A DNA stretch of 64,000 nt. Source: Rhizophagus irregularis. Lineage: Eukaryota. Below the pieces are notes generated by a model. That model was not told where the DNA came from. It saw only the letters and a list, made by a program, of their open reading frames with translations, and did no database searches. A program made the position numbers and the translations under genes. How positions within the stretch are numbered: position 1 is the stretch's first letter; every line of letters begins with the position of its first letter. Shown one piece after another: positions 1 to 64,000 of this stretch. The stretch covers positions 5,022,001 to 5,086,000 of the forward strand of contig NC_089430.1 of assembly GCF_026210795.1 (NCBI RefSeq), read 5' to 3'.

Positions 1-701
1 GACCAGGCCGCAGGTATATCGTAAATCATAATAGTTCGCACTTGACCTTTTTGCGAATTATGTATTACATTGTTATTAATAGTCATCTTAGTGATCTTGC
101 CTTTTGTAATTTGTGATTCCGAAGATGTTACATTTTTCGGAATCTGAGAACCAATCGGCTTGGATATAGATGTAGATGATTGATCAACATTGGATGAACC
201 TTCCTGATTTGGTTGGGACGCGGTTGTATCCGGATCTACATTGTCATCTATGTTCATGGATTCGTCGATCACAAGATTGGCGTCTGCATCATCTGATACA
301 GGCGCTTTTTGTTTGCCGACCTTCTTCTCCTTTTTTTTTAGCTGCGCCTCAACAGCGCTTTGAACGAGTGAAGGAAGAGCATTTTGGTAACGTGAGCTTA
401 AACTATCCAGTGTTTGTCGAGCTTTGCAGCGAGCTCCTGAGATTATCGCTTGATTTAAGGTTCTCGTAAACTGTTTAGTAACTCTTACATTATCCAGTAT
501 AGACCGCTCTGTGACTATGTCGCCTTTTGGAACGAGTTTAGCAGTTGCAGTCTTATAAAATTCAGACTCTACATCACCACACTGTAAGTAATCAAATATT
601 ATGTCCCCTAATAAAGAAGCGAACGAGTTGGTGAAGGAGTCGACGAACTCTTGTACGGGTATAGACTGTTGTGAAGATTTCTTTTTATTACTTTTACCCA
701 T
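1..701 (-). CDS. Hypothetical protein, N-terminal part (runs off the window edge); possibly ORF1-like protein of a non-LTR retroelement
   Basis: ATG at 701-699 opens a stop-free minus frame of about 233 codons: MGKSNKKKSSQQSIPVQEFVDSF...KGQVRTIMIYDIPAAWS. It is intronless and GC-richer than its flanks, and absent from the ORF track because it has no stop in the window. The retroelement assignment is inference. Confidence 0.55.
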   Translation of the reverse strand, partial: MGKSNKKKSSQQSIPVQEFVDSFTNSFASLLGDIIFDYLQCGDVESEFYKTATAKLVPKGDIVTERSILDNVRVTKQFTRTLNQAIISGARCKARQTLDSLSSRYQNALPSLVQSAVEAQLKKKEKKVGKQKAPVSDDADANLVIDESMNIDDNVDPDTTASQPNQEGSSNVDQSSTSISKPIGSQIPKNVTSSESQITKGKITKMTINNNVIHNSQKGQVRTIMIYDIPAAW

Positions 702-833
702 TTCTTATATGTAAATTTTTTCTTAGTATTTTTTGAAAAAAATTTTTTTAAGAAAGAGTTTTTTATTCCAATAAAATGATTACGCAATTCCCATGACTAT
801 TACATAATTAAACTAATCGAATCACATGACAAA

Positions 834-1453
834 AGCATAGCGGACATCCCTATTTTATCACAATACTGACTGATCATTTGTCGATCATTTGCCGATCATT
901 TTTCAATTATCACATAATATAAATACCGTTGCTAAAAAAATTTACATAATAATTAATATGTTCAAATTTCACAAATAACTTAAATTTAGTTTTAATTTAT
1001 TGTGTATTAAATTTCATTAGATTTTATTAGTATTTGGCATATATTTATTCATTTTACGAAATTATTCACTAATTATGTTACTAATAAAAACCTGCATTAT
1101 GAATCAGATCACTGCATTATTTTTTTTATAGATTCTACATAATATAAAGAATATTTGTGCAAATTCTTAAGTTTCGCACTCACATATTCATCTTCGCACT
1201 TCAATTTTTGTCTGATGATCGGCAATAATTAGTGAATTACCATATACAAATAATATTTTTATGATATTATTAAAAATTGTCTAATAATTACATAATTAAA
1301 GTCATATGATAATTTAGTGTTTTTACTTAGATTTCCATTATTTTTTTGCCACAAAATTTGAAAAATATTTGTGATTTTGCAATAAGTTTTTAAAATCCGG
1401 AATTAGTGATCAGCAAATGATCGGCAAGGTGATATGAGCATGTCCGCTATGCT
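834..1453. mobile_element. Non-autonomous Mutator (MULE)-like MITE, 620 bp
   Basis: TIR AGCATAGCGGACAT (834-847) / ATGTCCGCTATGCT (1440-1453). Perfect 9-bp TSD CATGACAAA at 825-833 and 1454-1462. Subterminal TGCCGATCATTT / AAATGATCGGCA motifs. Confidence 0.85.
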
Positions 1454-1950
1454 CATGACAAATGGGTATAGCGATAAATCGCATATGCGATAAATCATAA
1501 TTTTCTTAAAATAATATGATTGATAAGCAATACACATAATTATGCATAAGTATTGTTCTTATATATCATTGACACTTTGACAGAACAGATATTTATAATA
1601 GTATTAGCTTATAACTTTATAAGCATAAGTATCTATGTATATAATAATGAACATATGTTTTAGCTTAAAAAGTTTCACCAATTTTCTTAATATTCGTGTT
1701 ATTTTAAAAAAATTCACGTATTTAAATTGAATATGATTGCAAATAATTTTTATAAAAAAATTCAGCCCACATCACACAAATCACTGATTGATCAGCAATA
1801 CATAATTATGCATAAATATTGTTCTTTCATTTATAAAGCATCGGGTGAAATTTTTTTTTCTTACTAAAAATTTTTTTTTAATTTCTTCCTTTTACATGTA
1901 TGAATTTTATTTGAAAAAAACTCTCAACAGATTCTTTTATCAAAAGTAAA

Positions 1951-4900
1951 ATGCTGATTAATTCATATGATTGTGATTGTGATTATGAATGTAATGCAAA
2001 ACGGTTTAAACGAAATTTTAAAAATTGGACTAGTGGTAATAATAATATTGATAAATTTATTCAAGATACCCAGCTATTAGAGCATAATTATTATAAGTTA
2101 CATAATGCTTTAGAATGGATACCTTATGATAAACTTTATGATATCAAATATATTACAGAAGATAATAAATTTGGTAAAGTGTATAGAGCAAATTGGATTG
2201 ATGGATATATAGATATATGGGATCATGAAAATCAAAATTGGGGAAGAGAAGATCAAAATATATTTGTAATTCTGAAAATTATAGATAATCCATCAAGCAT
2301 TACATTAGAATTTATAAATAAGGTATAATAAATTTTCATTTTATGAATTATAATATAAATTAATTACATTGTACTGTGCATTTTGTGAAAAAAAAGCCAA
2401 TTGTTTAAAAACTAGTTAAAATTTTATTTTTACTAATATTTCTAACTTTAATATATTATAGATTGCAGTGCCTCATAAAGTTTTTGGAATAACTCAAGAT
2501 CCAGAAACCAAGAACTATATGGTGGTTTCGAATATCAATAAATGTGGAATATGCTATGCTACATGTAATTCAATGTGTTTTCAACGAAATTTTGAAAATT
2601 GGACTAGTGGTAATAATGATATTGATAAATTTATTCAAGATATCCAGCTATTAGATCATGATAATGCAAATGAAGCATTAGAATGGATATCTTATGATAG
2701 ACTTTATAATGTTAATTATATTGCAGAAGATAATAAGTTTGGTAAAGTGTATAGAGCAAATTGGATTGATGGATATATATATACTAGTAGTCGGAATAAT
2801 TATGTTCAAAATTGGATAAGAAAAGATCAAAATATGTTTGTAATTCTGAAAATTTTAAATAATCCAGCAAGTATTACATTAAAACTTATAAATAAGGTAT
2901 AATTAATTATTAAAAGTTTCATTTTTTCGTGAATTAATGCAATTGTACTGTGATATTTTGTGAAAAAAAATCGCCAGTTGATTTAAAAACAAATAATGAA
3001 AATTTTACTTTTGCTGATATTTCTACTTTAATATATTGTAGATTGCAGTATCTTCTAAAGTTTATGGAATAACTCAAAATCCAGAAACCAAGAACTATAT
3101 GGTAGTTTTAAAAGATACATGTGAAAAATGTAATAAAGTGTGTAATTCAATACATTTTCAACGAAATTTTAAAAATTGGACTAGTGGTAATGATGATATT
3201 AATAAATTTATTCAAGATACTCAGCTGTCAGTTCATAATTATTATGAGGTAAAAAATGCATTAGAATGGATACCTTATAATAGATTGTATGATATTAAAT
3301 ATATTACAGAAGATAATAAGGTTGGTAAAGTGTATAGAGCAAATTGGACTGATGGGCGTATAGGTAGTGATAATTATAGGATTGAGATTTGGAATGATAA
3401 CCAAAATTGGATAAGAAAAGATCAAAATATGTTTGTAATTCTGAAAATTTTAAATAATCCAGCAAGTATTACATTAAAACTTATAAATAAGGTATAGTAA
3501 ATTTATTAAAAGTTTCATTTTTTTGTGAATTTTAATATAAATTAATCGTACCATTTATGAAAAAAAATTGCCAAATGCTTAAAAAGCAAATAGTTGAAAT
3601 TTTAATTTTTACTAATATTTCTAACTTTAAATACATTATAGATTGCAGTATTTTCTAAAGTTTATGGAATAACTCAAAATTCAGAAACCAAGAACTATAT
3701 GGTAGTTTTGGAAAATATATGTGAAAAATGTAATAAAGTGTGTATTGCAATTCATTTTCAAAATAGATTCATACATTGGACTAGTGGTAATAATGATATT
3801 GATGAATTTATTCAAGATACTCAGCTGTCAGTTCATAATTATTATGAGGTAGAAAATGCATTAGAATGGATACCTTATGATAGACTTTATGATGTTAAAT
3901 ATATTGCAGAAGATGATGAGTTTGGCAAAGTGTACAGAGCAAATTGGACTGATGGACATATAGGTGGTGGAAATTGGAAAAGAAAAGATCAAAATATGTT
4001 TGTAATTCTGAAAATTTTAAATAATCCAGCAAGTATTACATTAAAACTTATAAATAAGGTATAATAAATTTATTAAAGTTTCATTTTTTTAGTGAATTGT
4101 AATATAAATTAATTGTATCATTTGTGAAAAAAAAAAAAATTGCCAGATGTTTAAAAAACAAATAGTTGAAATTTTTATTTTTACTAATATTTCTAATTTT
4201 AAATACATTATAGATTGCAGTATCTTTTAAAGTTTATGGAATAACTCAAAATCCAGAAACCAAGAACTATATGGTTGTTTTGGAAAATATATGTGAAAAA
4301 TGTAATAAAGTGTGTAATGCAATTTATCTTCAAAATAGATTTATACATTGGACTAGTGGTAATGATGATATTGATAAATTTATTCAAGATACTCAGCTGT
4401 CAGCTCATGATGATGCAGATGAAGCATTAGAATGGATACCATATAATAGATTGCATAGTATTAAATATATTACAAAAGATAATAAGTACAGAGCAAATTG
4501 GATTGATGGTAAATATATATTTGTAATTCTGAAAATTTTATATAATCCAGCAAGTATTACATTAAAATTTATAAATAAGGTATAATGAATTTATTATAAG
4601 TTTCATTTTTTTGTGAATTAATGTAATTGTACTGTGCTATTTTGTGAAAAAAAATTGCCAGTTGATTTAAAAACAAATAGATATATATTTTACTTTTGCT
4701 GATATTTCTACTTTAATATATTGTAGTATAAAGTTTATGGAATAACTCAAGATCCAGAAACCAAGAAATATATGGTAGTTTTGAATGATATATGTGAAAA
4801 ATGTGATGAAGTGTGTAATTCAATACATTTTCAACAAGATTTTAAATATTGGACTAGTGGTAATGTTGATATTGATAAATTTATTCAAGATATTCAGCTG

Positions 4901-7877
4901 TCAGTTCATAATTATTATGAGGTAAAAAATGCATTAGAATGGATACCTTATCATAGACTTCATGATGTTAAATATATTGCAGAAGATGATAAGTTTGGCA
5001 AGGTGTACAGAGCAAATTGGATTGATGGATGTATATATGTTCGGAAGAATTATGTTCATTGGGAAAGAAAAGATCAAAATATGCTTGTATTTCTGAGAAT
5101 TTTAAATAATCCAGCAAGTATTACATTAAAACTTATAAATAAGGTATAATAAATTTATTAAAAGTTTAAAGTTTCGAATTGTAAATATAAATTAATCACA
5201 TTATACTGCGCTATCTGATGAAATAAATTGCCAGTTGTTTAAATAGCAAAAAGTTGAAATTTTATTTCTACTAATATCCCTAACTCTAATATATTGTAGA
5301 TTGCAGTATCAATTGCAGTATCCTATAAAATTTATGGAATAACTCAAAATCCAGAAACCAAGAACTATATGGTAGTTTTAATAGATATATGCGAAAAATG
5401 TAATAAAGTGTGTGATTCAATACATTTTCAACGAAATTTTATAAATTGGACTAGTGGTAATGATAATATTGATAAATTTATTCAAGATACTCAGCTGTCA
5501 GTTCATAATTATTATGAGGTAAAAAATGCATTAGAATGGATACCTTATGATAGATTTTATGATGTTAAGTATATTGCAGAAGATGATGAGTTTGGCAAAA
5601 TGTACAGAGCAAATTGGATTGATGGACTCCTAAATGAATGGAATAATGAAAATCAAAATTGGATAAGAAAAGATCAAAATATGCTTGTAATTTTGAGAAT
5701 TTTAAATGATCCAGCAAGTATTACATTAAAACTTATAAATAAGGTATAATAAATTTATTAAAAGTTTCGAATTGTAATATAAATTAATCACATTATACTG
5801 TGCTATCTGATGAAAAAATTGCCAGTTGTTTAAATAGCAAAAAGTTGAAATTTTATTTCTACTAATATCCCTAACTCTAATATATTGTAGATTGCAGTAT
5901 CAATTGCAGTATCCTATGAAGTTTATGGAATAACTCAAGATCCAGAAACCAAGAACTATATGGTAGTTTTTGTAAAAAAATGTGAAAAATGTAATAAAGT
6001 GTGTAATTCAATCTATTTTCAACGAAATTTTAAAAATTGGACCAGTGGTAATAATGATATTGATAAATTCATTCAAGATACTCAGTTATCAGCTCATAGT
6101 GATATAGGAGAAGCACTAGAATGGATACCTTATGATAGATTTCGTGATATTAAATGTATTGCAAAAGGTGGGTTTGGAAAAGTATATAAAGCAAAATGGT
6201 TTGATGGTAATATATATGAATGGAATGATTATAAACAAAATTGGAAAAGGAATCAAAACATGGTTGTAGCTCTAAAAAGTTTAAATAATTCAAGAAATGT
6301 TACATTGGAATTTATGAATGAGGTAAGCTATTTAACTATTCTTAGTAAATATTTAATTTAAGTATTAATACTTCAGTTATTTATAATATTTATAGATTAC
6401 ACTACATCATAAAGTAAATTTGCATAAATGCCCTATCATGATTAAACTTTATGGAATAACTCAAGACCCAGAAACGGAAAATTATATTATGATTTTAGAT
6501 TATGCAGAAAATGGAAGTTTACGAAATTATTTAAACACAAATTATGGTGAATTGAGTTGGACTGATAAAATTAATTATTTGCATAGCATTGCACATGGAC
6601 TTAATGATATTCATGAAATAGAATTAATTCATAGAGACTTGCATACTGGTAATATATTAAGGCTCAAAAATCTCACTTGTATAACTGATATGGGATTATG
6701 TAAACCTGCTGATTGTAATACATCGGAAAATGCAAAAAGCAAAATATATGGTATTTTACCTTATATTGCGCCTGAAATTTTACGTGGACGAAATTATACC
6801 AAAGCTGCAGATATTTATAGTTTTGGTATAATAATGTATGAAGTAATTTCTGGATTACTTCCATATTATGATGTAGGTCATGATGTAAATTTAGCAGCGA
6901 ATATTTGTAAAGGACTTCGACCAAGGTTTAATATTAAAGTACCCCAATTGATTGTGCATTTAATTAAAAGATGCTTGGATGCAAATCAATCAAATCGACC
7001 AAATGCAGCAGAAATTAAAAAAACTTTAAATCAATGGCTTAGTGAATCACAAGGTTTGATAGTATATGATATTAGTAGTAGTAATAATTATACAAGTATG
7101 CGAAAGCAAATTATGGAAGTAGATGAAATAAACAAAAGTTCATCAAATAGCAGTATAACTTCGACAAATTTAGGAACATCTTATGTAACACATTCAGAAG
7201 CTGTTTATACCAGTAGATTACTTGATTTTAGTAATCTTCCTGAGCCAAAAAATTCTGATGATTATTATGAAGAAAACGGTAATATAATTAGCATGAAATT
7301 TTCAGGTATTTATTAGTAGAAAAAGATTTTATATTAATTGTAAAAAATACTGATAAGGTTTAATTTTTTAATAGAATCCTTACAAATTGATATTTCTCAA
7401 TTGAAAATTAGTAATTCTTTTGAACTAAAAAATTCTGATGATAATTATGAAAAGAATGATAATATTAAAATGAAACCTTCAGGTATACTTTCTAAAAAAA
7501 ATTAATAAAATCAATTATAAATTATTAATAAATTTTTAATTCATTAAATAGAATCCTTACAAATTGATATTTTACAGTCTCCTGAACCAGATAATTCTGA
7601 TGATTCTTACGAAAAAAATGATAATATTATTAGTATGAATTCTTCAGCAGGTATTGATTAATAAAAAATATTTAGATTGTTACTTAAAAAAAACACTAAT
7701 TTTTTTCCATTAAATAGAATCACTACAAATTGATATTTATCAATTGAACACTAGTAAAGATGGTAACTATTCTTTAGATATGTATAAAAAAAACTAGTCT
7801 ATTGTATAATATACTTATTTTATTTGTTTATTTTTTTAGACCAGGATAGAAAATCAAAAGGCAAAGAAAAAATTTAG
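1951..7877 (+). CDS. TKL-group protein kinase with 7 degenerate tandem Cys-cluster/N-lobe modules followed by a complete kinase domain (13 exons)
   Basis: Phase-0 exons 1951-2322, 2462-2896, 3042-3491, 3642-4058, 4214-4579, 4727-5143, 5300-5743 and 5891-6322, all multiples of 3 with GT-AG ends. Kinase exon 6396-7305 has HRDLHTGN, DMG, APE and DIYSFG. The eighth module supplies KGGFGKV, VALK and alphaC E. Tail exons 7375-7482, 7552-7650, 7718-7762 and 7840-7877 (TAG). Confidence 0.9.
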
Positions 7878-10075
7878 ACCAATTATAATCCTTTGCTATT
7901 TTAGTTATTAAATTTTTAAATTTTTATTTTTTTTTCGCTATTATAGTTTAAAATTTTAATTATCATTAATCTTCAGCGGAAATGTAACAAATTTATACTA
8001 TAATATAGTTTAAAAAACGGTCTTGTTTTTTATTAGCGGATTACTATTTTTAATTAGTTTGATAAAGTTATATAAATTGGAAGAATAGAAGTAGGAATAG
8101 AAATAATGATAGATAAACTTTTAAATTATACTAGCCTTATTGATTAACTTGTATGTATTTATTCATTTATTTTATATTTACTCTATTCATCAATTAAATA
8201 AAAAATTTTTTTAAAATCAAAATATAATTTAGTTTTGTTCTTAATGAAATCTGTAATAAAATGTCTATAATTATATTATCTTATAATTTATCTATTAAGA
8301 CCGAATTTACATAAAAAACTAGTAATCCATAAATTTACTAATAGTGCTTCAATAATACTAATTCTATATAAATACTGTATTATCTCAATTTAATTCTGAC
8401 AATTTTTTTTAATATACCTTTAAAAATTTTATATTTGGAAAAGTTTACATATTTTGTTGAAATTGTTATTTAGTTAAATTTTTTTTTTTGGTCTACTAGC
8501 GAAAAGTCCTTATTCGATAAAACATATCGATATCAAAGAAGAAAATAATAAAAATGTCCATAATATACAGAAAATGTTTTCTAGCTTCAATAAACAATAC
8601 TTTGTTTGCAATATTCATGCTACATTATAAATAAGCCGGAATCGAATTTCTATAATAAATTATTTTTCGTGTACTCCTTTGCAAAAAGATTTATTAAAAC
8701 GATTTTATGTTGATATCATCGTTTATTACCTTTGTGACCTCATGAAATTGTAACATATCAGTAAAATATCTATCAACTGTGTTAAGTGTTGACAAGAAAG
8801 TAGTTCAACGTTTTCATTATTACACTTTTAAAATTTATTAATATTAATTTGAGTCTGATTCTGACAGGAATTAAGATTTCATATATTTCGGTCAAATTTA
8901 ATGCTAACCAAATCCTAAAATCACGTTTCTTTCTATTTTTTCTTAACTCGATTCTCGCTGTTGATACCGTTGTTGCTACCATGGTCCATTAGACCCTGTA
9001 GGTCCTGCAAAATTTCAAAAATTACCAAATCCTCCTGGATATTAAAACTAATTTATGGAAAGCTCTTTAAATACAAGGATTTAAATAAAAGTGGAAAAAA
9101 CGAACCCTGTCGCTAGATAAAAAAATTTATTTGATCGACATTTGCAACAATTCAATATTATCATGTACTGTATAATAAATAACAAATGGTCCAGAAGAAT
9201 CAAAGTCTAGTAATATTATATAAACATTATTTTAAACGTAATCAAAAAAAAAAGAATTAAGTCAGATACATTACATTGATTTTAACGTTGCTTTCAACAA
9301 ACCTAAATTTCATCATACAGAAAAATTTATAATGTTTACCAGAATTTTATTAAGATTTTAGCATTAACAAAATTAAATAATAATATTTATTTATTTATTT
9401 TCTTTTTATCTTATATCTTAGAAGTGATGATAATTTAAGGCAATCACTTTAATACATTATAAACTTTTATAACTTTGAACTATTTTAGTTATTTAAATAA
9501 AATCTTCTGTAATTAAATGAAACTGAGCATGGATAAAAATCCCATTGATTGGTTCAATTTCAATATTGATCAGCCAATAAATTGCAAATTATCGATTTTA
9601 CGTGATATAAGAAATTACGCGGACGAAAAAAAGAAAACTTTATTTTTCATAAATTTACAACATTTATAATAAATAAAAAATTTTACAGTTCAACTACCAG
9701 TAAAAATAAACTGTGCCCATTCTTACAATATATAAATCATCCAGATTAAATTATAGAATAATGAGAAATTATGAAAAATATAGATAATTAATTATCATTC
9801 TCTTAAAAATTAATAGCTAAGTTTCCTGTGATTCAATTTGAACAATCTTTGATTTTTCTGAAAGAGAAAATAACGTTCTTTCTAGCAACTATAAAATTAT
9901 CATGATTCAATACGTCTATCTATAGTTATGGATATTTAAAGATACATAACCTTACTATTACATAAATGCTTCGGTAACGCTTTATTTCATAAATAATAAA
10001 GAATCGATGTATTCATTTTTTGCTCTATAAAATCACTCGAAAGCACACACGTTTAAAAATCAAAGTAAAGCTTTT

Positions 10076-11150
10076 TTATTTTCCATAAAGTAATATTATA
10101 AGAAAGGAACCAGTTGCTATGCAAAGCGAAATAATAAAGCGGATAGCGAGTGTTTCAAGGGAGGAATATGCCCAACCACCCCTCTTCGTGATATTTCTCT
10201 CAAAAAACTCCTGAATCGTATTCTTTTTGATTTTCCCTCCAAGTTCATGAATTTCCATTGCGACGAGAAGGCACATCTCCTCTGCTGTATTAAGTTGTTT
10301 TTCATCCCTTATTTGATCGAAAAGTTGTTTGAATCAGGTCCAGACAGTTAGGCTAATACCTCTGAATGTTATTGGACCGGAATCTGCAAATATAGCGAAT
10401 TATAGAATTATAAATTATGGATACATATATGGAATAAATTCTGGATTGCTTACCAGAACTTCCTGACGAATTTGCATGTGACTATCTTGATGTTTCTGAT
10501 TGGCTAGCCATGCTCAGCTGATCAGTTTCGACTGGCTGAATTCTTCGGGCAACAGCATATTGACGAATCATTTCATTTTGGAGATTTTCAATGGAAGCAT
10601 TAATTGCGGTGAATCATTACGGCAGGCCTCTTCGATGGTATTAAGTCTCACGGTTATGTTATTAACCATCGATAAGATTTTCTGCGCCTCTTTTGTTAAG
10701 ATGTGCCTTAATTTTTCCGATTTCTGCAGTAAGTTTATTATTAATTTCGGCATATATTCTACCGAGTTCTGCATCATATGGGCGGATTTGGCTCAAAAAA
10801 ATCACTCTGTGAGACATCACTCCACACTTTGTCGCATCTAAAAAAAAAATCTCGAATTTAGACATTGTACACAAAAAAAAAGGTTTAATTTTAATATCCA
10901 ATTAACTTATATTCAAATATGCATGTACATATTTCTTAGATACTGTACTTAATATTTTTCAAACTCGTCATTTTCATCTCGATCGATAAAATTTTTGCTA
11001 TCTTTATAAAGTAAACATTTAACATTTAATAAAGTTTAGTAACAAATCTCATTATATTTACGTTCATAAATTAATTCCACACCTTCATTTCCGTCATGAT
11101 ATCATAATTGTTAGACTCTGAAAATCGTAGTTGAATGCAAGAAGCATTGT
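10076..11150 (-). pseudogene. Disrupted multi-exon gene of unknown function with a C-terminal hydrophobic helix
   Basis: Overlapping minus ORFs 10662-10901, 10568-10777 and 10076-10276 read as one coding-like sequence across frameshifts and stops. It ends ...LAIRFIISLCIATGSFLIILLYGK. The 5' limit is uncertain. Confidence 0.4.
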
Positions 11151-11947
11151 TCTTCTTTGAACAACCAAAATTTTTTTCGTAGGTTGACAAAAAGTCCAAA
11201 TAAAAAGAAAAAATGTCGTAAGACCGTTAGTTTTACTAAATTCTAAATGAGTGAAAACAAAAATTTCTCAAAATATATTTCAAAAATGACATAATTATCT
11301 TCTATCATTGCTTGCTTCCAATAGTTTTATGATCGTTTAAGCTGACATAAATCTTGTAGAAAGGAATATTTAATAATATTATGATGCAATATAATGAAAG
11401 ATTTAATTGATGGAATCCCTAATTACGCATTAACAAAAAAATTATGTTACTGGTATATATAATTTTTGTATATTTGATAAAAAAAAAGATTACCGGGACA
11501 GAATTCTAAAACATTATCCATTATGATCGTTGATACTTAAGCATCATACTATGAATAGAATTATTAAAAGGCTATCATGAAGTCTAATGATATGAATTTG
11601 GGAAAATAAATTCTAGAATTAAAGTCAAAGGAAAATTCACATTTATACATATAGTTTATTTGTTTTTCATATTAATTGTCTCATTGTTTTGAATTTGTAA
11701 TTGAATATGTGATTATATTAACCGGTGATTTATAATTGAGCGAGCTTTATTTTAGTAAGAAATTTATAATTACAATATTTTCTTTGTTATAATATTACTT
11801 TATAAACGTGAATATTGCGAAACTGAGCAACTTTAGCAACTATGCTGTAAAATTTTACGTATGTAAGCTAAAAAGAAACCAAATTGACAATTAATTATTA
11901 ATCAAGGCATAAGAGAGTGAACTGGAAAATGTTCATTAATACCTTGT

Positions 11948-12421
11948 TCAATATTTATCGCTATCTTCATTTGTACTTGAAGGTACTTCATCCCCACTTT
12001 TTTTTTCTTCCAATTTGGCAGATTTAATTTTACAATAACCAAACTCTCTCCTATAATCAGATTCATCTTCGCTTTCGCCAAAGTGTATTTCCGCTTCGTA
12101 CTCTCTATAGTATTTGTCTTCAGCTTCTTGAATAATATCTGAATTTTTGTATAGACGTCGTGCTTCTATTCTCATTGCTTCTTGAGCTAGTTTTTTGGAG
12201 GCAAAGCAGCAAGATTCAAATGAATATTCAACAGCTTTATACGGAGAAAAAAACACCGATAAGACCCAGACTTCAGCTGGAGTTTTGGCTGGAGTTTTGG
12301 CTAGAGTCTTAGCTGGAGTCTTAGCTTGAAATAGATAAGAAATGATAAGATAAATATCAAATAAAATATAAAATACAAAAACATTTCTAATACCTTTAAC
12401 TTGCGAGTTCCCTGTTGACAT
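11948..12421 (-). CDS. Small hypothetical protein with an AKTP repeat and an acidic C-terminus (2 exons)
   Basis: Exon 12421-12394 (MSTGNSQVK), 69-nt GT-AG intron 12393-12325, exon 12324-11948 (AKTPAKTLAKTPAKTPAEVWVLSVFF...STNEDSDKY). Confidence 0.7.
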   Translation of the reverse strand: MSTGNSQVKGIRNVFVFYILFDIYLIISYLFQAKTPAKTLAKTPAKTPAEVWVLSVFFSPYKAVEYSFESCCFASKKLAQEAMRIEARRLYKNSDIIQEAEDKYYREYEAEIHFGESEDESDYRREFGYCKIKSAKLEEKKSGDEVPSSTNEDSDKY

Positions 12422-12557
12422 TCTCTTTCTTTTTTTTTTTTTTGTTATTGTTTATTGATGAACGATTTTCAACGGTAATAAGAGATAAATTCAATATATA
12501 TAAACAAATCAAGCGAAATAAAAAAATATCAGGAGTACCAAATCATTTCGGTAAATT

Positions 12558-12804
12558 GTTATTTATTACGACTACAGCAGGCTAGTGAGTACGACTACGT
12601 GTGATTACGTGTCGTACTCACGTACTCATTACCACGTGACTTGCTGCGGAATTACTATATAAGGCAAGTGTCATGATCACGTGTTGCTGCGGATTACTAT
12701 ATAAGGCAATGGCGCAGTAATCACATGTTAGTGAGTACGTGAGTACATAGTGTGACAAATAACGTAACCGTACTCACTAGCCTGCTGTAGTCGTAATAAA
12801 TAAC
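12558..12804. mobile_element. Foldback/MITE-like element with a perfect 36-bp inverted repeat
   Basis: GTTATTTATTACGACTACAGCAGGCTAGTGAGTACG (12558-12593) and its exact reverse complement (12769-12804). Internal direct repeat TTGCTGCGGA(A)TTACTATATAAGGCAA x2. No clear TSD. Confidence 0.75.
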
Positions 12805-13632
12805 CCTATAATCAAATCATTTCGATCTTTTATAGATCCTGATAAACGACGTTGTGAAACCTGAATATGCATGTGTTTTTTCCTATAGAAGTTGATGCAA
12901 ATTATAGAAGCAATAATGACGTAATTAAATACTCCTTAAAATTTTAGACAATTCGTCAAACCAGGATAAAATTTTGTAAATAATTCAATATTAGGAAAAA
13001 TATCTATAAAATATTTATCTATTTTAAATGATTGTAAATTATAAGAAGGATCGGTTATATTTTTTGTTAAAAACATTTTACATAATGATTTTGTTATTAA
13101 ATAAGTTAATTTATAAGTATTCCTTCCAATAAAAGATTTACGATAATATTTGCTAATCTTACTATCCATAACATATAAATTCCTAGCTTCTTACATACGC
13201 ATCAGTTTTAAGCATCTCATTATCACAGACTAATCTCAAACGGTACAATTTGCTAATCATTTTATTTATCCTCCATTTAAATCCGTTATGTCATATATGC
13301 TAAACCTTCTGAAATTTTAGTGTCTCGAGCGTCAGATTCAGTTGTCTCATCCGTTAATTACGAAAATAAATAAAGAGGCTTTATAAGAGACTTTTTTAAC
13401 AAGATAATGGAAATATTTTTATGGAAAGTTTATTGCCTTATAACAGAAAAGTTAACCCTCAAAATATAAATTTTCATTGTTTAAATAACTACATAGAACT
13501 TATAAGTCATTGATTATTAATTAATTGTTTAATTATGTTAACCAATACAATTACAGTAGAAATAAGCCTACAAATTTTTGAGGGAGTAGGGTTTTAACTG
13601 TAACATTGTTTGTGTTTTCCTTTGATTTCTTT

Positions 13633-16021
13633 CTACAGATACTCTCCCATGAGCTTAACCTCAACTTTCTCATCCTTATCTTCAATGATCACAGACTTCC
13701 AACCCTCCTGGCAATATACGTTTATCCAATGATGATCAGCACTATATTCTGGATTATTATTAGGAAGACCAGGATGTCGAATGTCAATGATAGCCCATTC
13801 CTTGCTGATCTTCCTAATAGGTTTATAGATTTTATTGATACGACTCTTGTGGTCAGATGCTTTTTCACCATCCCGTAGTAACTCAATTGCCCAACTCCGG
13901 CCGTCACCCACAAAGAAATCCATATATCCACTTGACCCCCAGTATGTTCCAACATCAGGAGAAATGAATATGTCAGCTGGTAGGACTTGAGTAGCAGCCT
14001 GATAAAATTCCATTTGCCAAGCGCGCTCCAGAAGCTGACCATCTGTACCAACACAATATGAATTTCGTATAGCCTCAGCATTCATATTTGTGAAGGTTCC
14101 ACGGAGGAAGCTTTTGAAATCTTGAGGAGGAATTATTGGCCTAATGGTGCTCCCCCAACGCCGCTGCAGATAGAGTGCGCGCAAGTAGGGTGAAGCAAAA
14201 TCGAGTTTACCATCTTGTTCACTAAGTAAGTTTGTCCTGACTAGCCTTTTTTCTTTTCCTGATGTGCTATATGACTGTCTGATATTAATGGGTCCTCGGA
14301 ATACCCTATCACAAAGTTCTTCTTCCTCTGGAGTAAGATTTTTAATATGTGCAAACCCACGAAAGCCCTGCAATAATAGGATTAATAAGTACAATAACAC
14401 AATCCTTTTTCCTGGTGCAAAATGAAATTGAGACACTTGCCTCATCTACTGCCCTCATAAACCCATGTGACTTTAAGTACAAAAAAATACTATCAAATTT
14501 CAACGTATCATCATATTTCAGTTGCCGGGAGAAATGATCTCTAATATGATTCATGAAAAATGCGACAAGTCCAGGATGACAAGCTGTTGTGTTACACACG
14601 TATTCCTGTAAATAGTTAATATCATCCTCATCTTCCATATTTTTGAGATGTGTACTGCAAAAGCGTAAAAAATAATCTTTGTATTCTTCCTCAGTGAAGC
14701 GCACGTCTTCTATGCTCCATGTGTTTTCAGGAAGAATCATAAAAGGTGACACATCTATTGTGTAAGTTGCAGACGAAAGATCCCATGCACCCTTGTAGCC
14801 ATATGCAGCAAAGGCAACAATACTTAAGTTACTGATCTGCTGGCACCGCTTCACCGTTTCCCAAAAGACATTACCCTTGTGACGTGAAGCAGTCTCGTGT
14901 TCACCTTGAGGCACATAAAGCATCTAAAATCCAGAAATGTCAGAATCCATATTAATTTAAAACAAGGAGATAATCTTCATACCTGAACTTCGTCAACAAT
15001 AAATATAGTCCGAATATGACCACACTCATCTTGAAATTTTTTCCAAGTTATGCTCATAAGTCGCTCAAACTCCTCCTCAAATGTCCAGGTTCCACTAGGG
15101 ATTCCCATCCATAAGAGTGAGATTCGAATTACTCGAATATTAGGATCTTTAACTAGGTGTTGTTCTAATAGTTGGCCCAATGAGGTCTTTCCAGACATGG
15201 GTGGAGACCGAACGAGTAAAAAACCTACTTTACTGATCTTCTCTACAAGCTTTTGGATTGTCTGCTCACGATGGCAAATATCAGGACTGTTGAGGTTGAT
15301 TCCTTCATAAGTACCAACTCTTTCTCCTTCAGTTGCCAAGATCATAGTTCCACCAATGCCTCCTATAAAGGAGTGAGATATTAGGATGGATTAATATGAA
15401 AACAATGCAAACATATACTGAAGTAGTCATACCTAGTCTTGGTGTATATGACAACTTTACATCTATATGATTAAAAAATATTCAATATTATTAATTAAGA
15501 CACAACTTAACGAAACAAGAAAAACATTTGTAGTATTATTAAATGGTAGACAGAATATTGATGTTTCTGTTCATCAAGACTAAACACACCTGTTAATTTG
15601 CTTTTTTTTCGATCTTGGTCTTCATTAGCATAATCGAATAAAGAAAATTATAGGGTGTGAGATAACACACGAATTTCTTGTTCGAGAGGTAAACCATTTG
15701 GAGATACTTACCAGTGGTGGCGGGCAACTCCACAATGATGTGGATGTGCTCACTGGGAGGAGGTATTTTGAAAACTTGTCCAATAGTTTTGAGGTCGCTG
15801 ACCAATTTCTCACCTCTGAACATTTCTTTGATGTTGATTCCCTCATGTATCTCATATTTTTCATTTTCAGGAATGTTAACTCGCCATAATATCAGTTTAT
15901 GTGCGGGTTCGACCAATCCTGCCTGCTCCTTGATGGCTCCTTTGAGATGCCCAATAGTCTTATTTGTATCGAAATCAACAGGAAACGCATTCTCTTCGCC
16001 TAAAATGATACAGCCTAACAT
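13633..16021 (-). CDS. Crinkler (CRN)-family effector: CRN N-terminal domain + P-loop NTPase + PD-(D/E)XK restriction-endonuclease-like domain
   Basis: N-terminus LGCIILGE-NAFPVD...TIGHLKGAIK...LILWRV...HIHIIVELP (LFLAK- and HVLV-equivalent motifs). Walker A SPPMSGKTS, Walker B IFIVDE, C-terminal ERAWQMEFY...GYMDFFV...WAIELLRDG. Approximate exons 16021-15712, 15619-15590, 15463-15434, 15363-14983, 14923-14441 and 14368-13633. Confidence 0.85.
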
Positions 16022-16204
16022 AATGTCGGTAGATCTGATAAATCAATTCGAGTTAAAAACAAGGTTCAACAAGGTAATTTTTCAGTATAATACACTATAG
16101 ATACAATGTTGGAGAATTTTCCTCGAATTTAGTTTGTAATAGCGAAGAATAATTTGACATTTTGATTATTTATTATATATATATATGTGTTTTCATAAAC
16201 TAAT

Positions 16205-16300
16205 TACTACGAACTGTGAGTCAGTAATACTACGAACTGTGAGTCAGTAATACTACGAACTGTGAGTCAGAGATACTACGAACTGTGAGTCAGTAATACT
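16205..16300. repeat. Four tandem 23-bp units TACTACGAACTGTGAGTCAGTAA upstream of the CRN gene
   Basis: Units start at 16205, 16228, 16251 (ends AGA) and 16274. Each contains TGAGTCA. Confidence 0.95.
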
Positions 16301-16692
16301 GTCGGGTCTACAAATCCCGAATGTCAAAAATCCGAAAATCCCGAACCGGGCAGCATTATGCTTAATGCTGGCCAATTTTTCGTGAATCGGCGAAACTAAT
16401 GTTCTGGACAAGACATTATGGCCTTTATGGGTATCAATATTTCGGTTATAACCGAGCATTTGCGCGTACAAGGAAGCGACTCAGAGCTTACAAAGTTAAT
16501 ATCTATTTTTTTTTTGTTAGAAACTTATAATGATGATCGTATAATGGGTGATTTTTTATTGTTATCAGATTTGTTTTAATTTTTAATTTAATAAAAAAGT
16601 TTGATTATTAATTTGATAGATTGGGTCAAATATTATCATCAACCTATGTCTTAGCATCATTAAATAAATATGTTTCAAACATGGAAAACGAA

Positions 16693-18715
16693 ATTTATTT
16701 TATTTTATTTTATTTTATTTTTAAAATATAGACACGACGGGAGTTTTGTAAAAAGATTGAGAAAAAAAAATAAACTAAAAGTCTAATATACCCAAACAAA
16801 CATGAAAAACCGACCACCCTAACCTGCCAGTTATTTATAAATATAAACAACATTAAGCATGACCAATGTCGCGACGCACCGATAAAGACATTAACAAAAA
16901 AAACGAACCTAGGCCTGAAAGGTAAAAAAAAATGTAAGGGGAATTAGGAGGGTTCAGTATAAGTTTCATTAACCGTATTTTTCTTTCATTAAACGATGCT
17001 GCACGTAAATACTGTCAGGTGCAGAATGATATATTGTAATAAGGTCCGGACTTGTTTGTAAGTTGAAGTAAGTATTAATTATGCGCCGGTGTCGGCGGAG
17101 GAGTAATCTCCATCGGCATGTCCATAGCCGATTTGAACGATTCATCGCTCATATCTGATTTGTTATCTTTGTCCACTGGAGGAGTACGATGTAAAAAGAC
17201 GTCAGGACGAGTAAGAAATTGGCGGTCTTTGTCGGAGATAGAGTATGAGGCGTTAGCGTTAGCTTGTTGCGTGACATCTTCGATGACCACACAGCTAGGG
17301 AAGGGATATTTATAAAGGTGAAGGTTTCTAGCCATGGTATAGGTGACGTTATATTGCGGAATAGAATCAACATTATATTTCCGTCTATCTAATATTTCTA
17401 TCAAATAAGTTGATATTGTATATATTGTATGTGTTTTTGAGGTATACCCGAGGGTCGCCAGGTGTACCTGGCGGAATAGGAGGTAGTTGTTTTTTAAGGC
17501 GATCACGCCTTTTCTTTCTATGAAGCCAATTTTTGCCCCTTTTATAGGCTTCCTGGTAAGCTTTCCATTTATGGAGACGTTGATCGACGTATGGTATTCG
17601 ATTATTGATGGGGGAGTGTTGAAGTTGTTTAATGTGGCAGCATATCTGGCACTAGTTCGGGGATTAGTAGTTTCCGTCAATAAATGAGGGTGTGTAAGAT
17701 TTAAATTACTTCTGGTAAGACGATTCCATCTTTCCATTTGTTGAGGGGACCGGATCACGTCAAAACGTAATCGGGAATATTCTTTGTGTACATATCGGCC
17801 GATCTTCAGCATTAGTAGACACTATAATACGGCGGAGTCGGGAGGAACGTTGTCCATCTATATAGTGATATTTTTTAAGAGTGACGGTATAGTTAACACT
17901 GAGACGCTGAGAATGTATATTTTTGGTATTCCGTTGATTGGAAATGCCTTCTATTGAAGTAGCATTGGATAAGTAATTTTTATAAAAGCGTTTATCGCGT
18001 GGCATATGATGGGTATTATGTTGGACGAAATCGTTAATAATTCGATGGTGACCAACGGTGTTTTGATAATACAAACGCGGCGGGAATTCGTAATTGCAAC
18101 CAAAATAAAAACAAAGGTAAATCACATGGTCGCCGGCACAAAATCGGATGTAAGTTTTGGTTCATTGTAATTTGTCACCCGTAGATTCAATACGATGTTT
18201 GAGAACCAATAGTTTATCTTAATGTTGATATTGTAGAAAATTGTCATTGGTGTAGACAGAAAAATTATTTCTGTAAAGTGTACCACTACCACGTGTGTCG
18301 CAGCTTGTGTAAGGATTGAGAAGTTCCGTGGCGTAAGTGAATAAAAAAGTTTTGCAAGGCGATAAAGACGAAGGACGACTTGAGGGTCCTGGGTAGCCTC
18401 TTCAGAGATAGTAAACTTCGGGGAAAGTTGTCTGGTAGTAAAGGTTTCAATTGAAGTGGTACCATAAAGATGAGTACCAAGAGAGTTGAAAGTTGTTCCT
18501 GACTTTTATATACGAAGAAAAGGTGGAAGAAACTGTGAAGAGGAAGAGGTTTATATTACAAATAGTAAGGTAAAGTATACTAGAAACTCCTTCGGTGCGA
18601 TCAGCAAATAAACAGTAACGAGGTTCTTGAATATTTAATGGTAAAAATATCCAACGAAAGTCGCTAAAATTTTTGTACTGTTTTTTTGGGAAAGAGTTTT
18701 TTTTCCTCCGGAAAA
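16693..18715 (-). mobile_element. Putative non-autonomous retroelement-like sequence (copy 1) with frameshifted basic ORFs and a (TAAAA)n tail
   Basis: GC-richer intronless block with overlapping minus ORFs 17760-18125 and 17075-17812. A (TTTTA)n tract at about 16693-16722 lies at its minus-strand 3' end. Homologous to 20249-21640. No RT or endonuclease motifs seen. Confidence 0.45.
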
Positions 18716-20248
18716 CGAAATTTGGGAATGCCATGCAAATAATACAAATATTGCTGAAGCAGCACATGCTCAAGCTAATCGGGAAGGAAAACAGTTAAAA
18801 CTTCTTACAGCAATCATGCGGTAATTTTTTTATTTTTAAATTAAAATTTATTTTTTAATTTTTGATTTTTTAAATTCTTTACTTTTTATTTAGGGGTAGG
18901 TGTTTGGATGAAAGAATTTTTAAGATAGCAGAAACTCACGATAGGTATGGCGTACCTTATACTAGAAGAGATAAAAGTGAAATTAAAAGACAAACAAGAG
19001 CTATGAGGCGAAAAAGTAATGACTGATGAGTAATAAGTAGTGATTTATTTATTAATTTAAAATTTACTTAATTCATATGAATTTAATAGGCGGAAAACAA
19101 AAAGAAATATTAAAAGAATCAAAAAGTAAAGTCTTTATTTTCTAGGATCTAATACTTAAGGTTTTATTTCATAAATCTATTAATTTACACAATTTTTTTT
19201 ATTGTACTAGAAAAAGTTCCAATACAAGATATAAACAATCAAGAAAAGCCAGAAGAAAGAGGAGTAAAACAAAGGCAGCAACAAGCAGAAATATAAAAAC
19301 TAAAAAGAGTAGAGTTGATGTTATTGAAATTAATAGTGATCAAGAAAATGAAGATCAGGATATTATTTTAAATATTGAAATTGAAGAGAGTAAGAATGCA
19401 ATTAATTGAACGAAAAGCGGATCGTAAACTTCAGGCTAAAATTGAAAAATTAGAATTAGTAAACGCAAAGAACTCAATCTAGTGCTTCGATCTGGATTGA
19501 TCCGTTGATTAGAATCACAACATTTTTCTATTATTTTTGTCAAACTATAATTTTTGTCAGATTTAAAAAAAATTATTCTTCTACAAAGTTTATTAATTTT
19601 GGCCAAACTTATAGCTCCAACTCAAATAAACCGTTGCCAAACTGTAGTAAACCGCGGATTGATCCGTTAAAAACCCATCCGGATCGAAGCACTAGACACA
19701 ATATCTAATGTGTAACGATCATCTGCTAATCATGTGTCAAAAATGGTTATGTTGTTTTATACGTATACTAAAATTTGGTAAAGCTAATTTTAATAAACAA
19801 TGGTTATAATTGCGCAAATTAAACACTACTAATTAAGTGTATGATAGTTCTTTTATAAAATTATTTTCATTATTATATATATTAAAAGTTCCTTTGAAAA
19901 TTTTTATTTTTATTTTTATTTCACTTTATATTAAATAACAATGAATATTTTTTTTTTTAATAAAATGAAGTGTCATGTACATACCAATATGTCAGAAATT
20001 GAAATTGCACCTTGGTGCAAAACTAATAAATTGATATTTTTTTATATCTTTTTTTTATTCAAAATATGTATATTCATACATGTACGGTAATTTTTCAATC
20101 ATGCACGGTAAATTTTCCATACATGTTTAGTCATTTATCCTATACATGTACGGTAACTAAAAAATGTATGTATGCCATACATACAAAAAAAGCTAACCGT
20201 ACAATACATATTTGACCAACCGTACAATACATGTTTTTGTAACACCCC
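18715..20248 (+). mobile_element. 3' remnant of a DNA transposon (MULE-like): spliced transposase C-terminus plus terminal repeat region
   Basis: Plus-frame WECHANNTNIAEAAHAQANREGKQLKLLTAIMR|gt at about 18723-18820 (TNxAE resembles the MULE catalytic-Glu motif). Next exon has YGVPYTRRDKSEIKRQ. Subterminal CATGTACGGTA repeats at 20078-20155 and an abrupt end ...TTGTAACACCCC at 20248. Confidence 0.55.
19480..19694. mobile_element. hAT-like MITE nested in the transposon remnant
   Basis: TIR TAGTGCTTCGATCTGGAT / ATCCGGATCGAAGCACTA. Internal GGATTGATCCGTT x2. The TSD is degenerate. Confidence 0.7.
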
Positions 20249-21640
20249 TGAAGTGTAAGAACTGTCACTCACAGTTGGAATTATTGCGCTATCGCGTTGT
20301 GAAATGACGTAATCGGCGGTATCATTTGGTTTCGTCGATAAATCTTGAACGTGGAGTAATCGTCGTCCTTGGTAACGTCGCCTTAGTTCTAAGGCTTTGT
20401 AATATATAATTGTACTGAGGGATTGAGCTAGCATTGAAGCGCTTTCTAATCTTGTAATCGAAGAGGTTGGTGTTATAGGTATCTTTGTAATAAATACCGG
20501 ATCACCAGGAGTACCCGGAGGTAAAGGAGGAAGTTGTTTTTTCTCTATATTGCGTCTTAACCAATTTTTGTCCGTTTTTGAAGACGTCTATATTCGTCAG
20601 AACGACGAACGTAAAGAACATCGTTAAATTGAGTGTATTTTTCTGGTAGATGTTGAATTCGTTTGAATACCGCTGGACGTACGTTTATTAATGGGATCGG
20701 TTTAAATTAATGATGGTGTTTCTCGTAATTGTGAGTACTTGTAGTTAAACGATTCCATCGTTCTATTTGAATAAAAGTTCGGCGAACGTCGAATTTAAGA
20801 TTGGTATAATAAATCCGCTTCTTTGGATTCATGCGTTCGAGGCTTTGTGTATGTTCCATCATATTATATATTTTGTATTTCAGGGTTAAGTTGGCCTATG
20901 GACCGATTGTATTTGCGTATCGCAACGGTGCAGTTAACGCCGAGGCGTTGAGGATGAACTTCTTTGACGTTTCTTTTATTCTTTAACGTATTAGGAATAA
21001 GAAGTTTGCGTGTTTTTTCAGCGTAAAAGCGTAGGCCTTGTGGGATACGATTGTTTCCATGTGTTAAACGACGGTTGGTTATCTTTTCGTTATGAACACC
21101 GCAGTACCAGCGTTTTTGAGACATATTAAACAGCTAATCGATACGATTGAGGAAAGCTTAATAGAAACGGAAGCAGCAGTCCCTCGAAGTTGCAACGAAA
21201 GTAAAATCCCATGTAGATCACGTGGGTCCAGGCACTAAAACGAATAAAAGTTTTAGTTCTATGATTATTAGTCCGGAGCGAAGCGAAGGACTATATACTA
21301 TTCGTGTCGGTTTCACAAATGTCCCGTTGTCCGCCCGCTCACTGTGTGAGTCGATGGCCATCCATTCGTATTGGTTCTTTCGGTTACATGTGATAAAAAT
21401 AGAACAAAAATTGTTTATTTGATATATTTTTTTTGATAAATATTCTTTTTATTCGAATTACCTGTGTTTATTAAGGTTAATAATTTCGCTTTTCGCTCCG
21501 GACTCCCAACGGTTACCGTTCCCTAGTTTAAGATGTCCGAGTCGGTTCTATTTTTGATTGCTAATAGTTTATCTTTGAGAAGTTGGCGTAAACGTTTAAT
21601 ATACTTGTTGATAATCGATTGTGAAAATTGTTGATTCAGG
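20249..21640 (-). mobile_element. Diverged second copy of the 16.7-18.7 kb element
   Basis: ORF 20864-21124 HPQRLGVNCTVAIRKYN matches HSQRLSVNYTVTLKKYH of copy 1. Downstream LKFDVRRT..QIERWNRL matches LRFDVIRS..QMERWNRL. Shared non-coding motif AATAGTTTATCTT at about 18208 and 21563. Confidence 0.55.
21265..21528 (+). mobile_element. Small Helentron/HINE-like non-autonomous element
   Basis: 5' AGTCCGGAGCGAAGCGAAGGACT (21270-21292, self-hairpin AGTCC/GGACT). Asymmetric subterminal inverted copy TTCGCTTTTCGCTCCGGACT (21485-21504). 3' hairpin AACGGT-T-ACCGTT (21508-21520), then CTAG-TTT. Confidence 0.6.
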
Positions 21641-22269
21641 GCAAATACGGTTGCGCTATACTGATCAAAAATCTAGGGTGATCCCACTGGATTTTTGATC
21701 AGTACGGTCGCGTCATAATCGTCATATACACTCTTATCTTTCTCTCACCCTTTTCTCTTTTTCAATAAAATTGTTTGAGCCGGTATAAAGGTATGTAATT
21801 TTTATTAATTTTTATTAAACTATTTAAATATATACTTGATAGTTGAAGTTTACAGGAGTTTTTTGAATTTAACAACTGTATCGCGCCTGTTTTTTTATTA
21901 TATAGTTACAACAACTTAACCAAAGCGAACGCGTTTCCAAAGGCTATTTTACAGGTACGAGAGACTATTTAAATATTAATTTTCATCAAGTTATTTTGAA
22001 TATTCATGAAGTAAGAAGTTATTCTTAATTTTTGTTATATTTCGTGCAGATATTTTGTCACGTAATTTAAACATTTTGGTCAAATAAAACTAACTTTTGC
22101 TAATAAGTAAAGCCATTTAATGTTTTTAATTATATAGAATATAGATGAGCTAATAATTTGAGTCTCTCAAATATATTTATAAATATCATTATTACCACTT
22201 GTTCAACTATCAAAATTTTGTTTAACCCTTTTTGCGTTACATACTGTATATAATTACATTTTTCACGTG

Positions 22270-22660
22270 ATAAATCATTCAAAACCACCATATAATTCTT
22301 AAGTTCTGAAATTTGAGTTATTCCATAAACTTTATGATGTACTAAAATCTACAAGTATAATAAAATTAGATATATTAGTAAAAAAAAAAATTTTTTTTTG
22401 ATAATTTTAAAAATCAATCTTATTATACCTTATTTATATATTCTAATGTTAAAATACCTGGATTATATAAGGTTTTTAGAACTATAAGGATATCTTGATC
22501 TTTCCTTTCCAATTTTGATATTACCGCTAGTCCAGTTTTTAAAATTTTGCTAGACGTTTCATATTTTATTACACTTTGCACATATCTCATCTGACTTCTT
22601 GTAGCAAACATATAGAGACGATGGGTATGGCTACAACGCCAATAATTTGAATGAAATCTA
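22270..22660 (-). pseudogene. Truncated, internally deleted relic of a repeat-module TKL kinase gene (5' end)
   Basis: Remnants MDFIQIIG, SDEICAKCNK, FKNWTSGN, ILIVLKTL..EYINK|gt and HKVYGITQ. DNA is similar to the 5' end of the gene at 30690. Confidence 0.75.
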
Positions 22661-24716
22661 TTTAAATAATAATAATAAATGAATTCAGTTTGTTAGAATA
22701 ATTTTCGAAATTAAAAAAAAAAATTCAGAAAAAAACACAGAAAATAATTTCTGCCTCGATCATAACACAGGATAGTCCGATTAGTCCGTTGTACGCATTT
22801 CTTCAGGGCCGGAATTAAGATAATGTCAGTCAGTATATAGAAGGTAGAAGACAAGATCTACAAGATTATTTTGCCCTCATTCTGCGCAAACACGGATCCC
22901 CTACAAACACCGTGAATACAAAATGTAGACAGTACAAAATTTTTATTTATTTTCACTTCGCATAAAGGGAATTTTGCTTTTTGTTAAAGAAAATTTGGGA
23001 TTAAAATTTATAAAATGTACAGTACTATAAATTTTCTAACTTTGAATTTTAAAATTGTAAAAGAAGTTAAAGATATGTACTTCAATTTGATATTTTAAAA
23101 GGTAAATGACTACTGCTATACTAATTTGTATAAATTACCAAGAATTACTAGTAATTTAGTGAAATTGCTGGTCAACTATTAACGTAAAAAATTATACAAA
23201 ATTATGGGCTGCAATACGGGTCACCGGCGAATGAAATTCTTTGATTTTTAATCATTTTTGTTTTAATTAAAATTTTCAAATAAAAGAAAAAAAAACGATT
23301 ACTTATACTAAAATAGAAACAATAAAGATAATAAGATCAAATTTTACATGATATTATTATTCAAGCGTTACATACATTTATATAACTAAAAGAAATTTAC
23401 CTGACGTTACATATAAATTATTTGAATTGTGTAACATGAAAACTTGTGACATGACTGCGTCTGATTAATGAATTCTGCTCGGATATTTTTTTTCGCTAAA
23501 TGAGAATTATTTATTACCGGTTCTTACATTTTTTCCTGATTTTGGTTCTTTTTTTTTAACCCGTAATAAAAAATTTTTAAATTATTTTTTATTTATTTTG
23601 GTTTTATTCAATACCAAAAAAAAAATTTTTATAATCTCTTTTTCTCTTTTTATTTTTTTATATTTTTTTTTTGGTTCATAATTTTTTTTTAATTGATTTT
23701 TTTTATAAATTATTTAAAATTTCTTTTTGGAAATATGAAAAATTTGAATAAATGAAGTAATGGACTTTAATCTGATAAAAGTTTCAAAGAATTATGTAGT
23801 GATAAGAGTATAATCAAGATATCAAATTGAAGTTCATGAACTTGGGATCAACTGTCATTTTAAAAAAAATTCATTAAAAATATTTTTCTCTTTATACTAT
23901 GTTTGGTGATGGTAACAATTAATTTTAATTTTAATACAAATATTTGTTCATATTTATATATTGTATGAAAAAATTGTTAGGAATGATATTTTATAAAAAA
24001 AAGAACGAAGTTGGTATATTGCGATAAGAATTTCTTTTTAAAAAATTTAATGAGTTATTAGAATTATTCATAATACATTATTTGCAATTTAAATGTTAAT
24101 AATATAAATGAACAATAAAAGTAATAAAGGGCATGAAAAAATTACCAAGTATCTTTTTGTAAATAAGCATCATGCAAACCAGGTATATGTTGAAAGTAAC
24201 ACGATTTTTACTTAGATTATATTGTTTTCGATCAAGATCTTGATAAGCGAAATGTACTTATTAGTTCGAACATGTTACATGATATAATATATAAAGTTAA
24301 AATACGCATGAAAGCGCAAGGTCGAATTACTAATCTGCAGCAAACAGTTTATTAATATAAATTCACACAAAATAATAATTAGAATCCAAATCTAGGACTT
24401 TCAAATACATAAAACCATGCAATGTCAGCCAATGAAATTTTACGGTTCTCGTTACCTAGTATATGTTAAATTATATTCTATCAGTAATAAGACCAAAATA
24501 ATAAAATAAAATAAAAAAATTTAAAAAGTTACATAAAGGTAAATAATCTATTACAAATACCACAAAATAAGCTGAGTACAAAGGAGAGCAGTGCATGATT
24601 TAAGAATAATTAAGCCACTCTTTCTTATTACCACTTTAAGTTAATGCACATTGCACAAAATTGATTACTATTTGTAATTTTAAATATTGATATATACAGT
24701 CCACTCAACCAGTTGC

Positions 24717-24903
24717 GGCTATACTAATTTTCGCCCCAGGTTCCTATTGGATCCGATGTGGAGTTGGCTCGGATTCCATGTAATGACGACAGAAGACATG
24801 GATCCGGATGATTTACAATTGATAAAAAATTCCAGATGTTGATCAATCGGACCCGGTTCACAAGCCAGAATCAATGGAACTAGGGGCGAAAATTAGTATA
24901 GCC
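24717..24903. mobile_element. Mutator-like MITE, 187 bp
   Basis: TIR GGCTATACTAATTTTCGCCCC / GGGGCGAAAATTAGTATAGCC. 10-bp TSD AACCAGTTGC (24707-24716) / AGCCAGTTGC (24904-24913). Confidence 0.85.
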
Positions 24904-25097
24904 AGCCAGTTGCAAGTAAATACATACTTGTTATCACATTGTGTATGACGTATACACCGATGGATTTTATACTTTTTTATACTTGTTTTATACCGTGGAG
25001 TAATTTACAAAAAAATTCATCGGTGTATACATTGATTAATCCTGCCGAATACAAGTTTAAGCAATGGACTGTGGCCAATAATAATATACTATAATGT

Positions 25098-25594
25098 TAG
25101 GGTGTCGCAGACTAATTAATCAAATATTTTATTATGAACAGATTTTTATGTTATACAGATGATCAAATTTTTTTAGCGTAAAATTTTAACAGAAATTTGG
25201 TTTGCTTCACGTGACTGGGCTTTTCTTTGGAGCATTTTGTCTATTAAAATAATTGACATAATTAAAAATGTTTAACCGCATTATTGAATTATCAATATAT
25301 AAAATTTTAGACATTTGATATTCTGATTAGTGTAAATTCTTTCTATCGAACAACTTTGTAAAAAAAAAATGAACGTAACTATTTTGGTATAGTTCTTAAT
25401 AACACTTTCCATCTGAAAGGAGGTTGAAAAACAAACGCAAGATTTGTGAGAAACTTTTAGAAACTTGTATTATATTTATTATTATAAATTATTAATAGAC
25501 TATTTAATTAAAATTTATAGCCTTACAAAGAATAAAATCTGATCATAATAAAATATTCAATGTCGCTAGCATAGTTTTGATTAATTAGTCCCTA
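25098..25594. mobile_element. MITE-like element, about 500 bp
   Basis: Ends TAGGG...CCCTA with inverted GACTAATTAATCAAA / TTTGATTAATTAGTC. Flanking 10-bp near-duplication ACTATAATGT / ACTACAATGT. Confidence 0.6.
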
Positions 25595-26547
25595 ACTACA
25601 ATGTTATCACTTTTTTTTTGTGTAAATAAAAAGAGAGATTATTTCTTTGAGAATTTATTAATCAAAAGAACTACAGATTAATATTTATCTCATTTGAATA
25701 AATATATCAAATTAATATATATATGGTGTCTCAGATAACGATTTGCGTCAGGTGATAACTGATATCGTTTATTAATGAAATTACTTTTTATTCTATAAGT
25801 AAATTTGTATATCGAACGTAATAAACTATGAAATTTGATACTTATTTGATTCATATGCTATAGTAAATTTACAAAAAACTTGGAGTTTCCCGTGAGTTTG
25901 AGTCCAAACAATCTTTTAATGTGATAAATAAATTTATTAATAACAAAGAAATTATAAAATTTAATTTCCAATTATACCTTAATCTTATGTGACATGTGAC
26001 GCACGTCAGTTACAGTATCTTTAGCTGTAATTCACATATTAAAGCAATTATAAAATTAATACCGTAAAATTCTAATCAACGTTACATCAACTAAAAAAAG
26101 TTGCATCTCAATTAGTTATTGAATAACACAAAAATTACTCCTCATTATCAAATCTATCTAGTTTTATAAATTTTTTATTTAATTAATAAACTTAGAAAAT
26201 ATATATAAAATAAACAATATAAATAAACTAAATAATAATATCTTCACAATTTAAAATCCTTCTTAATGTCATTCCTAATCAATTAATCCTATTGGAATAA
26301 TTATCGAGGTGTAAATTTGTAAACAATATTTTTTTCAAAGCCCTCCAATATACGGAATTTTAAACTATATTGACGGAAAAATTCAAATGAAGATATAAAA
26401 ATCATTACTTTGCAATTAAAATGTCAAACAGAATATACTTGTTTTACCATTTCCGATCTAAATAAATAAAAATAAACAAAAAAATTAACTGATTATGCAT
26501 AACAAACATTGCTATAATAAATGTAAGTTTAAATATTACCATCTTCA

Positions 26548-29500
26548 TTAAATGTTTAGTCGAGAAATACCAATTTGCTGAGAAATATTAATTTGCTGAA
26601 AAATATCAATTTGCTGAGATAATGATGCTAATTAATAAATAAAGTTTCCATTAATAATTTTACAACTAATTTAAATACTCTTTAATAACCATTACCTGAA
26701 GATTCCATGCTAATTATATCATCGTTTTGATTATCATAATAATCGACAGAATTTTTTGGTTCAGGAAGATTATTAAAATTAAGCAATCTACTGGTATAAA
26801 TATCTTCTGAATGTGTTTTATGCGATAATCCTAAGTTGGTTGAAGGTGCACTACTGACCGCCAAATTCTTATTGATATTTTCTGCTTCTCTAGTTTGTTT
26901 TTGTATTTCTGTATAATTATCAGTTACATAATGATTTTTAAACATAGTAAATAATTCTTCAGACCATTGACTTAAGATTTTTTTGATTTCTTCTGCTTTT
27001 GGTCGACTTAACGGATTTGAATCTAAGCATCTTTTAATTAAACGGACAATTAATTGTGGTACTTTGATATTAAACCTTGGTCTAAGTCCTTTACAAATTC
27101 TTATTGCTAAATTATGATCATGATTTACATCATGATATGGAGGTAATTCAGAAATTACTTCATACATTATAATACCAAAACTATAAATATCTGAGGCTTT
27201 GGTATAATTTTGTCCTCGTAAAATTTCAGGAGCCATATAAGCCAAAACACCATATGTACTATTTTTTGTGTTTTCTGATGCATCATAGTCTGCAGGTTTA
27301 CATAATCCCATATCAGTTATACAAGTGAGATCTTTGAACCTTAGTATATTGCCAATATGTAAATCTCGATGAATTAATTCATTTTTATGAATACCTGCAA
27401 GCCCTCGTGCAATGCTATGTAAATAATTAATTTTATCATTAAGATATAATTTGGTATGATTTTTATTTAAATAATTTCGTAAATCTCCATCTTCTGCAAA
27501 ATCTAAAACCATAGCATAATTTTTTGTTTCTGGATCTTGAGTTATTCCATAAAGTTTAACAATACACCTACCCAAATTTACTTTACAATGTGATATAATC
27601 TAAAATAAAATGCATATATATTAGCAAAATTAAAATATCTACAAATTTTCAAATAATAAAATTTGTTACCTCATTCATAAACTCCAATGTAACATTTTTT
27701 GAATTATTCAAACTTTTTAAAGCCACCAACATATTTTGATTCTTTCTTCTCCAATTTTGATTTTCATCATCCCATTTATCTATACATCCATCAATCCAAT
27801 TAGCCTTATAAACTTTGCCAAATCCACCTTTTGCAATATATTTAATATCATAAAATCTATCATAAGGTACCCATTCCAATGCATGGCATGTATAATAACT
27901 ATGATTTGATAGCTGGATATCTTGAATAAATCCATCAATATCGCTATTACCACTTGTCCAATTATTGAAATTATGTTGAAAATATATTGCATTACACACT
28001 TTTTTACATTTTTCACATAAATCTCTTTGAACAAGCATATAATTTTGCGTTTCTGGATCTTGGGTTATTCCATAAATTTTAACAAATCCTATACTCTGCA
28101 ACTGAAATAAATAACATTGAATATATTAGTAATAATTAAATTTTATAAATTATACTAAATGAAAATAACTTTAGTACCTTATTCATTATAAATTTTGATT
28201 CAATAGATTTTGGATTAGTACTTAAATTATTTAAACTTACAAACATATTTTGGTGTTTTCTTTCCCAATTTTGACTTTCCTTATTCCATCGGTTTATATA
28301 TCCATCAATCCAACTTGCTCTATATACTTTATTACTATTTTTTGTAATACATTTATTAATATTATAAAATTTATTATAAGGTATCCATTCTAATACTTCT
28401 GATAATTGATAGGCTTTATGTAATGATAGTTGAGAATCTTGTATAAATACATCAATAATGTTATTGCCACTAGACCAATTTCCAAAATTTTGTTGAAAAC
28501 GTATTGCATTACATACATCATTACATATTTTACATGTTAAAACTACCATGTATTTTTCTGTTTCTGGATCTTGGGTTATTCCATAAACATTATAGGAACC
28601 TATAGTCTACAAATGAAATGGATGTACTAAATATAATAACAAAAATCAAAATATTTTATTAAATAATAGTACTAATTATACCTTATTTAATTTACTAACT
28701 TTTGAAATGTCTGAACTTTTCAAAATCATAGATATATTTTGGTCTTTTCTTTTCCAATTTTGATTTGTATAGTTCCCATAAACATTATATATAGAAACCT
28801 ATAATCTACAAATAAAATAGATGTATTGAATATAATAGCAAAAATCAAAATATTTGATAAATAATATTAATTATACCTTATTTAATTCACTAATTTTTGA
28901 AATATTTAAATTTTTCAAAATAATAGATATATTTTGGTCTTCTCTTATCCAATTTTGATTTACATAGTCCCATTTGTTTATATATCCATCAATCCAATTT
29001 GCTTTATATACTTTATTACTTTTTTTTGCAATACATTCAATATCATAAAATTTGTTATAAGGTATCCATTCTAATGCTCTTGATAATTGATGGGTTTTAT
29101 ATGATGATAGCTGAGAATCTTGAATAAATCCATCAATAATATTATTACTGCTAGTCCAATTTCCAAAATTTAGTTGAAAGTATATTGCATTACATACATC
29201 ATTACATTTTTTACATGTTAAAACCACCATGTAATTTTCTGTTTCTGAATCTTGAGTTATTCCATAAACTTTATAGCAACCTATAGTCTACAAATGAAAT
29301 AGATATATTTGAATATACCAACAATAATCAAAATATTTGAATAATAATATTAATTATACCTTATTTGTAAGTGTTAACTCACTAACTTTTGAAATATTTA
29401 AACTTTTCAAAATTACAACCATATTTTGATGTTTTCTTTTCCAATTTTGATTTTCATCATCCCATTCATTTACATATCCATCAATCCAACTTGTTTTATA

Positions 29501-30690
29501 TATTTTATCTTTTACAATACATTTAATATCATAAAATCTATCATGAGGGATCCATTCTAATGCATGGTATACGTAATAATTATGATCTAGTAATAGTTGA
29601 GTATCTTGAATAAATTTATCAACATAATTATTACCACTTGTCCAATTTTTGAAATTTCGTTGAAAATGTATTGCATTACATATATAATCACATTCTTCAC
29701 ATATATCTTTCTGAACCCTTATATAATTTTTTGTTTCTGGATTTTGAGTTATCCCTATTGTTAACTATAAGTATAATAAATTAATAAGAGGTATACTGTT
29801 TAAAAAATGATAAAATAACTTGCCTTGTTTACAAATTCTGATATATTATATTTTGGATCACTTAAATCTTTTAAAATTACAGACATATTTTGATCACTTC
29901 TTTGCCAATTTTGATTTTCTTTATTCCAATTATTTATGCATCCATCAATCCAATTTGCTCTATATACTTTATTATTATTTTTTACGATACATTCAATATC
30001 ATAAAATTTGTTATAAGGTATCCATTCTAATGCTTTTGATAATTGATAATTTTTATGTGATAATAGTTGAGAATTTTGAATAAATTCATCAATAATATTA
30101 TTACCACTAGTCCAATTTCCAAAATTTAGTTGAAAGTATATTGCATTACATATACTATTACATTGTTTACATGTTAAAACCACCATGTATTTTTCTGTTT
30201 CTGGATCTTGGGTTATTCCATAAACTTTATAGCAACCTATAGTCTACAAATAAAATTGATATGTTTGAATATATTAACAAAAATTAAAAATCTTATTAAA
30301 TAATATTAATTATACCTTATTTGTAAGTGTTAATTCACTAATATTTGAAATATTTAAACTTTTTATAATTACAACCATATTTTGATGTTTTCTTTCCCAA
30401 TTTTGATCTTTATCATCCCATTTATTTATGCATCCATCAATCCAATTTGCTTTATATACTTTGTCTTTTTCAATGCACTTAATATTATTAAATTTATCAT
30501 AAGGTATCCATTCTAACACTTTTTCCGCATCATCATTATGTTGAGTATTTTGGATAAATTTATCAATATCATTATTACCACTAGTCCAGTTTTTAAATTT
30601 TTGCTTAAACCGTTTTTCAAAACAAATTTTATTACATTTCATACATATCTCATCTGACTTGTTGAAGGCACCAATAATTTGAAAATCCAT
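26548..30690 (-). CDS. TKL-group protein kinase with 5 full and 1 collapsed degenerate N-lobe modules followed by a complete kinase
   Basis: Module exons at about 30690-30316, 30244-29824 (GC donor), 29764-29360, 29287-28877, 28798-28682 (39 aa) and 28606-28178. The intact N-lobe exon 28101-27670 has KGGFGKV/VALK. Kinase exon about 27599-26695 has HRDLHIGN, DMG and APE. The tail exon with QQIDI repeats ends in TAA at 26550-26548. Confidence 0.85.
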
Positions 30691-31537
30691 TTAAATAATA
30701 ATAAACGAATTCAGATTAATAAACAATTTGTTCTGAATTAAAAAGAAAAATTTCAATAGAAAATGAAAAAAACTCCAGAAAAAATATTATTTAAGTATTT
30801 AGGGCGAAGATCATCTAAATTGGTCAGTTAATCAGGCCTGTAATAGCTATTTCACGGGGAACTATGATTTTCATGGCGCACCGTGAAATAACTGGTTTAT
30901 ATCACGGTATCCGTGCCATAAAACCTTTTAATATAATTATTTTGACTAATAATTAGTCTTTTTACTCCATCTTTTAAATAAACCCGTGAGAATTTCAAGA
31001 AAAAACATCACTAAAAAGAATATAAAAATCTAGCTGCGCCTAGATTATTACATGCATTCTGCAGATCGGCGAATATTTATTGTTTTTTTTTTCTTCCTAG
31101 TAACTCTCTTTATTAGTATTGTAAGAAATTTGGTGCAAATCTACTTTAATATAATATAGACGTAAAAAATCTAATCAATAAAGTAACCTATCTATTAAAA
31201 TAACCTATTTAACGTGCAAAACTATTATTATTTTTTTTTATAAAAGGAACTTTACACATCTGTTAAAGAAAATTTAAGCTCTACCTTTTATTAAAATTCA
31301 TTAATTATTCTCAAACATATTATAAGAATATTTTCCAAAAAATTAAAATACATTATAAACTTCTCTAACTTTGAACTGAAATCGTAAAGAAGCTAAAGAC
31401 ATATTTCAATTTGATATTTTTAAGTCATCATAAAACGAATTGCTACAATAATGATAACTTGTATAAATTGCTAAACAAGAATTAGTGGCGCAAAAATCAA
31501 TACAGAATTCTGAATTTCAAGGCTTGCAAATTGCAAT

Positions 31538-32364
31538 TAGGGATGGAATCGGTTCAAAATGAGTCGACTCGAGTCGATTATGGAACCGATCTTTAAATTC
31601 TGGATTGAGTCATCTGACGATCACACACAAACTACCAATCAAAATTTTTCTGATTGATCATCATCACATGATCTACTTGTGTCTTAACAGTTAAACAAAA
31701 AAAAGCTTGGGCACGTAATATAAAGTGTTGGCGTCTAAATTTTGATTGGTTGATCTTGGTGTAACATTTAACTTCGAACAAAGACTTCTAATATTTAAGT
31801 AACTTTATCAGTTATACAGAGAATTTTAAAAACAAATACAGTATTATTCAATAAAAATATAATAAAACTATTTAAAACTTAAAAAATTTATTTTCTATTG
31901 ACTTTTTACTCTTTTTACTATAAAGTAACATAAAAATATACAAGTTTGTGATATTTATACAAAAAACGTCAAAATATATAAATTAATATATATAAATTAC
32001 TTTAATACTTGCTAAAACAAACTTTAAAAATTTCAAAGAAAAAAAACGCAAAATATTAATATTTATTTTTTATATTAATATATGTGATAAAAAGAAATAA
32101 ATAAAAAGAAAAGACAATATTTATATAATATAGGTTTCTAAGGTTTCCAAAAAATAAAATGTATAAAGAAATAGGTGAATGGGCAAGTTAATATTTGACG
32201 CGAGAAAAAAAAAATATTTATTATCGCATCAAACACAGCCACATCACGAATCACGTGCTCGAGCTTTTTTTTGTTGGTTACGCTGTGGAAGATGTGTCTT
32301 AAATTTGATGCACGTAGCTCATTTTTTTTATTTGTTAGAACCGACGAACCGATTTCCATCCCTA
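31538..32364. mobile_element. Non-autonomous hAT-like element, 827 bp
   Basis: TIR TAGGGATGGAATCGGTTC / GAACCGATTTCCATCCCTA. 8-bp flanks ATTGCAAT / CTTGCAAC. Confidence 0.8.
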
Positions 32365-33819
32365 CTTGCAACGTGCAGAGTCAGAACTAACCATTAATTT
32401 TTTTAATCATTCTTTTTTGTTTTTAAATTGTAATTTGTAAATATAACAAAAAAAAGAAATCTTTTGACTCGAGTGCACGTGATAAGTAATTCTGTTCAGA
32501 ACTATCGTAATGTAGGCCTGCATTACCGTTAGGGAAAATTCAGTAGACCAAAGTGCGAAGTTGGGCCAAAATTATAAACAACTTTGGTTCGCACTATGGC
32601 ATTAACTTGAGGGCATGTATGTTATTATCGTACGCATCCTAATTTTTTTATTTTGTGAAATTTTTGCGTTTAAAACATTTAAAAATTATATTGCAATACG
32701 TTGACTTAAATACATTGAAGTTCTGTATATTGAAGTTTTTGTATATTTCATCTATAAACAAATCCACGCACGAGTATATAAATATACTGTATAGATTACA
32801 ATTTCATAATTTACAACTTTATGGACATATACTGTATGTATATATATTTTTTAAAAAAAATAATAATAATAATGAAATCCAGTTAATGAACTAACTAACT
32901 ATACTGTTTAATTTAACTCACTCAGAATTAGAATTTTACTTAGAAAAAACAACTTTTTATCTAAGCATTTATTAATCTTTTTGACTAATCTAAAAATATA
33001 ATTTTTTGATATCTGGTAAACAATATTTAGTGAAAAAAGAGTTAACTTAGTTGCGCCAAAGTCTCATAAAAGTTCTGTTAAAAATATAAAATAAATAAAA
33101 ACTCGTATTGTTGCAAAATTTATTTCTATACGTGCTAAAAAATTTTTTTTTTTAAAAAAAAAATTAAAATTAAAATACTTAACACAATATAAATTGATTA
33201 TCTATTTCCTATAAAGAGCAATTTCAAGCATTTCTTTCAAATTTACAACCTTTTGAGCAGAGATTACGTACTTCAAACTTGCCCTGACTCGAGTTGGCTT
33301 GAGTTCTGGCTTGGGTTCTGATTCCGAGTCAAAAAAATTCTTAACTAATTTTACTTCATCCATGTATTACATACGTAGTAAACTGTGTAAATTAAAAAAA
33401 AAAATATTTTTTGCTTATTACACAGCAATTTAATGTCTTTATTGATACGATCAATTTCTTACAATCAAAATTATAAAGTATTAATTCTTAATAGTTTTTA
33501 TAATAAAGAATCTGGTATTATATTGAAGAGCAAATTTTCATAATGCAAGTTGCTCTTTAACCTATTTATAAGTGATGTAATGGATATTTTGAAATGGTTA
33601 TTTCATATTTCTCTAAAAAATTGATAGATTTATAGGGTAAATTCTATTGTATAAATAATGAAAAATTTTTTTTTTGCGTTTTTTTTTAACAAAAAGTAAT
33701 TTTATAAGATCAAACAATGGTAATACGAGGCTGCCATTGTTTAATTATGAGTTTATATTTGTTTTTTTTTAGATAATCGTCTAATGAATTATTTACTGGC
33801 GTTAGATAATATATGACAA

Positions 33820-36504
33820 CCCAGTAAATAGTTTTCGTATAAATTTATACCCTATATTTGTCTAAAATATACAAAATATCATTATTTTGTATTAAATTTA
33901 TGCCGATCCAAATCACATTAATAAAATGATTTTACTAAATCACGTTAAATTTGTACCAAAATCGATATTTAGGAATGAAATCATACCAAATTTATAATAA
34001 ATATTTATTTAAAATATTTTCAAAAATAAATTCCATATAAATTTACATATATTTTAATTATATATTTCGCATAAAATTATTTGACCATAATTTATACAAA
34101 TTTTGTATAAAATTTGTATTACTTCTTCTCTGCACTTGATAAACTTCCTTATACTTATGTATGTATATGAGCACATATATACATATCATTATTCATATTA
34201 AATATATATGTGTGATTATGAGCACATATAAGCACATCTGTTATTTATATCATTTAAAAATATAAAAAAAAAATTTCGGGAACCCAAAATTATGTATCAC
34301 GTGTATCATGTGATATTAAATTAATAATTACCGCAGCTTCAGCTGCGGTATAGTGAAAAAAAATTAAGCTTTTTTTGGCAAAGCTTAATTTTTTTTCTCT
34401 CTTTCACCTTTGCTTCCCCTCTCTTTCCTTTCACCCCCCTCTCTTTCACCCTTTCCCTTTTCCTTTCCCTCACTCCTATCCCTTCTTCCCCCTTTTTCCA
34501 CCCTTTCCCCTTCCCTCCTTTCAGAAAATAAAATGGTAAGTTTTGAAGGGTCGCTTCAAAACTTTTTTAGAAAATTTATTTTTTAAAAAAAAAATTAACT
34601 TTTTAGGAAACGTTTTCTAACGTTTCCTTTGTTTTTTTTGTAGCGGGAATTAGTTTAGGAGCTTGAAATGGTGAGTTTAACTCAAATTATATATTTTTTT
34701 ATTAGAAACGTTCTAACTGAACATTTCTTTCTTTTTTGTAGGTTTGGTTTCTGGGAATTTAGAAATTCAGAAAACAGTAAGTTTTGTACGTTTCACTACA
34801 AAACTTTCATTTTTCTTTTTCCTTTCTTTAAGAAACGTTCTAACTGAACGTTTCCTTTCTTTTTTGTAGGTCTTTTTAGGTGATTCTTTCAGTTTCCTTA
34901 AACACGAATTTGGTAAGGTATTCAATTTTTTTAACTATTTTTGTTAACAGTTTCTAACAGTTCATTACTTTCTTTTATCTAGATGGTTCTCTTTCTGGTG
35001 GGTAATTTTTTTTCATTAATTACTTTAATTTAATGAACTCTATTAATGGTTCATTTTTATCTTAGATTTTGCCGATTCTCTCAAGTGAGTGTCCATTTTT
35101 TTTCACTTTTTTATTTCTTCATATTCATTATTAACTTGATTTTCTTTTTTTTTTGTAAATTTCAGCTTCTCTTTAGGTTTTGGTAACTTTCAGTGTTATC
35201 TTTCTTTTTTAGATATTGCCGATTTTCTGGGTGAGTGTACAATTTTATTTTCATTTTATCTATTTGTCTTCATACTAATAATTAATCTTTCTTCTTTAGG
35301 TTTTGATATTTCTTTTTTTATATTTTAATGTCTCTTTTGTGAAAATAAAGGTGGGTTTTTTTATTGTTTGTTGTTTTTTTTGTAATCTTTGGTACTAAAC
35401 TACTAAACTTTCTTTTTTTAGATTTTGTCTTCGTTCCACCCTTCAAATGCATGGGATTTTGGTAAGAAATCGGACAATATTATGTTTCTATATATTTCTT
35501 TAATGAAACATATACTAACGTTTCAGTTTTTTCTTCTTTTAGAAGACCAAGTCTTTGGACGCGTAAAAACTTGGTAGGGTGGAGGAATTTTTTTGAACTA
35601 TTCTTTGAGAAACATTTATTAATGTTTCTTTCTCCTTTTTAGGTAACCTATTCTTTGAACTTCCGGATGTGGATTTTGGTGGGCATTTTTTTCTTAACTA
35701 TTTATTTTAATGAAATATTTTCAAATGTTTTAATTTTTTCTTCTTTTAGATGGTTCTTCTGGTCTCTCCAGATGCAGCATTTTGGTAAGATTGTCATTTT
35801 TTTCTTAAAATTTTTATTTTGACGAACATTTTCTAACTGTTCTCTTTTACTTTTTAGACAGTTCTTCAACTCTTTGGACGCGGGACTTCAGTGGGAGTAA
35901 TATTTTTTTGTTTTATTCCGTCTTTATTATGTCATTTAAAAACAGTTGCTAATTTATATTTTTTTCTTTTTTAGCAGCTTAGACACGGATCTTGGTGAGA
36001 AATCAACTCTCAGTTAGACGCGTGAGATAGGTAAGTTTCGAAAAAAAGGAATTTGAAACTTAGAAAAAGGTTTTTTTTAATTTTTTCCTTTTTTTTTTGT
36101 AGATTTTTTAACTTTTTCTTTTTTTAGGCATCGAATGCTTCTTTAGATGGATTTATACGGGATGTGAACTTTAGTATAGATTAATATTGATACAAAATAG
36201 ATTTAGATCTAGATAGTTAATACAATGAAGCTGTATTATAACTTTGAGTAAACTGTAATATTACTTTAAATAAACAATATTTTTAATTACATATTAAACA
36301 AATATAAATAAATTTGGTACATTTTTGGCAAATATTTGGCTTATGGATGGCTCAACATCAGCATAAATATAGTTAAAATTAGAATGAATTTGGAATTAAT
36401 TCAGAACGAATCAATTCAAATTTTGTGCCAAACGGGCTCATCCTTGTGTATTGTATATTTTAATATATATTTGGTACAAATTTATACAAAAACTATTTAC
36501 TGGG
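33820..36504. mobile_element. Non-autonomous CMC (CACTA/EnSpm)-like element, 2.7 kb
   Basis: 32-bp TIR CCCAGTAAATAGTTTTCGTATAAATTTATACC / GGTACAAATTTATACAAAAACTATTTACTGGG. 3-bp TSD CAA (33817-33819, 36505-36507). The CCCAG start fits the CMCWR consensus. No transposase. Confidence 0.8.
34500..36200 (+). ncRNA. Putative multi-exon non-coding (or highly degenerate) transcript inside the CMC-like element
   Basis: About 15 short exon-like segments bounded by polypyrimidine-YAG and GTAAG/GTGAG/GTGGG, with CTAAC-like branch points. Examples: 34644-34670, 34742-34776, 34870-34912, 34983-34997, 35066-35084, 35422-35461, 35543-35573, 35750-35784. Transcription is not demonstrated. Confidence 0.45.
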
Positions 36505-36942
36505 CAAATTATTAGAGGTTAAACAAACTTTTTGGAAAATTATGTTAAATAGTTTAGATAATTAATTAAGAAATTTTATATATTTTCATTTATTTTATCT
36601 AAATCTTTTTACTCAATATAAATATTATAATATAATTTATTTAACGTTATATTTTAACAATTTATATTTTTTGCCAACATTTATTATGAAAAATTATAAA
36701 TAAAAGTTTGATGACATTAAAATTTTAATTCTTTATTTGATTTGTTTACGTGGATTGCGCTTAATTTTTATTAAATTTCAAAATTTTATGTTTACATAGC
36801 TTTTACTCTTCAGCTGTAATCATAACTGCAAGTCCTTGGTTTTATCATTCTATTAATAATGTCGTCAAACTCGAAATAATAAATTATTTTTTTGTCACAC
36901 CTCATTTTATTTTGAGTATATAATCAATAAATTTAATATTTA

Positions 36943-37356
36943 CTAGCTGTAGCCTGTTGCGTTGCAACAGGATTAATTTACTAATATGCTCCTCTATAAA
37001 ATTTATAAATAAAATGGATAAGCCAACCTTATCTAAGGAACCAGACGACATTAAAACATCAAAAACGCCTAAAAAAAAAAAGAACTGACTACGATAATGT
37101 CATAATGATTAATGACCGAAAATAAAAGAGAAATGAAGTAAAAAAAGATGTTAGCAAAAATAAATAACAAAATGAAAAGAAATGAAAAGAACGAACAAAA
37201 AGGATAAGCTTACCTTGCCCAAGAAACCAGAAAAAAAAAAGAAAAAACAAAGAAACGCCCAGAAAAAGAAAAAATCATGTGCAAGCGCACATGTCCGCAC
37301 TACCAAAATCAGAAATTTACTTCATTATATTAATTTATGACTATATTAATTTATGA
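36943..37356 (-). mobile_element. Short Helitron-like non-autonomous element
   Basis: The minus-strand 3' end has hairpin CCTGTTGC-AAC-GCAACAGG followed by CTAG|T (36971-36942). Candidate 5' TC start at TCATAAATTAATATA (37340 or 37356). A similar hairpin occurs at about 61899-61917. Confidence 0.55.
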
Positions 37357-37751
37357 CTCTTATCATACTTTTGATAATTCTATGATATATTTTATTTTTA
37401 TTAGCCACTTTGAATCTGAAATTTGATGCATTTTTTCCCTTCAATTGCAATTCCTCGATTTACTCATCAATTGTGAAATATGATTGTATACTCGAAATAA
37501 TAAACAATTTTTTTTAAAAAAATGGTTCATTTAAATCCTTTTTGTATTAGGGTCAAATTATAAATTTATCAAGGTTTAAGGATATAATCAATGATTTTAA
37601 TAAATAAAAAATAAATAAATAAATATACAGTAATATAACAAGTGTACATTTAATTCTTACTCCCTTCTTCTGCTATAAACTATAATGATGGGAAATAAAG
37701 TATAAAAATATAAAATTTACAGTAATTAAAATTTAAGGAGTACTTGGTTAC

Positions 37752-40413
37752 TTAATTGTTTTGGATAATTATTCCTTTAGATTTATTACTTTGATCTAAA
37801 AAAAAAGTAGAAGAAAAAGAAAATAGAAATTTAGATATATAAATATGAATAAAAAAGAAAATTATAAATATAAACTTAAAATTTACAATCTTCATTAATA
37901 TTCAATTGAAAAACATCAATTTGTAAAGATAAAGATGCTGTTTAATAGATAAAATTTTATTAGCCTTTTTATAATTAATTTATATTTTTCTTTTATCAAA
38001 CAATACCTGTAGATTCCATTTTAATCATATTATCATTTTGTTTATCATCATATTCGTCAGAATTTTTTTCTCCGGAAAATATATTATCAGTAATTTTCAA
38101 TTGAGAAATATCAATTTGTAAAGATTCTATTTAGAGTAAATTAAAACTTATTAATACTTTAATTAATTTGAATATTTTTTCGTAAAAAAAAGTATCGAAA
38201 ATTTATACCACTATTATTATTCTTTTCATAATAATCATCAGAAATTTTTTGTTCAGGAATATTATTATCTTCATTTTTCAATTTATGGAAATCAATCTGT
38301 AAGGATTCTATTTAATAATTTAACAAGTTATTAATAATTAATTTTATGTTGATTTAATACATTAAAATTAGTTGATACCTGAAGCTTTCATGCTTATTAT
38401 ATTATCATTTTGTTCATAATAATCGACAGAATTTTTTGGTTCAGGAAGATTACTATAACTAAGCAATCTACTAGTATAAATGGCACCTGAATGTGTTTCA
38501 TATGATAATCCCAGACTAGTTGAAGTTATAATACTAGTTGATAAACTATTATTAAATTCATCTGCTTCTTTAATTTGTTTGTATAATTCTGTATGAAAAT
38601 CCTGATGCGTTATAATTCTATGCCATTTGTACAAAATACTATCAATTTCTTTTGGTGTTGGACGATTTAATGGGTTTGCATCTAAACATCTTTTAATTAA
38701 ATGCACAATTAATTGTGGTACTTTAGTATTGAATCTTGGTCTAAGTCCTTGACAAATTTTCATTGCTAAACTTATGTCATGGTCTACATCATAATATGGG
38801 GCAATCCGGACATTAATTCATATATAATTATACCAAAACTATAAATATCTGCAGCTTTGGTATAATCTTTGTTTTGCAAAATTTCAGGAGCGATATAAGG
38901 TAAAACACCATATATACCATTTTTTGTATTTTCAGAATTTACAGGTTTACATAATCCCATGTCAGCAATCTTGGCGTAATTAGATACTAATAAATTACCA
39001 GGATGTAAATCTCGATGAATTAATTCATTTTTATGAATATGTTCAAGTCCAGATGCAAGGTATTTTAAATAACTGAACTTATAATTCCAACTTAATTCTT
39101 TGTAATTTTCATCTAAATAATTTCGTAAACTTCCATATTGTGCATAATCCAAGACCATCACATAATTTTTTGTTTCTGGTTCTTGAGTTATACCATAAAA
39201 TTTAATAATTTTATCACTGTCGACTATTTTATAATGCAACATAGCCTATGTAATAATAAAGTTAAAAAAATAAAAAATTAATTTTAATAAAACTTAAAAA
39301 AGTTTTCATTAGACAATGAATAAAATTATACCTCATTTATAAATTTACTATTAATATCTTTTGAATTATTTAAACTTTTCAGAGCCACAAATTTAAGTTG
39401 ACCATTCCTTTCCCAAATTCTATTATATATATCCCATTTGACAATATATCCATCAATCCATTTTGCTCTATATACTTTGCCAAATCCACCTTTTGCAATA
39501 TATTTAATATCACAAAATCTATCATAAGGTATCCATTCTAATGTTTTTGATATGTAAGAATGATCTGATAGCTGACTATCTTGAATAAATTTATCAATAT
39601 CATTATTACCACTGGTCCAACTATTAAAATATTGCTGAAAAATGATTGCCTTACATATTCTACATCTATTATCCATAACGGCCATATAGGTTTTTGTTTC
39701 CGGATCTTGAGTTATTCCATAATTTGCATGTAATGTTGTAATCTAAAAATATTAAATGTTGGTAAAATTTAAAATTTCATAATTCATTGAAAAATAATTT
39801 TATTGAGCTTTTTCAAGTTACTTGATACGTGATTATGATTATTGATTATTTATTATTATTACTAAAATGGAAATGATCTGCGAATGTGGCTAATCATATT
39901 TCTATATATCTCGTATTTATTAAATAATCAATAATCACAATAATCATCACACATCAGGTGATTCATAGGGGTAGCACAATTTTTGAAAAGCGCGATAATA
40001 TATCGTACCTGAGTCCTAAAATCTGATTCGATATTATTCGGATCATCAAAGGTTTTTAGAATTACAAGTAAATTTTGATTAATTCTTTTCCAATTATTTT
40101 TCTCATTATCCCAATAAATTATATTTCCATCAATCCAATTTGCTTTATACATTTTACCAAACCTACTTTCAACACTTTTAATATTATAAAGTCTATCATA
40201 AGGTATCCATTCTACTGCAGCTTTTGATACACCATAATGGTAATGGCCAAAGATATGTGTTGATAGCTGAGTACCTTGAATAAATTTATCAATATTATTA
40301 TTACCACTAGTCCAATTTTTGAAATTTTGTTGAAAATATTTTGCATTACATTTATGGTGACATTTTTCACATATATCATTCAAATTCATATTATGATAAT
40401 TCCAAGGTATCAT
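37752..40413 (-). pseudogene. TKL-group kinase with one degenerate N-lobe module and a 1-nt frameshift in the kinase C-lobe
   Basis: Exons about 40413-40009, 39742-39332 (KGGFGKV, VALK) and 39245-38378 (HRDLHPGN, DMG, APE). SGLP-PYYD is broken at about 38800, where a C run has 4 C and 5 are needed. ESLQID tail exons run to TAA at 37754-37752. The break could be a sequencing error. Confidence 0.8.
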
Positions 40414-40826
40414 TATTTTCTCAAAATAAAAACTTTAATAATAACGATTTTAAAGTTTGGTAACAAAAAATATTGAACTATGAATACGATAAATATATTT
40501 TTATATTACGAATTTAAATCAAGTTTGTAAAATAGAAGGGTTTAATTTCATATATTTTTATTTTCACATTTATATTTAATTACTTTAAATATTAAGTATT
40601 TTACTTGTACGACTCTACTAAATTTCGTACTTTCGTACGAATGATATTAATTAATATTGTAATAAATACAATGGCGAAGTACTGTTTTGTACGACCTGAA
40701 TAAATTATGTGGCTTTCGGCTAAAATTGAAACGATCCTTTTCCGTTATTTATACTTCATGATCGGCAAAATATGAAACAATTAATTAACCTTTTTGCTGA
40801 TTAACTTCAAATATCAATTTTTTTTT

Positions 40827-41067
40827 ACCAAACTAATAATTAGTCTAACGTCCTTTCTGGGCGAAAAATTTGGGGGTAGGGAATAATTTAAACAAACATG
40901 ATATTTAAATATATTATAAATTTCGGAATTTTTGGTAAAATCAAAAATATTCGGTACCACTCAATTTTAGAAAGAGAGAGGGTGCTAAAAACATATCGTG
41001 TGAACATACGCGCCCTTAAAATTCAAAAATGGGAGGACGTTAAGCTAAAAATTAATTTGGAACGACC
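40827..41067. mobile_element. Degenerate copy of the Harbinger/Tourist-like MITE at 45702-45980
   Basis: Shares CTAACGTCCTTTCTGG, ATAATTTAAACAAACATG, GGTAAAATC, GGAGGACGTTAA and the right end ATTAATTTGGAACGACC. The left TIR is eroded. Confidence 0.75.
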
Positions 41068-41469
41068 ACACTTAGAATAAACAAATCAAAATATATTAAG
41101 AATTTCTATGAAATTATTAAGTTGAACATATTTACATCAAATTATTTTGTTAAGGTATAAAATAAAAATTGAATCTTGTTGACTGGTATAATTTCACTTT
41201 GTAATTGAACTTAATAAAGAATATATGATTTTAATAAATAAAAATTTTATTTGATATAAGAATAATTAAGATGCATCTGCATACGATTCGAAGTAGTGTA
41301 ACAAATACGATAACAAAACAACAATGTAAATTCTCATGAAGCACAACATTTGATTTTATTACATGTTACACAATATCCGAATACGAACAAAACTCAGCAT
41401 GAAAATAAGGCTTTTTGTAACATCATTAATAACTATCAAATGATCATGTATAAAAAAGTATTTTATAGT

Positions 41470-41720
41470 TTTAGTCTATCATAAGGTAGATCTATGCCGA
41501 ATATATCGTGTGTTTTGTCACAGGGTGTTTGAAACTATTTAAATTTCTACAATATTTGACGTAGAGTTTCATGTGGATTTTAGTAATAAAATTTCCTGAT
41601 GATAGCTATGTGGTGTAGTAATACTGTAATAGCCAGTAAAATGTGCCGATAGCTGATTATTTTTAATAAATTTATCATCATTATCATTACCACTTGTCCA
41701 ATTTTTGAAATTGTTTATAT
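41470..41720 (-). pseudogene. Relic of a kinase N-lobe module
   Basis: Minus-frame NNFKNWTSGNDNDDKFIKNNQLSAH at about 41718-41640 and PYDRL at about 41487-41473, with unrelated sequence between. Confidence 0.6.
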
Positions 41721-43210
41721 TACGAAATAAAAGTGTTGAACAATAAATTCGGAAGTATAAATTTTTTTAAAAAAGAAAAGTTAATATTTCATAATTATTT
41801 TGCTACTAAATTTCGTACATGTACTACTTTTAAAGCGTATGAAACTACAAATGATATTAATAATATGGTATTTACATCAAATTAATTGATGATTTAAATT
41901 AAAATAAGTCACCTATAAATCTAATTGATCATCGACTCTGAAATTTAACTTTCTAATTAAACAAGGTGATAAAGTATTTTATATTTGAATTTACATTAAA
42001 AATATTTAGTGCTCACCTAAAAGATGAACACACTATGTATACCATCAATAATCTAAAAATTTGTACATGAAAGGAAAATAAAAGTAGAAAATGCCTAGCA
42101 CATGATACTATTATTTATGTATAGCACATGTCCTTTTTCATACATATTTAGACATCTTTGTCAATGAACCCACCTTAAACCCACCTTACATAAAAAACAA
42201 ATCTGAAAAAATAAATAGTAAAAACGAAATAAAACTATAATAATTATCCTAAAATAAAATATAAACTAACAAACATTAAGTAAACAAAACAAAATTGAAG
42301 ACTTAGAAAGTAAACCCTTCATTATTATATATCAAATTCCAATTTCATATTAACAATGACAACAGAAAAATTTCAAAATACAATCATATGTTTTTTTGAA
42401 GTTTCATTTTACTTTGATCAAATCCAAAAACATCTTTTTGATAAAATTGAAAGATTACTATATTTTAAAATATCATTTCCACCTTCTAAACATACATAAT
42501 CGCTTAATCATATGATTATTTGCTTTATTATAGTAATTAGGCAAAATCAATTTATTATAACTTACAACTTAATAAATAAATATAAATTTATCAATATATT
42601 TATACTTTAAAACTCACTAACTGTATCTAAATTGCCCTAGTTGGTTTTAACAAAAAAAAAGTGACATTTAAAATTATTCGAAGTATATATTACGTATTAA
42701 GAAATTTTTCTTCATGATTTTGCTGTGGCAACAATGAGGCTTGATGATTGACATACATTTCAGACATATGTGCAAAATTTGTTTGTTATACATACAATGC
42801 TTGTACTATGATCACTTTTGTACACAATGCATTTTGCATAAATAAAGGCGTTTAATAAAAAAAAGAAAAAAAAAGTTATTTACATTATCTTTTCCAATCA
42901 GAAAGAATTTCAATATAATTATATAGTAATGGCTCTTATTAGTAATGATAAAGGTAATAATCATATATAATATAAACTAATATTTTTAAACAAATTTACT
43001 ATATAATAAAACTAGTTTCTGGTAATATTGAATTTGAAGGAAACGGTTCTAAGGAATTCAAAGAAAGTGGCTTTGAAGAATTTGAAAAAAGTAGTACCAA
43101 GGAATCTAAAGGTATATTATACATACTAAATATTAAATTTTTATTTGTAATACATTTAAATACTATTTATAATTATACCTTACTATATAATATACAAAAT
43201 ACAAATATAG

Positions 43211-45577
43211 CTTGTAAGTTAATAGGTTATCTTATAATTGAATAATAATGGAATTACTTATCATTTTTATTATATTTCTAGTGATTAATAATACTATAGC
43301 CAGTAAGTTATTAGTTATTTAAATTTTTAATTCTTTATTTATTTTACATAATATTTAAATAATTAAATTGAGCAAATTCTTTATTTAATTAACCATTTAA
43401 TACTAATTAATTGTATTACAGATGGTAAGTTACAATATCATATTTATTTGTTTAATATTCAACTAATTATATTCTTAATTTAATAATTTAAATAACTAGA
43501 TTGTAAGCAACATATTTAATTTGCAGTAAATACTTTATATTATATTTATATTTAACTAATAATTAATTAATAATATTAGGGTGTAAGTAGACCCTATATA
43601 GGGGTCAGGTGATGAAAAAAGTTTGCTGTACGCATTTTTTCAGGGCCGGAATTATGATAATGTCAGTCGGTTACTATAATAGGAAATAAAATTCTGACTG
43701 GCATTATCAAAAATTATCTAAAAAGGAAAGATTTTCATAATTTCAAAATACGCAAACTCAAACCTGACCCTTTTATATATATTTCTGGGTCCTGTGTAAG
43801 TTATTGATATCTATATTTCTATTATTTAAACTCACTAAATTCTTTATTTTGTAATTTTTCTTTTAGTTAGTAAGTTATAAGTTATTTATTTAATTCTATT
43901 ATTACTTATTGTTATAATATTTACATATAAACCAAACTAACTAAATTCTTTATTTAAAATATTATTTAATAATTAGGGAGTAAGTTATTTATTTAATTCT
44001 ATGTTTACTTATTGTTATAATATTTACATATAATTTAAATTAACTAAATTCTTTATTTTAAAAAATTATTTAATAATATAGGGAGTAAGTTATATATTTA
44101 ATTCTATTATTATCTAATATTTACGTATAATTTAAACTAACTTTAAAAAAATTATTTTGTAATTTCTTTCAGTTAGTAAGTTATGAGTTATTTATTTAAT
44201 TCTATTATTACTTATTGTTATAATATTTACATAATTTAAACTAAGTTCTTTACTTAAAAAATTATTTAATAATATAGAGTGTAAGTTATTATTTATTCAA
44301 TTCTATTATTACTTATTGTTATAAACTTATAATATTTACATATAGTTTAAAACTACTAACTAAATTCTTTATTTAAATAGATCGTAAGTTATAGGTTATT
44401 TATTTAATTCTATTATTACTTATTGTTATAATAACTAAATTCTTTATTTTTGTAATTTCTTTTAGTTAGTAAGTTATAAGTTATTTATTTAATCTATTAC
44501 TACTCTCTGTTATAATAACTAAATTCTTTATTTAAATTATTTTGTAATTTCTTTTAGTTGGTAAGTTATAAGTTATTTATTTATTTCTATTATTACTTAT
44601 TGGTATAATATTTACATATAATTTAAACTAAATAGGAAGTAAGTTATTTATTTAATTCTATTATTAATTATTGTTATAATATTTACATACAATTTAAACT
44701 AACTTCTTTATTTAAATAGATTGTAAGTCATAAATTATTTATTTGATTCTATTATTACTTATTGTTATAATATTTATATATAATTTAAACTAACTAAATT
44801 CTTTATTTAATAATATAGTGTGTAAGTTATTTATTTAATTCTATTGTTACTTATTGTTATAATATTTGCATATAATTTAACTAAATTATTTATTTAAAAA
44901 TTATTTAATAATATAGGGAGTAAGCATCTTATTATTACTTATTGTTAGTATAATATTAACATATAATTTAAACTAACTAAATTCATTATCTAAAAAATTA
45001 TTTAATAATATAGGGAGTAAGTTATTTATTTAATTCTAATATTGTTATATTATTTACATATAATCTAAACTAACTAAATTCTTTATTTAAAAAATTATTT
45101 AATAATATAGGGAGTGAGTTATTTATTTAATTCTATTATTATTTATTGTTATAATAACTAAATTCTTTATTTAAAAATTATTTTGTAATTTCTTTAGTTG
45201 GTAAGTTATAAGTTATTTATTTAATTCTATTATTACTTATTGTTATAATATTTACATATAATTTAAACTAACTAAATTACTTATTTAAATAGATCGTAAG
45301 TTATAATTTATTTATTTAATTCTATCATTAGTTACTTATTGTTATAATATTTAAACTAACTAAATTTTTATTTATAAAAATTATTTATTAATATAGCTTG
45401 TAAATTATTTGTTATTTCTATTGTTATATATTTTATAAATATTTATTTGTTAATTGAATTCTTTCATATAAAATTTCTGTTACTTTAGTTGGTAAGTTAT
45501 GAAAGATAGGTTGTTATTATATATATTTATACAAAACTAAGACATATATTATATTAAATTTCTATTTAAATTTTAGA
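43211..45577 (+). other. Array of 23 three-nucleotide micro-exons plus one 1-nt exon; the intron units form a roughly 95-bp degenerate tandem repeat
   Basis: AG|NNN|GT at 43211 CTT, 43300 CCA, 43422 ATG, 43500 ATT, 43580 GGT, 43867 TTA, 43977 GGA, 44082 GGA, 44173 TTA, 44278 AGT, 44381 ATC, 44466 TTA, 44558 TTG, 44636 GAA, 44720 ATT, 44819 TGT, 44917 GGA, 45014 GGA, 45111 GGA, 45198 TTG, 45293 ATC, 45397 CTT and 45489 TTG. AG|A|GT at 45577. Donors are mostly GTAAGT. Confidence 0.8.
43589..43793. mobile_element. MITE (205 bp) inserted just after the donor of micro-exon 5
   Basis: Ends AGACCC.../...GGGTCCT flanked by duplicated GTGTAAGT (43581-43588, 43794-43801). Core CAGGGCCGGAAT is shared with 53334-53530 and about 22790-22835. 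Confidence 0.75.
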
Positions 45578-45701
45578 GTAATTGTTGATTTTGATCTTAC
45601 ATTTCAGTGTAATTTTTAATATGAATTTCAATGATAAATTTAATTATTTAAATTTATATATAGATTTGGAAAAAGCGGAAATACAATTATGGATAATTTT
45701 A

Positions 45702-45980
45702 GGCCGTTCCAAATTAATAATTAGTTTAACGTCCTTTCTGGCCAAAAATTTTGAGGGGGGGGGAGGGGATAATTTAAACAAACATGAAAATTAAACATAA
45801 TAAAAATTTCGGAAATTTTTGGTAAAATCGGGAATTCTCGGTACTATTAAATTTTAGTAAAGGAGGGGGTGGTTTAAGCATATTTAAACATATCAAACAT
45901 ATATGTTTAAATCACCCTTGAATTTTTCAAAAATAGAGGGGGGGGGAGGACGTTAAACTAAAGATTAAATTGGAACGGCC
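45702..45980. mobile_element. PIF/Harbinger (Tourist-like) MITE, 279 bp, inside a kinase exon
   Basis: TIR GGCCGTTCCAAATTAAT / ATTAAATTGGAACGGCC. TTA TSD (45699-45701, 45981-45983). Excision restores ...MDNF-ILEKNLKWIPY. Confidence 0.92.
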
Positions 45981-48900
45981 TTATTTTGGAAAAAAATTTA
46001 AAATGGATTCCTTATGATAAATTTAAAAATGTTAAGTATCTTGATAAAGGAGGATTTGGTACTATATATAAAGCTATTTGGTTTTATAATGATAATAATG
46101 AAGTAATTCTTAAATGTCACAATAATTTAAGTAAAAATTTAAATGAATTTTTAAATGAAGTATGATAATATATTATTTATTTTTTTATTTTGAATTATAA
46201 TTTATTTATACTAATATATTATTATGTTTTATAGTGGGAATATCATAAAACTTGTTTAAATTCATATAATATTATTTATTTTTATGGATTTACAAAAAAT
46301 CCAGATACTTTGAAATATATGGTAGTAATGGATTATGCAAACAAAGGTAATTTAAGAGGAAACTTAACAAGAATTGTCAAAAGTGATTGGTATCAAAAAT
46401 TATATATGTTATTTGGAATTATTTCTGGGCTTAATTGTATACATAAACAAGATCTTATTCATTGTGATTTTCATGATGGAAATATTTTAAACCATAATGA
46501 AAGTAAAATTTATATTAGTGATTTAGGATTATGTAAACCTTTAAAATCATTTTTGAAAAAATATGATATTTATGGTGTTATACCATTTATGGCACCAGAA
46601 GTTTTAAGAGGCAATCCTTATACTACAGCTAGTGATATATATAGTTTTTCTATTATTATGTGGGAATTTACATCCGGGGTACCACCATTTAATAATAGAG
46701 CACATGATTTTCAACTTAGTTTAAGTATTTGTGAAGGTGAACGCCCTGAAATTATTGAAAATACTCCACAATGTTATGTAGATTTGATGAAAAAGTGTTG
46801 GGATGAAAACCCATTAAAAAGACCATCTTCTAAAGTATTATTGAAGAGTGGGTTTTTCTTTCAAATAAAGTGAAAGTTGAAGATATTAATGAAGAATTAA
46901 AATACAATATTATGGAATTTATAAATGCACCAATTGGGCAAAGCTATAATCTTACTACTGAATCTCATCCACAGGCATATTATAAAAGTCGCTTTCTTGA
47001 TTTTACTAGTAAACAATTAAATGAAATTCTTGAAAGTAGAGATTTACAAGCTTATTATTCAAGTCAAACTACTAGTGGAAAAGTGAATGAAATTCTTGAA
47101 AGTGAAGATTCACAAACTAGTGTAAAAGTGAATGAAATGAGTAAAAATTTGGATGATTGTATATTTAATTTGAAGTCATTAGGTATGTAATAGTATATAA
47201 AAAGAATTAATTTTGCAAATTATTTATGTGAAATTAATTTTATTTATTTAATTATTTAGATATTAAAACAGATAAAAAATAACTAGTAATTATTTGTGTT
47301 TTTATAAGAATTTATAGTTTTTTACTTAACAAAATTGTTATATTTATTTAAACACTAAGGCTAGAGTATCAGTAAAATATTTTACAATATTCTTAGTTTG
47401 TAATTTAAATAATTCCTTTTTTTATATTTAATTCATATATGTATTCTCTTTTTTTAGAATTATTTAAACACCAAAGCTAGAATAGTAAATATTTTACAAA
47501 TTTCTTAGTTTGTAATTTAAATAAATCTTTTTTTTTAACTTTCCAATTATTAAATATAAATTATCAAAATAATAATATAAGTATATAAACCCATTTCCAA
47601 TGTATAAAATCAAAATAAATAATGTAAAATTTTTTATATTAATTACAATGGCTGATTGTATTTTATTTATATTGTTAACTTTTATTCTTAATAATATTAT
47701 TTGCAATCTGCAAAAATATTCTTTACCTTTTTAAAAAATTATTTTATTAAGACAACATTATACATAACTATACATAAGTATTTTAACTTTATATTAAGTA
47801 CTGGCTAATAGTCAAATTGTAAAGTATTTTTTAGAACTTTTTTGTTTACAGTATCTGTAAATTATTTTTACGAATTTATTATGAGTTTTTTTTACAGATC
47901 ATATTAACATTTCCTAATAAAGATGCATATGGAAAATATCCAACATGTCTAAGTGACAAAAAAGCAATTGATTTTACATTTGCCTATTCAATTCAGAAGG
48001 TTATCTTTGTCTCATAATCTAATTTTAAATAAATTTTCTTAATAATCTTAACACCTTCTAATCAATTTAATATGTAAAAGATATTTGCACAAAATATGGT
48101 TTTTTAATTATGCTATAAAAAATTTTTATTACTAGTTGATCATAATATTCATATATACAAGTTGTTTGGAATAATATCTATAAAAGTAATCAAAGCAATA
48201 AATATTAAAGAACACCTAATAAAATTTACATCCCGATTTCAGCGTATAATGTTGATATTCCAATGAAAATCATAATTGAATAAAATAAATGAAGAATAAA
48301 GTATATATTATTATTCATGGAAAAACTTCATTATGTTGTATATGGGGCGAATTTATCCTTTACAGTTAATTTTATTGATCTTTAGATGCAGATTAGCTTA
48401 GTGCTGTAGTATATTGGTAATGACAAATATAGTAATTTATATCATAATCTCAACTTTGCTTGAAATTTCTACTTTTTTGATAGGTGGTTGAGTTATATGC
48501 CTATTTCTTTTAAATTTATTAGCACGCGAAAAGAGGGATTGAAGATTTACATTTGATTGGGATTTGGGATGAATTATTAGGAAAATCATCCAATAAATCA
48601 AACATTATGTAGTTATATTTGACTTCATAAAGACCCCCAAAAAATTATTTAATTTGATTTCGTAATTGCAAAAATATCTGTTAAGCATTTTGTTAATTAA
48701 AATCAGCAGAAAATTATGTAATTCTTCTCTTCCATTATCCTGAAAGAAAAGAAGAGAGAGAAAAAGAATTATTGATTTTTCCATTGCAAAAAAAAATTCA
48801 TTGGTTTTCAATCACATAGCTTTAGGATTTGAGGCGGATTCAGAAAATCAAATTAAAATGGGTTTTTTGTCATACAAGCAACGCAGGAATTTCATTTAAT

Positions 48901-49531
48901 TTTTGGGTTACTAATTCTATAAAGGAAATCATTTCCTATAATGTTCCTATAATGAGATTTGTAGACTGCCTTACTATCAAAATGATCTTATCGTTAATTC
49001 TCGTAACTTAATAAAAAATAAACATCAACAAATTCGATAATATAGGCCGTTCTCAAGCGCCTTCCTCAATGGGTTAATCATTGACTAAAAAGGCAAAGTG
49101 TGAAGATCATTTAAGTCAAAAAAACCTGGAGCTATAAACCATCTTTTTTTTCATAAAGCTACCAAAAATAGAAAATAATGGAATATAAAAAGAGGTTGCT
49201 CATGCGCCTTACTTCCTTCACTTTCCATTTTACACTATGGATCTTCAGCACTGACAAAAATCAATAATTATATTACTTTTTATATTAGAAGCTATTACAA
49301 AAAATAAAAATATACAAATGCAAAGATCCGATCATTTTTTAACTGTCCTTACCACAACAAATATAATTTTATCAACTGTTTGTTTTCCATCCAGTATAAG
49401 ATTGCAATGTCAGCCAAGACCTAAAACTAAAGGGTTATACTGGTGAAGCAGGCTAGTAGACATTTATTATTATTTATTTATTTTATTTTTATTTATTTTA
49501 ATAATTAATTTATTATTATATACTATCATAG

Positions 49532-49995
49532 GAAGTGTACATGATGCCAAAGTGTTTTATCGTTCTTCACTTTATCATGAAATTTTGTTGCATCCCGAAC
49601 AATGGGTTCCAGGTAGTTCTTACATTATTGCAGATGCAGCATATCCTCTCCGAACATATTTAATGAAAGCATTTCCTAATTATTATATGCTAAGTTCTTT
49701 CTTCAATGCAAATGGTTATTGAGTGGGCATTTGGACATTTAAAGGAACGATGGAGAATTTATTGAAAGAAATTTATTGTACAAATATAGAATGGATTGTT
49801 AAAATAATACATGCATGCTGTATTTTACATAATATTTGTATTGATATGGGAGATTTATTATCTTCAGAAAATGTTAATAGAGAAATGGATGATGATATAA
49901 ATGGTAATAATGAGTATGAAGCAGAAAATGAAGAAATGGAGGAGATGGCGGGTACTCAGAAGAGAGAATATTTAACAGATCTTATAATTAATTAA
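49532..49995 (+). pseudogene. Harbinger DDE transposase (HARBI1-like), C-terminal fragment with frameshifts
   Basis: GSVHDAKVF...YIIADAAYPLRTYLMKAFP...IEWAFGHLKERWR...IIHACCILHNICI, followed by an acidic tail. Confidence 0.85.
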
Positions 49996-50074
49996 TCATT
50001 ATTAAACCTTACAAAGCTTCATTAATTACAATAAAATTATTTGCATATATATTATTAACTGCTCATAATTAAAA

Positions 50075-51180
50075 TTTCGTTAGAAACATTTTAAATAGTT
50101 CCATTTGTTCATTGTGCTGCTTTTGTTGAACTTCAGAAGCATGAATATATTGTTCTTTCATAATTTCAGCAATAGTATCAGTCTGTTCTTTAATAAGAGT
50201 TCGAATCTCTTCTATATTTGTTTTTTTTTCTTAGAACATGCTTTTTTTTGTTGTCTAGAGTCATTCTATATGATATGAATAATGATTTGATTAGATGTTA
50301 AAAAAAAAATAAAAAATAAATATTAAAACGTCACTGACCTCTTTGACTTGTTCTTCAGCATTCTCTTGTTCTTTACGCTTAATCCCATAAATTGAGTCAC
50401 TTGTAATTGGTGCAACTATACTCAGATCTTTTCTTAAAAAGCTATCCGTGTCCTTAAAAAACTCCCAGTCATTTTGGATAGCTTCGCCACCAGTGCTTTC
50501 AATTTTATCCTTTATTTCACGGAATTTTTGGAGAAGTGCATCCCACTTCTGTTAAACTGATGTCTTTGTACGTTCTTTTAAAGCTGGACTTGCCATATCT
50601 GACTTTTGGATGTTAGTAATAATTTTATCCCAGATTCGGCCCTTTTCTCTTGGATCTTTGACTTGTTGCAATGCTTGCCATTGCATTCTTACTTCTTCAA
50701 TAAGCATTTGAGTTTCTGATGTTGTCCATCTGTTTGTTGATTTAGGTGTATTGAAGTTAATAAATGTAGAAGTTGATTGGATAGGACTTTGATTATTTAT
50801 GGCTACAGAATTAAAAGGTGATTGATTTTCTTGATTATGAGTTACATGATGAGTAATAAGAGAAGGTTGAGAAGGTTGCAAGGTTATCTATAAAAAGAAT
50901 TTCAAGTTTATTATATTTCATATTGTATAATAATAAAAGAATAAATATTTACCAGATATCTTGTTGTATCATTTAAAGGGTCCATATATACTGGATATCT
51001 TACTTCATTTGGCGTCAAAGGATCTATATATTTATTGTTTCATTTTCAGCAAAAGGTCGTGTAGTGGAATTTTGATGTTGTTGTAAGGATAAATTATTCG
51101 TTAGGCTGTTAAAAGGAGAGAAATGAGTGGTTGGAACGAAATTTTTAAAAGTTGTTTTAGTTCTCTTTTTTGGATGCGTA
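50075..51180 (-). pseudogene. Harbinger-associated Myb/SANT (trihelix)-like DNA-binding protein with a premature stop
   Basis: RWTTSETQMLIEEV...RIWDKI...RTKTSV*QKWDALLQKFREIK...WEFF. In-frame TAA at 50554-50552. The apparent start codon reads ACG. Confidence 0.8.
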
Positions 51181-52744
51181 ATAAAACTCGATAAAAAAAG
51201 TAAGAGAGTGAAAGAGATTGTTCAAGTGTCGATCACCATGTTTATTCCAATTTATTTCAATTGACCGTGATATTTGAGCATCACTTCAATCACTGGCCAA
51301 TCACATTGAGGGAGGCGCTTGAGAACGGCCATAGTTAACAATATCTACATTAAATTTTGCCATATTCGGAAAGAAAATCTCCTTTCACATAAAAATTGGA
51401 GTATAGTAGTACCATTGAAGCCCTAATTTCTATCGTACGATTATAACATTCCCTAATCTCTGAAATCTAAATGATACTTTTAGTTCGGTTAATTTCTGAC
51501 TATGTGTAATTTTTAATCGAATAAGTAACTTAATTTTAAAAAAATTAAAAAAATTCAATAATCCAAATTCAAATTTATCATCTCGAGTGAAACAATAAAA
51601 AAGTTTTTTATAAATTTTCGTTTTTTGTTTCCTATTTTGTTGTCATTACCTAATATGGTATAGTAATTTAGTTTCATAAAAAAAGGTTTTAGAAATGTAT
51701 ATCAATTTTAACTGTTAAGGTAAAGTTTTTACTATAAATCAGACTAAATGATATACTGGGTTATACAAAGGATACAAGGGGCAAATTAAATACTGAAGAA
51801 CAATATTTTACAATGAATTTTTGTAATCTTTTTAATCGACCTGAATTTTAATCGAAACAAAGCATCTTTTCCTTTTTTAAAAACAACAAAGTACCTTAAA
51901 GATAATTCTAATTCGTTGCAAGGTTTAATACCAATTTAACGGCCAAAAATTATTTTTTTTAAAAAAAAAAATGTATGTATTCATTTTTTTACTTCCCTTT
52001 TTTTGAACGAATTTTTCAGAAAAAACAAACCAATATTTGTAGAGAAATTTTTAATGCTACTATGATAAAATGCAAGAAATAAAGAATTCGTGAATTACTT
52101 GCAAAAAAGAAAAAATTAAAGGGATGGTATGATTGTTTTAAAGTCGTTAAATTAAAGAGTATGAGAAAAGCCTCATGAGATCATAAAAAATTTATATCAC
52201 GTGCTTCATGTCCAAATCACATGTCAAGTAGCATTTTTTCCTGTGTAGTAAAATTATAATGCCTGGTTATCTTTCATTTGATCAACATGTCCTTAACGAG
52301 TTTACCAACTTTACTAATAATGAGTGAATATTTTTTATTAGGTTCTTAAATCTTTTATAGAATTTTACAAAAAGAAGCATAGATATTCCTTGAGTATTTT
52401 GACTTAATAGAAAAATGTGAATATGAATAAATAGTAATATTAAGTTGAGCAAATTATTCACTAATTATCTTTGTTTATTATAAAAATCTAAGTATAGCTT
52501 TTTTTTTTTTGGTAATGAAATCATTTATTAATAAACAACAAATAATAGAGGTATGAGACTGCTTTCTGTATTTACATGTATGTGATCAATTTATCTAAAT
52601 ATTCTATAAGCCAGGAATGATATTATCTTGATGTATTAACACTATATAAATTCACTAATAATTCAATTTATGGTCGCAGTGTCGCTGCTTTGTCCCCAAG
52701 AAACTGGCTCAAATAACAATGAAAGTAGATGCACAATCAATTGA

Positions 52745-52855
52745 GTACTTTAATGTTAAACCTTGGCCTAAGTCCTTTACAAATTTTCATTGCTAAATGT
52801 ATATATATCATGACCTACATCATAATATAGAGGTAATCCAGAAATTACTTCATAG
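52745..52855 (-). pseudogene. Isolated kinase C-lobe fragment
   Basis: YEVISGLPLYYDVGHD..LAMKICKGLRPRFNIKV, near-identical in DNA to 55060-55160. Confidence 0.7.
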
Positions 52856-53333
52856 TTCATATGTCATTATTTATTAAAAATAAATTTATAATGCTAGTAA
52901 TTTGTTTATAAGATTAATTAAAGAGCTTGTAACTATAAAATATATAGATATCCAAATTCAAAATATAGTAATGTGATCTGTGATTGATTGACTTTGATAG
53001 AATACCGTGTGAAATACTATTTTGTGTATATCAATTACATATTATTATTTTTTTTTACAGGAAGAAAGTTTTATTGAAAAAGGAATTTTTTAAAGTAGAT
53101 CGAAGAAAAAGTAACTTAATGATGTCATTCCAAATTTTCTTTAAATTTTACCCTTTACAAATTCATTATCAATTTGAAAAATTTGGAAACATTTTTCCTT
53201 CAACCCTATAAAATTTTTTCTGAATATTTCCATTATTTCTCCGTAGCTTTCGTAAAAATTCCGTGAAAATAATATATTCATGGATATTCGTGTTAGAGAG
53301 ATGAAAATTTCCATAATTTAAGACTATAAATTC

Positions 53334-53530
53334 AGGACCCTGAAATATACATAAAAAGATTAATCAGCAAAAAAAAATCATGAAAATCCTTCCTTATAAG
53401 ATAATTCCTGGTGGAAAGGTATTATCTTTTTTGGATGCTGACCGAAATTGTCATAATTCTGGCAGTATTCCGGCCCTGAAAAAATTTTTTTGCCCGCCAC
53501 CTTACATCTGTATATACATTTCGGGGTCCT
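53334..53530. mobile_element. MITE, same family as 43589-43793
   Basis: TIR AGGACCCTGAAATATACATA / TATATACATTTCGGGGTCCT. Internal TTCCGGCCCTGAAAAAA. Flanks share ATAAAT. Confidence 0.75.
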
Positions 53531-54442
53531 ATAAATAATATAAAACACAGATCAACATTTTTACAGGGCAAGTCTTATTTCATGTTATTTTTAGTATTTT
53601 TTACAAATAATTTTGTTTTTTTTTCCTATAAACAATTTAGCTGAATTTAAAACCAGTAAAATAATTAAATAAAAATTATTTTATGACCAAACTTCAAGAT
53701 GAAATTTTAACAAATGAAAAATTCACTGTTATTTCATAAGTAGATTCTACTTTGAGAATTTTTTTTTAAAAAAAAAAGATTACCATATGAAATAACAAAT
53801 GACAAAAAATCATTTATTTCTTTTATACTTTAGAATCTAAAGAAATTTTTATTAGGGAGCGAGTAATATAACTATAGATTTCGCAAAAGGAAAGTAATTA
53901 AGATTGAGAATTTTAAGATATATTAATAATGTAAGATTTTAGATTACATTAAATCAAAAAGTATTGCATATGAAAGTTGTTCATTAATATAACAAAAATA
54001 AAAACAATATTTTTAGGCAAGAATCGTGGCTTCACAACTACTTCATTTTACATTAATTCTTAGTTGGTTCGAAGTTAAAATCGGATCAAAATTATTAATC
54101 TCACGTTCATTATTTTATTTATTTAGTTTAAGAATTTGTTTTTATTTAGTAAACAAAATAAACCAGTAAATAAAATAATAAAACAAGTATATTATATTTA
54201 AATTATATTCACAAATAGACTGCCACTTTTTCTTAGAATTTGAAAATCTTTACGCTTTGATTTTGAGAAAAGTTAATGCTAAACAGAATAAATAACAGAA
54301 AAAATATTTAAATCAAGAATACAAAATTAAATAATTTGAACTAAATGTCGAATTGAAATAACTTAATAATAGTTATTTTTACTTCTAAAGGTTCATTAAT
54401 TATCTATCGGATAATAAGATAGTTCAGGAAAATGCTACTAGA

Positions 54443-57400
54443 TTAAGATTTTGAGTCATGGTCTTCAATATTAATTTGTATAGATCCTATGTAATAGAAT
54501 AAATTTGTTAGTAATTTTTTATATGTTTTGAATGTCTTTTATAAGTGACAAATTAATTATACCTGAGTATTCTGAATAATCATCGCTTGTTATACTATCA
54601 CTATTTTTCAATTGAGAAATATCAATTTGTAAGGATTCTATTCATAGAGTTAAATTTTATTAATACATTCTTTTCAAAATTAACTTAAATAATTACTTAT
54701 TTTCTATATTTTCTATTAAACAATACCTGTAAATTCCATGCTAACTATATCATCATTTTGTTCGTAATAGTCATCTGAATTTTTTGGTTCGGGAAGATTA
54801 CTATTACAATTAAGCAATCCACTTGTATAGATAGCTTCTGAACGTGTATTACATGATAATCCTAAACTGGTTGACTTAATTGATAAATTTTTATTTGTTC
54901 CTTCTGATTCTTCAATTTGTTTTTGTAATTCTGTAATTTGATAATCACTTCGTTTATCATGCCATTCACGTATAATTTTATAGATTTCATTTGCTGTTGG
55001 TCGATTTAATGGATTTGCATCCAAACATCTTTTAATTAAATGCACAATCAATTGAGGAACTTTAATGTTAAACCTTGGCCTAAGTCCTTTACAAATCCTT
55101 ATTGCTAAATTATTGTGGTTCATGTCATGATATGGAGGTAATCCAGAAATTACTTCATACATAATTATACCAAAACTGTAAATATCAGCAGCTTTGGTAC
55201 AATTTTGTCCTCGTAATATTTCAGGAGCCATATAAGGTAAAATACCATATGCACTCTCTTTTGAATTCTCTGATGCATTGTAATCTGCAGATTTACATAA
55301 TCCCATATCGGTTATATAAATACGTGTATTGTTATCATAAAGAATGTTGCCAACATGCAAGTCTCGGTGAATTAAATTATTTTTATGAAGAAGATTAAGT
55401 GCGTATGCGATAATCCATAAACAATTAAGCCTATCATACCAATTTAATTTATCATGACTTGTGTTTAAAAAATCTCGTAAACTTCCATTTTCTACATAAT
55501 TCAATACCATCATATAATTTTTTGTTATCGGATCTTGAGTTATTCCATAAAATTTAATAACAGCATGTAGAAGATCATTCACTTTATAATGCCAAGTGAT
55601 CTATAATTAAATAAATATAAATGAAATGCATTGAATTTGTAAAATTTTTTTAAATATAAATTAATCATACCTCGTTCATAAATTCTAATGTAACATTTTT
55701 TGAATTATCTAAACTTTTCAAAGCTACAAATTTATTTTGATCTTGTCTACTCCATTTACATTTTTCATAATCCCAATGCTGCATATATCCATCATACCAA
55801 TTTGCTCTATAAATTTTGCCAAAACCTCCTTTTGCAATATATTTAATATTATAAAATCTATTATAAGGTATCCATTCTAATGCTTTTGATACTTCATAGT
55901 CAGAATGTATTGATAACTGAATATTTTGAATAAATTTATCAATATCATCATTACTACTAGTCCAATTTACAAAGTTTTGATGAAAATGCATTGCAAGGCA
56001 TGTACAGTTGCATTTTTTACATATACTACTTAAAACTAACATATAATTCTTGGTTTCTGGATCTTGGGTTATCCCATAAACTCTATCATGTATCGTAATC
56101 TACAAATGCAATAATTCACTAAATATTGATATTTTCCAATAATATGGTAATAATAATTTACCTTACCTTATTCTTAAATTCTGATGTGATATCATTTGGA
56201 TTGTCTAAAGTTTTCAGGCTTACAAACATATTTTGACCTCCCCTTTTCCAATTATCATCCCAACTTACTATATATCCATCGATCCAATTGGCTTGATATA
56301 TTTTGCTATTCTCATCCTCTGCAAGATATTCAACATTACAAAGCTTATCATAATGTATCCATTCTAATACCTTTGATAATTGGTCAGAATGTGCAGATAG
56401 CTGAGTGTGTTGTATATGAATATTAATATTATCATTACCACTAGTCCAATTTTCAAAATTTCGTTGAAAATGCATTGCAAAACATATACAATTACATTTT
56501 TCACATATTTCATTACAAACAAACATATAATTCTTGGTTTCTGGATCTTGAGTTATTCCATAGAATGTTTGGTATATCATTACCTTACAATGATAAATTG
56601 TTAAAATATATTTTTCAAAAATATTATTATATAACAAATTAACATACCTTATTCGCAAATTCTGATGCAATATTATTTGGATTATTTAACATTTTCAGAA
56701 TTATAAACATGTTTTCACCTTTTCTTCCTATTTTGTGATCTTCACTATCCCAATAACTTATATATCCATCAATCCAATTAGCTAGATATACTTTGCCAAA
56801 CTCATCATCTGTAAAATATTTAATACCACAAAATCTATCATAAGGTATCCATTCTAATGCTTTTGATACTTTATAGTCAGAATGTATTGATAGCTGAGTA
56901 TCTTGAATAAATTTATCAATATTATTATTACCACTAGTCCAACTTTCAAAATTATGATGAAAATGTGTTGCAAGGCATGAACTGTTGCATTTTTCACATA
57001 TTTCATTACAAACTACCATATAAATTTTTGCTTCTGGATCTTGAGTTATTCCATAAACCTTATGATTAATTGCAATCTATAAATAAAATGCATTAATGAA
57101 ACTGATATTTTAAATTTTTTATCAATTAAATAAACTTAATATACCTCATTTATAGTAAATTCTGGTGTAATATCATTTAGATTATCTAAATTTTTCAGAA
57201 CCACAAACATATTTTGTCCTTTTCTTTCCCAATTATTAAAATCCCAATGCAATATATATCCATCAATCCAATTTGCTCCATACATATTTCCAAAATTGCT
57301 ACTTGCAATATATTTAATATCATTAAGTCTATCATATGGTATCCATTCTAATGCCTTGTAATCATAACAATTTGATAGCTGAGTATCTTGTATAAATTTA

Positions 57401-58450
57401 TCAATATGATTATTACCACTAGTCCAATTTTCAAAATTATGCCGAAAATGTATGGTGTTACATACATGACTACATTTTTTACATGCTAAAACTACCATGT
57501 AATTTTTTGTTTCCAGATCTAGAGTTATTCCATAAAATTTATGATGCATCGTAATCTACAATATATATAAATGTTAAAAATTAAATTTTTTTTATAGTTT
57601 CATTGATAATAAGTTACATTACCTTATCCACAAATTCTGATGTAATAGCATCTGGATTATTTAAACTTTTCAGAATTACAAACATGTTATTATTATATCT
57701 TTTACAATTGCTATTATCCCAATATGATATATATCCATCAGTCCAATTGGCTAGATACACTTTGCCAAGCTCATCTTCCATAAAATATTTAATATCATAA
57801 AATCTATCATAAGGTATCCATTCTAGTGCCTTCTTTACGATATAAACAGTATGATCTGATAACTGAGTATTTTGAATAAATTTGTCAATATTATTATTAC
57901 CACTAGTCCAATTTTCAAAATTTCGTTGAAAATGTATTGCAAAACATATACTGTTGCATTTACTACATTTTTCATTACAAACAACCATATAATTCTTTGT
58001 TTCTGGATCTTGAGTTATTCCATAAACTTTATGGAGTACTGTAATCTACAAATATAATTAACAAAATAAATACATTAATAAAATCTAATTATTACAAATT
58101 TAGTAAGTTTATTTCACCTCTTTTAATTCTAGTGCAATATTATTTGGGCTATTTAACCTTTTTAGAATCACGAACATATTTTGATCTTTTCTTCTCCAAC
58201 TCAAATTTTTATCATCCCATTTATCGATAGGTCCTTCATTCCAATTCGTTCTACTGAACTTGTCTTTTATAATATAAAATCTATCATAAGGTATCCATTC
58301 TAATGCTTTTGATACTTCATAGTCAGAATGTATTGATAGCTGAGTATCTTGAATAAATTTATCAATATCATTATTACCACTAGTCCAATTTTTAAAATTT
58401 TGTTGAAAATATTTTGCGTTACACACACATTTACATTTGTTGCATTCCAT
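54443..58450 (-). CDS. TKL-group protein kinase with 5 degenerate N-lobe modules followed by a complete kinase
   Basis: Module ORFs/exons at 58109-58450, 57614-57988, 57136-57549, 56639-57019 and 56158-56670. Intact N-lobe at 55665-56042 (KGGFGKI, VALK, EFMNE). Kinase 54716-55582 has HRDLHVGN, DMG and APE. Tail exons ESLQIDISQL and GSIQINIEDHDSKS end in TAA at 54445-54443. Confidence 0.87.
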
Positions 58451-59058
58451 ATTTAATTCTTTATTGGTATCAATAGTACGTAATGAATTATTTGACAGTC
58501 AAGGCTTGTTTAAATTATAATGAATTCAAGTTAGTAGAAAACGAAATTTAAAAAAAAAATTTACAAAGAACTTGCCACATAAGTTATAAGTGTAATTTTG
58601 CGATTACATCATAATTTCGTCATATTTTGCTGATATTCCTGTATAAGTTAACATCAATCATGAATCGGTGTCGATCGACATTTATTTAAAAATCAAGTTT
58701 ATAGTGTTGGTATTTTATTATATGATATTTCAAAATGCTAAAATAATATGATTTTATATGAAAAAATATTTGTTACATTACATAATTGTATCAAAAATTC
58801 TTTTTTTTTTATGGAATTATTGAAGTTTATATAATTAAGTAATCTTAAATTTTTTAAATTTTCCAAATGACTATTATCTAATTCATATTTTGGGTCACTA
58901 AGTTTTTTGATTACACTAAAATTACATTTATTTGAGTATTTATTAATACCTTATAGAAAATTTCTTAAATATACACGGGTGATTCGAAAACATATCACGT
59001 GACCTTATAACAAAATTAATAAATATTGTAACTGATCAGCGTAAAAAATACCTATTTT

Positions 59059-59178
59059 GGTGTCGTCTAAAGCGGAATAGTTTAGAGCAGTATTACGGCA
59101 TTACGAAATTACAAATTTGACAAATGTGAAAATATTTTTACTATGATCACGTGACACTAATCCGCTTTAGACATCCCC
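59059..59178. mobile_element. Very small MITE-like inverted repeat
   Basis: GTCTAAAGCGGA / TCCGCTTTAGAC inverted pair about 120 bp apart, with GG...CC ends. Confidence 0.5.
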
Positions 59179-59339
59179 TTTTTTGGAATAGAAAAAAACT
59201 CTCTCCCCTTTCCGTTTTTTTTGTTAGAAACCGCAGTAAACACAAATTTTCCCAAGAAATACTTCTTTACTAGAGGAAAGAGGACCACTTGGTGGCCTCT
59301 ACGGAAAGGCTTCCTCTTTAACTATTAATTTTTAGACCT

Positions 59340-59780
59340 TTGAGAGAAATGAGGACGAACTTTATTAACGCTCCTCTGAAATTTGTGCCAAACAGCTCAG
59401 CTTTTTCTTCTTTTTACTACAAAAAACCTTTACAAAATGTTAGAAAAACCTTCCTTATCTCGTTTAACAAACTTCATGTGACCAAACCTAATCGGGCTGG
59501 TTACAAGAAGATATACGAAATCCGCAGATCCAAAAGTTTCTTTTTTGAGCTTGCCGATCGGAATAGTTGCACCAATGATATTCATCTAAAGATTCCCCAA
59601 CAAGTGAGCACAATGTTGACCCATTTTTTTTCACATCAACAACGTGATACCGACGTATTCAGCAAAAATATTTCCAACTTATTCGTAACAAATTGTTGGA
59701 TAGAATTGATATTACCTTGTCACGAATGTCACGTGGTTCAGAACTACGTCAGCGAAATAAAGGGGTCGACTGTATATAGA
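59340..59780 (+). other. GC-richer intronless ORF remnant, probably transposable-element-derived
   Basis: Basic ORF (KPLQNVRKTF...RAGYKKIYEIRRSKSFFFEL) that loses coding character after about 59680. It is preceded by a pyrimidine tract and a GAGGACCAC-TTG-GTGGCCTC-like hairpin. Confidence 0.3.
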
Positions 59781-60922
59781 TTTTTTTTTAAAAAAAATTT
59801 ATTTATTTATTTAATTACGAAAAAAATAAAAAGCAACTAAAAAAAATTTTTAAGATAAATAGAGTTTTGTGAATTAGTTAATTAGATGCTCACAAAATTT
59901 AAAAGAGATATAAACTACCTAATAACATATTGATAAGAGATGCTTTTATGTCTCAAAATGTAAGAATAAAATTTTAAATGATTAGAGTTTTCATTTATGC
60001 TTAAAACAAAAAGTTCAATACAGAAAAACATTTAAAATTAGTAATGTTATTAGCCACAAATTTGGACATAGTATGATGGTAATGCAAGTCTGAAGGTACC
60101 ATCTTTTTACTTTTCATATAGGATCTTATTTCTCAACAATAGATTCCTTTTTAGTGAACTTACATTTTGGTAAGAAATTGGTTAATCCTAATGGTTCATT
60201 TTGACGTCATGATAATCATTCTCAATCACATGTTGCAAGTTTCATTGGTCGGGCGATAATCGAATTTTATCGCTGCGCCATTACTAACGATAACGGTTTT
60301 CAAATTCAAAAATTTTCTTATAAAAGTTATAAAAGTATATATTTTACGATTAAAAACAAATTCATGAAAATTACTAAAATTGTTTCAAAATCTTTTTATG
60401 CAATCAATAAAACTTTGTGCTCACATTGAGCCAATAAAAAATATGTTTTGATCGAACCTTTAAATTGACATGAATATATAACGTAAAAATTTATATATCA
60501 TTTGTGAAAAGCAAAATTAGGCTTGTTAGAACAGTATTCATAAACATACCATAAATTAGAAAATATGTTTTATTAGCTATAATTGCTAATTTTTTTTAAA
60601 AAAAGAATTTAAATTTATATATATCAGAAATAAGAAATGTAGAAATAAAAAAATATTTGCAGAGGAAAAAAAAACCTTTGCACTGAGGGCTTATGCCTGA
60701 TGTCATAATTATTAATCACGCTGGTCTGCTGAGCGATGGAATAGCGTGTAAATCTTTTTTTTCTTGGCGATCTCTATGTTACTTGATTTATATGTATTTA
60801 TTGTTTTAGTTGTTTTCATCATTTAATTTATTTTAAAAAATATATTTAGACCAAAGTATTAAAAGGGCGGGAAAATTACCTGAAAACGAAATTATGATAA
60901 ATAACTTTTTATTATTTATACA

Positions 60923-61428
60923 CAGTGAAATTCGATAAACCGGATCTTCGATAAACCGGATTTGGGCCTAAACCGGACTTTTTTGCTGGAACCAAATCAC
61001 GTATATTAAAATAGTTTCGATATACCGGAGTTTACTAGTAAAAGCTTGATATTCGCTATAACAGATCAATTTTCCAACCAGCTATAGTAAAAATGATTCG
61101 ATAAACCGGATCACGTGATAATTAACCAATAAAATTTAAGAAACGTGATGCGGTAAATCTTAATTTTGGCCGGAATTATAAAAACATTAATTCCGGCCGA
61201 AGTTATATATTACTTAAAAACATTTTATATTCATTTTCATGGCCTCTGTGACTTAAAACTAGGTTGAAAAATTAAATTAGTGTACATTAGTTTTATTAGC
61301 ATGAATTTTTTTAAAAAAATTCAGTATAATAGATTTTCAATGTATCGAGATTTGTTCGCTATACCGGATATCCCGATAAACCGGATATTTTTAGTGGAAC
61401 CGACATCCGGTTTATCGAATTTCACTGT
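60923..61428. mobile_element. Tc1/mariner/pogo-like MITE, about 505 bp
   Basis: CAGTGAAATTCGATAAACCGGAT / ATCCGGTTTATCGAATTTCACTG. Subterminal CGATAAACCGGA repeats at about 60933, 60949, 61099 and 61374. Confidence 0.85.
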
Positions 61429-64000
61429 GTATAAATAATATTTACTATTCTGTAAATTCTGTAAATTTAGATTATTACGAAAGAAAAAATAGAGAATATG
61501 TTACTAAGGAACTTAATATTGATATCAATAACAGATAATTTAACATTGAGTCAAATTTTTTTATATTGCCAATTTTTGCGGATTATACATTAACTTTTCA
61601 CTAATAGTTGGATAGAAAAATGGAAAAATAAATTTAAAAATAAGTACACTATTTCCAATAAAAAATATTACAATGCATTTCCAAAAATTTTTTATAATTT
61701 CATTTGTAGAAATAAACATCATAACGCGGAATGATAGTTGCCTAGCTTTAAAAATTAATTTGCAGAAATTATTATTAATTCATTTTATTAAAGATAAAAT
61801 AAATGGTTTTTTTTTCAGGGTTAATTTCACTAACATGCGTGGTGGTAACGTAATATCCATATACATTATAAAGTTTTTTTAGTTTATGACTACTATAACC
61901 TGTTGTATTGCAACAGGATAAATCAAATGATGAAATTTCTGGTATATATTTAAGAAAATTAGTTATTACCGTTACATACTATGTTAATTTAGAGCTTTTA
62001 TTTATTTATAATTTGGATTATAATGTGAGTGAAAAATAAAAATTGATTATAATAATTAATAACTAATAAAAAGAATATTAAAATAAGTATTAATTATCTA
62101 CCAATTATTTAATTTTATTTTTTTGGCTGGATACTTTTTAATTATTTTGAACTGGTTCAGAATTTTAGGATTTTAATTATATAAAAACAAATGTTTATTA
62201 ATAAATTATGCAAAATGTTTTGAATATGCAAAATAAAGATTTTATTAAAGTGCGAATATACAGAAGCAACAGGACTTTTAATTTTTTTAAAAAAGAAACT
62301 TAGTATTTTCCTTGTCAAATCAAACATGATTTTTAAGGCAATTTAATGAATAAAAAGCTTACGCACAGCACATCTATACTTATCCTCTTTTTTGAGTTTT
62401 TTTATCTTGATTACTTGATTTATCATGTTTTTAAGATGGTAAAGAAGTGACTTTAAATTCATATCAATTATTCTTGTATTATATAAATCGCTTATCTAAT
62501 AAAAATCATAAATTTTCAATTTAATAACTCAATCTAATCTTGATCTCACATCCCATCCTAACCCTCGGACCCTAATTCCGCACCCTAATCTATATCTAAT
62601 ACCATAACTTAATCTTACCTCTAATTTTGCACCTTAATCCATATTCCATACTCCTAATTCCTTACCAATATGTCATCATTATCTGTGGTATTTGATTAAA
62701 GAGAATTTACAAGAGTTTGTGATAATTTGTAAATAAGTTGTAAGATATGAAAAAAAAATGAAAAAATAATTCGAGGGAAATGAGAAAGAAAAGATATGAG
62801 AGTAAGATTCAAAAAAAAAAAAAAAAAATTTGTAGGAAAAGAAAAAATGAAAAATGTTTATAGAAAATTGAGCTATTATAGTGTCACATGAGATACTGGT
62901 ATCCCTGGTACAAGTGTTCAAATTTACTTTTTTAAAATCATATTTATTCCAACTAAAAAAATCATACAATATATTTAAATAAAAAATATTTATTTCGATT
63001 ACATCATAACACTTGCCCGATCCAAACCTAAAAGGCAAAAGAACTGCTCGCCGTAGTACCGCAGCGTTGATCTAATCACTGATCCAAACCTAAAAGGTGA
63101 AAGAATGAAAAATGCCACGGGTTTAATAAATACTGGAATGAACAAAAAAAAAATAAAAATTTCAAAAAATATTAAAAATAAAATTCCGATATTGAAAAGA
63201 CTGGAGAACAAAAAAAAATAAAAAAAAAATAATTCAAAAAAATCTAATCTTACAAACCAGAAAATAAATTTAATAAAAGATAAAAAATCTGATTTAAAAA
63301 ACTGGAAGTTTAATAAAAATCCAATTTCTAAAAGACCGGAAAAATAAAAAGTTTAATAAAAAATTAAAAATCTGGTTTTGAAAAGATTGAAAGAATTTAA
63401 AAAAAAATCCGATTTATAAAACCGGATAATGGAAAGTAATTTCGGGTTAACTGTTATCTCAGTTTAGCCGTTAAAAACAAAACCAATCAAAGTTTAATTG
63501 GAAAAAACTGAAGAACCGAATAAAAAATTTATTAAGTAATTTCAGTTGGTTTAACCATTAAAGGAAAAACAGAAGGGAATAAAATTAAAAAAAAGTCCAT
63601 TCTACTACTGTAAAAAGAAATATGATTAAATAAGATAGACTTTTTTCGCAAAAAAAATTTATCAAGTCAAAAATTTCAATAGCCGGAATAAATTAAGGAC
63701 TGTCAGGACGTCCACATGACATTATAGCCGCGGAATAGATCGGGCGCAGACACATCATTTTCATGTTACACAATTCAAATTATTTATAGACCGCAATTTA
63801 AACGTGACAATCGTGACATTGATTATTTTTTATTATGTAATATAATAATTAACAATATTTTTTAATACTCAATATCTTAAATAATATCAACAGACGATGG
63901 TAATTTTAAGAAAAAAAATGAATAAATTCCAAATCAATTGTTATAATCCATTTGTAGAAGTATTGAAGTACATTATGTACTATTTTAATAATCATGTAAC

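What the first reader, a model, noticed from the sequence alone, without database searches (positions are those of the whole stretch)
43211..45577. A kinase N-terminus spelled out in 23 consecutive 3-nt exons
Seen: 23 successive AG-NNN-GT units, 19 with donor GTAAGT (others GTAAGC x2, GTGAGT, GTAAAT), plus CTAAC/CTAA branch-like motifs. Spacers are 75-119 nt, except one enlarged by a MITE, which is the size of ordinary introns in this window. The upstream exon (43016-43111) ends in phase 1. Concatenating G + the triplets gives GCT TCC AAT GAT TGG TTT AGG AGG ATT AAG TAT CTT ATT GGA AAT TTG TGG AGG AGG ATT GAT CCT TTT = ASNDWFRRIKYLIGNLWRRIDPF with no stop, running into the kinase exon. So 2.4 kb of apparent AT-rich satellite would encode about 24 residues. 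Established: micro-exon genes exist in Schistosoma and isolated 3-nt exons exist in animals and plants. I know of no description of a long uninterrupted run of one-codon-sized exons fused to a fungal kinase. Inference: this is a micro-exon gene system that ORF finders and spliced aligners would miss.
Basis: partly seen in the sequence, partly recalled or inferred. Interest (0 to 1): 0.96.

Follow-up and report, generated by a model that had tools for sequence, protein, structure and literature searches.

The report
Kinase tip built from three-base exons
In a root-symbiotic fungus, a kinase gene carries a row of 23 three-base exons plus a likely one-base exon; RNA of sister genes shows the first of these tiny exons spliced together, and the row likely gives these kinases a variable front end, as in truffle immune genes, although this particular copy is broken.

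Summary
The array is real: 23 AG-NNN-GT units at 43211-45491. A likely 1-nt exon at 45577 completes a 70-nt insert joining a leader to a Rhizophagus tyrosine-kinase-like exon in frame. In poly(A) RNA, 92 reads leave the leader at its donor and continue with the joined first triplets, as do contigs of three further runs; partly spliced forms occur. These reads come from paralogs or alleles, not this copy, which carries a MITE in the kinase exon and a frameshift. Fourteen related metagenome arrays exist; all 5 with downstream DNA lead into a kinase, and 0 of 114 phase-1 junctions make a stop (4.0 expected). Public gene models miss or misread the array. The kind is known: codon-sized microexons of Tuber melanosporum NACHT-ANK genes, and this scan noted such arrays before in other genomes. 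New: arbuscular mycorrhizal lineage, kinase N-terminus, split-codon phase, terminal 1-nt exon. Exon skipping and function are not shown. Verdict: new variant of a known kind, interest 0.7.

The parts
42929..42953 (+). Exon 1 with ATG, 25 nt, ends in phase 1
   Evidence: leader equals that of annotated protein P0139; RNA joints from about 42936 into exon 2
43016..43111 (+). Exon 2, acidic Glu/Ser-rich leader, ends in phase 1
   Evidence: RNA matches end at 43111 (92 reads of X24); 28 of 146 fetched proteins carry such a leader
43211..43582 (+). Micro-exons 1-5 (3 nt each) with non-repetitive introns; conserved start of the array (motif A-L-[ND]-D-W-F in relatives)
   Evidence: outside the tandem-repeat calls; joined form seen in RNA of relatives
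43589..43793 (.). MITE-like insertion of 205 nt in the intron after micro-exon 5, flanked by an 8-bp direct repeat that duplicates the donor
   Evidence: Read directly from the sequence; enlarges this intron to 284 nt
43867..45491 (+). Micro-exons 6-23 (3 nt each); introns are tandem copies of one unit while the triplets vary
   Evidence: intron columns mean entropy 0.35 bits against 1.27-1.67 bits at the three exon positions
45577..45577 (+). Likely 1-nt exon (A) between introns of 85 and 86 nt; needed for the kinase frame
   Evidence: 7 of 146 annotated proteins appear to use the donor behind it; RNA depth falls to zero behind this donor; not seen directly in a read
45664..46159 (+). First kinase exon (FGKSGN motif, glycine loop, N-lobe), interrupted by a MITE
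   Evidence: RNA depth starts at this exon
45701..45981 (.). MITE with 35-nt inverted ends and TA on both sides, inside the kinase exon; brings stop codons
   Evidence: arms 45701-45735 and 45947-45981; stop; empty site in 62 reads of X24
46235..47190 (+). Main kinase exon (PF07714, E 2e-34) with a frameshift near 46834, about 10 nt missing relative to paralogs
   Evidence: upstream GT-AG intron 46160-46234 spliced in 55 reads

Best explanation
This is a broken copy of a Rhizophagus tyrosine-kinase-like gene whose relatives splice a row of 3-nt exons between an acidic leader and the kinase domain, and the row likely serves as a fast-changing N-terminal segment that diversifies the family. Shown: the array, its frame, splicing of its first units in relatives, and the same layout before other kinases. 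Inferred: each 75-119-nt intron is recognised across the intron, and the row is probably removed stepwise from the long exons inward, so that every step has a long neighbouring exon. All introns are phase 1, so each triplet ends one codon and starts the next. Tandem duplication or loss of an intron-plus-triplet unit adds or removes one residue without a frameshift, which makes the segment variable between paralogs. Untested: exon skipping within one gene, and a role of the segment in recognition or non-self sensing.
For: RNA: 92 reads of poly(A) run X24, and 7, 5 and 2 contigs of X18, X19, X20, end their match at donor 43111; their loose-end consensus agrees with the joined units 1-6 at 13, 14, 14 and 16 of 18 letters (compared by eye). 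The shared 10-mer across units 3-6 has no exact copy in the window. Partly spliced forms: 2 reads with leader, one triplet and then a donor; an X18 contig joining the leader to unit 1 with intron 2 kept; an X19 consensus that runs into a donor after about six triplets. Relatives are split in DNA too: 10 annotated proteins read from the leader through triplet 1 into the next donor, and 0 of 28 leader-bearing proteins hold the contiguous [ND]DW[FILV] motif. Related arrays: 14 AT-rich loci; 5 of 5 with downstream DNA lead to a kinase; 4 of those 5 enter the kinase frame at the next acceptor through a phase-1 intron; L004 has ATG leader, 18 triplets and kinase on one contig in one frame. Over 15 arrays, 0 of 114 phase-1 junctions form a stop against 4.0 in shuffles, P = 0.006. 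Triplets vary far more than the intron bodies. One transcript class (17 reads) has extra triplets before the conserved motif.
Against: No read proves splicing of this copy: 0 of 261 X24 reads on the leader stretch are 99% alike. Loose ends are cut at 30 letters, so only the first six to nine units are seen, and no read spans the whole array. The 1-nt exon is not seen in a read. The X24 consensus is a mixture (agreement 0.66) and 70 loose-end rows were not shown, so minority direct leader-to-kinase splicing is not excluded. X18, X19 and X20 are RNA by guess only. Phase 0 is also stop-free (0 of 129 triplets). Single skips make a stop in 3 of 99 cases, about the shuffled rate, so there is no sign of selection for skipping. 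The peptide's helical moment is unremarkable (P = 0.19). Acceptor-proximal intron positions also vary. No function was tested.
Confidence: 0.6

Rival explanations
1. The exons are spliced, but the array is a tolerated by-product: an intron-plus-triplet unit multiplied by slippage or unequal crossing-over in a linker where length does not matter, with no selection for diversity.
For: Introns 7-23 are tandem copies and blocks of triplets repeat; this copy is a pseudogene; skip tolerance is no better than shuffled.
Against: Triplets are much more variable than the intron bodies; units 1-6 keep a conserved motif across relatives; such arrays recur in NLR-type and P-loop genes of other fungi.
Confidence: 0.22
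2. The array acts mainly as a brake on expression: 25 introns in a row are removed slowly, so many transcripts keep an intron and give only a short leader peptide or are degraded.
For: Partly spliced forms occur in poly(A) RNA and in RNA-guess contigs; read-through into intron 2 gives a stop within 11 codons; intron 24 has RNA depth.
Against: Spliced-on reads (92) far outnumber reads that keep intron 2 (2 listed; depth about 4 against about 157 on the leader); a brake would not need variable triplets.
Confidence: 0.12
3. The region is an AT-rich minisatellite whose unit happens to contain AG-NNN-GTAAGT and is removed as one long intron or not transcribed.
For: Tandem Repeats Finder calls 43844-45355 a repeat; 81 of 103 metagenome loci found by the pattern were simple repeats or failed the diversity filter.
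Against: RNA carries the joined triplets; direct leader-to-kinase joining is out of frame; spacers vary by indels while the exon stays 3 nt; phase-1 stops are avoided.
Confidence: 0.03
4. The triplets are whole codons (phase 0) giving a Gly/Ile/Leu-rich hydrophobic segment, as some public gene models read them.
For: P0018, P0080, P0084 and P0122 read such segments; 0 of 129 triplets is a stop.
Against: The ATG-started leader ends in phase 1 in the window and in L004, and kinase exons begin in the matching phase in 4 of 5 loci; P0084 reaches phase 0 only by reading through a donor; stop triplets would create a competing splice site with the flanking AG (inference).
Confidence: 0.03

Closest known systems
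Codon-sized (3-bp) microexon arrays of the Tuber melanosporum nank (NACHT-ANK) NLR family (Iotti et al. 2012, PMID 22289772; not held, seen only as cited in passages of PMC4986451, PMC13449251 and PMC10197012)
   Same: Tens of consecutive 3-nt exons in an expanded fungal gene family; in-frame gain or loss of one residue per exon; proposed diversification.
   Different: Here the host gene is a tyrosine-kinase-like kinase, the array is N-terminal to the catalytic domain, the lineage is Glomeromycotina, the exons straddle codons (phase 1) and a 1-nt exon likely closes the row. Alternative splicing, central to the Tuber report, is not shown here. The phase of the Tuber exons could not be checked.
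Scattered 1-3-nt microexons of Coprinopsis cinerea (PMC12230235, passages seen)
   Same: Fungal spliceosomes handle 1-, 2- and 3-nt exons (13, 57 and 27 exons reported there); missing them breaks gene models.
   Different: By those counts they are about one per gene, not a row of 24.
Schistosoma micro-exon genes (MEGs; recalled, no call)
   Same: Rows of very short exons of one phase that can be dropped in frame.
   Different: MEGs encode secreted proteins with exons of mixed sizes; here nearly all exons are 3 nt and sit in an intracellular kinase.
Expanded tyrosine-kinase-like family of Rhizophagus irregularis (PF07714; 2,533 kinases per a passage of PMC10234402)
   Same: The kinase exons are 62-86% identical to most listed Rhizophagus proteins.
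   Different: Public models start at a downstream Met, read the array in part or out of phase, or split the gene: OCT59_028787 (leader, P0124) and OCT59_028788 (kinase, P0003) are neighbouring locus tags.

Membership tests
Codon-sized microexon arrays (Tuber nank type) | Run of many consecutive 3-nt exons with spliceosomal GT-AG introns | tested here: met
   23 units in the window; up to 18 in related loci
Codon-sized microexon arrays (Tuber nank type) | Microexons present in spliced RNA | tested here: met
   Met for the first six to nine units in paralogs or alleles; not for this copy or the whole row
Codon-sized microexon arrays (Tuber nank type) | Alternative splicing of the microexons within one gene | tested here: inconclusive
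   Mixed loose ends (agreement 0.66) cannot be assigned to single genes; skip tolerance equals the shuffled rate
Tuber nank gene family | NACHT and ankyrin domains | tested here: not met
   Pfam finds kinase domains only; the same scan does find NACHT and ankyrin in locus L019
Rhizophagus tyrosine-kinase-like kinases | PF07714/PF00069 kinase domain with close Rhizophagus relatives | tested here: met
   PF07714 E 2e-34; 119 of the 120 listed homologues are named from Rhizophagus, one is unnamed
Rhizophagus tyrosine-kinase-like kinases | Intact reading frame (functional gene) | tested here: not met
   MITE with stop codons in the first kinase exon and a frameshift near 46834
Schistosoma micro-exon genes | Secreted protein made almost wholly of micro-exons (recalled) | tested here: not met
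   Micro-exons give 70 nt of a kinase gene; the leader is acidic, not a hydrophobic signal peptide (by eye; no signal predictor run)
Non-self recognition receptors | Ligand or partner specificity set by the variable segment | not testable with these tools
   No binding or phenotype data

The most novel reading that the evidence does not exclude
Arbuscular mycorrhizal fungi hold a large repertoire of kinases whose N-terminal specificity segment is written one codon per exon and is diversified both in the genome (unit duplication, triplet change) and in each cell by skipping of 3-nt exons, each skip deleting one residue and forming a new hybrid codon. This would be an immune-like receptor diversification system hidden from all current annotations.
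Probability: 0.25. Interest if true: 0.9.

Novelty: new variant of a known kind. Interest (0 to 1): 0.7.

Why it matters
The huge kinase expansion of arbuscular mycorrhizal fungi is unexplained, and part of it is mis-annotated: gene models start after the array, read it out of phase or cut the gene in two. If the array is general in this subfamily, the most variable part of these proteins has been invisible, and existing long-read RNA can test at once whether it is alternatively spliced. A row of 24 exons of 1-3 nt is also a natural test case for how the spliceosome orders intron removal when exons are too short to be recognised. The same layout before a NACHT-ankyrin gene and inside a P-loop gene family of other fungi suggests repeated use in fast-evolving, immune-like families.

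Tried and rejected
No whole genome is held for this window, so no genome-wide count of arrays was possible. No listed run that holds the stretch is on record as RNA; this is not used as evidence. The second read lay listed no loose end before 45664 among the rows shown (382 not shown), so it does not show the 3' units or the 1-nt exon directly. In one search the 1-nt exon was indexed one base off; one search corrects it. Stop-freeness of the single array was rejected as evidence (34% by chance). An amphipathic-helix reading of the peptide found no support (P = 0.19). Selection for skip tolerance found no support (3 of 99). Of 103 metagenome loci, 81 were set aside as simple repeats or low-diversity rows, and L002 was dropped from the 15 AT-rich ones because its introns are only 35-45 nt; L041's count of 18 includes the first three bases of its kinase exon. 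Literature searches for a report in arbuscular mycorrhizal fungi (listings only) showed none; none of the 25 listed of 155 papers held the Glomeromyc- term. Iotti et al. 2012 is not held. Passages of PMC10234402 on exons, introns, splicing and kinases mention no microexons; its supplements were not read. Look-ups of this scan's notes by place, by sequence and by Rhizophagus words gave nothing. No structure was predicted.

Full report
Observation. The window holds 23 AG-NNN-GT units from 43211 to 45491, with 19 GTAAGT, 2 GTAAGC, 1 GTGAGT and 1 GTAAAT donors and spacers of 75-119 nt, one of 284 nt. In 43100-45700 the strict pattern occurs 22 times with three bases between AG and GT, once with one base, and never for the other 11 spacings tested. 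Two consecutive units match 6 times against 0.00 in 100 shuffles. Ordinary introns of this gene are 62 and 75 nt. The middle of the array is also a tandem repeat.

Gene model. An ATG at 42929 starts a 25-nt exon; exon 2 (43016-43111) encodes an acidic leader and ends in phase 1. Joining the leader directly to the kinase exon at 45664, or through the 23 triplets alone, is out of frame. A 1-nt exon at 45577, between introns of 85 and 86 nt, gives a 70-nt insert and one frame into the kinase once the MITE is left out. The kinase is PF07714, and 119 of the 120 listed homologues are named from Rhizophagus. The leader equals that of protein P0139 of R. irregularis. This copy is broken: a MITE with 35-nt inverted ends sits at 45701-45981 and brings stops, and about 10 nt are missing near 46834 relative to paralogs. 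A second insertion (43589-43793) lies in the intron after unit 5, flanked by an 8-bp repeat.

RNA. About 24% of the poly(A) run X24 was read; 261 reads lay on 42850-43590, of which 0 were 99% alike, 18 were 95-99%, 66 were 90-95% and 177 under 90%. They therefore come from paralogs or alleles. Of these, 92 end their match at the donor 43111. Contigs of X18, X19 and X20 (RNA by guess; 7, 5 and 2 contigs) do the same. The four loose-end consensus strings agree with the window's joined units 1-6 at 13, 14, 14 and 16 of 18 letters (compared by eye), all contain ATGATTGGTT across units 3-6, and then diverge from one another. That 10-mer has no exact copy in the window. Another 17 reads (agreement 0.95) carry extra triplets before the same motif. 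Partly spliced forms appear: 2 reads with leader, one triplet and a donor; an X18 contig that joins the leader to unit 1 and keeps intron 2; an X19 consensus that enters a donor after about six triplets; and an X20 contig with leader, 42 unshown letters and the intron before unit 5, a length that fits four triplets plus the start of that intron (inference). At the 3' side, 62 reads show the MITE-free site and 55 the spliced kinase intron; depth in X24, X18 and X19 is present up to the bin holding 45577 and zero in the next bin, while X5, which covers introns, has depth there. This fits use of the donor behind the 1-nt exon but does not show the exon. Limits: loose ends are cut at 30 letters, the X24 consensus is a mixture (0.66), and 70 and 382 loose-end rows were not shown.

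Are the expressed relatives split in DNA? Ten annotated proteins read from the leader through triplet 1 into the next donor and stop, as the window does. None of 28 leader-bearing proteins among 146 has the contiguous [ND]DW[FILV] motif that an intron-free copy would give. Seven of 146 have an ending that fits use of the donor behind the 1-nt exon. Others include array-derived pieces in either phase (P0018, P0080, P0084, P0122, P0144). P0124 (leader) and P0003 (kinase) carry neighbouring locus tags, OCT59_028787 and OCT59_028788, which suggests one gene cut in two.

Related arrays. A filter classed 81 as simple repeats or low diversity, 15 as AT-rich diverse rows and 7 (6 distinct contigs) as GC-rich diverse rows. 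I dropped L002 for its 35-45-nt introns. Of the other 14, nine end in or just after the array; all five with downstream DNA lead to a kinase (tblastn for L004, L015, L029, L041; translation for L072). Four of the five enter the kinase frame at the next acceptor through a phase-1 intron; L029 does so only at an acceptor 160 nt away. L004 holds ATG, leader, 18 triplets and kinase in one frame. Their assignment to Glomeromycotina is inferred from 15-22% G+C and kinase likeness. Over these 14 and the window, 0 of 114 phase-1 junctions form a stop against 4.0 in shuffles (P = 0.006); phase 2 has 22 against 21.2. Phase 0 is also stop-free (0 of 129), which I explain by splice-site interference (inference).

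How it likely works. Shown: the array, the phase, splicing of the first units in relatives. Inferred: each intron is defined on its own by a strong donor, a CTAA-type branch and YAG, and the row is removed stepwise from the long exons inward, as the partly spliced forms suggest. The row grows by tandem duplication of intron plus triplet: introns 7-23 align with a mean column entropy of 0.35 bits over 96 columns, while the three exon positions have 1.27-1.67 bits in units 6-21, though positions just before the acceptor vary too. Each gain or loss changes one residue and keeps the frame. The result is a conserved start and a variable segment of about 20 residues just before the kinase N-lobe. 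A recognition role is an analogy, not a result. Skipping is not shown: 3 of 99 single skips would make a stop, about the shuffled rate, and 1 of 23 in the window.

What is known. Three papers, seen as passages, state that the Tuber melanosporum NACHT-ANK family is diversified by alternative splicing of codon-sized microexons, 'tens' of them (PMC4986451; PMC13449251; PMC10197012); the original paper is not held. Coprinopsis has 1-3-nt exons at about one per gene (PMC12230235, passages). Searches for a report in arbuscular mycorrhizal fungi showed none (listings only), and passages of the long-read annotation paper mention none (PMC10234402; supplements not read). Most subscription papers are outside the library. 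This scan's unchecked notes describe such arrays in kinase-HET linkers, before HET genes and in a flagellate gene, none in Rhizophagus. My own scan found a row of about 30 units behind a hydrolase-NACHT-ankyrin gene (L019), which is the Tuber-type layout, and rows of up to 38 in a P-loop GTPase-like family (L008, L024, L048, L066).

Verdict. It works like the Tuber system but is not a member of that family. It is a new variant of a known kind: new lineage, new host family, split-codon phase, likely 1-nt closing exon, with RNA support in relatives and a broken copy in this window. Interest 0.7; the most novel reading (combinatorial kinase repertoire) has probability 0.25 and would deserve 0.9.

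Noticed in passing
L008, L024, L048, L066/L067 (e.g. L066:2780-5640 +): GC-rich loci with rows of 10-38 diverse 3-nt units and near-identical 77-nt introns in the C-terminal part of a P-loop GTPase-like gene family (weak Roc and MMR_HSR1 hits for L066); the triplets read stop-free in phase 0. Mushroom-type fungus by recall only; splicing not tested.
   Followed up: partly
L019:2900-5750 +: About 30 three-base units with 74-80-nt introns directly behind a hydrolase-NACHT-ankyrin gene: the Tuber nank layout in another fungus.
   Followed up: partly
L017:1-1434 -: 19 three-base units with 59-77-nt spacers filling the whole contig; Ser/Pro-rich in phase 0; host gene unknown.
   Followed up: no
window 1915-7316 (+), 26682-30690 (-), 38368-40434 (-), 54716-58498 (-): Four further tyrosine-kinase-like genes built from up to nine tandem copies of a Cys-motif plus kinase N-lobe exon before one catalytic exon; none has a micro-exon row.
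   Followed up: no
window 43581-43801: The insertion after micro-exon 5 duplicated 8 bp that include the donor, leaving a second GTAAGT at 43796 that could act as an alternative donor.
   Followed up: partly
window 43867-45491: Triplets that begin with T are mostly preceded by a pyrimidine-rich acceptor type, and GGA triplets by an AATATAG type; this may reflect block duplication or splice-site strength.
   Followed up: no
window 13633-16042 (-): ORFs that look like a Crinkler-type N-terminal domain, P-loop and nuclease-like gene (label recalled, no call).
   Followed up: no
L029:669-1300 +: An array of the same intron type precedes a more distant kinase, so the layout is not limited to one kinase subfamily.
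   Followed up: partly

What the first reader, a model, noticed from the sequence alone, without database searches (positions are those of the whole stretch)
45492..45700. A single-nucleotide exon is required to close the reading frame
Seen: after the last triplet (TTG, 45489-45491) an 85-nt intron ends TTTTAG, then a single A (45577), then GTAATT, an 86-nt intron and the acceptor ATATAG at 45663. The array leaves one spare G, and the kinase exon starts A-TTT-GGA-AAA-AGC-GGA-AAT. G + A + A = GAA puts FGKSGN..MDNFILE..LKWIPYDK in frame, matching the WTSGN..IDKFIQ..LEWIPY motif of the other kinases. Without the 1-nt exon the frame is off by one. This is a consistency check on the micro-exon model, although a frame match has a one-in-three chance. 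One-nucleotide exons are very rarely documented.
Basis: partly seen in the sequence, partly recalled or inferred. Interest (0 to 1): 0.85.

Follow-up and report, generated by a model that had tools for sequence, protein, structure and literature searches.

The report
One-base exon closes fungal kinase frame
In a kinase gene family of mycorrhizal fungi, a one-base exon sits at the end of a long row of three-base exons and is spliced into the RNA of sister copies, where it likely keeps the kinase in frame; this window's own copy is broken, and the public protein models retrieved lack the junction.

Summary
Confirmed. At 45577 a single A lies between TTTTAG and GTAATT, with introns of 85 and 86 nt. 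It ends an array of 23 three-base exons in a Rhizophagus-type kinase gene. Three lines go beyond the 1-in-3 frame match. (1) Conservation: AG-[A/T]-GTAA aligns in 8 of 8 sequences. Among 39 non-redundant array loci, all 11 whose kinase exon lacks two bases end in a 1-nt (9) or 4-nt (2) exon; all 28 others end in a 3-nt exon. These form only about three lineages. (2) The array avoids stops in phase 1 (1 seen, 8.6 expected). (3) RNA: 80 polyA reads carry TTG+A (majority consensus) before the kinase exon, and 11 run through intron 1 and the A straight into the kinase exon. All these reads come from paralogues or other alleles. The window's copy has a 279-bp insertion and a frameshift, so it is probably a pseudogene. 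One-base exons and codon-sized exon arrays are each known elsewhere; their combination across a kinase subfamily was not found in print.

The parts
42929..42953 (+). Predicted first coding exon (25 nt, ends in phase 1)
   Evidence: ATG and donor in the sequence; N-terminus resembles P0005; inferred, no read joint seen
43016..43111 (+). Exon 2 (96 nt, Glu/Ser/Gly-rich); its donor leaves one spare G (phase 1)
   Evidence: tblastn to P0005 aa 8-47, 65%; X24 depth about 66 in this bin
43211..45491 (+). Array of 23 three-base exons (YAG-NNN-GTRAR), read in phase 1; introns 75-119 nt except one with an insertion
   Evidence: 23 of the 28 plus-strand AG-N3-GT sites of the window lie here; phase-1 stop avoidance across loci
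43589..43793 (.). Insertion in one array intron, flanked by the 8-bp direct repeat GTGTAAGT (probable small transposon)
   Evidence: an empty-site contig joint 43580>43794 in X7
45492..45576 (+). Intron upstream of the 1-nt exon (85 nt, GTAAGT...TTTTAG, CTAA branch-like motif at -40)
   Evidence: retained in 11 X24 reads whose downstream intron is already gone
45577..45577 (+). Single-nucleotide exon A, middle base of a Glu codon (G+A+A)
   Evidence: conserved AG-[A/T]-GTAA in 8 of 8 aligned sequences; reads
45578..45663 (+). Intron downstream of the 1-nt exon (86 nt, GTAATT...ATATAG); paralogues have GTAAGT
   Evidence: joint 45577>45664 GT..AG in X24 (2 reads, 1 start) and one X18 contig; 45582 T>G in 15 X1 contigs
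45608..45608 (+). Second AG-T-GTAA site, a rival or alternative 1-nt exon; unsupported by RNA
   Evidence: present in window and L001; no RNA depth at 45584-45631 in three runs
45664..46159 (+). First kinase exon (A-TTT-GGA-AAA..., FGKSGN...LKWIPY), interrupted by the element below
   Evidence: GT..AG joint 46159>46235 in 55 X24 reads
45702..45980 (.). 279-bp inverted-repeat element with TTA duplication (MITE-like) that disrupts this copy
   Evidence: 35-nt arms, 91% complementary; stops if kept; 62 X24 reads join 45698>45981, so they lack it
46235..47190 (+). Main kinase exon (Pfam PF07714/PF00069) with a frameshift near 46835-46845
   Evidence: tblastn switches from frame 3 to frame 2

Best explanation
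A45577 is a spliceosomal one-base exon, conserved in a subfamily of Glomeromycota kinase genes and spliced into the RNA of paralogues, that likely serves as a phase adapter between a phase-1 array of three-base exons and a kinase exon that begins one base into the next phase. Shown: the splice signals, their conservation, inclusion of the base in reads of related copies, and the perfect match between terminal-exon length and acceptor phase. Inferred: the downstream intron is removed first, which fuses the single base onto the long kinase exon, so the upstream intron is then spliced as an ordinary intron and the spliceosome never has to bridge a one-base exon. Inferred: skipping the base or keeping the upstream intron gives a frameshift or stop before the kinase domain. 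The base is free to vary (A or T seen), as the middle letter of an ordinary codon. The window's own copy is probably a recently disabled pseudogene.
For: Alignment: AG-[A/T]-GTAA in 8 of 8, GTAAGT in 7 of 8. 11 of 11 loci whose kinase exon starts with 1 spare base end in a 1-nt (9) or 4-nt (2) exon; 28 of 28 that start with 2 spare bases end in a 3-nt exon. Phase-1 stops: 1 in 161 junctions against means of 8.6 and 7.9, with 0 of 5000 shuffles as low; phase 2 shows no avoidance (29 against 26.9). RNA: X24 has 80 loose ends before 45664 with a consensus ending TTTTGA; X18 (3 contigs) and X19 (4 contigs) consensuses also end TTGA. One X19 contig translates to DPFE-FG like the window's model but with different third codon positions. 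11 X24 reads lie on intron 1 through 45577 and continue ATTTGGAAAAAG; 2 contigs each in X18 and X19 do likewise for another paralogue; a TAG-T form occurs in X18 and X19. X24 depth is 0 at 45584-45655, while X1 contigs do lie there, so the region is alignable. X1 contigs are identical to the window over 45480-45668.
Against: No read is from this copy (45676 C>T in 105 of 105 X24 reads). The 80-read consensus mixes paralogues (agreement 0.68) and gives no share for the last letter. 12 X24 reads end at 45661 with another upstream sequence; they could be a skipped form, a G exon or an unspliced paralogue intron. 37 loose-end rows were not shown. The 1-nt loci form one clade (support 0.87), the 4-nt loci a second, and the rest a third group, so Fisher p=6e-10 overstates independence. 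Two of seven 1-nt loci with a visible upstream triplet give a stop at the junction as parsed (L009, L019), and L002 has a stop just inside the kinase exon. The window's donor is weakened (GTAATT). Splicing order rests on 11-14 polyA reads that could be stable retention isoforms. No protein evidence.
Confidence: 0.88

Rival explanations
1. The frame is closed by the other one-base site, T at 45608 (CAG-T-GTAATT), instead of the A or as a mutually exclusive alternative to it.
For: It restores the frame; the site is also in L001 and, as TAG-T-GT, in most close X1 contigs (45605 C>T in 11 contigs, 45607 changed in 1).
Against: It is absent from L002, L004, L005, L009 and L010, and L003 has TT at a shifted place. 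It has no CTRA motif within 60 nt upstream. RNA consensus ends in A, and there is no RNA depth at 45584-45631 in X24, X18 or X19. It lies 30 nt from the A donor, well below the 62-119 nt introns of this gene.
Confidence: 0.05
2. The array is read one codon per exon (phase 0, a hydrophobic Leu/Gly/Ile stretch) and the junction is a 5-nt exon AGTAA that uses the second GT of GTAAGT, as several public models seem to assume (SKFGKS).
For: Many public models have SK or K before FGKS; P0084 and P0018 carry a G/I/L/E-rich stretch there; phase-0 stops are also rare (2 TGA exons in 191).
Against: Reads end TTGA, not TTGAGTAA; stop avoidance marks phase 1; 28 loci join triplets directly to a phase-1 acceptor; exon 2 ends in phase 1; the window's donor GTAATT has no second GT.
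Confidence: 0.03
3. The base is spliced in but does not matter for protein, because the kinase is translated from an internal start (ATG at 45688, where many public models begin) and the array lies in a 5' leader.
For: Many retrieved models start at MDNF or MDDF; no protein evidence for the long form; 0 of 159 further proteins show the spliced junction.
Against: That Met is Ile, Val or Leu in many paralogues. Stop avoidance and the length-phase rule only make sense if the array is translated into the kinase. Synonymous differences keep DPFE in an RNA contig.
Confidence: 0.04

Closest known systems
One-nucleotide exon of Fusarium CYP621A P450 genes (PMC12940212; part 1 of 3 read)
   Same: Fungal spliceosomal 1-nt exon that supplies the middle base of a codon and joins a phase-1 donor to a phase-2 acceptor; found through a frame gap and confirmed by reads.
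   Different: There the base is an invariant G in a conserved motif, between ordinary exons, in 20-24 orthologues. Here the base varies (A or T), follows a 3-nt exon and a long array, and is spread over a paralogous kinase subfamily with a 4-nt counterpart.
Plant 1-nt exons of APC11 and VPS55 (PMC4674806 part 1 of 3; PMC8831610 passages)
   Same: AG-N-GTRAGT context; loss shifts the frame; the base can be exchanged without blocking splicing (APC11); upstream-intron retention isoforms occur (VPS55); missed by annotation.
   Different: Isolated exons in low-copy conserved genes, with no neighbouring array.
Coprinopsis cinerea microexons (PMC12230235 passages)
   Same: 13 one-base exons in 13 genes show that fungi splice them.
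   Different: No array of consecutive 3-nt exons is described in the passages seen.
Codon-sized mini-exons of the Tuber melanosporum nank (NACHT-ANK) family (Iotti et al. 2012, not read; cited in PMC4986451 and PMC9815663, passages)
   Same: Dozens of 3-bp exons in an expanded gene family of a mycorrhizal fungus.
   Different: Ascomycete NLR genes, tied in the citing text to a C-terminal recognition domain, with alternative splicing reported. Here a Glomeromycota kinase N-terminus in phase 1, closed by a 1-nt exon; alternative splicing of the array was not tested.
Schistosoma micro-exon genes, MEG (PMC10526429 listing abstract and passages)
   Same: Runs of very short exons.
   Different: Secreted proteins with signal peptides, exons 3-81 bp and long introns; here a kinase with uniform 3-nt exons and introns near 90 nt.

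Membership tests
Spliceosomal single-nucleotide exon | One base flanked by a canonical AG and GT with introns of normal size | tested here: met
   TTTTAG-A-GTAATT, introns 85 and 86 nt
Spliceosomal single-nucleotide exon | Splice signals conserved in homologues | tested here: met
   8 of 8 aligned sequences; L019 has a weaker donor
Spliceosomal single-nucleotide exon | Base present in spliced RNA, with both flanking introns removed | tested here: met
   For paralogues: 80-read consensus ends TTG+A; joint 45577>45664 GT..AG
Spliceosomal single-nucleotide exon | Inclusion shown for this very copy | tested here: inconclusive
   All 105 X24 reads over 45676 differ from the window; the copy is disrupted
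Spliceosomal single-nucleotide exon | Changing the genomic base changes the cDNA base (mutagenesis) | not testable with these tools
   Natural A and T variants exist in DNA and RNA but were not paired gene by gene
Codon-sized mini-exon arrays (Tuber nank type) | Many consecutive 3-nt exons in an expanded gene family | tested here: met
   23 in the window, up to 29 in L051
Codon-sized mini-exon arrays (Tuber nank type) | Host gene is a NACHT-ankyrin NLR | tested here: not met
   Host is a PF07714/PF00069 kinase, so it is built like nank arrays but is not a member of that family
Codon-sized mini-exon arrays (Tuber nank type) | Alternative splicing diversifies the product | not tested
   Read tables give mixed-paralogue consensuses only; no per-gene isoforms
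Schistosoma MEG | Secreted protein with signal peptide, built mostly of micro-exons | tested here: not met
   Most coding length is two long kinase exons; no signal-peptide predictor was run, and the modelled N-terminus is acidic

The most novel reading that the evidence does not exclude
Arbuscular mycorrhizal fungi diversify an expanded kinase family by splicing: a 3'-to-5' zipper removes dozens of short introns one after another, starting at the kinase exon. Skipping 3-nt exons rewrites the phase-1 codons of a variable N-terminal recognition segment, and the terminal one-base exon is an on/off gate that decides whether a kinase is made at all.
Probability: 0.2. Interest if true: 0.85.

Novelty: new variant of a known kind. 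Interest (0 to 1): 0.62.

Why it matters
One-base exons were described as isolated curiosities. Here a whole paralogous subfamily carries one, directly after a 3-nt exon, with natural A/T and 4-nt variants and visible partly spliced RNAs. That makes the order of intron removal around the smallest possible exon testable from existing RNA data. It also means that the N-termini of these Rhizophagus kinases are probably mis-annotated: none of the 279 proteins retrieved shows a DPFEFG-type junction, and the 120 inspected have inconsistent N-termini.

Tried and rejected
No whole genome is held for the window. A DNA-motif scan of metagenome contigs for the kinase-exon start found 0 matches; the protein-based scan then gave 80 loci. 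The look-up of sequencing runs listed no RNA holder of the stretch (no RNA holder listed). The first lay over 42900-46300 did not display the 45664 loose ends, which were crowded out by the insertion; no joint from exon 2 to the kinase exon was among the rows shown. X7, guessed as RNA, behaved like DNA (deep intron cover, no spliced joint at 46159) and was not used as RNA evidence. Three protein searches found no model with the spliced junction. CAG 45605-45607 as an ordinary acceptor: 56 nt added, wrong phase. Retention of intron 2 with the A: 87 nt, wrong phase. Phase 2 for the array: 29 stops in 161 junctions. Earlier-findings look-ups by words and by relatives were blank. No fold was attempted for the array-encoded segment, so its structure is open.

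Full report
Setting. The window is AT-rich eukaryotic DNA full of intron-containing kinase genes. The kinase exon next to the finding has 161 relatives; of the 120 listed, 119 are named as Rhizophagus irregularis, R. clarus or R. diaphanus proteins and one is unnamed. The main exon is PF07714/PF00069. No whole genome is held.

Observation. Upstream lie 23 units YAG-NNN-GTRAR between 43211 and 45491, which is 23 of the 28 such plus-strand sites in 64 kb. Joining exon 1, exon 2, the triplets and the A gives an open frame ending ...DPF-E-FGKSGN; leaving out the A gives a stop 19 codons on. Two things the finding does not state: CAG-T-GTAATT at 45608 would also close the frame; and this copy is broken by a 279-bp inverted-repeat element with a TTA duplication at 45702-45980 and by a frameshift near 46835-46845. 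The motif alone is only modestly above chance window-wide (6 against 2.3) but rare where it matters (1.2% of shuffles of the gap; 1 in 222 control spacers).

Conservation. A scan of metagenome contigs gave 80 loci of related kinases, many with the same arrays. In the closest ones AG-[A/T]-GTAA aligns with 45575-45581 in 8 of 8 sequences; 7 of 8 have GTAAGT and the window has GTAATT. I scored acceptors blind to phase and entered 44 of 80 loci plus the window. Left out were 13 without an anchor, 1 without an acceptor, 4 with too little upstream DNA, and 18 without an array directly upstream or with a poorly scored or phase-0 best acceptor. Among these, L032 has an array and a phase-0 top score, though an AG of the expected phase lies at the homologous place; L065 and L076 have arrays before a longer exon. 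For L006 I set the acceptor by homology; both candidates have the same phase. Six near-duplicates were removed, leaving 39. All 11 loci whose kinase exon begins with one spare base end in an exon of 1 nt (9: seven A, two T) or 4 nt (2); all 28 that begin with two spare bases end in a 3-nt exon. A kinase-domain tree of 38 sequences (L019 and L070 dropped for length, L015 added) puts the 1-nt loci in one clade (0.87), the 4-nt pair in another (0.999), and both apart from the rest (0.976). The rule thus reflects about three lineages and one origin of the 1-nt exon, not 39 independent events. Against: L009 and L019 give a stop at the junction as parsed, and L002 has a stop inside the kinase exon, so several loci are decayed or misparsed.

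Phase. Over 161 junctions between triplets, phase 1 has 1 stop against shuffle means of 8.6 (pooled) and 7.9 (within locus), and 0 of 5000 shuffles were as low. Phase 2 has 29 against 26.9. Phase 0 is not tested by this shuffle (2 TGA exons).

RNA. No indexed RNA run holds this exact stretch. I laid a raw polyA run (X24, about 24% read) and contig runs. One search showed spliced paralogue reads (46159>46235, GT..AG, 55 reads) and reads lacking the insertion (62), and showed that X18 and X19 (one study) contain spliced contigs. One search, on 45480-45701, laid 117 X24 reads. 80 have loose ends before 45664 with a consensus ending TTTTGA (agreement 0.68 over 30 letters, paralogues mixed). 11 lie on intron 1 up to 45577 and continue with ATTTGGAAAAAG. 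The joint 45577>45664 (GT..AG) is in 2 reads of one start and in one X18 contig. X24 depth is zero over 45584-45655, where X1 contigs lie at depth 1400-7700. X18 (3 contigs) and X19 (4 contigs) consensuses also end TTGA. One X19 contig encodes DPFE-FG with other third positions than the window. One contig in each shows intron end TAG, then T, then the kinase exon. Six X24 reads at 45667 read, on my parse, as intron end, A, then a YGK-type exon. Unresolved: 12 X24 reads and 2 X19 contigs at 45661, and 37 rows not shown. Every X24 read over 45676 (105 of 105) differs from the window, so the evidence is for the subfamily and not for this copy. X1 contigs match the window exactly over 45480-45668; X1 may be the source strain and is not counted as independent.

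Mechanism. Shown: signals, conservation, inclusion in paralogue RNA, phase rule. Inferred: the partly spliced molecules all have intron 2 removed and intron 1 kept, and none of the opposite kind was seen among 117 reads. The downstream intron likely goes first and attaches the base to the long exon, after which intron 1 is an ordinary intron with a CTAA motif at -40. These molecules could instead be stable retention isoforms. Inferred: the exon is a phase adapter kept by selection for an open frame; its base is the middle letter of a variable codon. The role of the array-encoded N-terminal peptide was not determined; by analogy with Tuber nank genes, a variable recognition segment is the likeliest (inference, untested).

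Comparison. One-base exons are in print for Arabidopsis APC11 (PMC4674806, part 1 of 3 read), plant VPS55 (PMC8831610, passages), Fusarium CYP621A (PMC12940212, part 1 of 3) and 13 Coprinopsis genes (PMC12230235, passages). Arrays of 3-bp exons are in print for the Tuber melanosporum nank family (seen only as cited in PMC4986451 and PMC9815663; the original was not read). I reached this precedent through earlier AI notes. Searches pairing micro-exon terms with Rhizophagus, arbuscular mycorrhizal or Glomeromycotina and with 3-nt arrays in fungi listed nothing on these kinases. The library lacks most subscription journals, and I opened no supplements, which may bear on this claim. None of 279 retrieved proteins shows a DPFEFG-type junction.

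Verdict. A real one-base exon, well supported at subfamily level, in a copy that is itself probably dead. Each ingredient has a precedent; the combination, a variable one-base phase adapter closing a long phase-1 array of codon-sized exons across a kinase subfamily of mycorrhizal fungi, is a new variant. Interest 0.62.

Noticed in passing
L016:1250-2260; L026:1258: Inside arrays: L016 has a 1-nt (A) and a 2-nt (GG) unit with GTAAGT donors on either side of a GGA unit, together 3 nt, beside some decayed units; L026 has CAG-A-GTAAGT. These may be further internal 1- and 2-nt exons.
   Followed up: partly
L006:~200; L023:~275: A sister lineage closes the same phase gap with a 4-nt exon (CAAT, CAAA) instead of a 1-nt exon.
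   Followed up: yes
L051, L039, L024, L020: Arrays of 29, 18, 12 and 11 three-base exons before related kinases; their phase-1 peptides are rich in W, R, N, D, Y, K, I.
   Followed up: partly
window 43581-43801: A 205-bp insertion with an 8-bp direct repeat that duplicates the donor GTGTAAGT of one array unit; an empty site is seen in X7.
   Followed up: partly
window 45702-45980: MITE-like element with TTA duplication; X24 reads cover its ends deeply with unrelated flanks, so copies elsewhere are transcribed.
   Followed up: partly
P0084, P0018: Public models with a Gly/Ile/Leu/Glu-rich stretch before FGKS that looks like an array read one codon per exon, or like an intronless copy of the array.
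   Followed up: no
window 1915-7316, 26682-30690, 38368-40434, 54716-58498: Four other kinase genes with tandem exons repeating a Cys-rich WTSGN...LEWIPY module and no 3-nt array.
   Followed up: no
L008, L056, L059: The kinase exon itself begins AG-NNN-GTAAAT, which mimics an array unit and suggests how new micro-exons could split off an exon start.
   Followed up: no

What the first reader, a model, noticed from the sequence alone, without database searches (positions are those of the whole stretch)
43861..45500. Intron+triplet unit expands by tandem duplication: a possible codon-by-codon diversity generator
Seen: from about 43860 the introns are near-copies (GTAAGTTATTTATTTAATTCTATTATTACTTATTGTTATAATATTTACATATAATTTAAACTAACTAAATTCTTTATTT...). 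Their 3' ends fall into three classes that track triplet identity: ..TGTAATTTCTTTTAG before TTA/TTG, ..TTTAATAATATAG before GGA/AGT/TGT/CTT, and ..AAATAG before ATC/ATT/GAA. The order repeats (GGA GGA TTA..ATC, then GGA GGA GGA TTG ATC), giving WFRRI...LWRRI in the protein. Inference: every unit is frame-neutral, so unequal crossing-over or exon skipping adds or removes one residue. Because the exons are phase 1, each change also rewrites the junction codon. This could make a hypervariable basic/aromatic sensor or targeting peptide on the kinase. A few skips (T+AG, T+GA) would create stops.
Basis: partly seen in the sequence, partly recalled or inferred. Interest (0 to 1): 0.8.

Follow-up and report, generated by a model that had tools for sequence, protein, structure and literature searches.

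The report
One-codon exon array before fungal kinase
A kinase gene of a root-symbiotic (mycorrhizal) fungus carries 23 three-base units in a row between near-identical intron-like spacers, a layout shared by related kinase genes, which likely spells a variable peptide one residue per exon, although this particular copy is probably broken by a transposon.

Summary
Observation confirmed. Window 43211-45491 holds 23 three-base units, each between AG and GT, in the 5' part of a Rhizophagus PF07714 kinase gene (phase 1). Triplets vary more than their flanks (13/51 vs 33/340, P=0.004) while splice sites do not, so this is not a neutral satellite. Related arrays occur in 15 metagenome loci, four of which run in phase 1 into a similar kinase-front exon. 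Over 112 joins they make 0 stops in that frame versus 4.8 expected (P=0.002), which indicates translation. The travelling unit is exon-centred (3' intron end, triplet, next 5' end), implying exchange inside intron bodies. A predicted 1-nt exon (45577) restores the frame to the kinase. This copy has a MITE in a coding exon and a frameshift, so it is probably a pseudogene. Splicing of the triplets, isoform diversity and variation between isolates were not shown. The basic, amphipathic character is not shared by relatives. Codon-sized exon arrays are known from Tuber nank NLR genes, and this scan noted others on other DNA (HET genes). My searches found no report in mycorrhizal kinases. Verdict: new variant of a known kind.

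The parts
42929..42953 (+). Exon 1 (ATG, 25 nt, ends in phase 1)
   Evidence: N-terminus identical to R. irregularis model P0187
43016..43111 (+). Exon 2 (96 nt, acidic 8-residue repeats, ends in phase 1)
   Evidence: homologous N-termini
43211..45491 (+). Array of 23 predicted 3-nt exons starting at 43211, 43300, 43422, 43500, 43580, 43867, 43977, 44082, 44173, 44278, 44381, 44466, 44558, 44636, 44720, 44819, 44917, 45014, 45111, 45198, 45293, 45397, 45489
43796..45396 (+). Near-copy core (end of intron 7 to intron 23), built from exon-centred cassettes of three to four types
43589..43793 (.). About 205-nt insertion in intron 7 with imperfect terminal inverted repeats and an 8-bp target duplication (43581-43588 / 43794-43801) that copies the donor site; MITE-like
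45577..45577 (+). Predicted 1-nt exon between introns of 85 nt (45492-45576) and 86 nt (45578-45663); it moves phase 1 to phase 2 and opens the frame into the kinase
   Evidence: the same context in 8 of 191 homolog models; inferred, not seen in RNA
45664..46159 (+). Coding exon (FGKSGN motif, Gly-rich loop, catalytic Lys region) interrupted by a MITE
45701..45981 (.). 281-nt MITE with 35-bp terminal inverted repeats inside the coding exon; stops in all three frames; one weak acceptor before 45964 would keep the frame
   Evidence: a form lacking it is joined in all four runs laid
46160..46234 (+). 75-nt GT..AG intron; the joined form is seen in three RNA-like runs (family members at 80% likeness or more)
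46235..47190 (+). Kinase domain exon (PF07714, E 2e-34) and C-terminal tail, with a frameshift just after the kinase domain (two overlapping ORFs, 46235-46873 and 46834-47190)

Best explanation
The stretch is a run of 23 three-base units, each between an AG and a GT, in the 5' part of a Rhizophagus protein-kinase gene; they are likely spliced as one-codon-sized exons into a variable peptide in front of the kinase, and the array likely grows and reshuffles by unequal exchange inside the near-identical intron bodies. Because the exons are phase 1, each residue is written by the last base of one exon and the first two of the next, so adding, losing or swapping a cassette keeps the frame but changes the junction residue. 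Selection removes orders that create stops (shown statistically in relatives). A predicted 1-nt exon links the array to the kinase in this subfamily. The architecture is family-wide in Glomeromycota-like kinases. This copy is probably a recent pseudogene (MITE in a coding exon, frameshift after the kinase domain). Shown: anatomy, splice-site conservation, stop avoidance, cassette linkage. Inferred: splicing, exchange mechanism, 1-nt exon, pseudogene status. The peptide most likely acts as a variable interaction or localisation segment (untested).
For: Splice sites: 0 changes at 64 GT/AG positions of introns 8-23 against 7.2% departure from consensus in the bodies (P about 0.008; partly circular because units were called by these sites). 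With an anchor that ignores GT and AG, 99 of 106 anchors in related loci have both. Intron lengths take 14 values among 16 while exons stay 3 nt. Within cassette classes triplets differ at 13/51 positions and flanks at 33/340 (P=0.004). Branch-like CTAAY in 13 of 26 introns against 3.8 expected. Translation: 15 related loci give 0 stops in 112 phase-1 joins against 4.8 shuffled (P=0.002), while phase 2 has 21. After dropping two loci that share first units with L043 and two doubtful units, and collapsing identical neighbours: 0 of 96, P=0.0014. Phase 1 fits the 3' junction in 4 loci and the 5' junction in 4 loci. L004, L012 and L041 carry the same kinase family. Cassette linkage: 3' class and the next intron's 5' class are linked across the exon (P=0.00015) and independent within an intron (MI 0). 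A tree of exon-centred cassettes has a 100/99 split that follows triplet type; the whole-intron tree has 0 of 13 supported branches. The tail of public model P0145 is reproduced exactly by window exons 5, 7, 8, 9, 10 plus read-through of intron 10.
Against: No transcript or protein with the triplets fully joined was seen: three protein searches aimed at the N-terminus returned none, and no such joint was among the rows shown (349 joints and 1808 loose ends were not displayed). In the window alone the open frame is no evidence (P=0.51 under shuffling). The distance-based test of cross-exon linkage is weak (Mantel rho 0.18, P=0.06). Related loci are partial contigs of unnamed organisms, were picked by a pattern that requires intact sites, and are not fully independent. 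Some units in them have dead donors (L094, L101, L036). Amphipathicity is significant only here (P=0.003 for an 18-residue window, 0.13 for 11) and in 0 of 4 relatives. Homolog models are mostly automated and mutually inconsistent in this region.
Confidence: 0.72

Rival explanations
1. Splicing-level generator, as in Tuber nank genes: the main source of diversity is alternative skipping of the 3-nt exons within one nucleus, giving many peptide isoforms per gene. It is compatible with the best explanation.
For: All exons are symmetrical; no single skip creates a stop (0 of 23) and only 7 of 253 longer joins do. Precedent in Tuber (passages).
Against: Skip-safety is not beyond chance here (P=0.26). 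No isoform data were obtained. Donors are mostly the strong consensus, which is also what constitutive splicing of short introns would give (inference).
Confidence: 0.35
2. Real exons but a tolerated linker: the cassette multiplies by drift in a recombination-prone kinase family, and selection only keeps splice sites and an open frame; the peptide has no recognition role.
For: Peptide charge and amphipathicity differ between loci. Neighbouring kinase genes in the window carry other tandemly repeated N-terminal modules. This copy has decayed.
Against: Triplets diverge faster than their flanks even within a cassette class (P=0.004), which drift alone does not predict. The one array with its host gene identified elsewhere (L017) is a NACHT-ankyrin gene.
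Confidence: 0.3
3. Most units are not used: exon 2 is spliced to a late acceptor and the array is a duplicated intron interior that merely keeps splice-like ends.
For: Most public models skip the array; no fully joined product was found.
Against: Stop avoidance specific to phase 1 over 96-112 adjacent joins requires that neighbours be read together; unused sites would decay.
Confidence: 0.08
4. Neutral satellite that matches splice consensus by descent from one intron.
For: The region is a tandem repeat of about 90-100 nt. 43 of 110 loci caught by the same pattern are plain TAAG repeats, and several others have one invariant triplet, so the pattern alone is not proof.
Against: In those satellites the 'triplet' is constant. 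Here it is the most variable part while GT/AG are invariant, and stops are avoided in the frame set by the flanking exons.
Confidence: 0.03

Closest known systems
Codon-sized microexon arrays of Tuber melanosporum nank (NACHT-ankyrin) genes (Iotti et al. 2012, PMID 22289772; paper not held, known only from passages of PMC4986451, PMC3689799, PMC13449251)
   Same: Tens of consecutive codon-sized exons in an expanded gene family of a mycorrhizal fungus. L017, found here, is a NACHT-ankyrin gene followed by more than 30 such exons.
   Different: The host is a PF07714 kinase in Glomeromycota, not an NLR in an ascomycete, and the array lies N-terminal of the catalytic domain. Exons are phase 1 and followed by a predicted 1-nt exon. 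Alternative splicing is reported for Tuber but not shown here. The phase and intron similarity of the Tuber arrays are unknown to me.
Schistosoma micro-exon genes (MEGs) (passages of review PMC4015677)
   Same: Runs of small symmetrical exons whose skipping keeps the frame.
   Different: MEG micro-exons make up to 75% of the coding sequence of small, mostly signal-peptide-bearing proteins, with exon-skipping variants sequenced. Here 69 nt precede a kinase.
Single-nucleotide exons (Fusarium CYP621A, PMC12940212, abstract read; Arabidopsis, PMC4674806, search listing only)
   Same: A 1-nt internal exon needed for phase compatibility.
   Different: The Fusarium exon was confirmed by RNA reads; the one at 45577 is inferred from frame and from homolog models.
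Expanded Rhizophagus PF07714 (tyrosine-kinase-like) kinase family
   Same: 80-87% identity to many R. irregularis kinases over the kinase exon; same N-terminal exons.
   Different: Public models mostly miss or misread the array; this copy has two coding lesions.

Membership tests
Tuber nank-type codon-sized microexon array | Tens of consecutive 3-nt exons with canonical splice sites | tested here: met
   23 units, all AG-NNN-GT; by sequence and selection signature, not by RNA
Tuber nank-type codon-sized microexon array | Host gene is a NACHT-ankyrin NLR | tested here: not met
   Host is a PF07714/PF00069 kinase
Tuber nank-type codon-sized microexon array | Extensive alternative splicing of the mini-exons in transcripts | tested here: inconclusive
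   No joint across the triplets among the rows shown; the output was truncated and contigs are fragmented
Tuber nank-type codon-sized microexon array | Shared by an expanded paralogous family | tested here: met
   8 of 191 homolog models read through the first 3-nt exon into the same intron; related arrays in 15 loci, three with the kinase on the contig
Glomeromycota PF07714 kinases | PK_Tyr_Ser-Thr domain and close Rhizophagus homologues | tested here: met
   E 2e-34; up to 87% identity
Glomeromycota PF07714 kinases | Intact reading frame | tested here: not met
   MITE with stops in all frames at 45701-45981 and a frameshift after the domain; one weak cryptic acceptor could bypass the MITE
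Schistosome MEG | Symmetrical micro-exons | tested here: met
   All 23 are 3 nt
Schistosome MEG | Micro-exons form most of the coding sequence | tested here: not met
   69 nt in front of a kinase gene of more than 1,200 coding nt
Schistosome MEG | Signal peptide, secreted | not tested
   No predictor was run; the N-terminus is acidic and polar by inspection
Neutral satellite | Even divergence along the unit | tested here: not met
   Triplets 13/51 vs flanks 33/340; GT/AG 0/64

The most novel reading that the evidence does not exclude
A large part of the expanded kinase family of arbuscular mycorrhizal fungi carries an unannotated N-terminal recognition peptide written across exon junctions, one residue per 3-nt exon. 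It is diversified both by cassette exchange between and within arrays and by exon skipping, closed by a 1-nt exon in the Rhizophagus subfamily, and serves non-self or partner recognition in an asexual multinucleate fungus. This would be a convergent counterpart of the truffle NLR system, built on kinases.
Probability: 0.27. Interest if true: 0.82.

Novelty: new variant of a known kind. Interest (0 to 1): 0.56.

Why it matters
The huge kinase repertoire of arbuscular mycorrhizal fungi is unexplained (own knowledge), and public models truncate or misread these N-termini. If the arrays are spliced, the proteins have a hidden variable segment that can be read out directly by cDNA sequencing and compared across isolates and nuclei. 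That makes 'what do these kinases recognise, and how do they diversify without sex' testable. It also extends codon-sized exon arrays from an ascomycete NLR family to a different phylum and protein class, and offers a further candidate 1-nt exon. The value lies in the family, not in this damaged copy.

Tried and rejected
No whole genome is held, so no genome-wide count was possible. An exact search for the intron consensus in metagenome contigs found 0. Sequencing-run search: no RNA holder listed, which is no evidence either way. In one search, X18-X20 behaved like RNA (kinase intron joined) and X5 like DNA; depth figures were not used because they cannot rank parts, and the absence of a triplet-spanning joint among the shown rows is uninformative. 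A focused read-level look at the last exons was not obtained, so splicing of the triplets and of the 1-nt exon stays open. Protein searches for a fully spliced N-terminus found none among 10, 66 and 71 hits. A period-11 block duplication was considered (it would preserve helical register) but the lag analysis shows no clear peak. An amphipathic or basic helix as a family property was rejected (0 of 4 relatives). The acceptor scan used a wrong frame and was redone. Of 110 pattern loci, 43 are TAAG simple repeats and 44 are short or low-diversity; only 23 are runs of five or more diverse triplets. The 15 AT-rich loci used for the stop test were chosen by eye for intron likeness; the other 95 were left out of that count. 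Literature searches without a report of such arrays in Rhizophagus or Glomeromycota: (top 30 of 196 listed). The library lacks most subscription papers, Iotti 2012 was not held, and no supplements of Rhizophagus genome papers were examined; any of these could mention the arrays.

Full report
Setting. The window is AT-rich fungal DNA with several PF07714 kinase genes. The kinase downstream of the finding is 80-87% identical to Rhizophagus irregularis proteins, and its first two exons match the N-terminus of public R. irregularis model P0187 letter for letter. No whole genome was available.

Anatomy. On the + strand the gene starts at 42929. Exon 1 (25 nt) and exon 2 (96 nt) both end in phase 1. 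Then 23 three-base units follow between 43211 and 45491, each with AG before and GT after, separated by spacers of 75-119 nt (one of 284 nt). A two-unit pattern occurs 7 times in the window, all here, against 0.00 in shuffles. Introns 8-23 are near-copies (mean 76% vs 60% shuffled), and the outer introns are more diverged. A branch-like CTAAY lies 7-50 nt before the acceptor in 13 of 26 introns, with 3.8 expected.

Link to the kinase. The next recognisable exon (45664, FGKSGN) needs phase 2. The 172 nt after the last triplet contain an AG, one base and a GT at 45575-45579, which splits them into introns of 85 and 86 nt and restores the frame. Among 191 homolog models, 8 read the end of the first of these introns plus that base into FG, and 8 read the end of the second, so both contexts are conserved in the family. 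The first 8 could also come from paralogues that lack the second intron. A DNA-like contig in run X5 spans 45479-45683. The 1-nt exon is inferred. Such exons are confirmed in Fusarium (abstract of PMC12940212) and reported in Arabidopsis (listing of PMC4674806).

State of this copy. A 281-nt element with 35-bp inverted ends sits inside the exon at 45701-45981 and has stops in all three frames; only one weak acceptor near its end would keep the frame. A joined form without it appears in all four runs laid, including the DNA-like one, at 80% likeness, so from alleles or paralogues. The frame also shifts just after the kinase domain. A second insertion of about 205 nt lies in intron 7 with an 8-bp duplication that copies the donor. 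The copy is probably a pseudogene; assembly error for the frameshift was not excluded.

Not a neutral satellite. Intron bodies depart 7.2% from consensus and take 14 lengths among 16, yet all 64 GT/AG positions are unchanged (P about 0.008, partly circular) and every exon is 3 nt. Within cassette classes the triplets differ at 13 of 51 positions and the flanks at 33 of 340 (P=0.004). True satellites caught by the same pattern show the opposite, a constant 'triplet'. The window's open frame alone proves nothing (P=0.51).

Evidence from relatives. A pattern scan of metagenome contigs (stopped after 7 of 64 parts) gave 110 loci. Of these, 43 are TAAG repeats, 44 are short or low-diversity and 23 are longer diverse runs. 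Fifteen AT-rich loci, chosen by eye, have introns resembling the window's. L004, L012 and L041 carry the same kinase family at 50-55% identity to P0012, L004 with a Pfam kinase hit. Phase 1 fits the 3' junction in L004, L012, L041 and L075 (no 1-nt exon needed there) and the 5' junction in L043, L013, L088 and L007. Over 112 adjacent joins there are 0 stops in phase 1 against 4.8 in shuffles (P=0.002), while phase 2 has 21 against 20.7. A stricter set of 13 loci gives 0 of 96, P=0.0014. No triplet is itself a stop codon, so phase 0 is also open and is excluded only by the flanking exons. With an anchor that ignores GT and AG, 99 of 106 anchors have both; a few units have dead donors, which would drop one residue in frame. 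Triplet order differs in every locus. The tail of model P0145 from another isolate is reproduced exactly by window exons 5, 7, 8, 9, 10 and read-through of intron 10, so those units are shared rather than hypervariable between these two copies.

How it changes. The 5' ends fall in two classes that track the preceding triplet (P=0.002). The 3' class and the next 5' class are linked across the exon (P=0.00015) and independent within one intron (MI 0) (classes defined post hoc). A distance-based version is weaker (P=0.06 across, 0.92 within). Whole introns give an unresolved tree, whereas exon-centred cassettes give one strong split that follows triplet type. The inference is that exchange points lie in the shared intron body and the travelling unit is 3' end, triplet, next 5' end. 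No single skip creates a stop (0 of 23), 7 of 253 longer joins do, and skip-safety is not beyond chance (P=0.26).

What the peptide may do. The window's peptide has a high helical hydrophobic moment (0.75, P=0.003 for 18 residues; P=0.13 for 11), partly because a motif recurs. Four related arrays show none and range from +2 to -5 in charge. In relatives the array sits directly before the WTS-type motif that other kinases in this window carry after Cys-rich modules, so it may replace that module (inference). A variable interaction or localisation segment is my best guess; a tolerated linker is a serious rival.

What is not shown. No read or protein with the triplets joined was seen. Isoform diversity and variation in unit number between isolates or nuclei remain untested.

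Comparison. [quoted passage not shown] L017 is such a gene: NACHT and ankyrin hits followed by more than 30 triplet units. Schistosome MEGs share symmetrical micro-exons but are mostly made of them (passages of PMC4015677). The window's gene works like the Tuber arrays in layout but is not a nank gene. My searches found no report for Rhizophagus; the library is incomplete. Earlier notes of this scan describe one-codon arrays on other DNA, mostly at HET genes, and none look-alike to this stretch or naming mycorrhizal kinases; I did not verify them.

Verdict. A real and unusual gene structure: a new variant of a known kind (new phylum and protein class, phase-1 junction coding, exon-centred cassette exchange, candidate 1-nt exon), seen here in a probably broken copy and without transcript proof. 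Interest 0.56.

Noticed in passing
window 1915-7316 (+), 26682-30690 (-), 38368-40434 (-), 54716-58498 (-): Four other kinase genes, each preceded by several tandem copies (up to about eight, often ~490 nt apart) of a Cys-rich 'WTSGN...WIP' module; three of the kinase ORFs have PF07714 hits and one. A second mode of N-terminal expansion in the same family.
   Followed up: partly
window 43016-43111: Exon 2 is made of acidic 8-residue repeats whose number differs among homolog models (P0126, P0145, P0012): another frame-neutral length variable next to the array.
   Followed up: no
window 40828-41067 and 22790-22834: A diverged copy (74%) of the exon MITE and a 45-nt match to the intron-7 insertion.
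   Followed up: partly
window 13633-16042 (-): Gene with a Crinkler N-terminal domain (PF20147, E 1e-19) followed by ORFs without Pfam hits.
   Followed up: no
window 49447-50887: Weak DDE_Tnp_4 hit on + facing an unassigned ORF pair on -; may be a decayed Harbinger-like element (recalled layout, untested).
   Followed up: no
L017:3040-7911: NACHT-ankyrin gene followed by more than 30 three-base units between 74-80-nt near-identical GC-rich introns: a nank-like array in an unnamed organism.
   Followed up: partly
L042:16-2570; L044 and L063; L107:144-2620; L033; L050; L058: Independent long arrays of diverse 3-nt units (34 or more in L042 and L044) with unrelated intron sequences; host genes not identified.
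   Followed up: partly
L002:940-1425: Ankyrin-like gene (by inspection) with several 3-nt units between very short introns of 35-44 nt.
   Followed up: no
L101, L094, L036: Array units with mutated donors, and in L101 one apparent zero-length unit, between intact neighbours: frame-neutral loss of single residues.
   Followed up: partly
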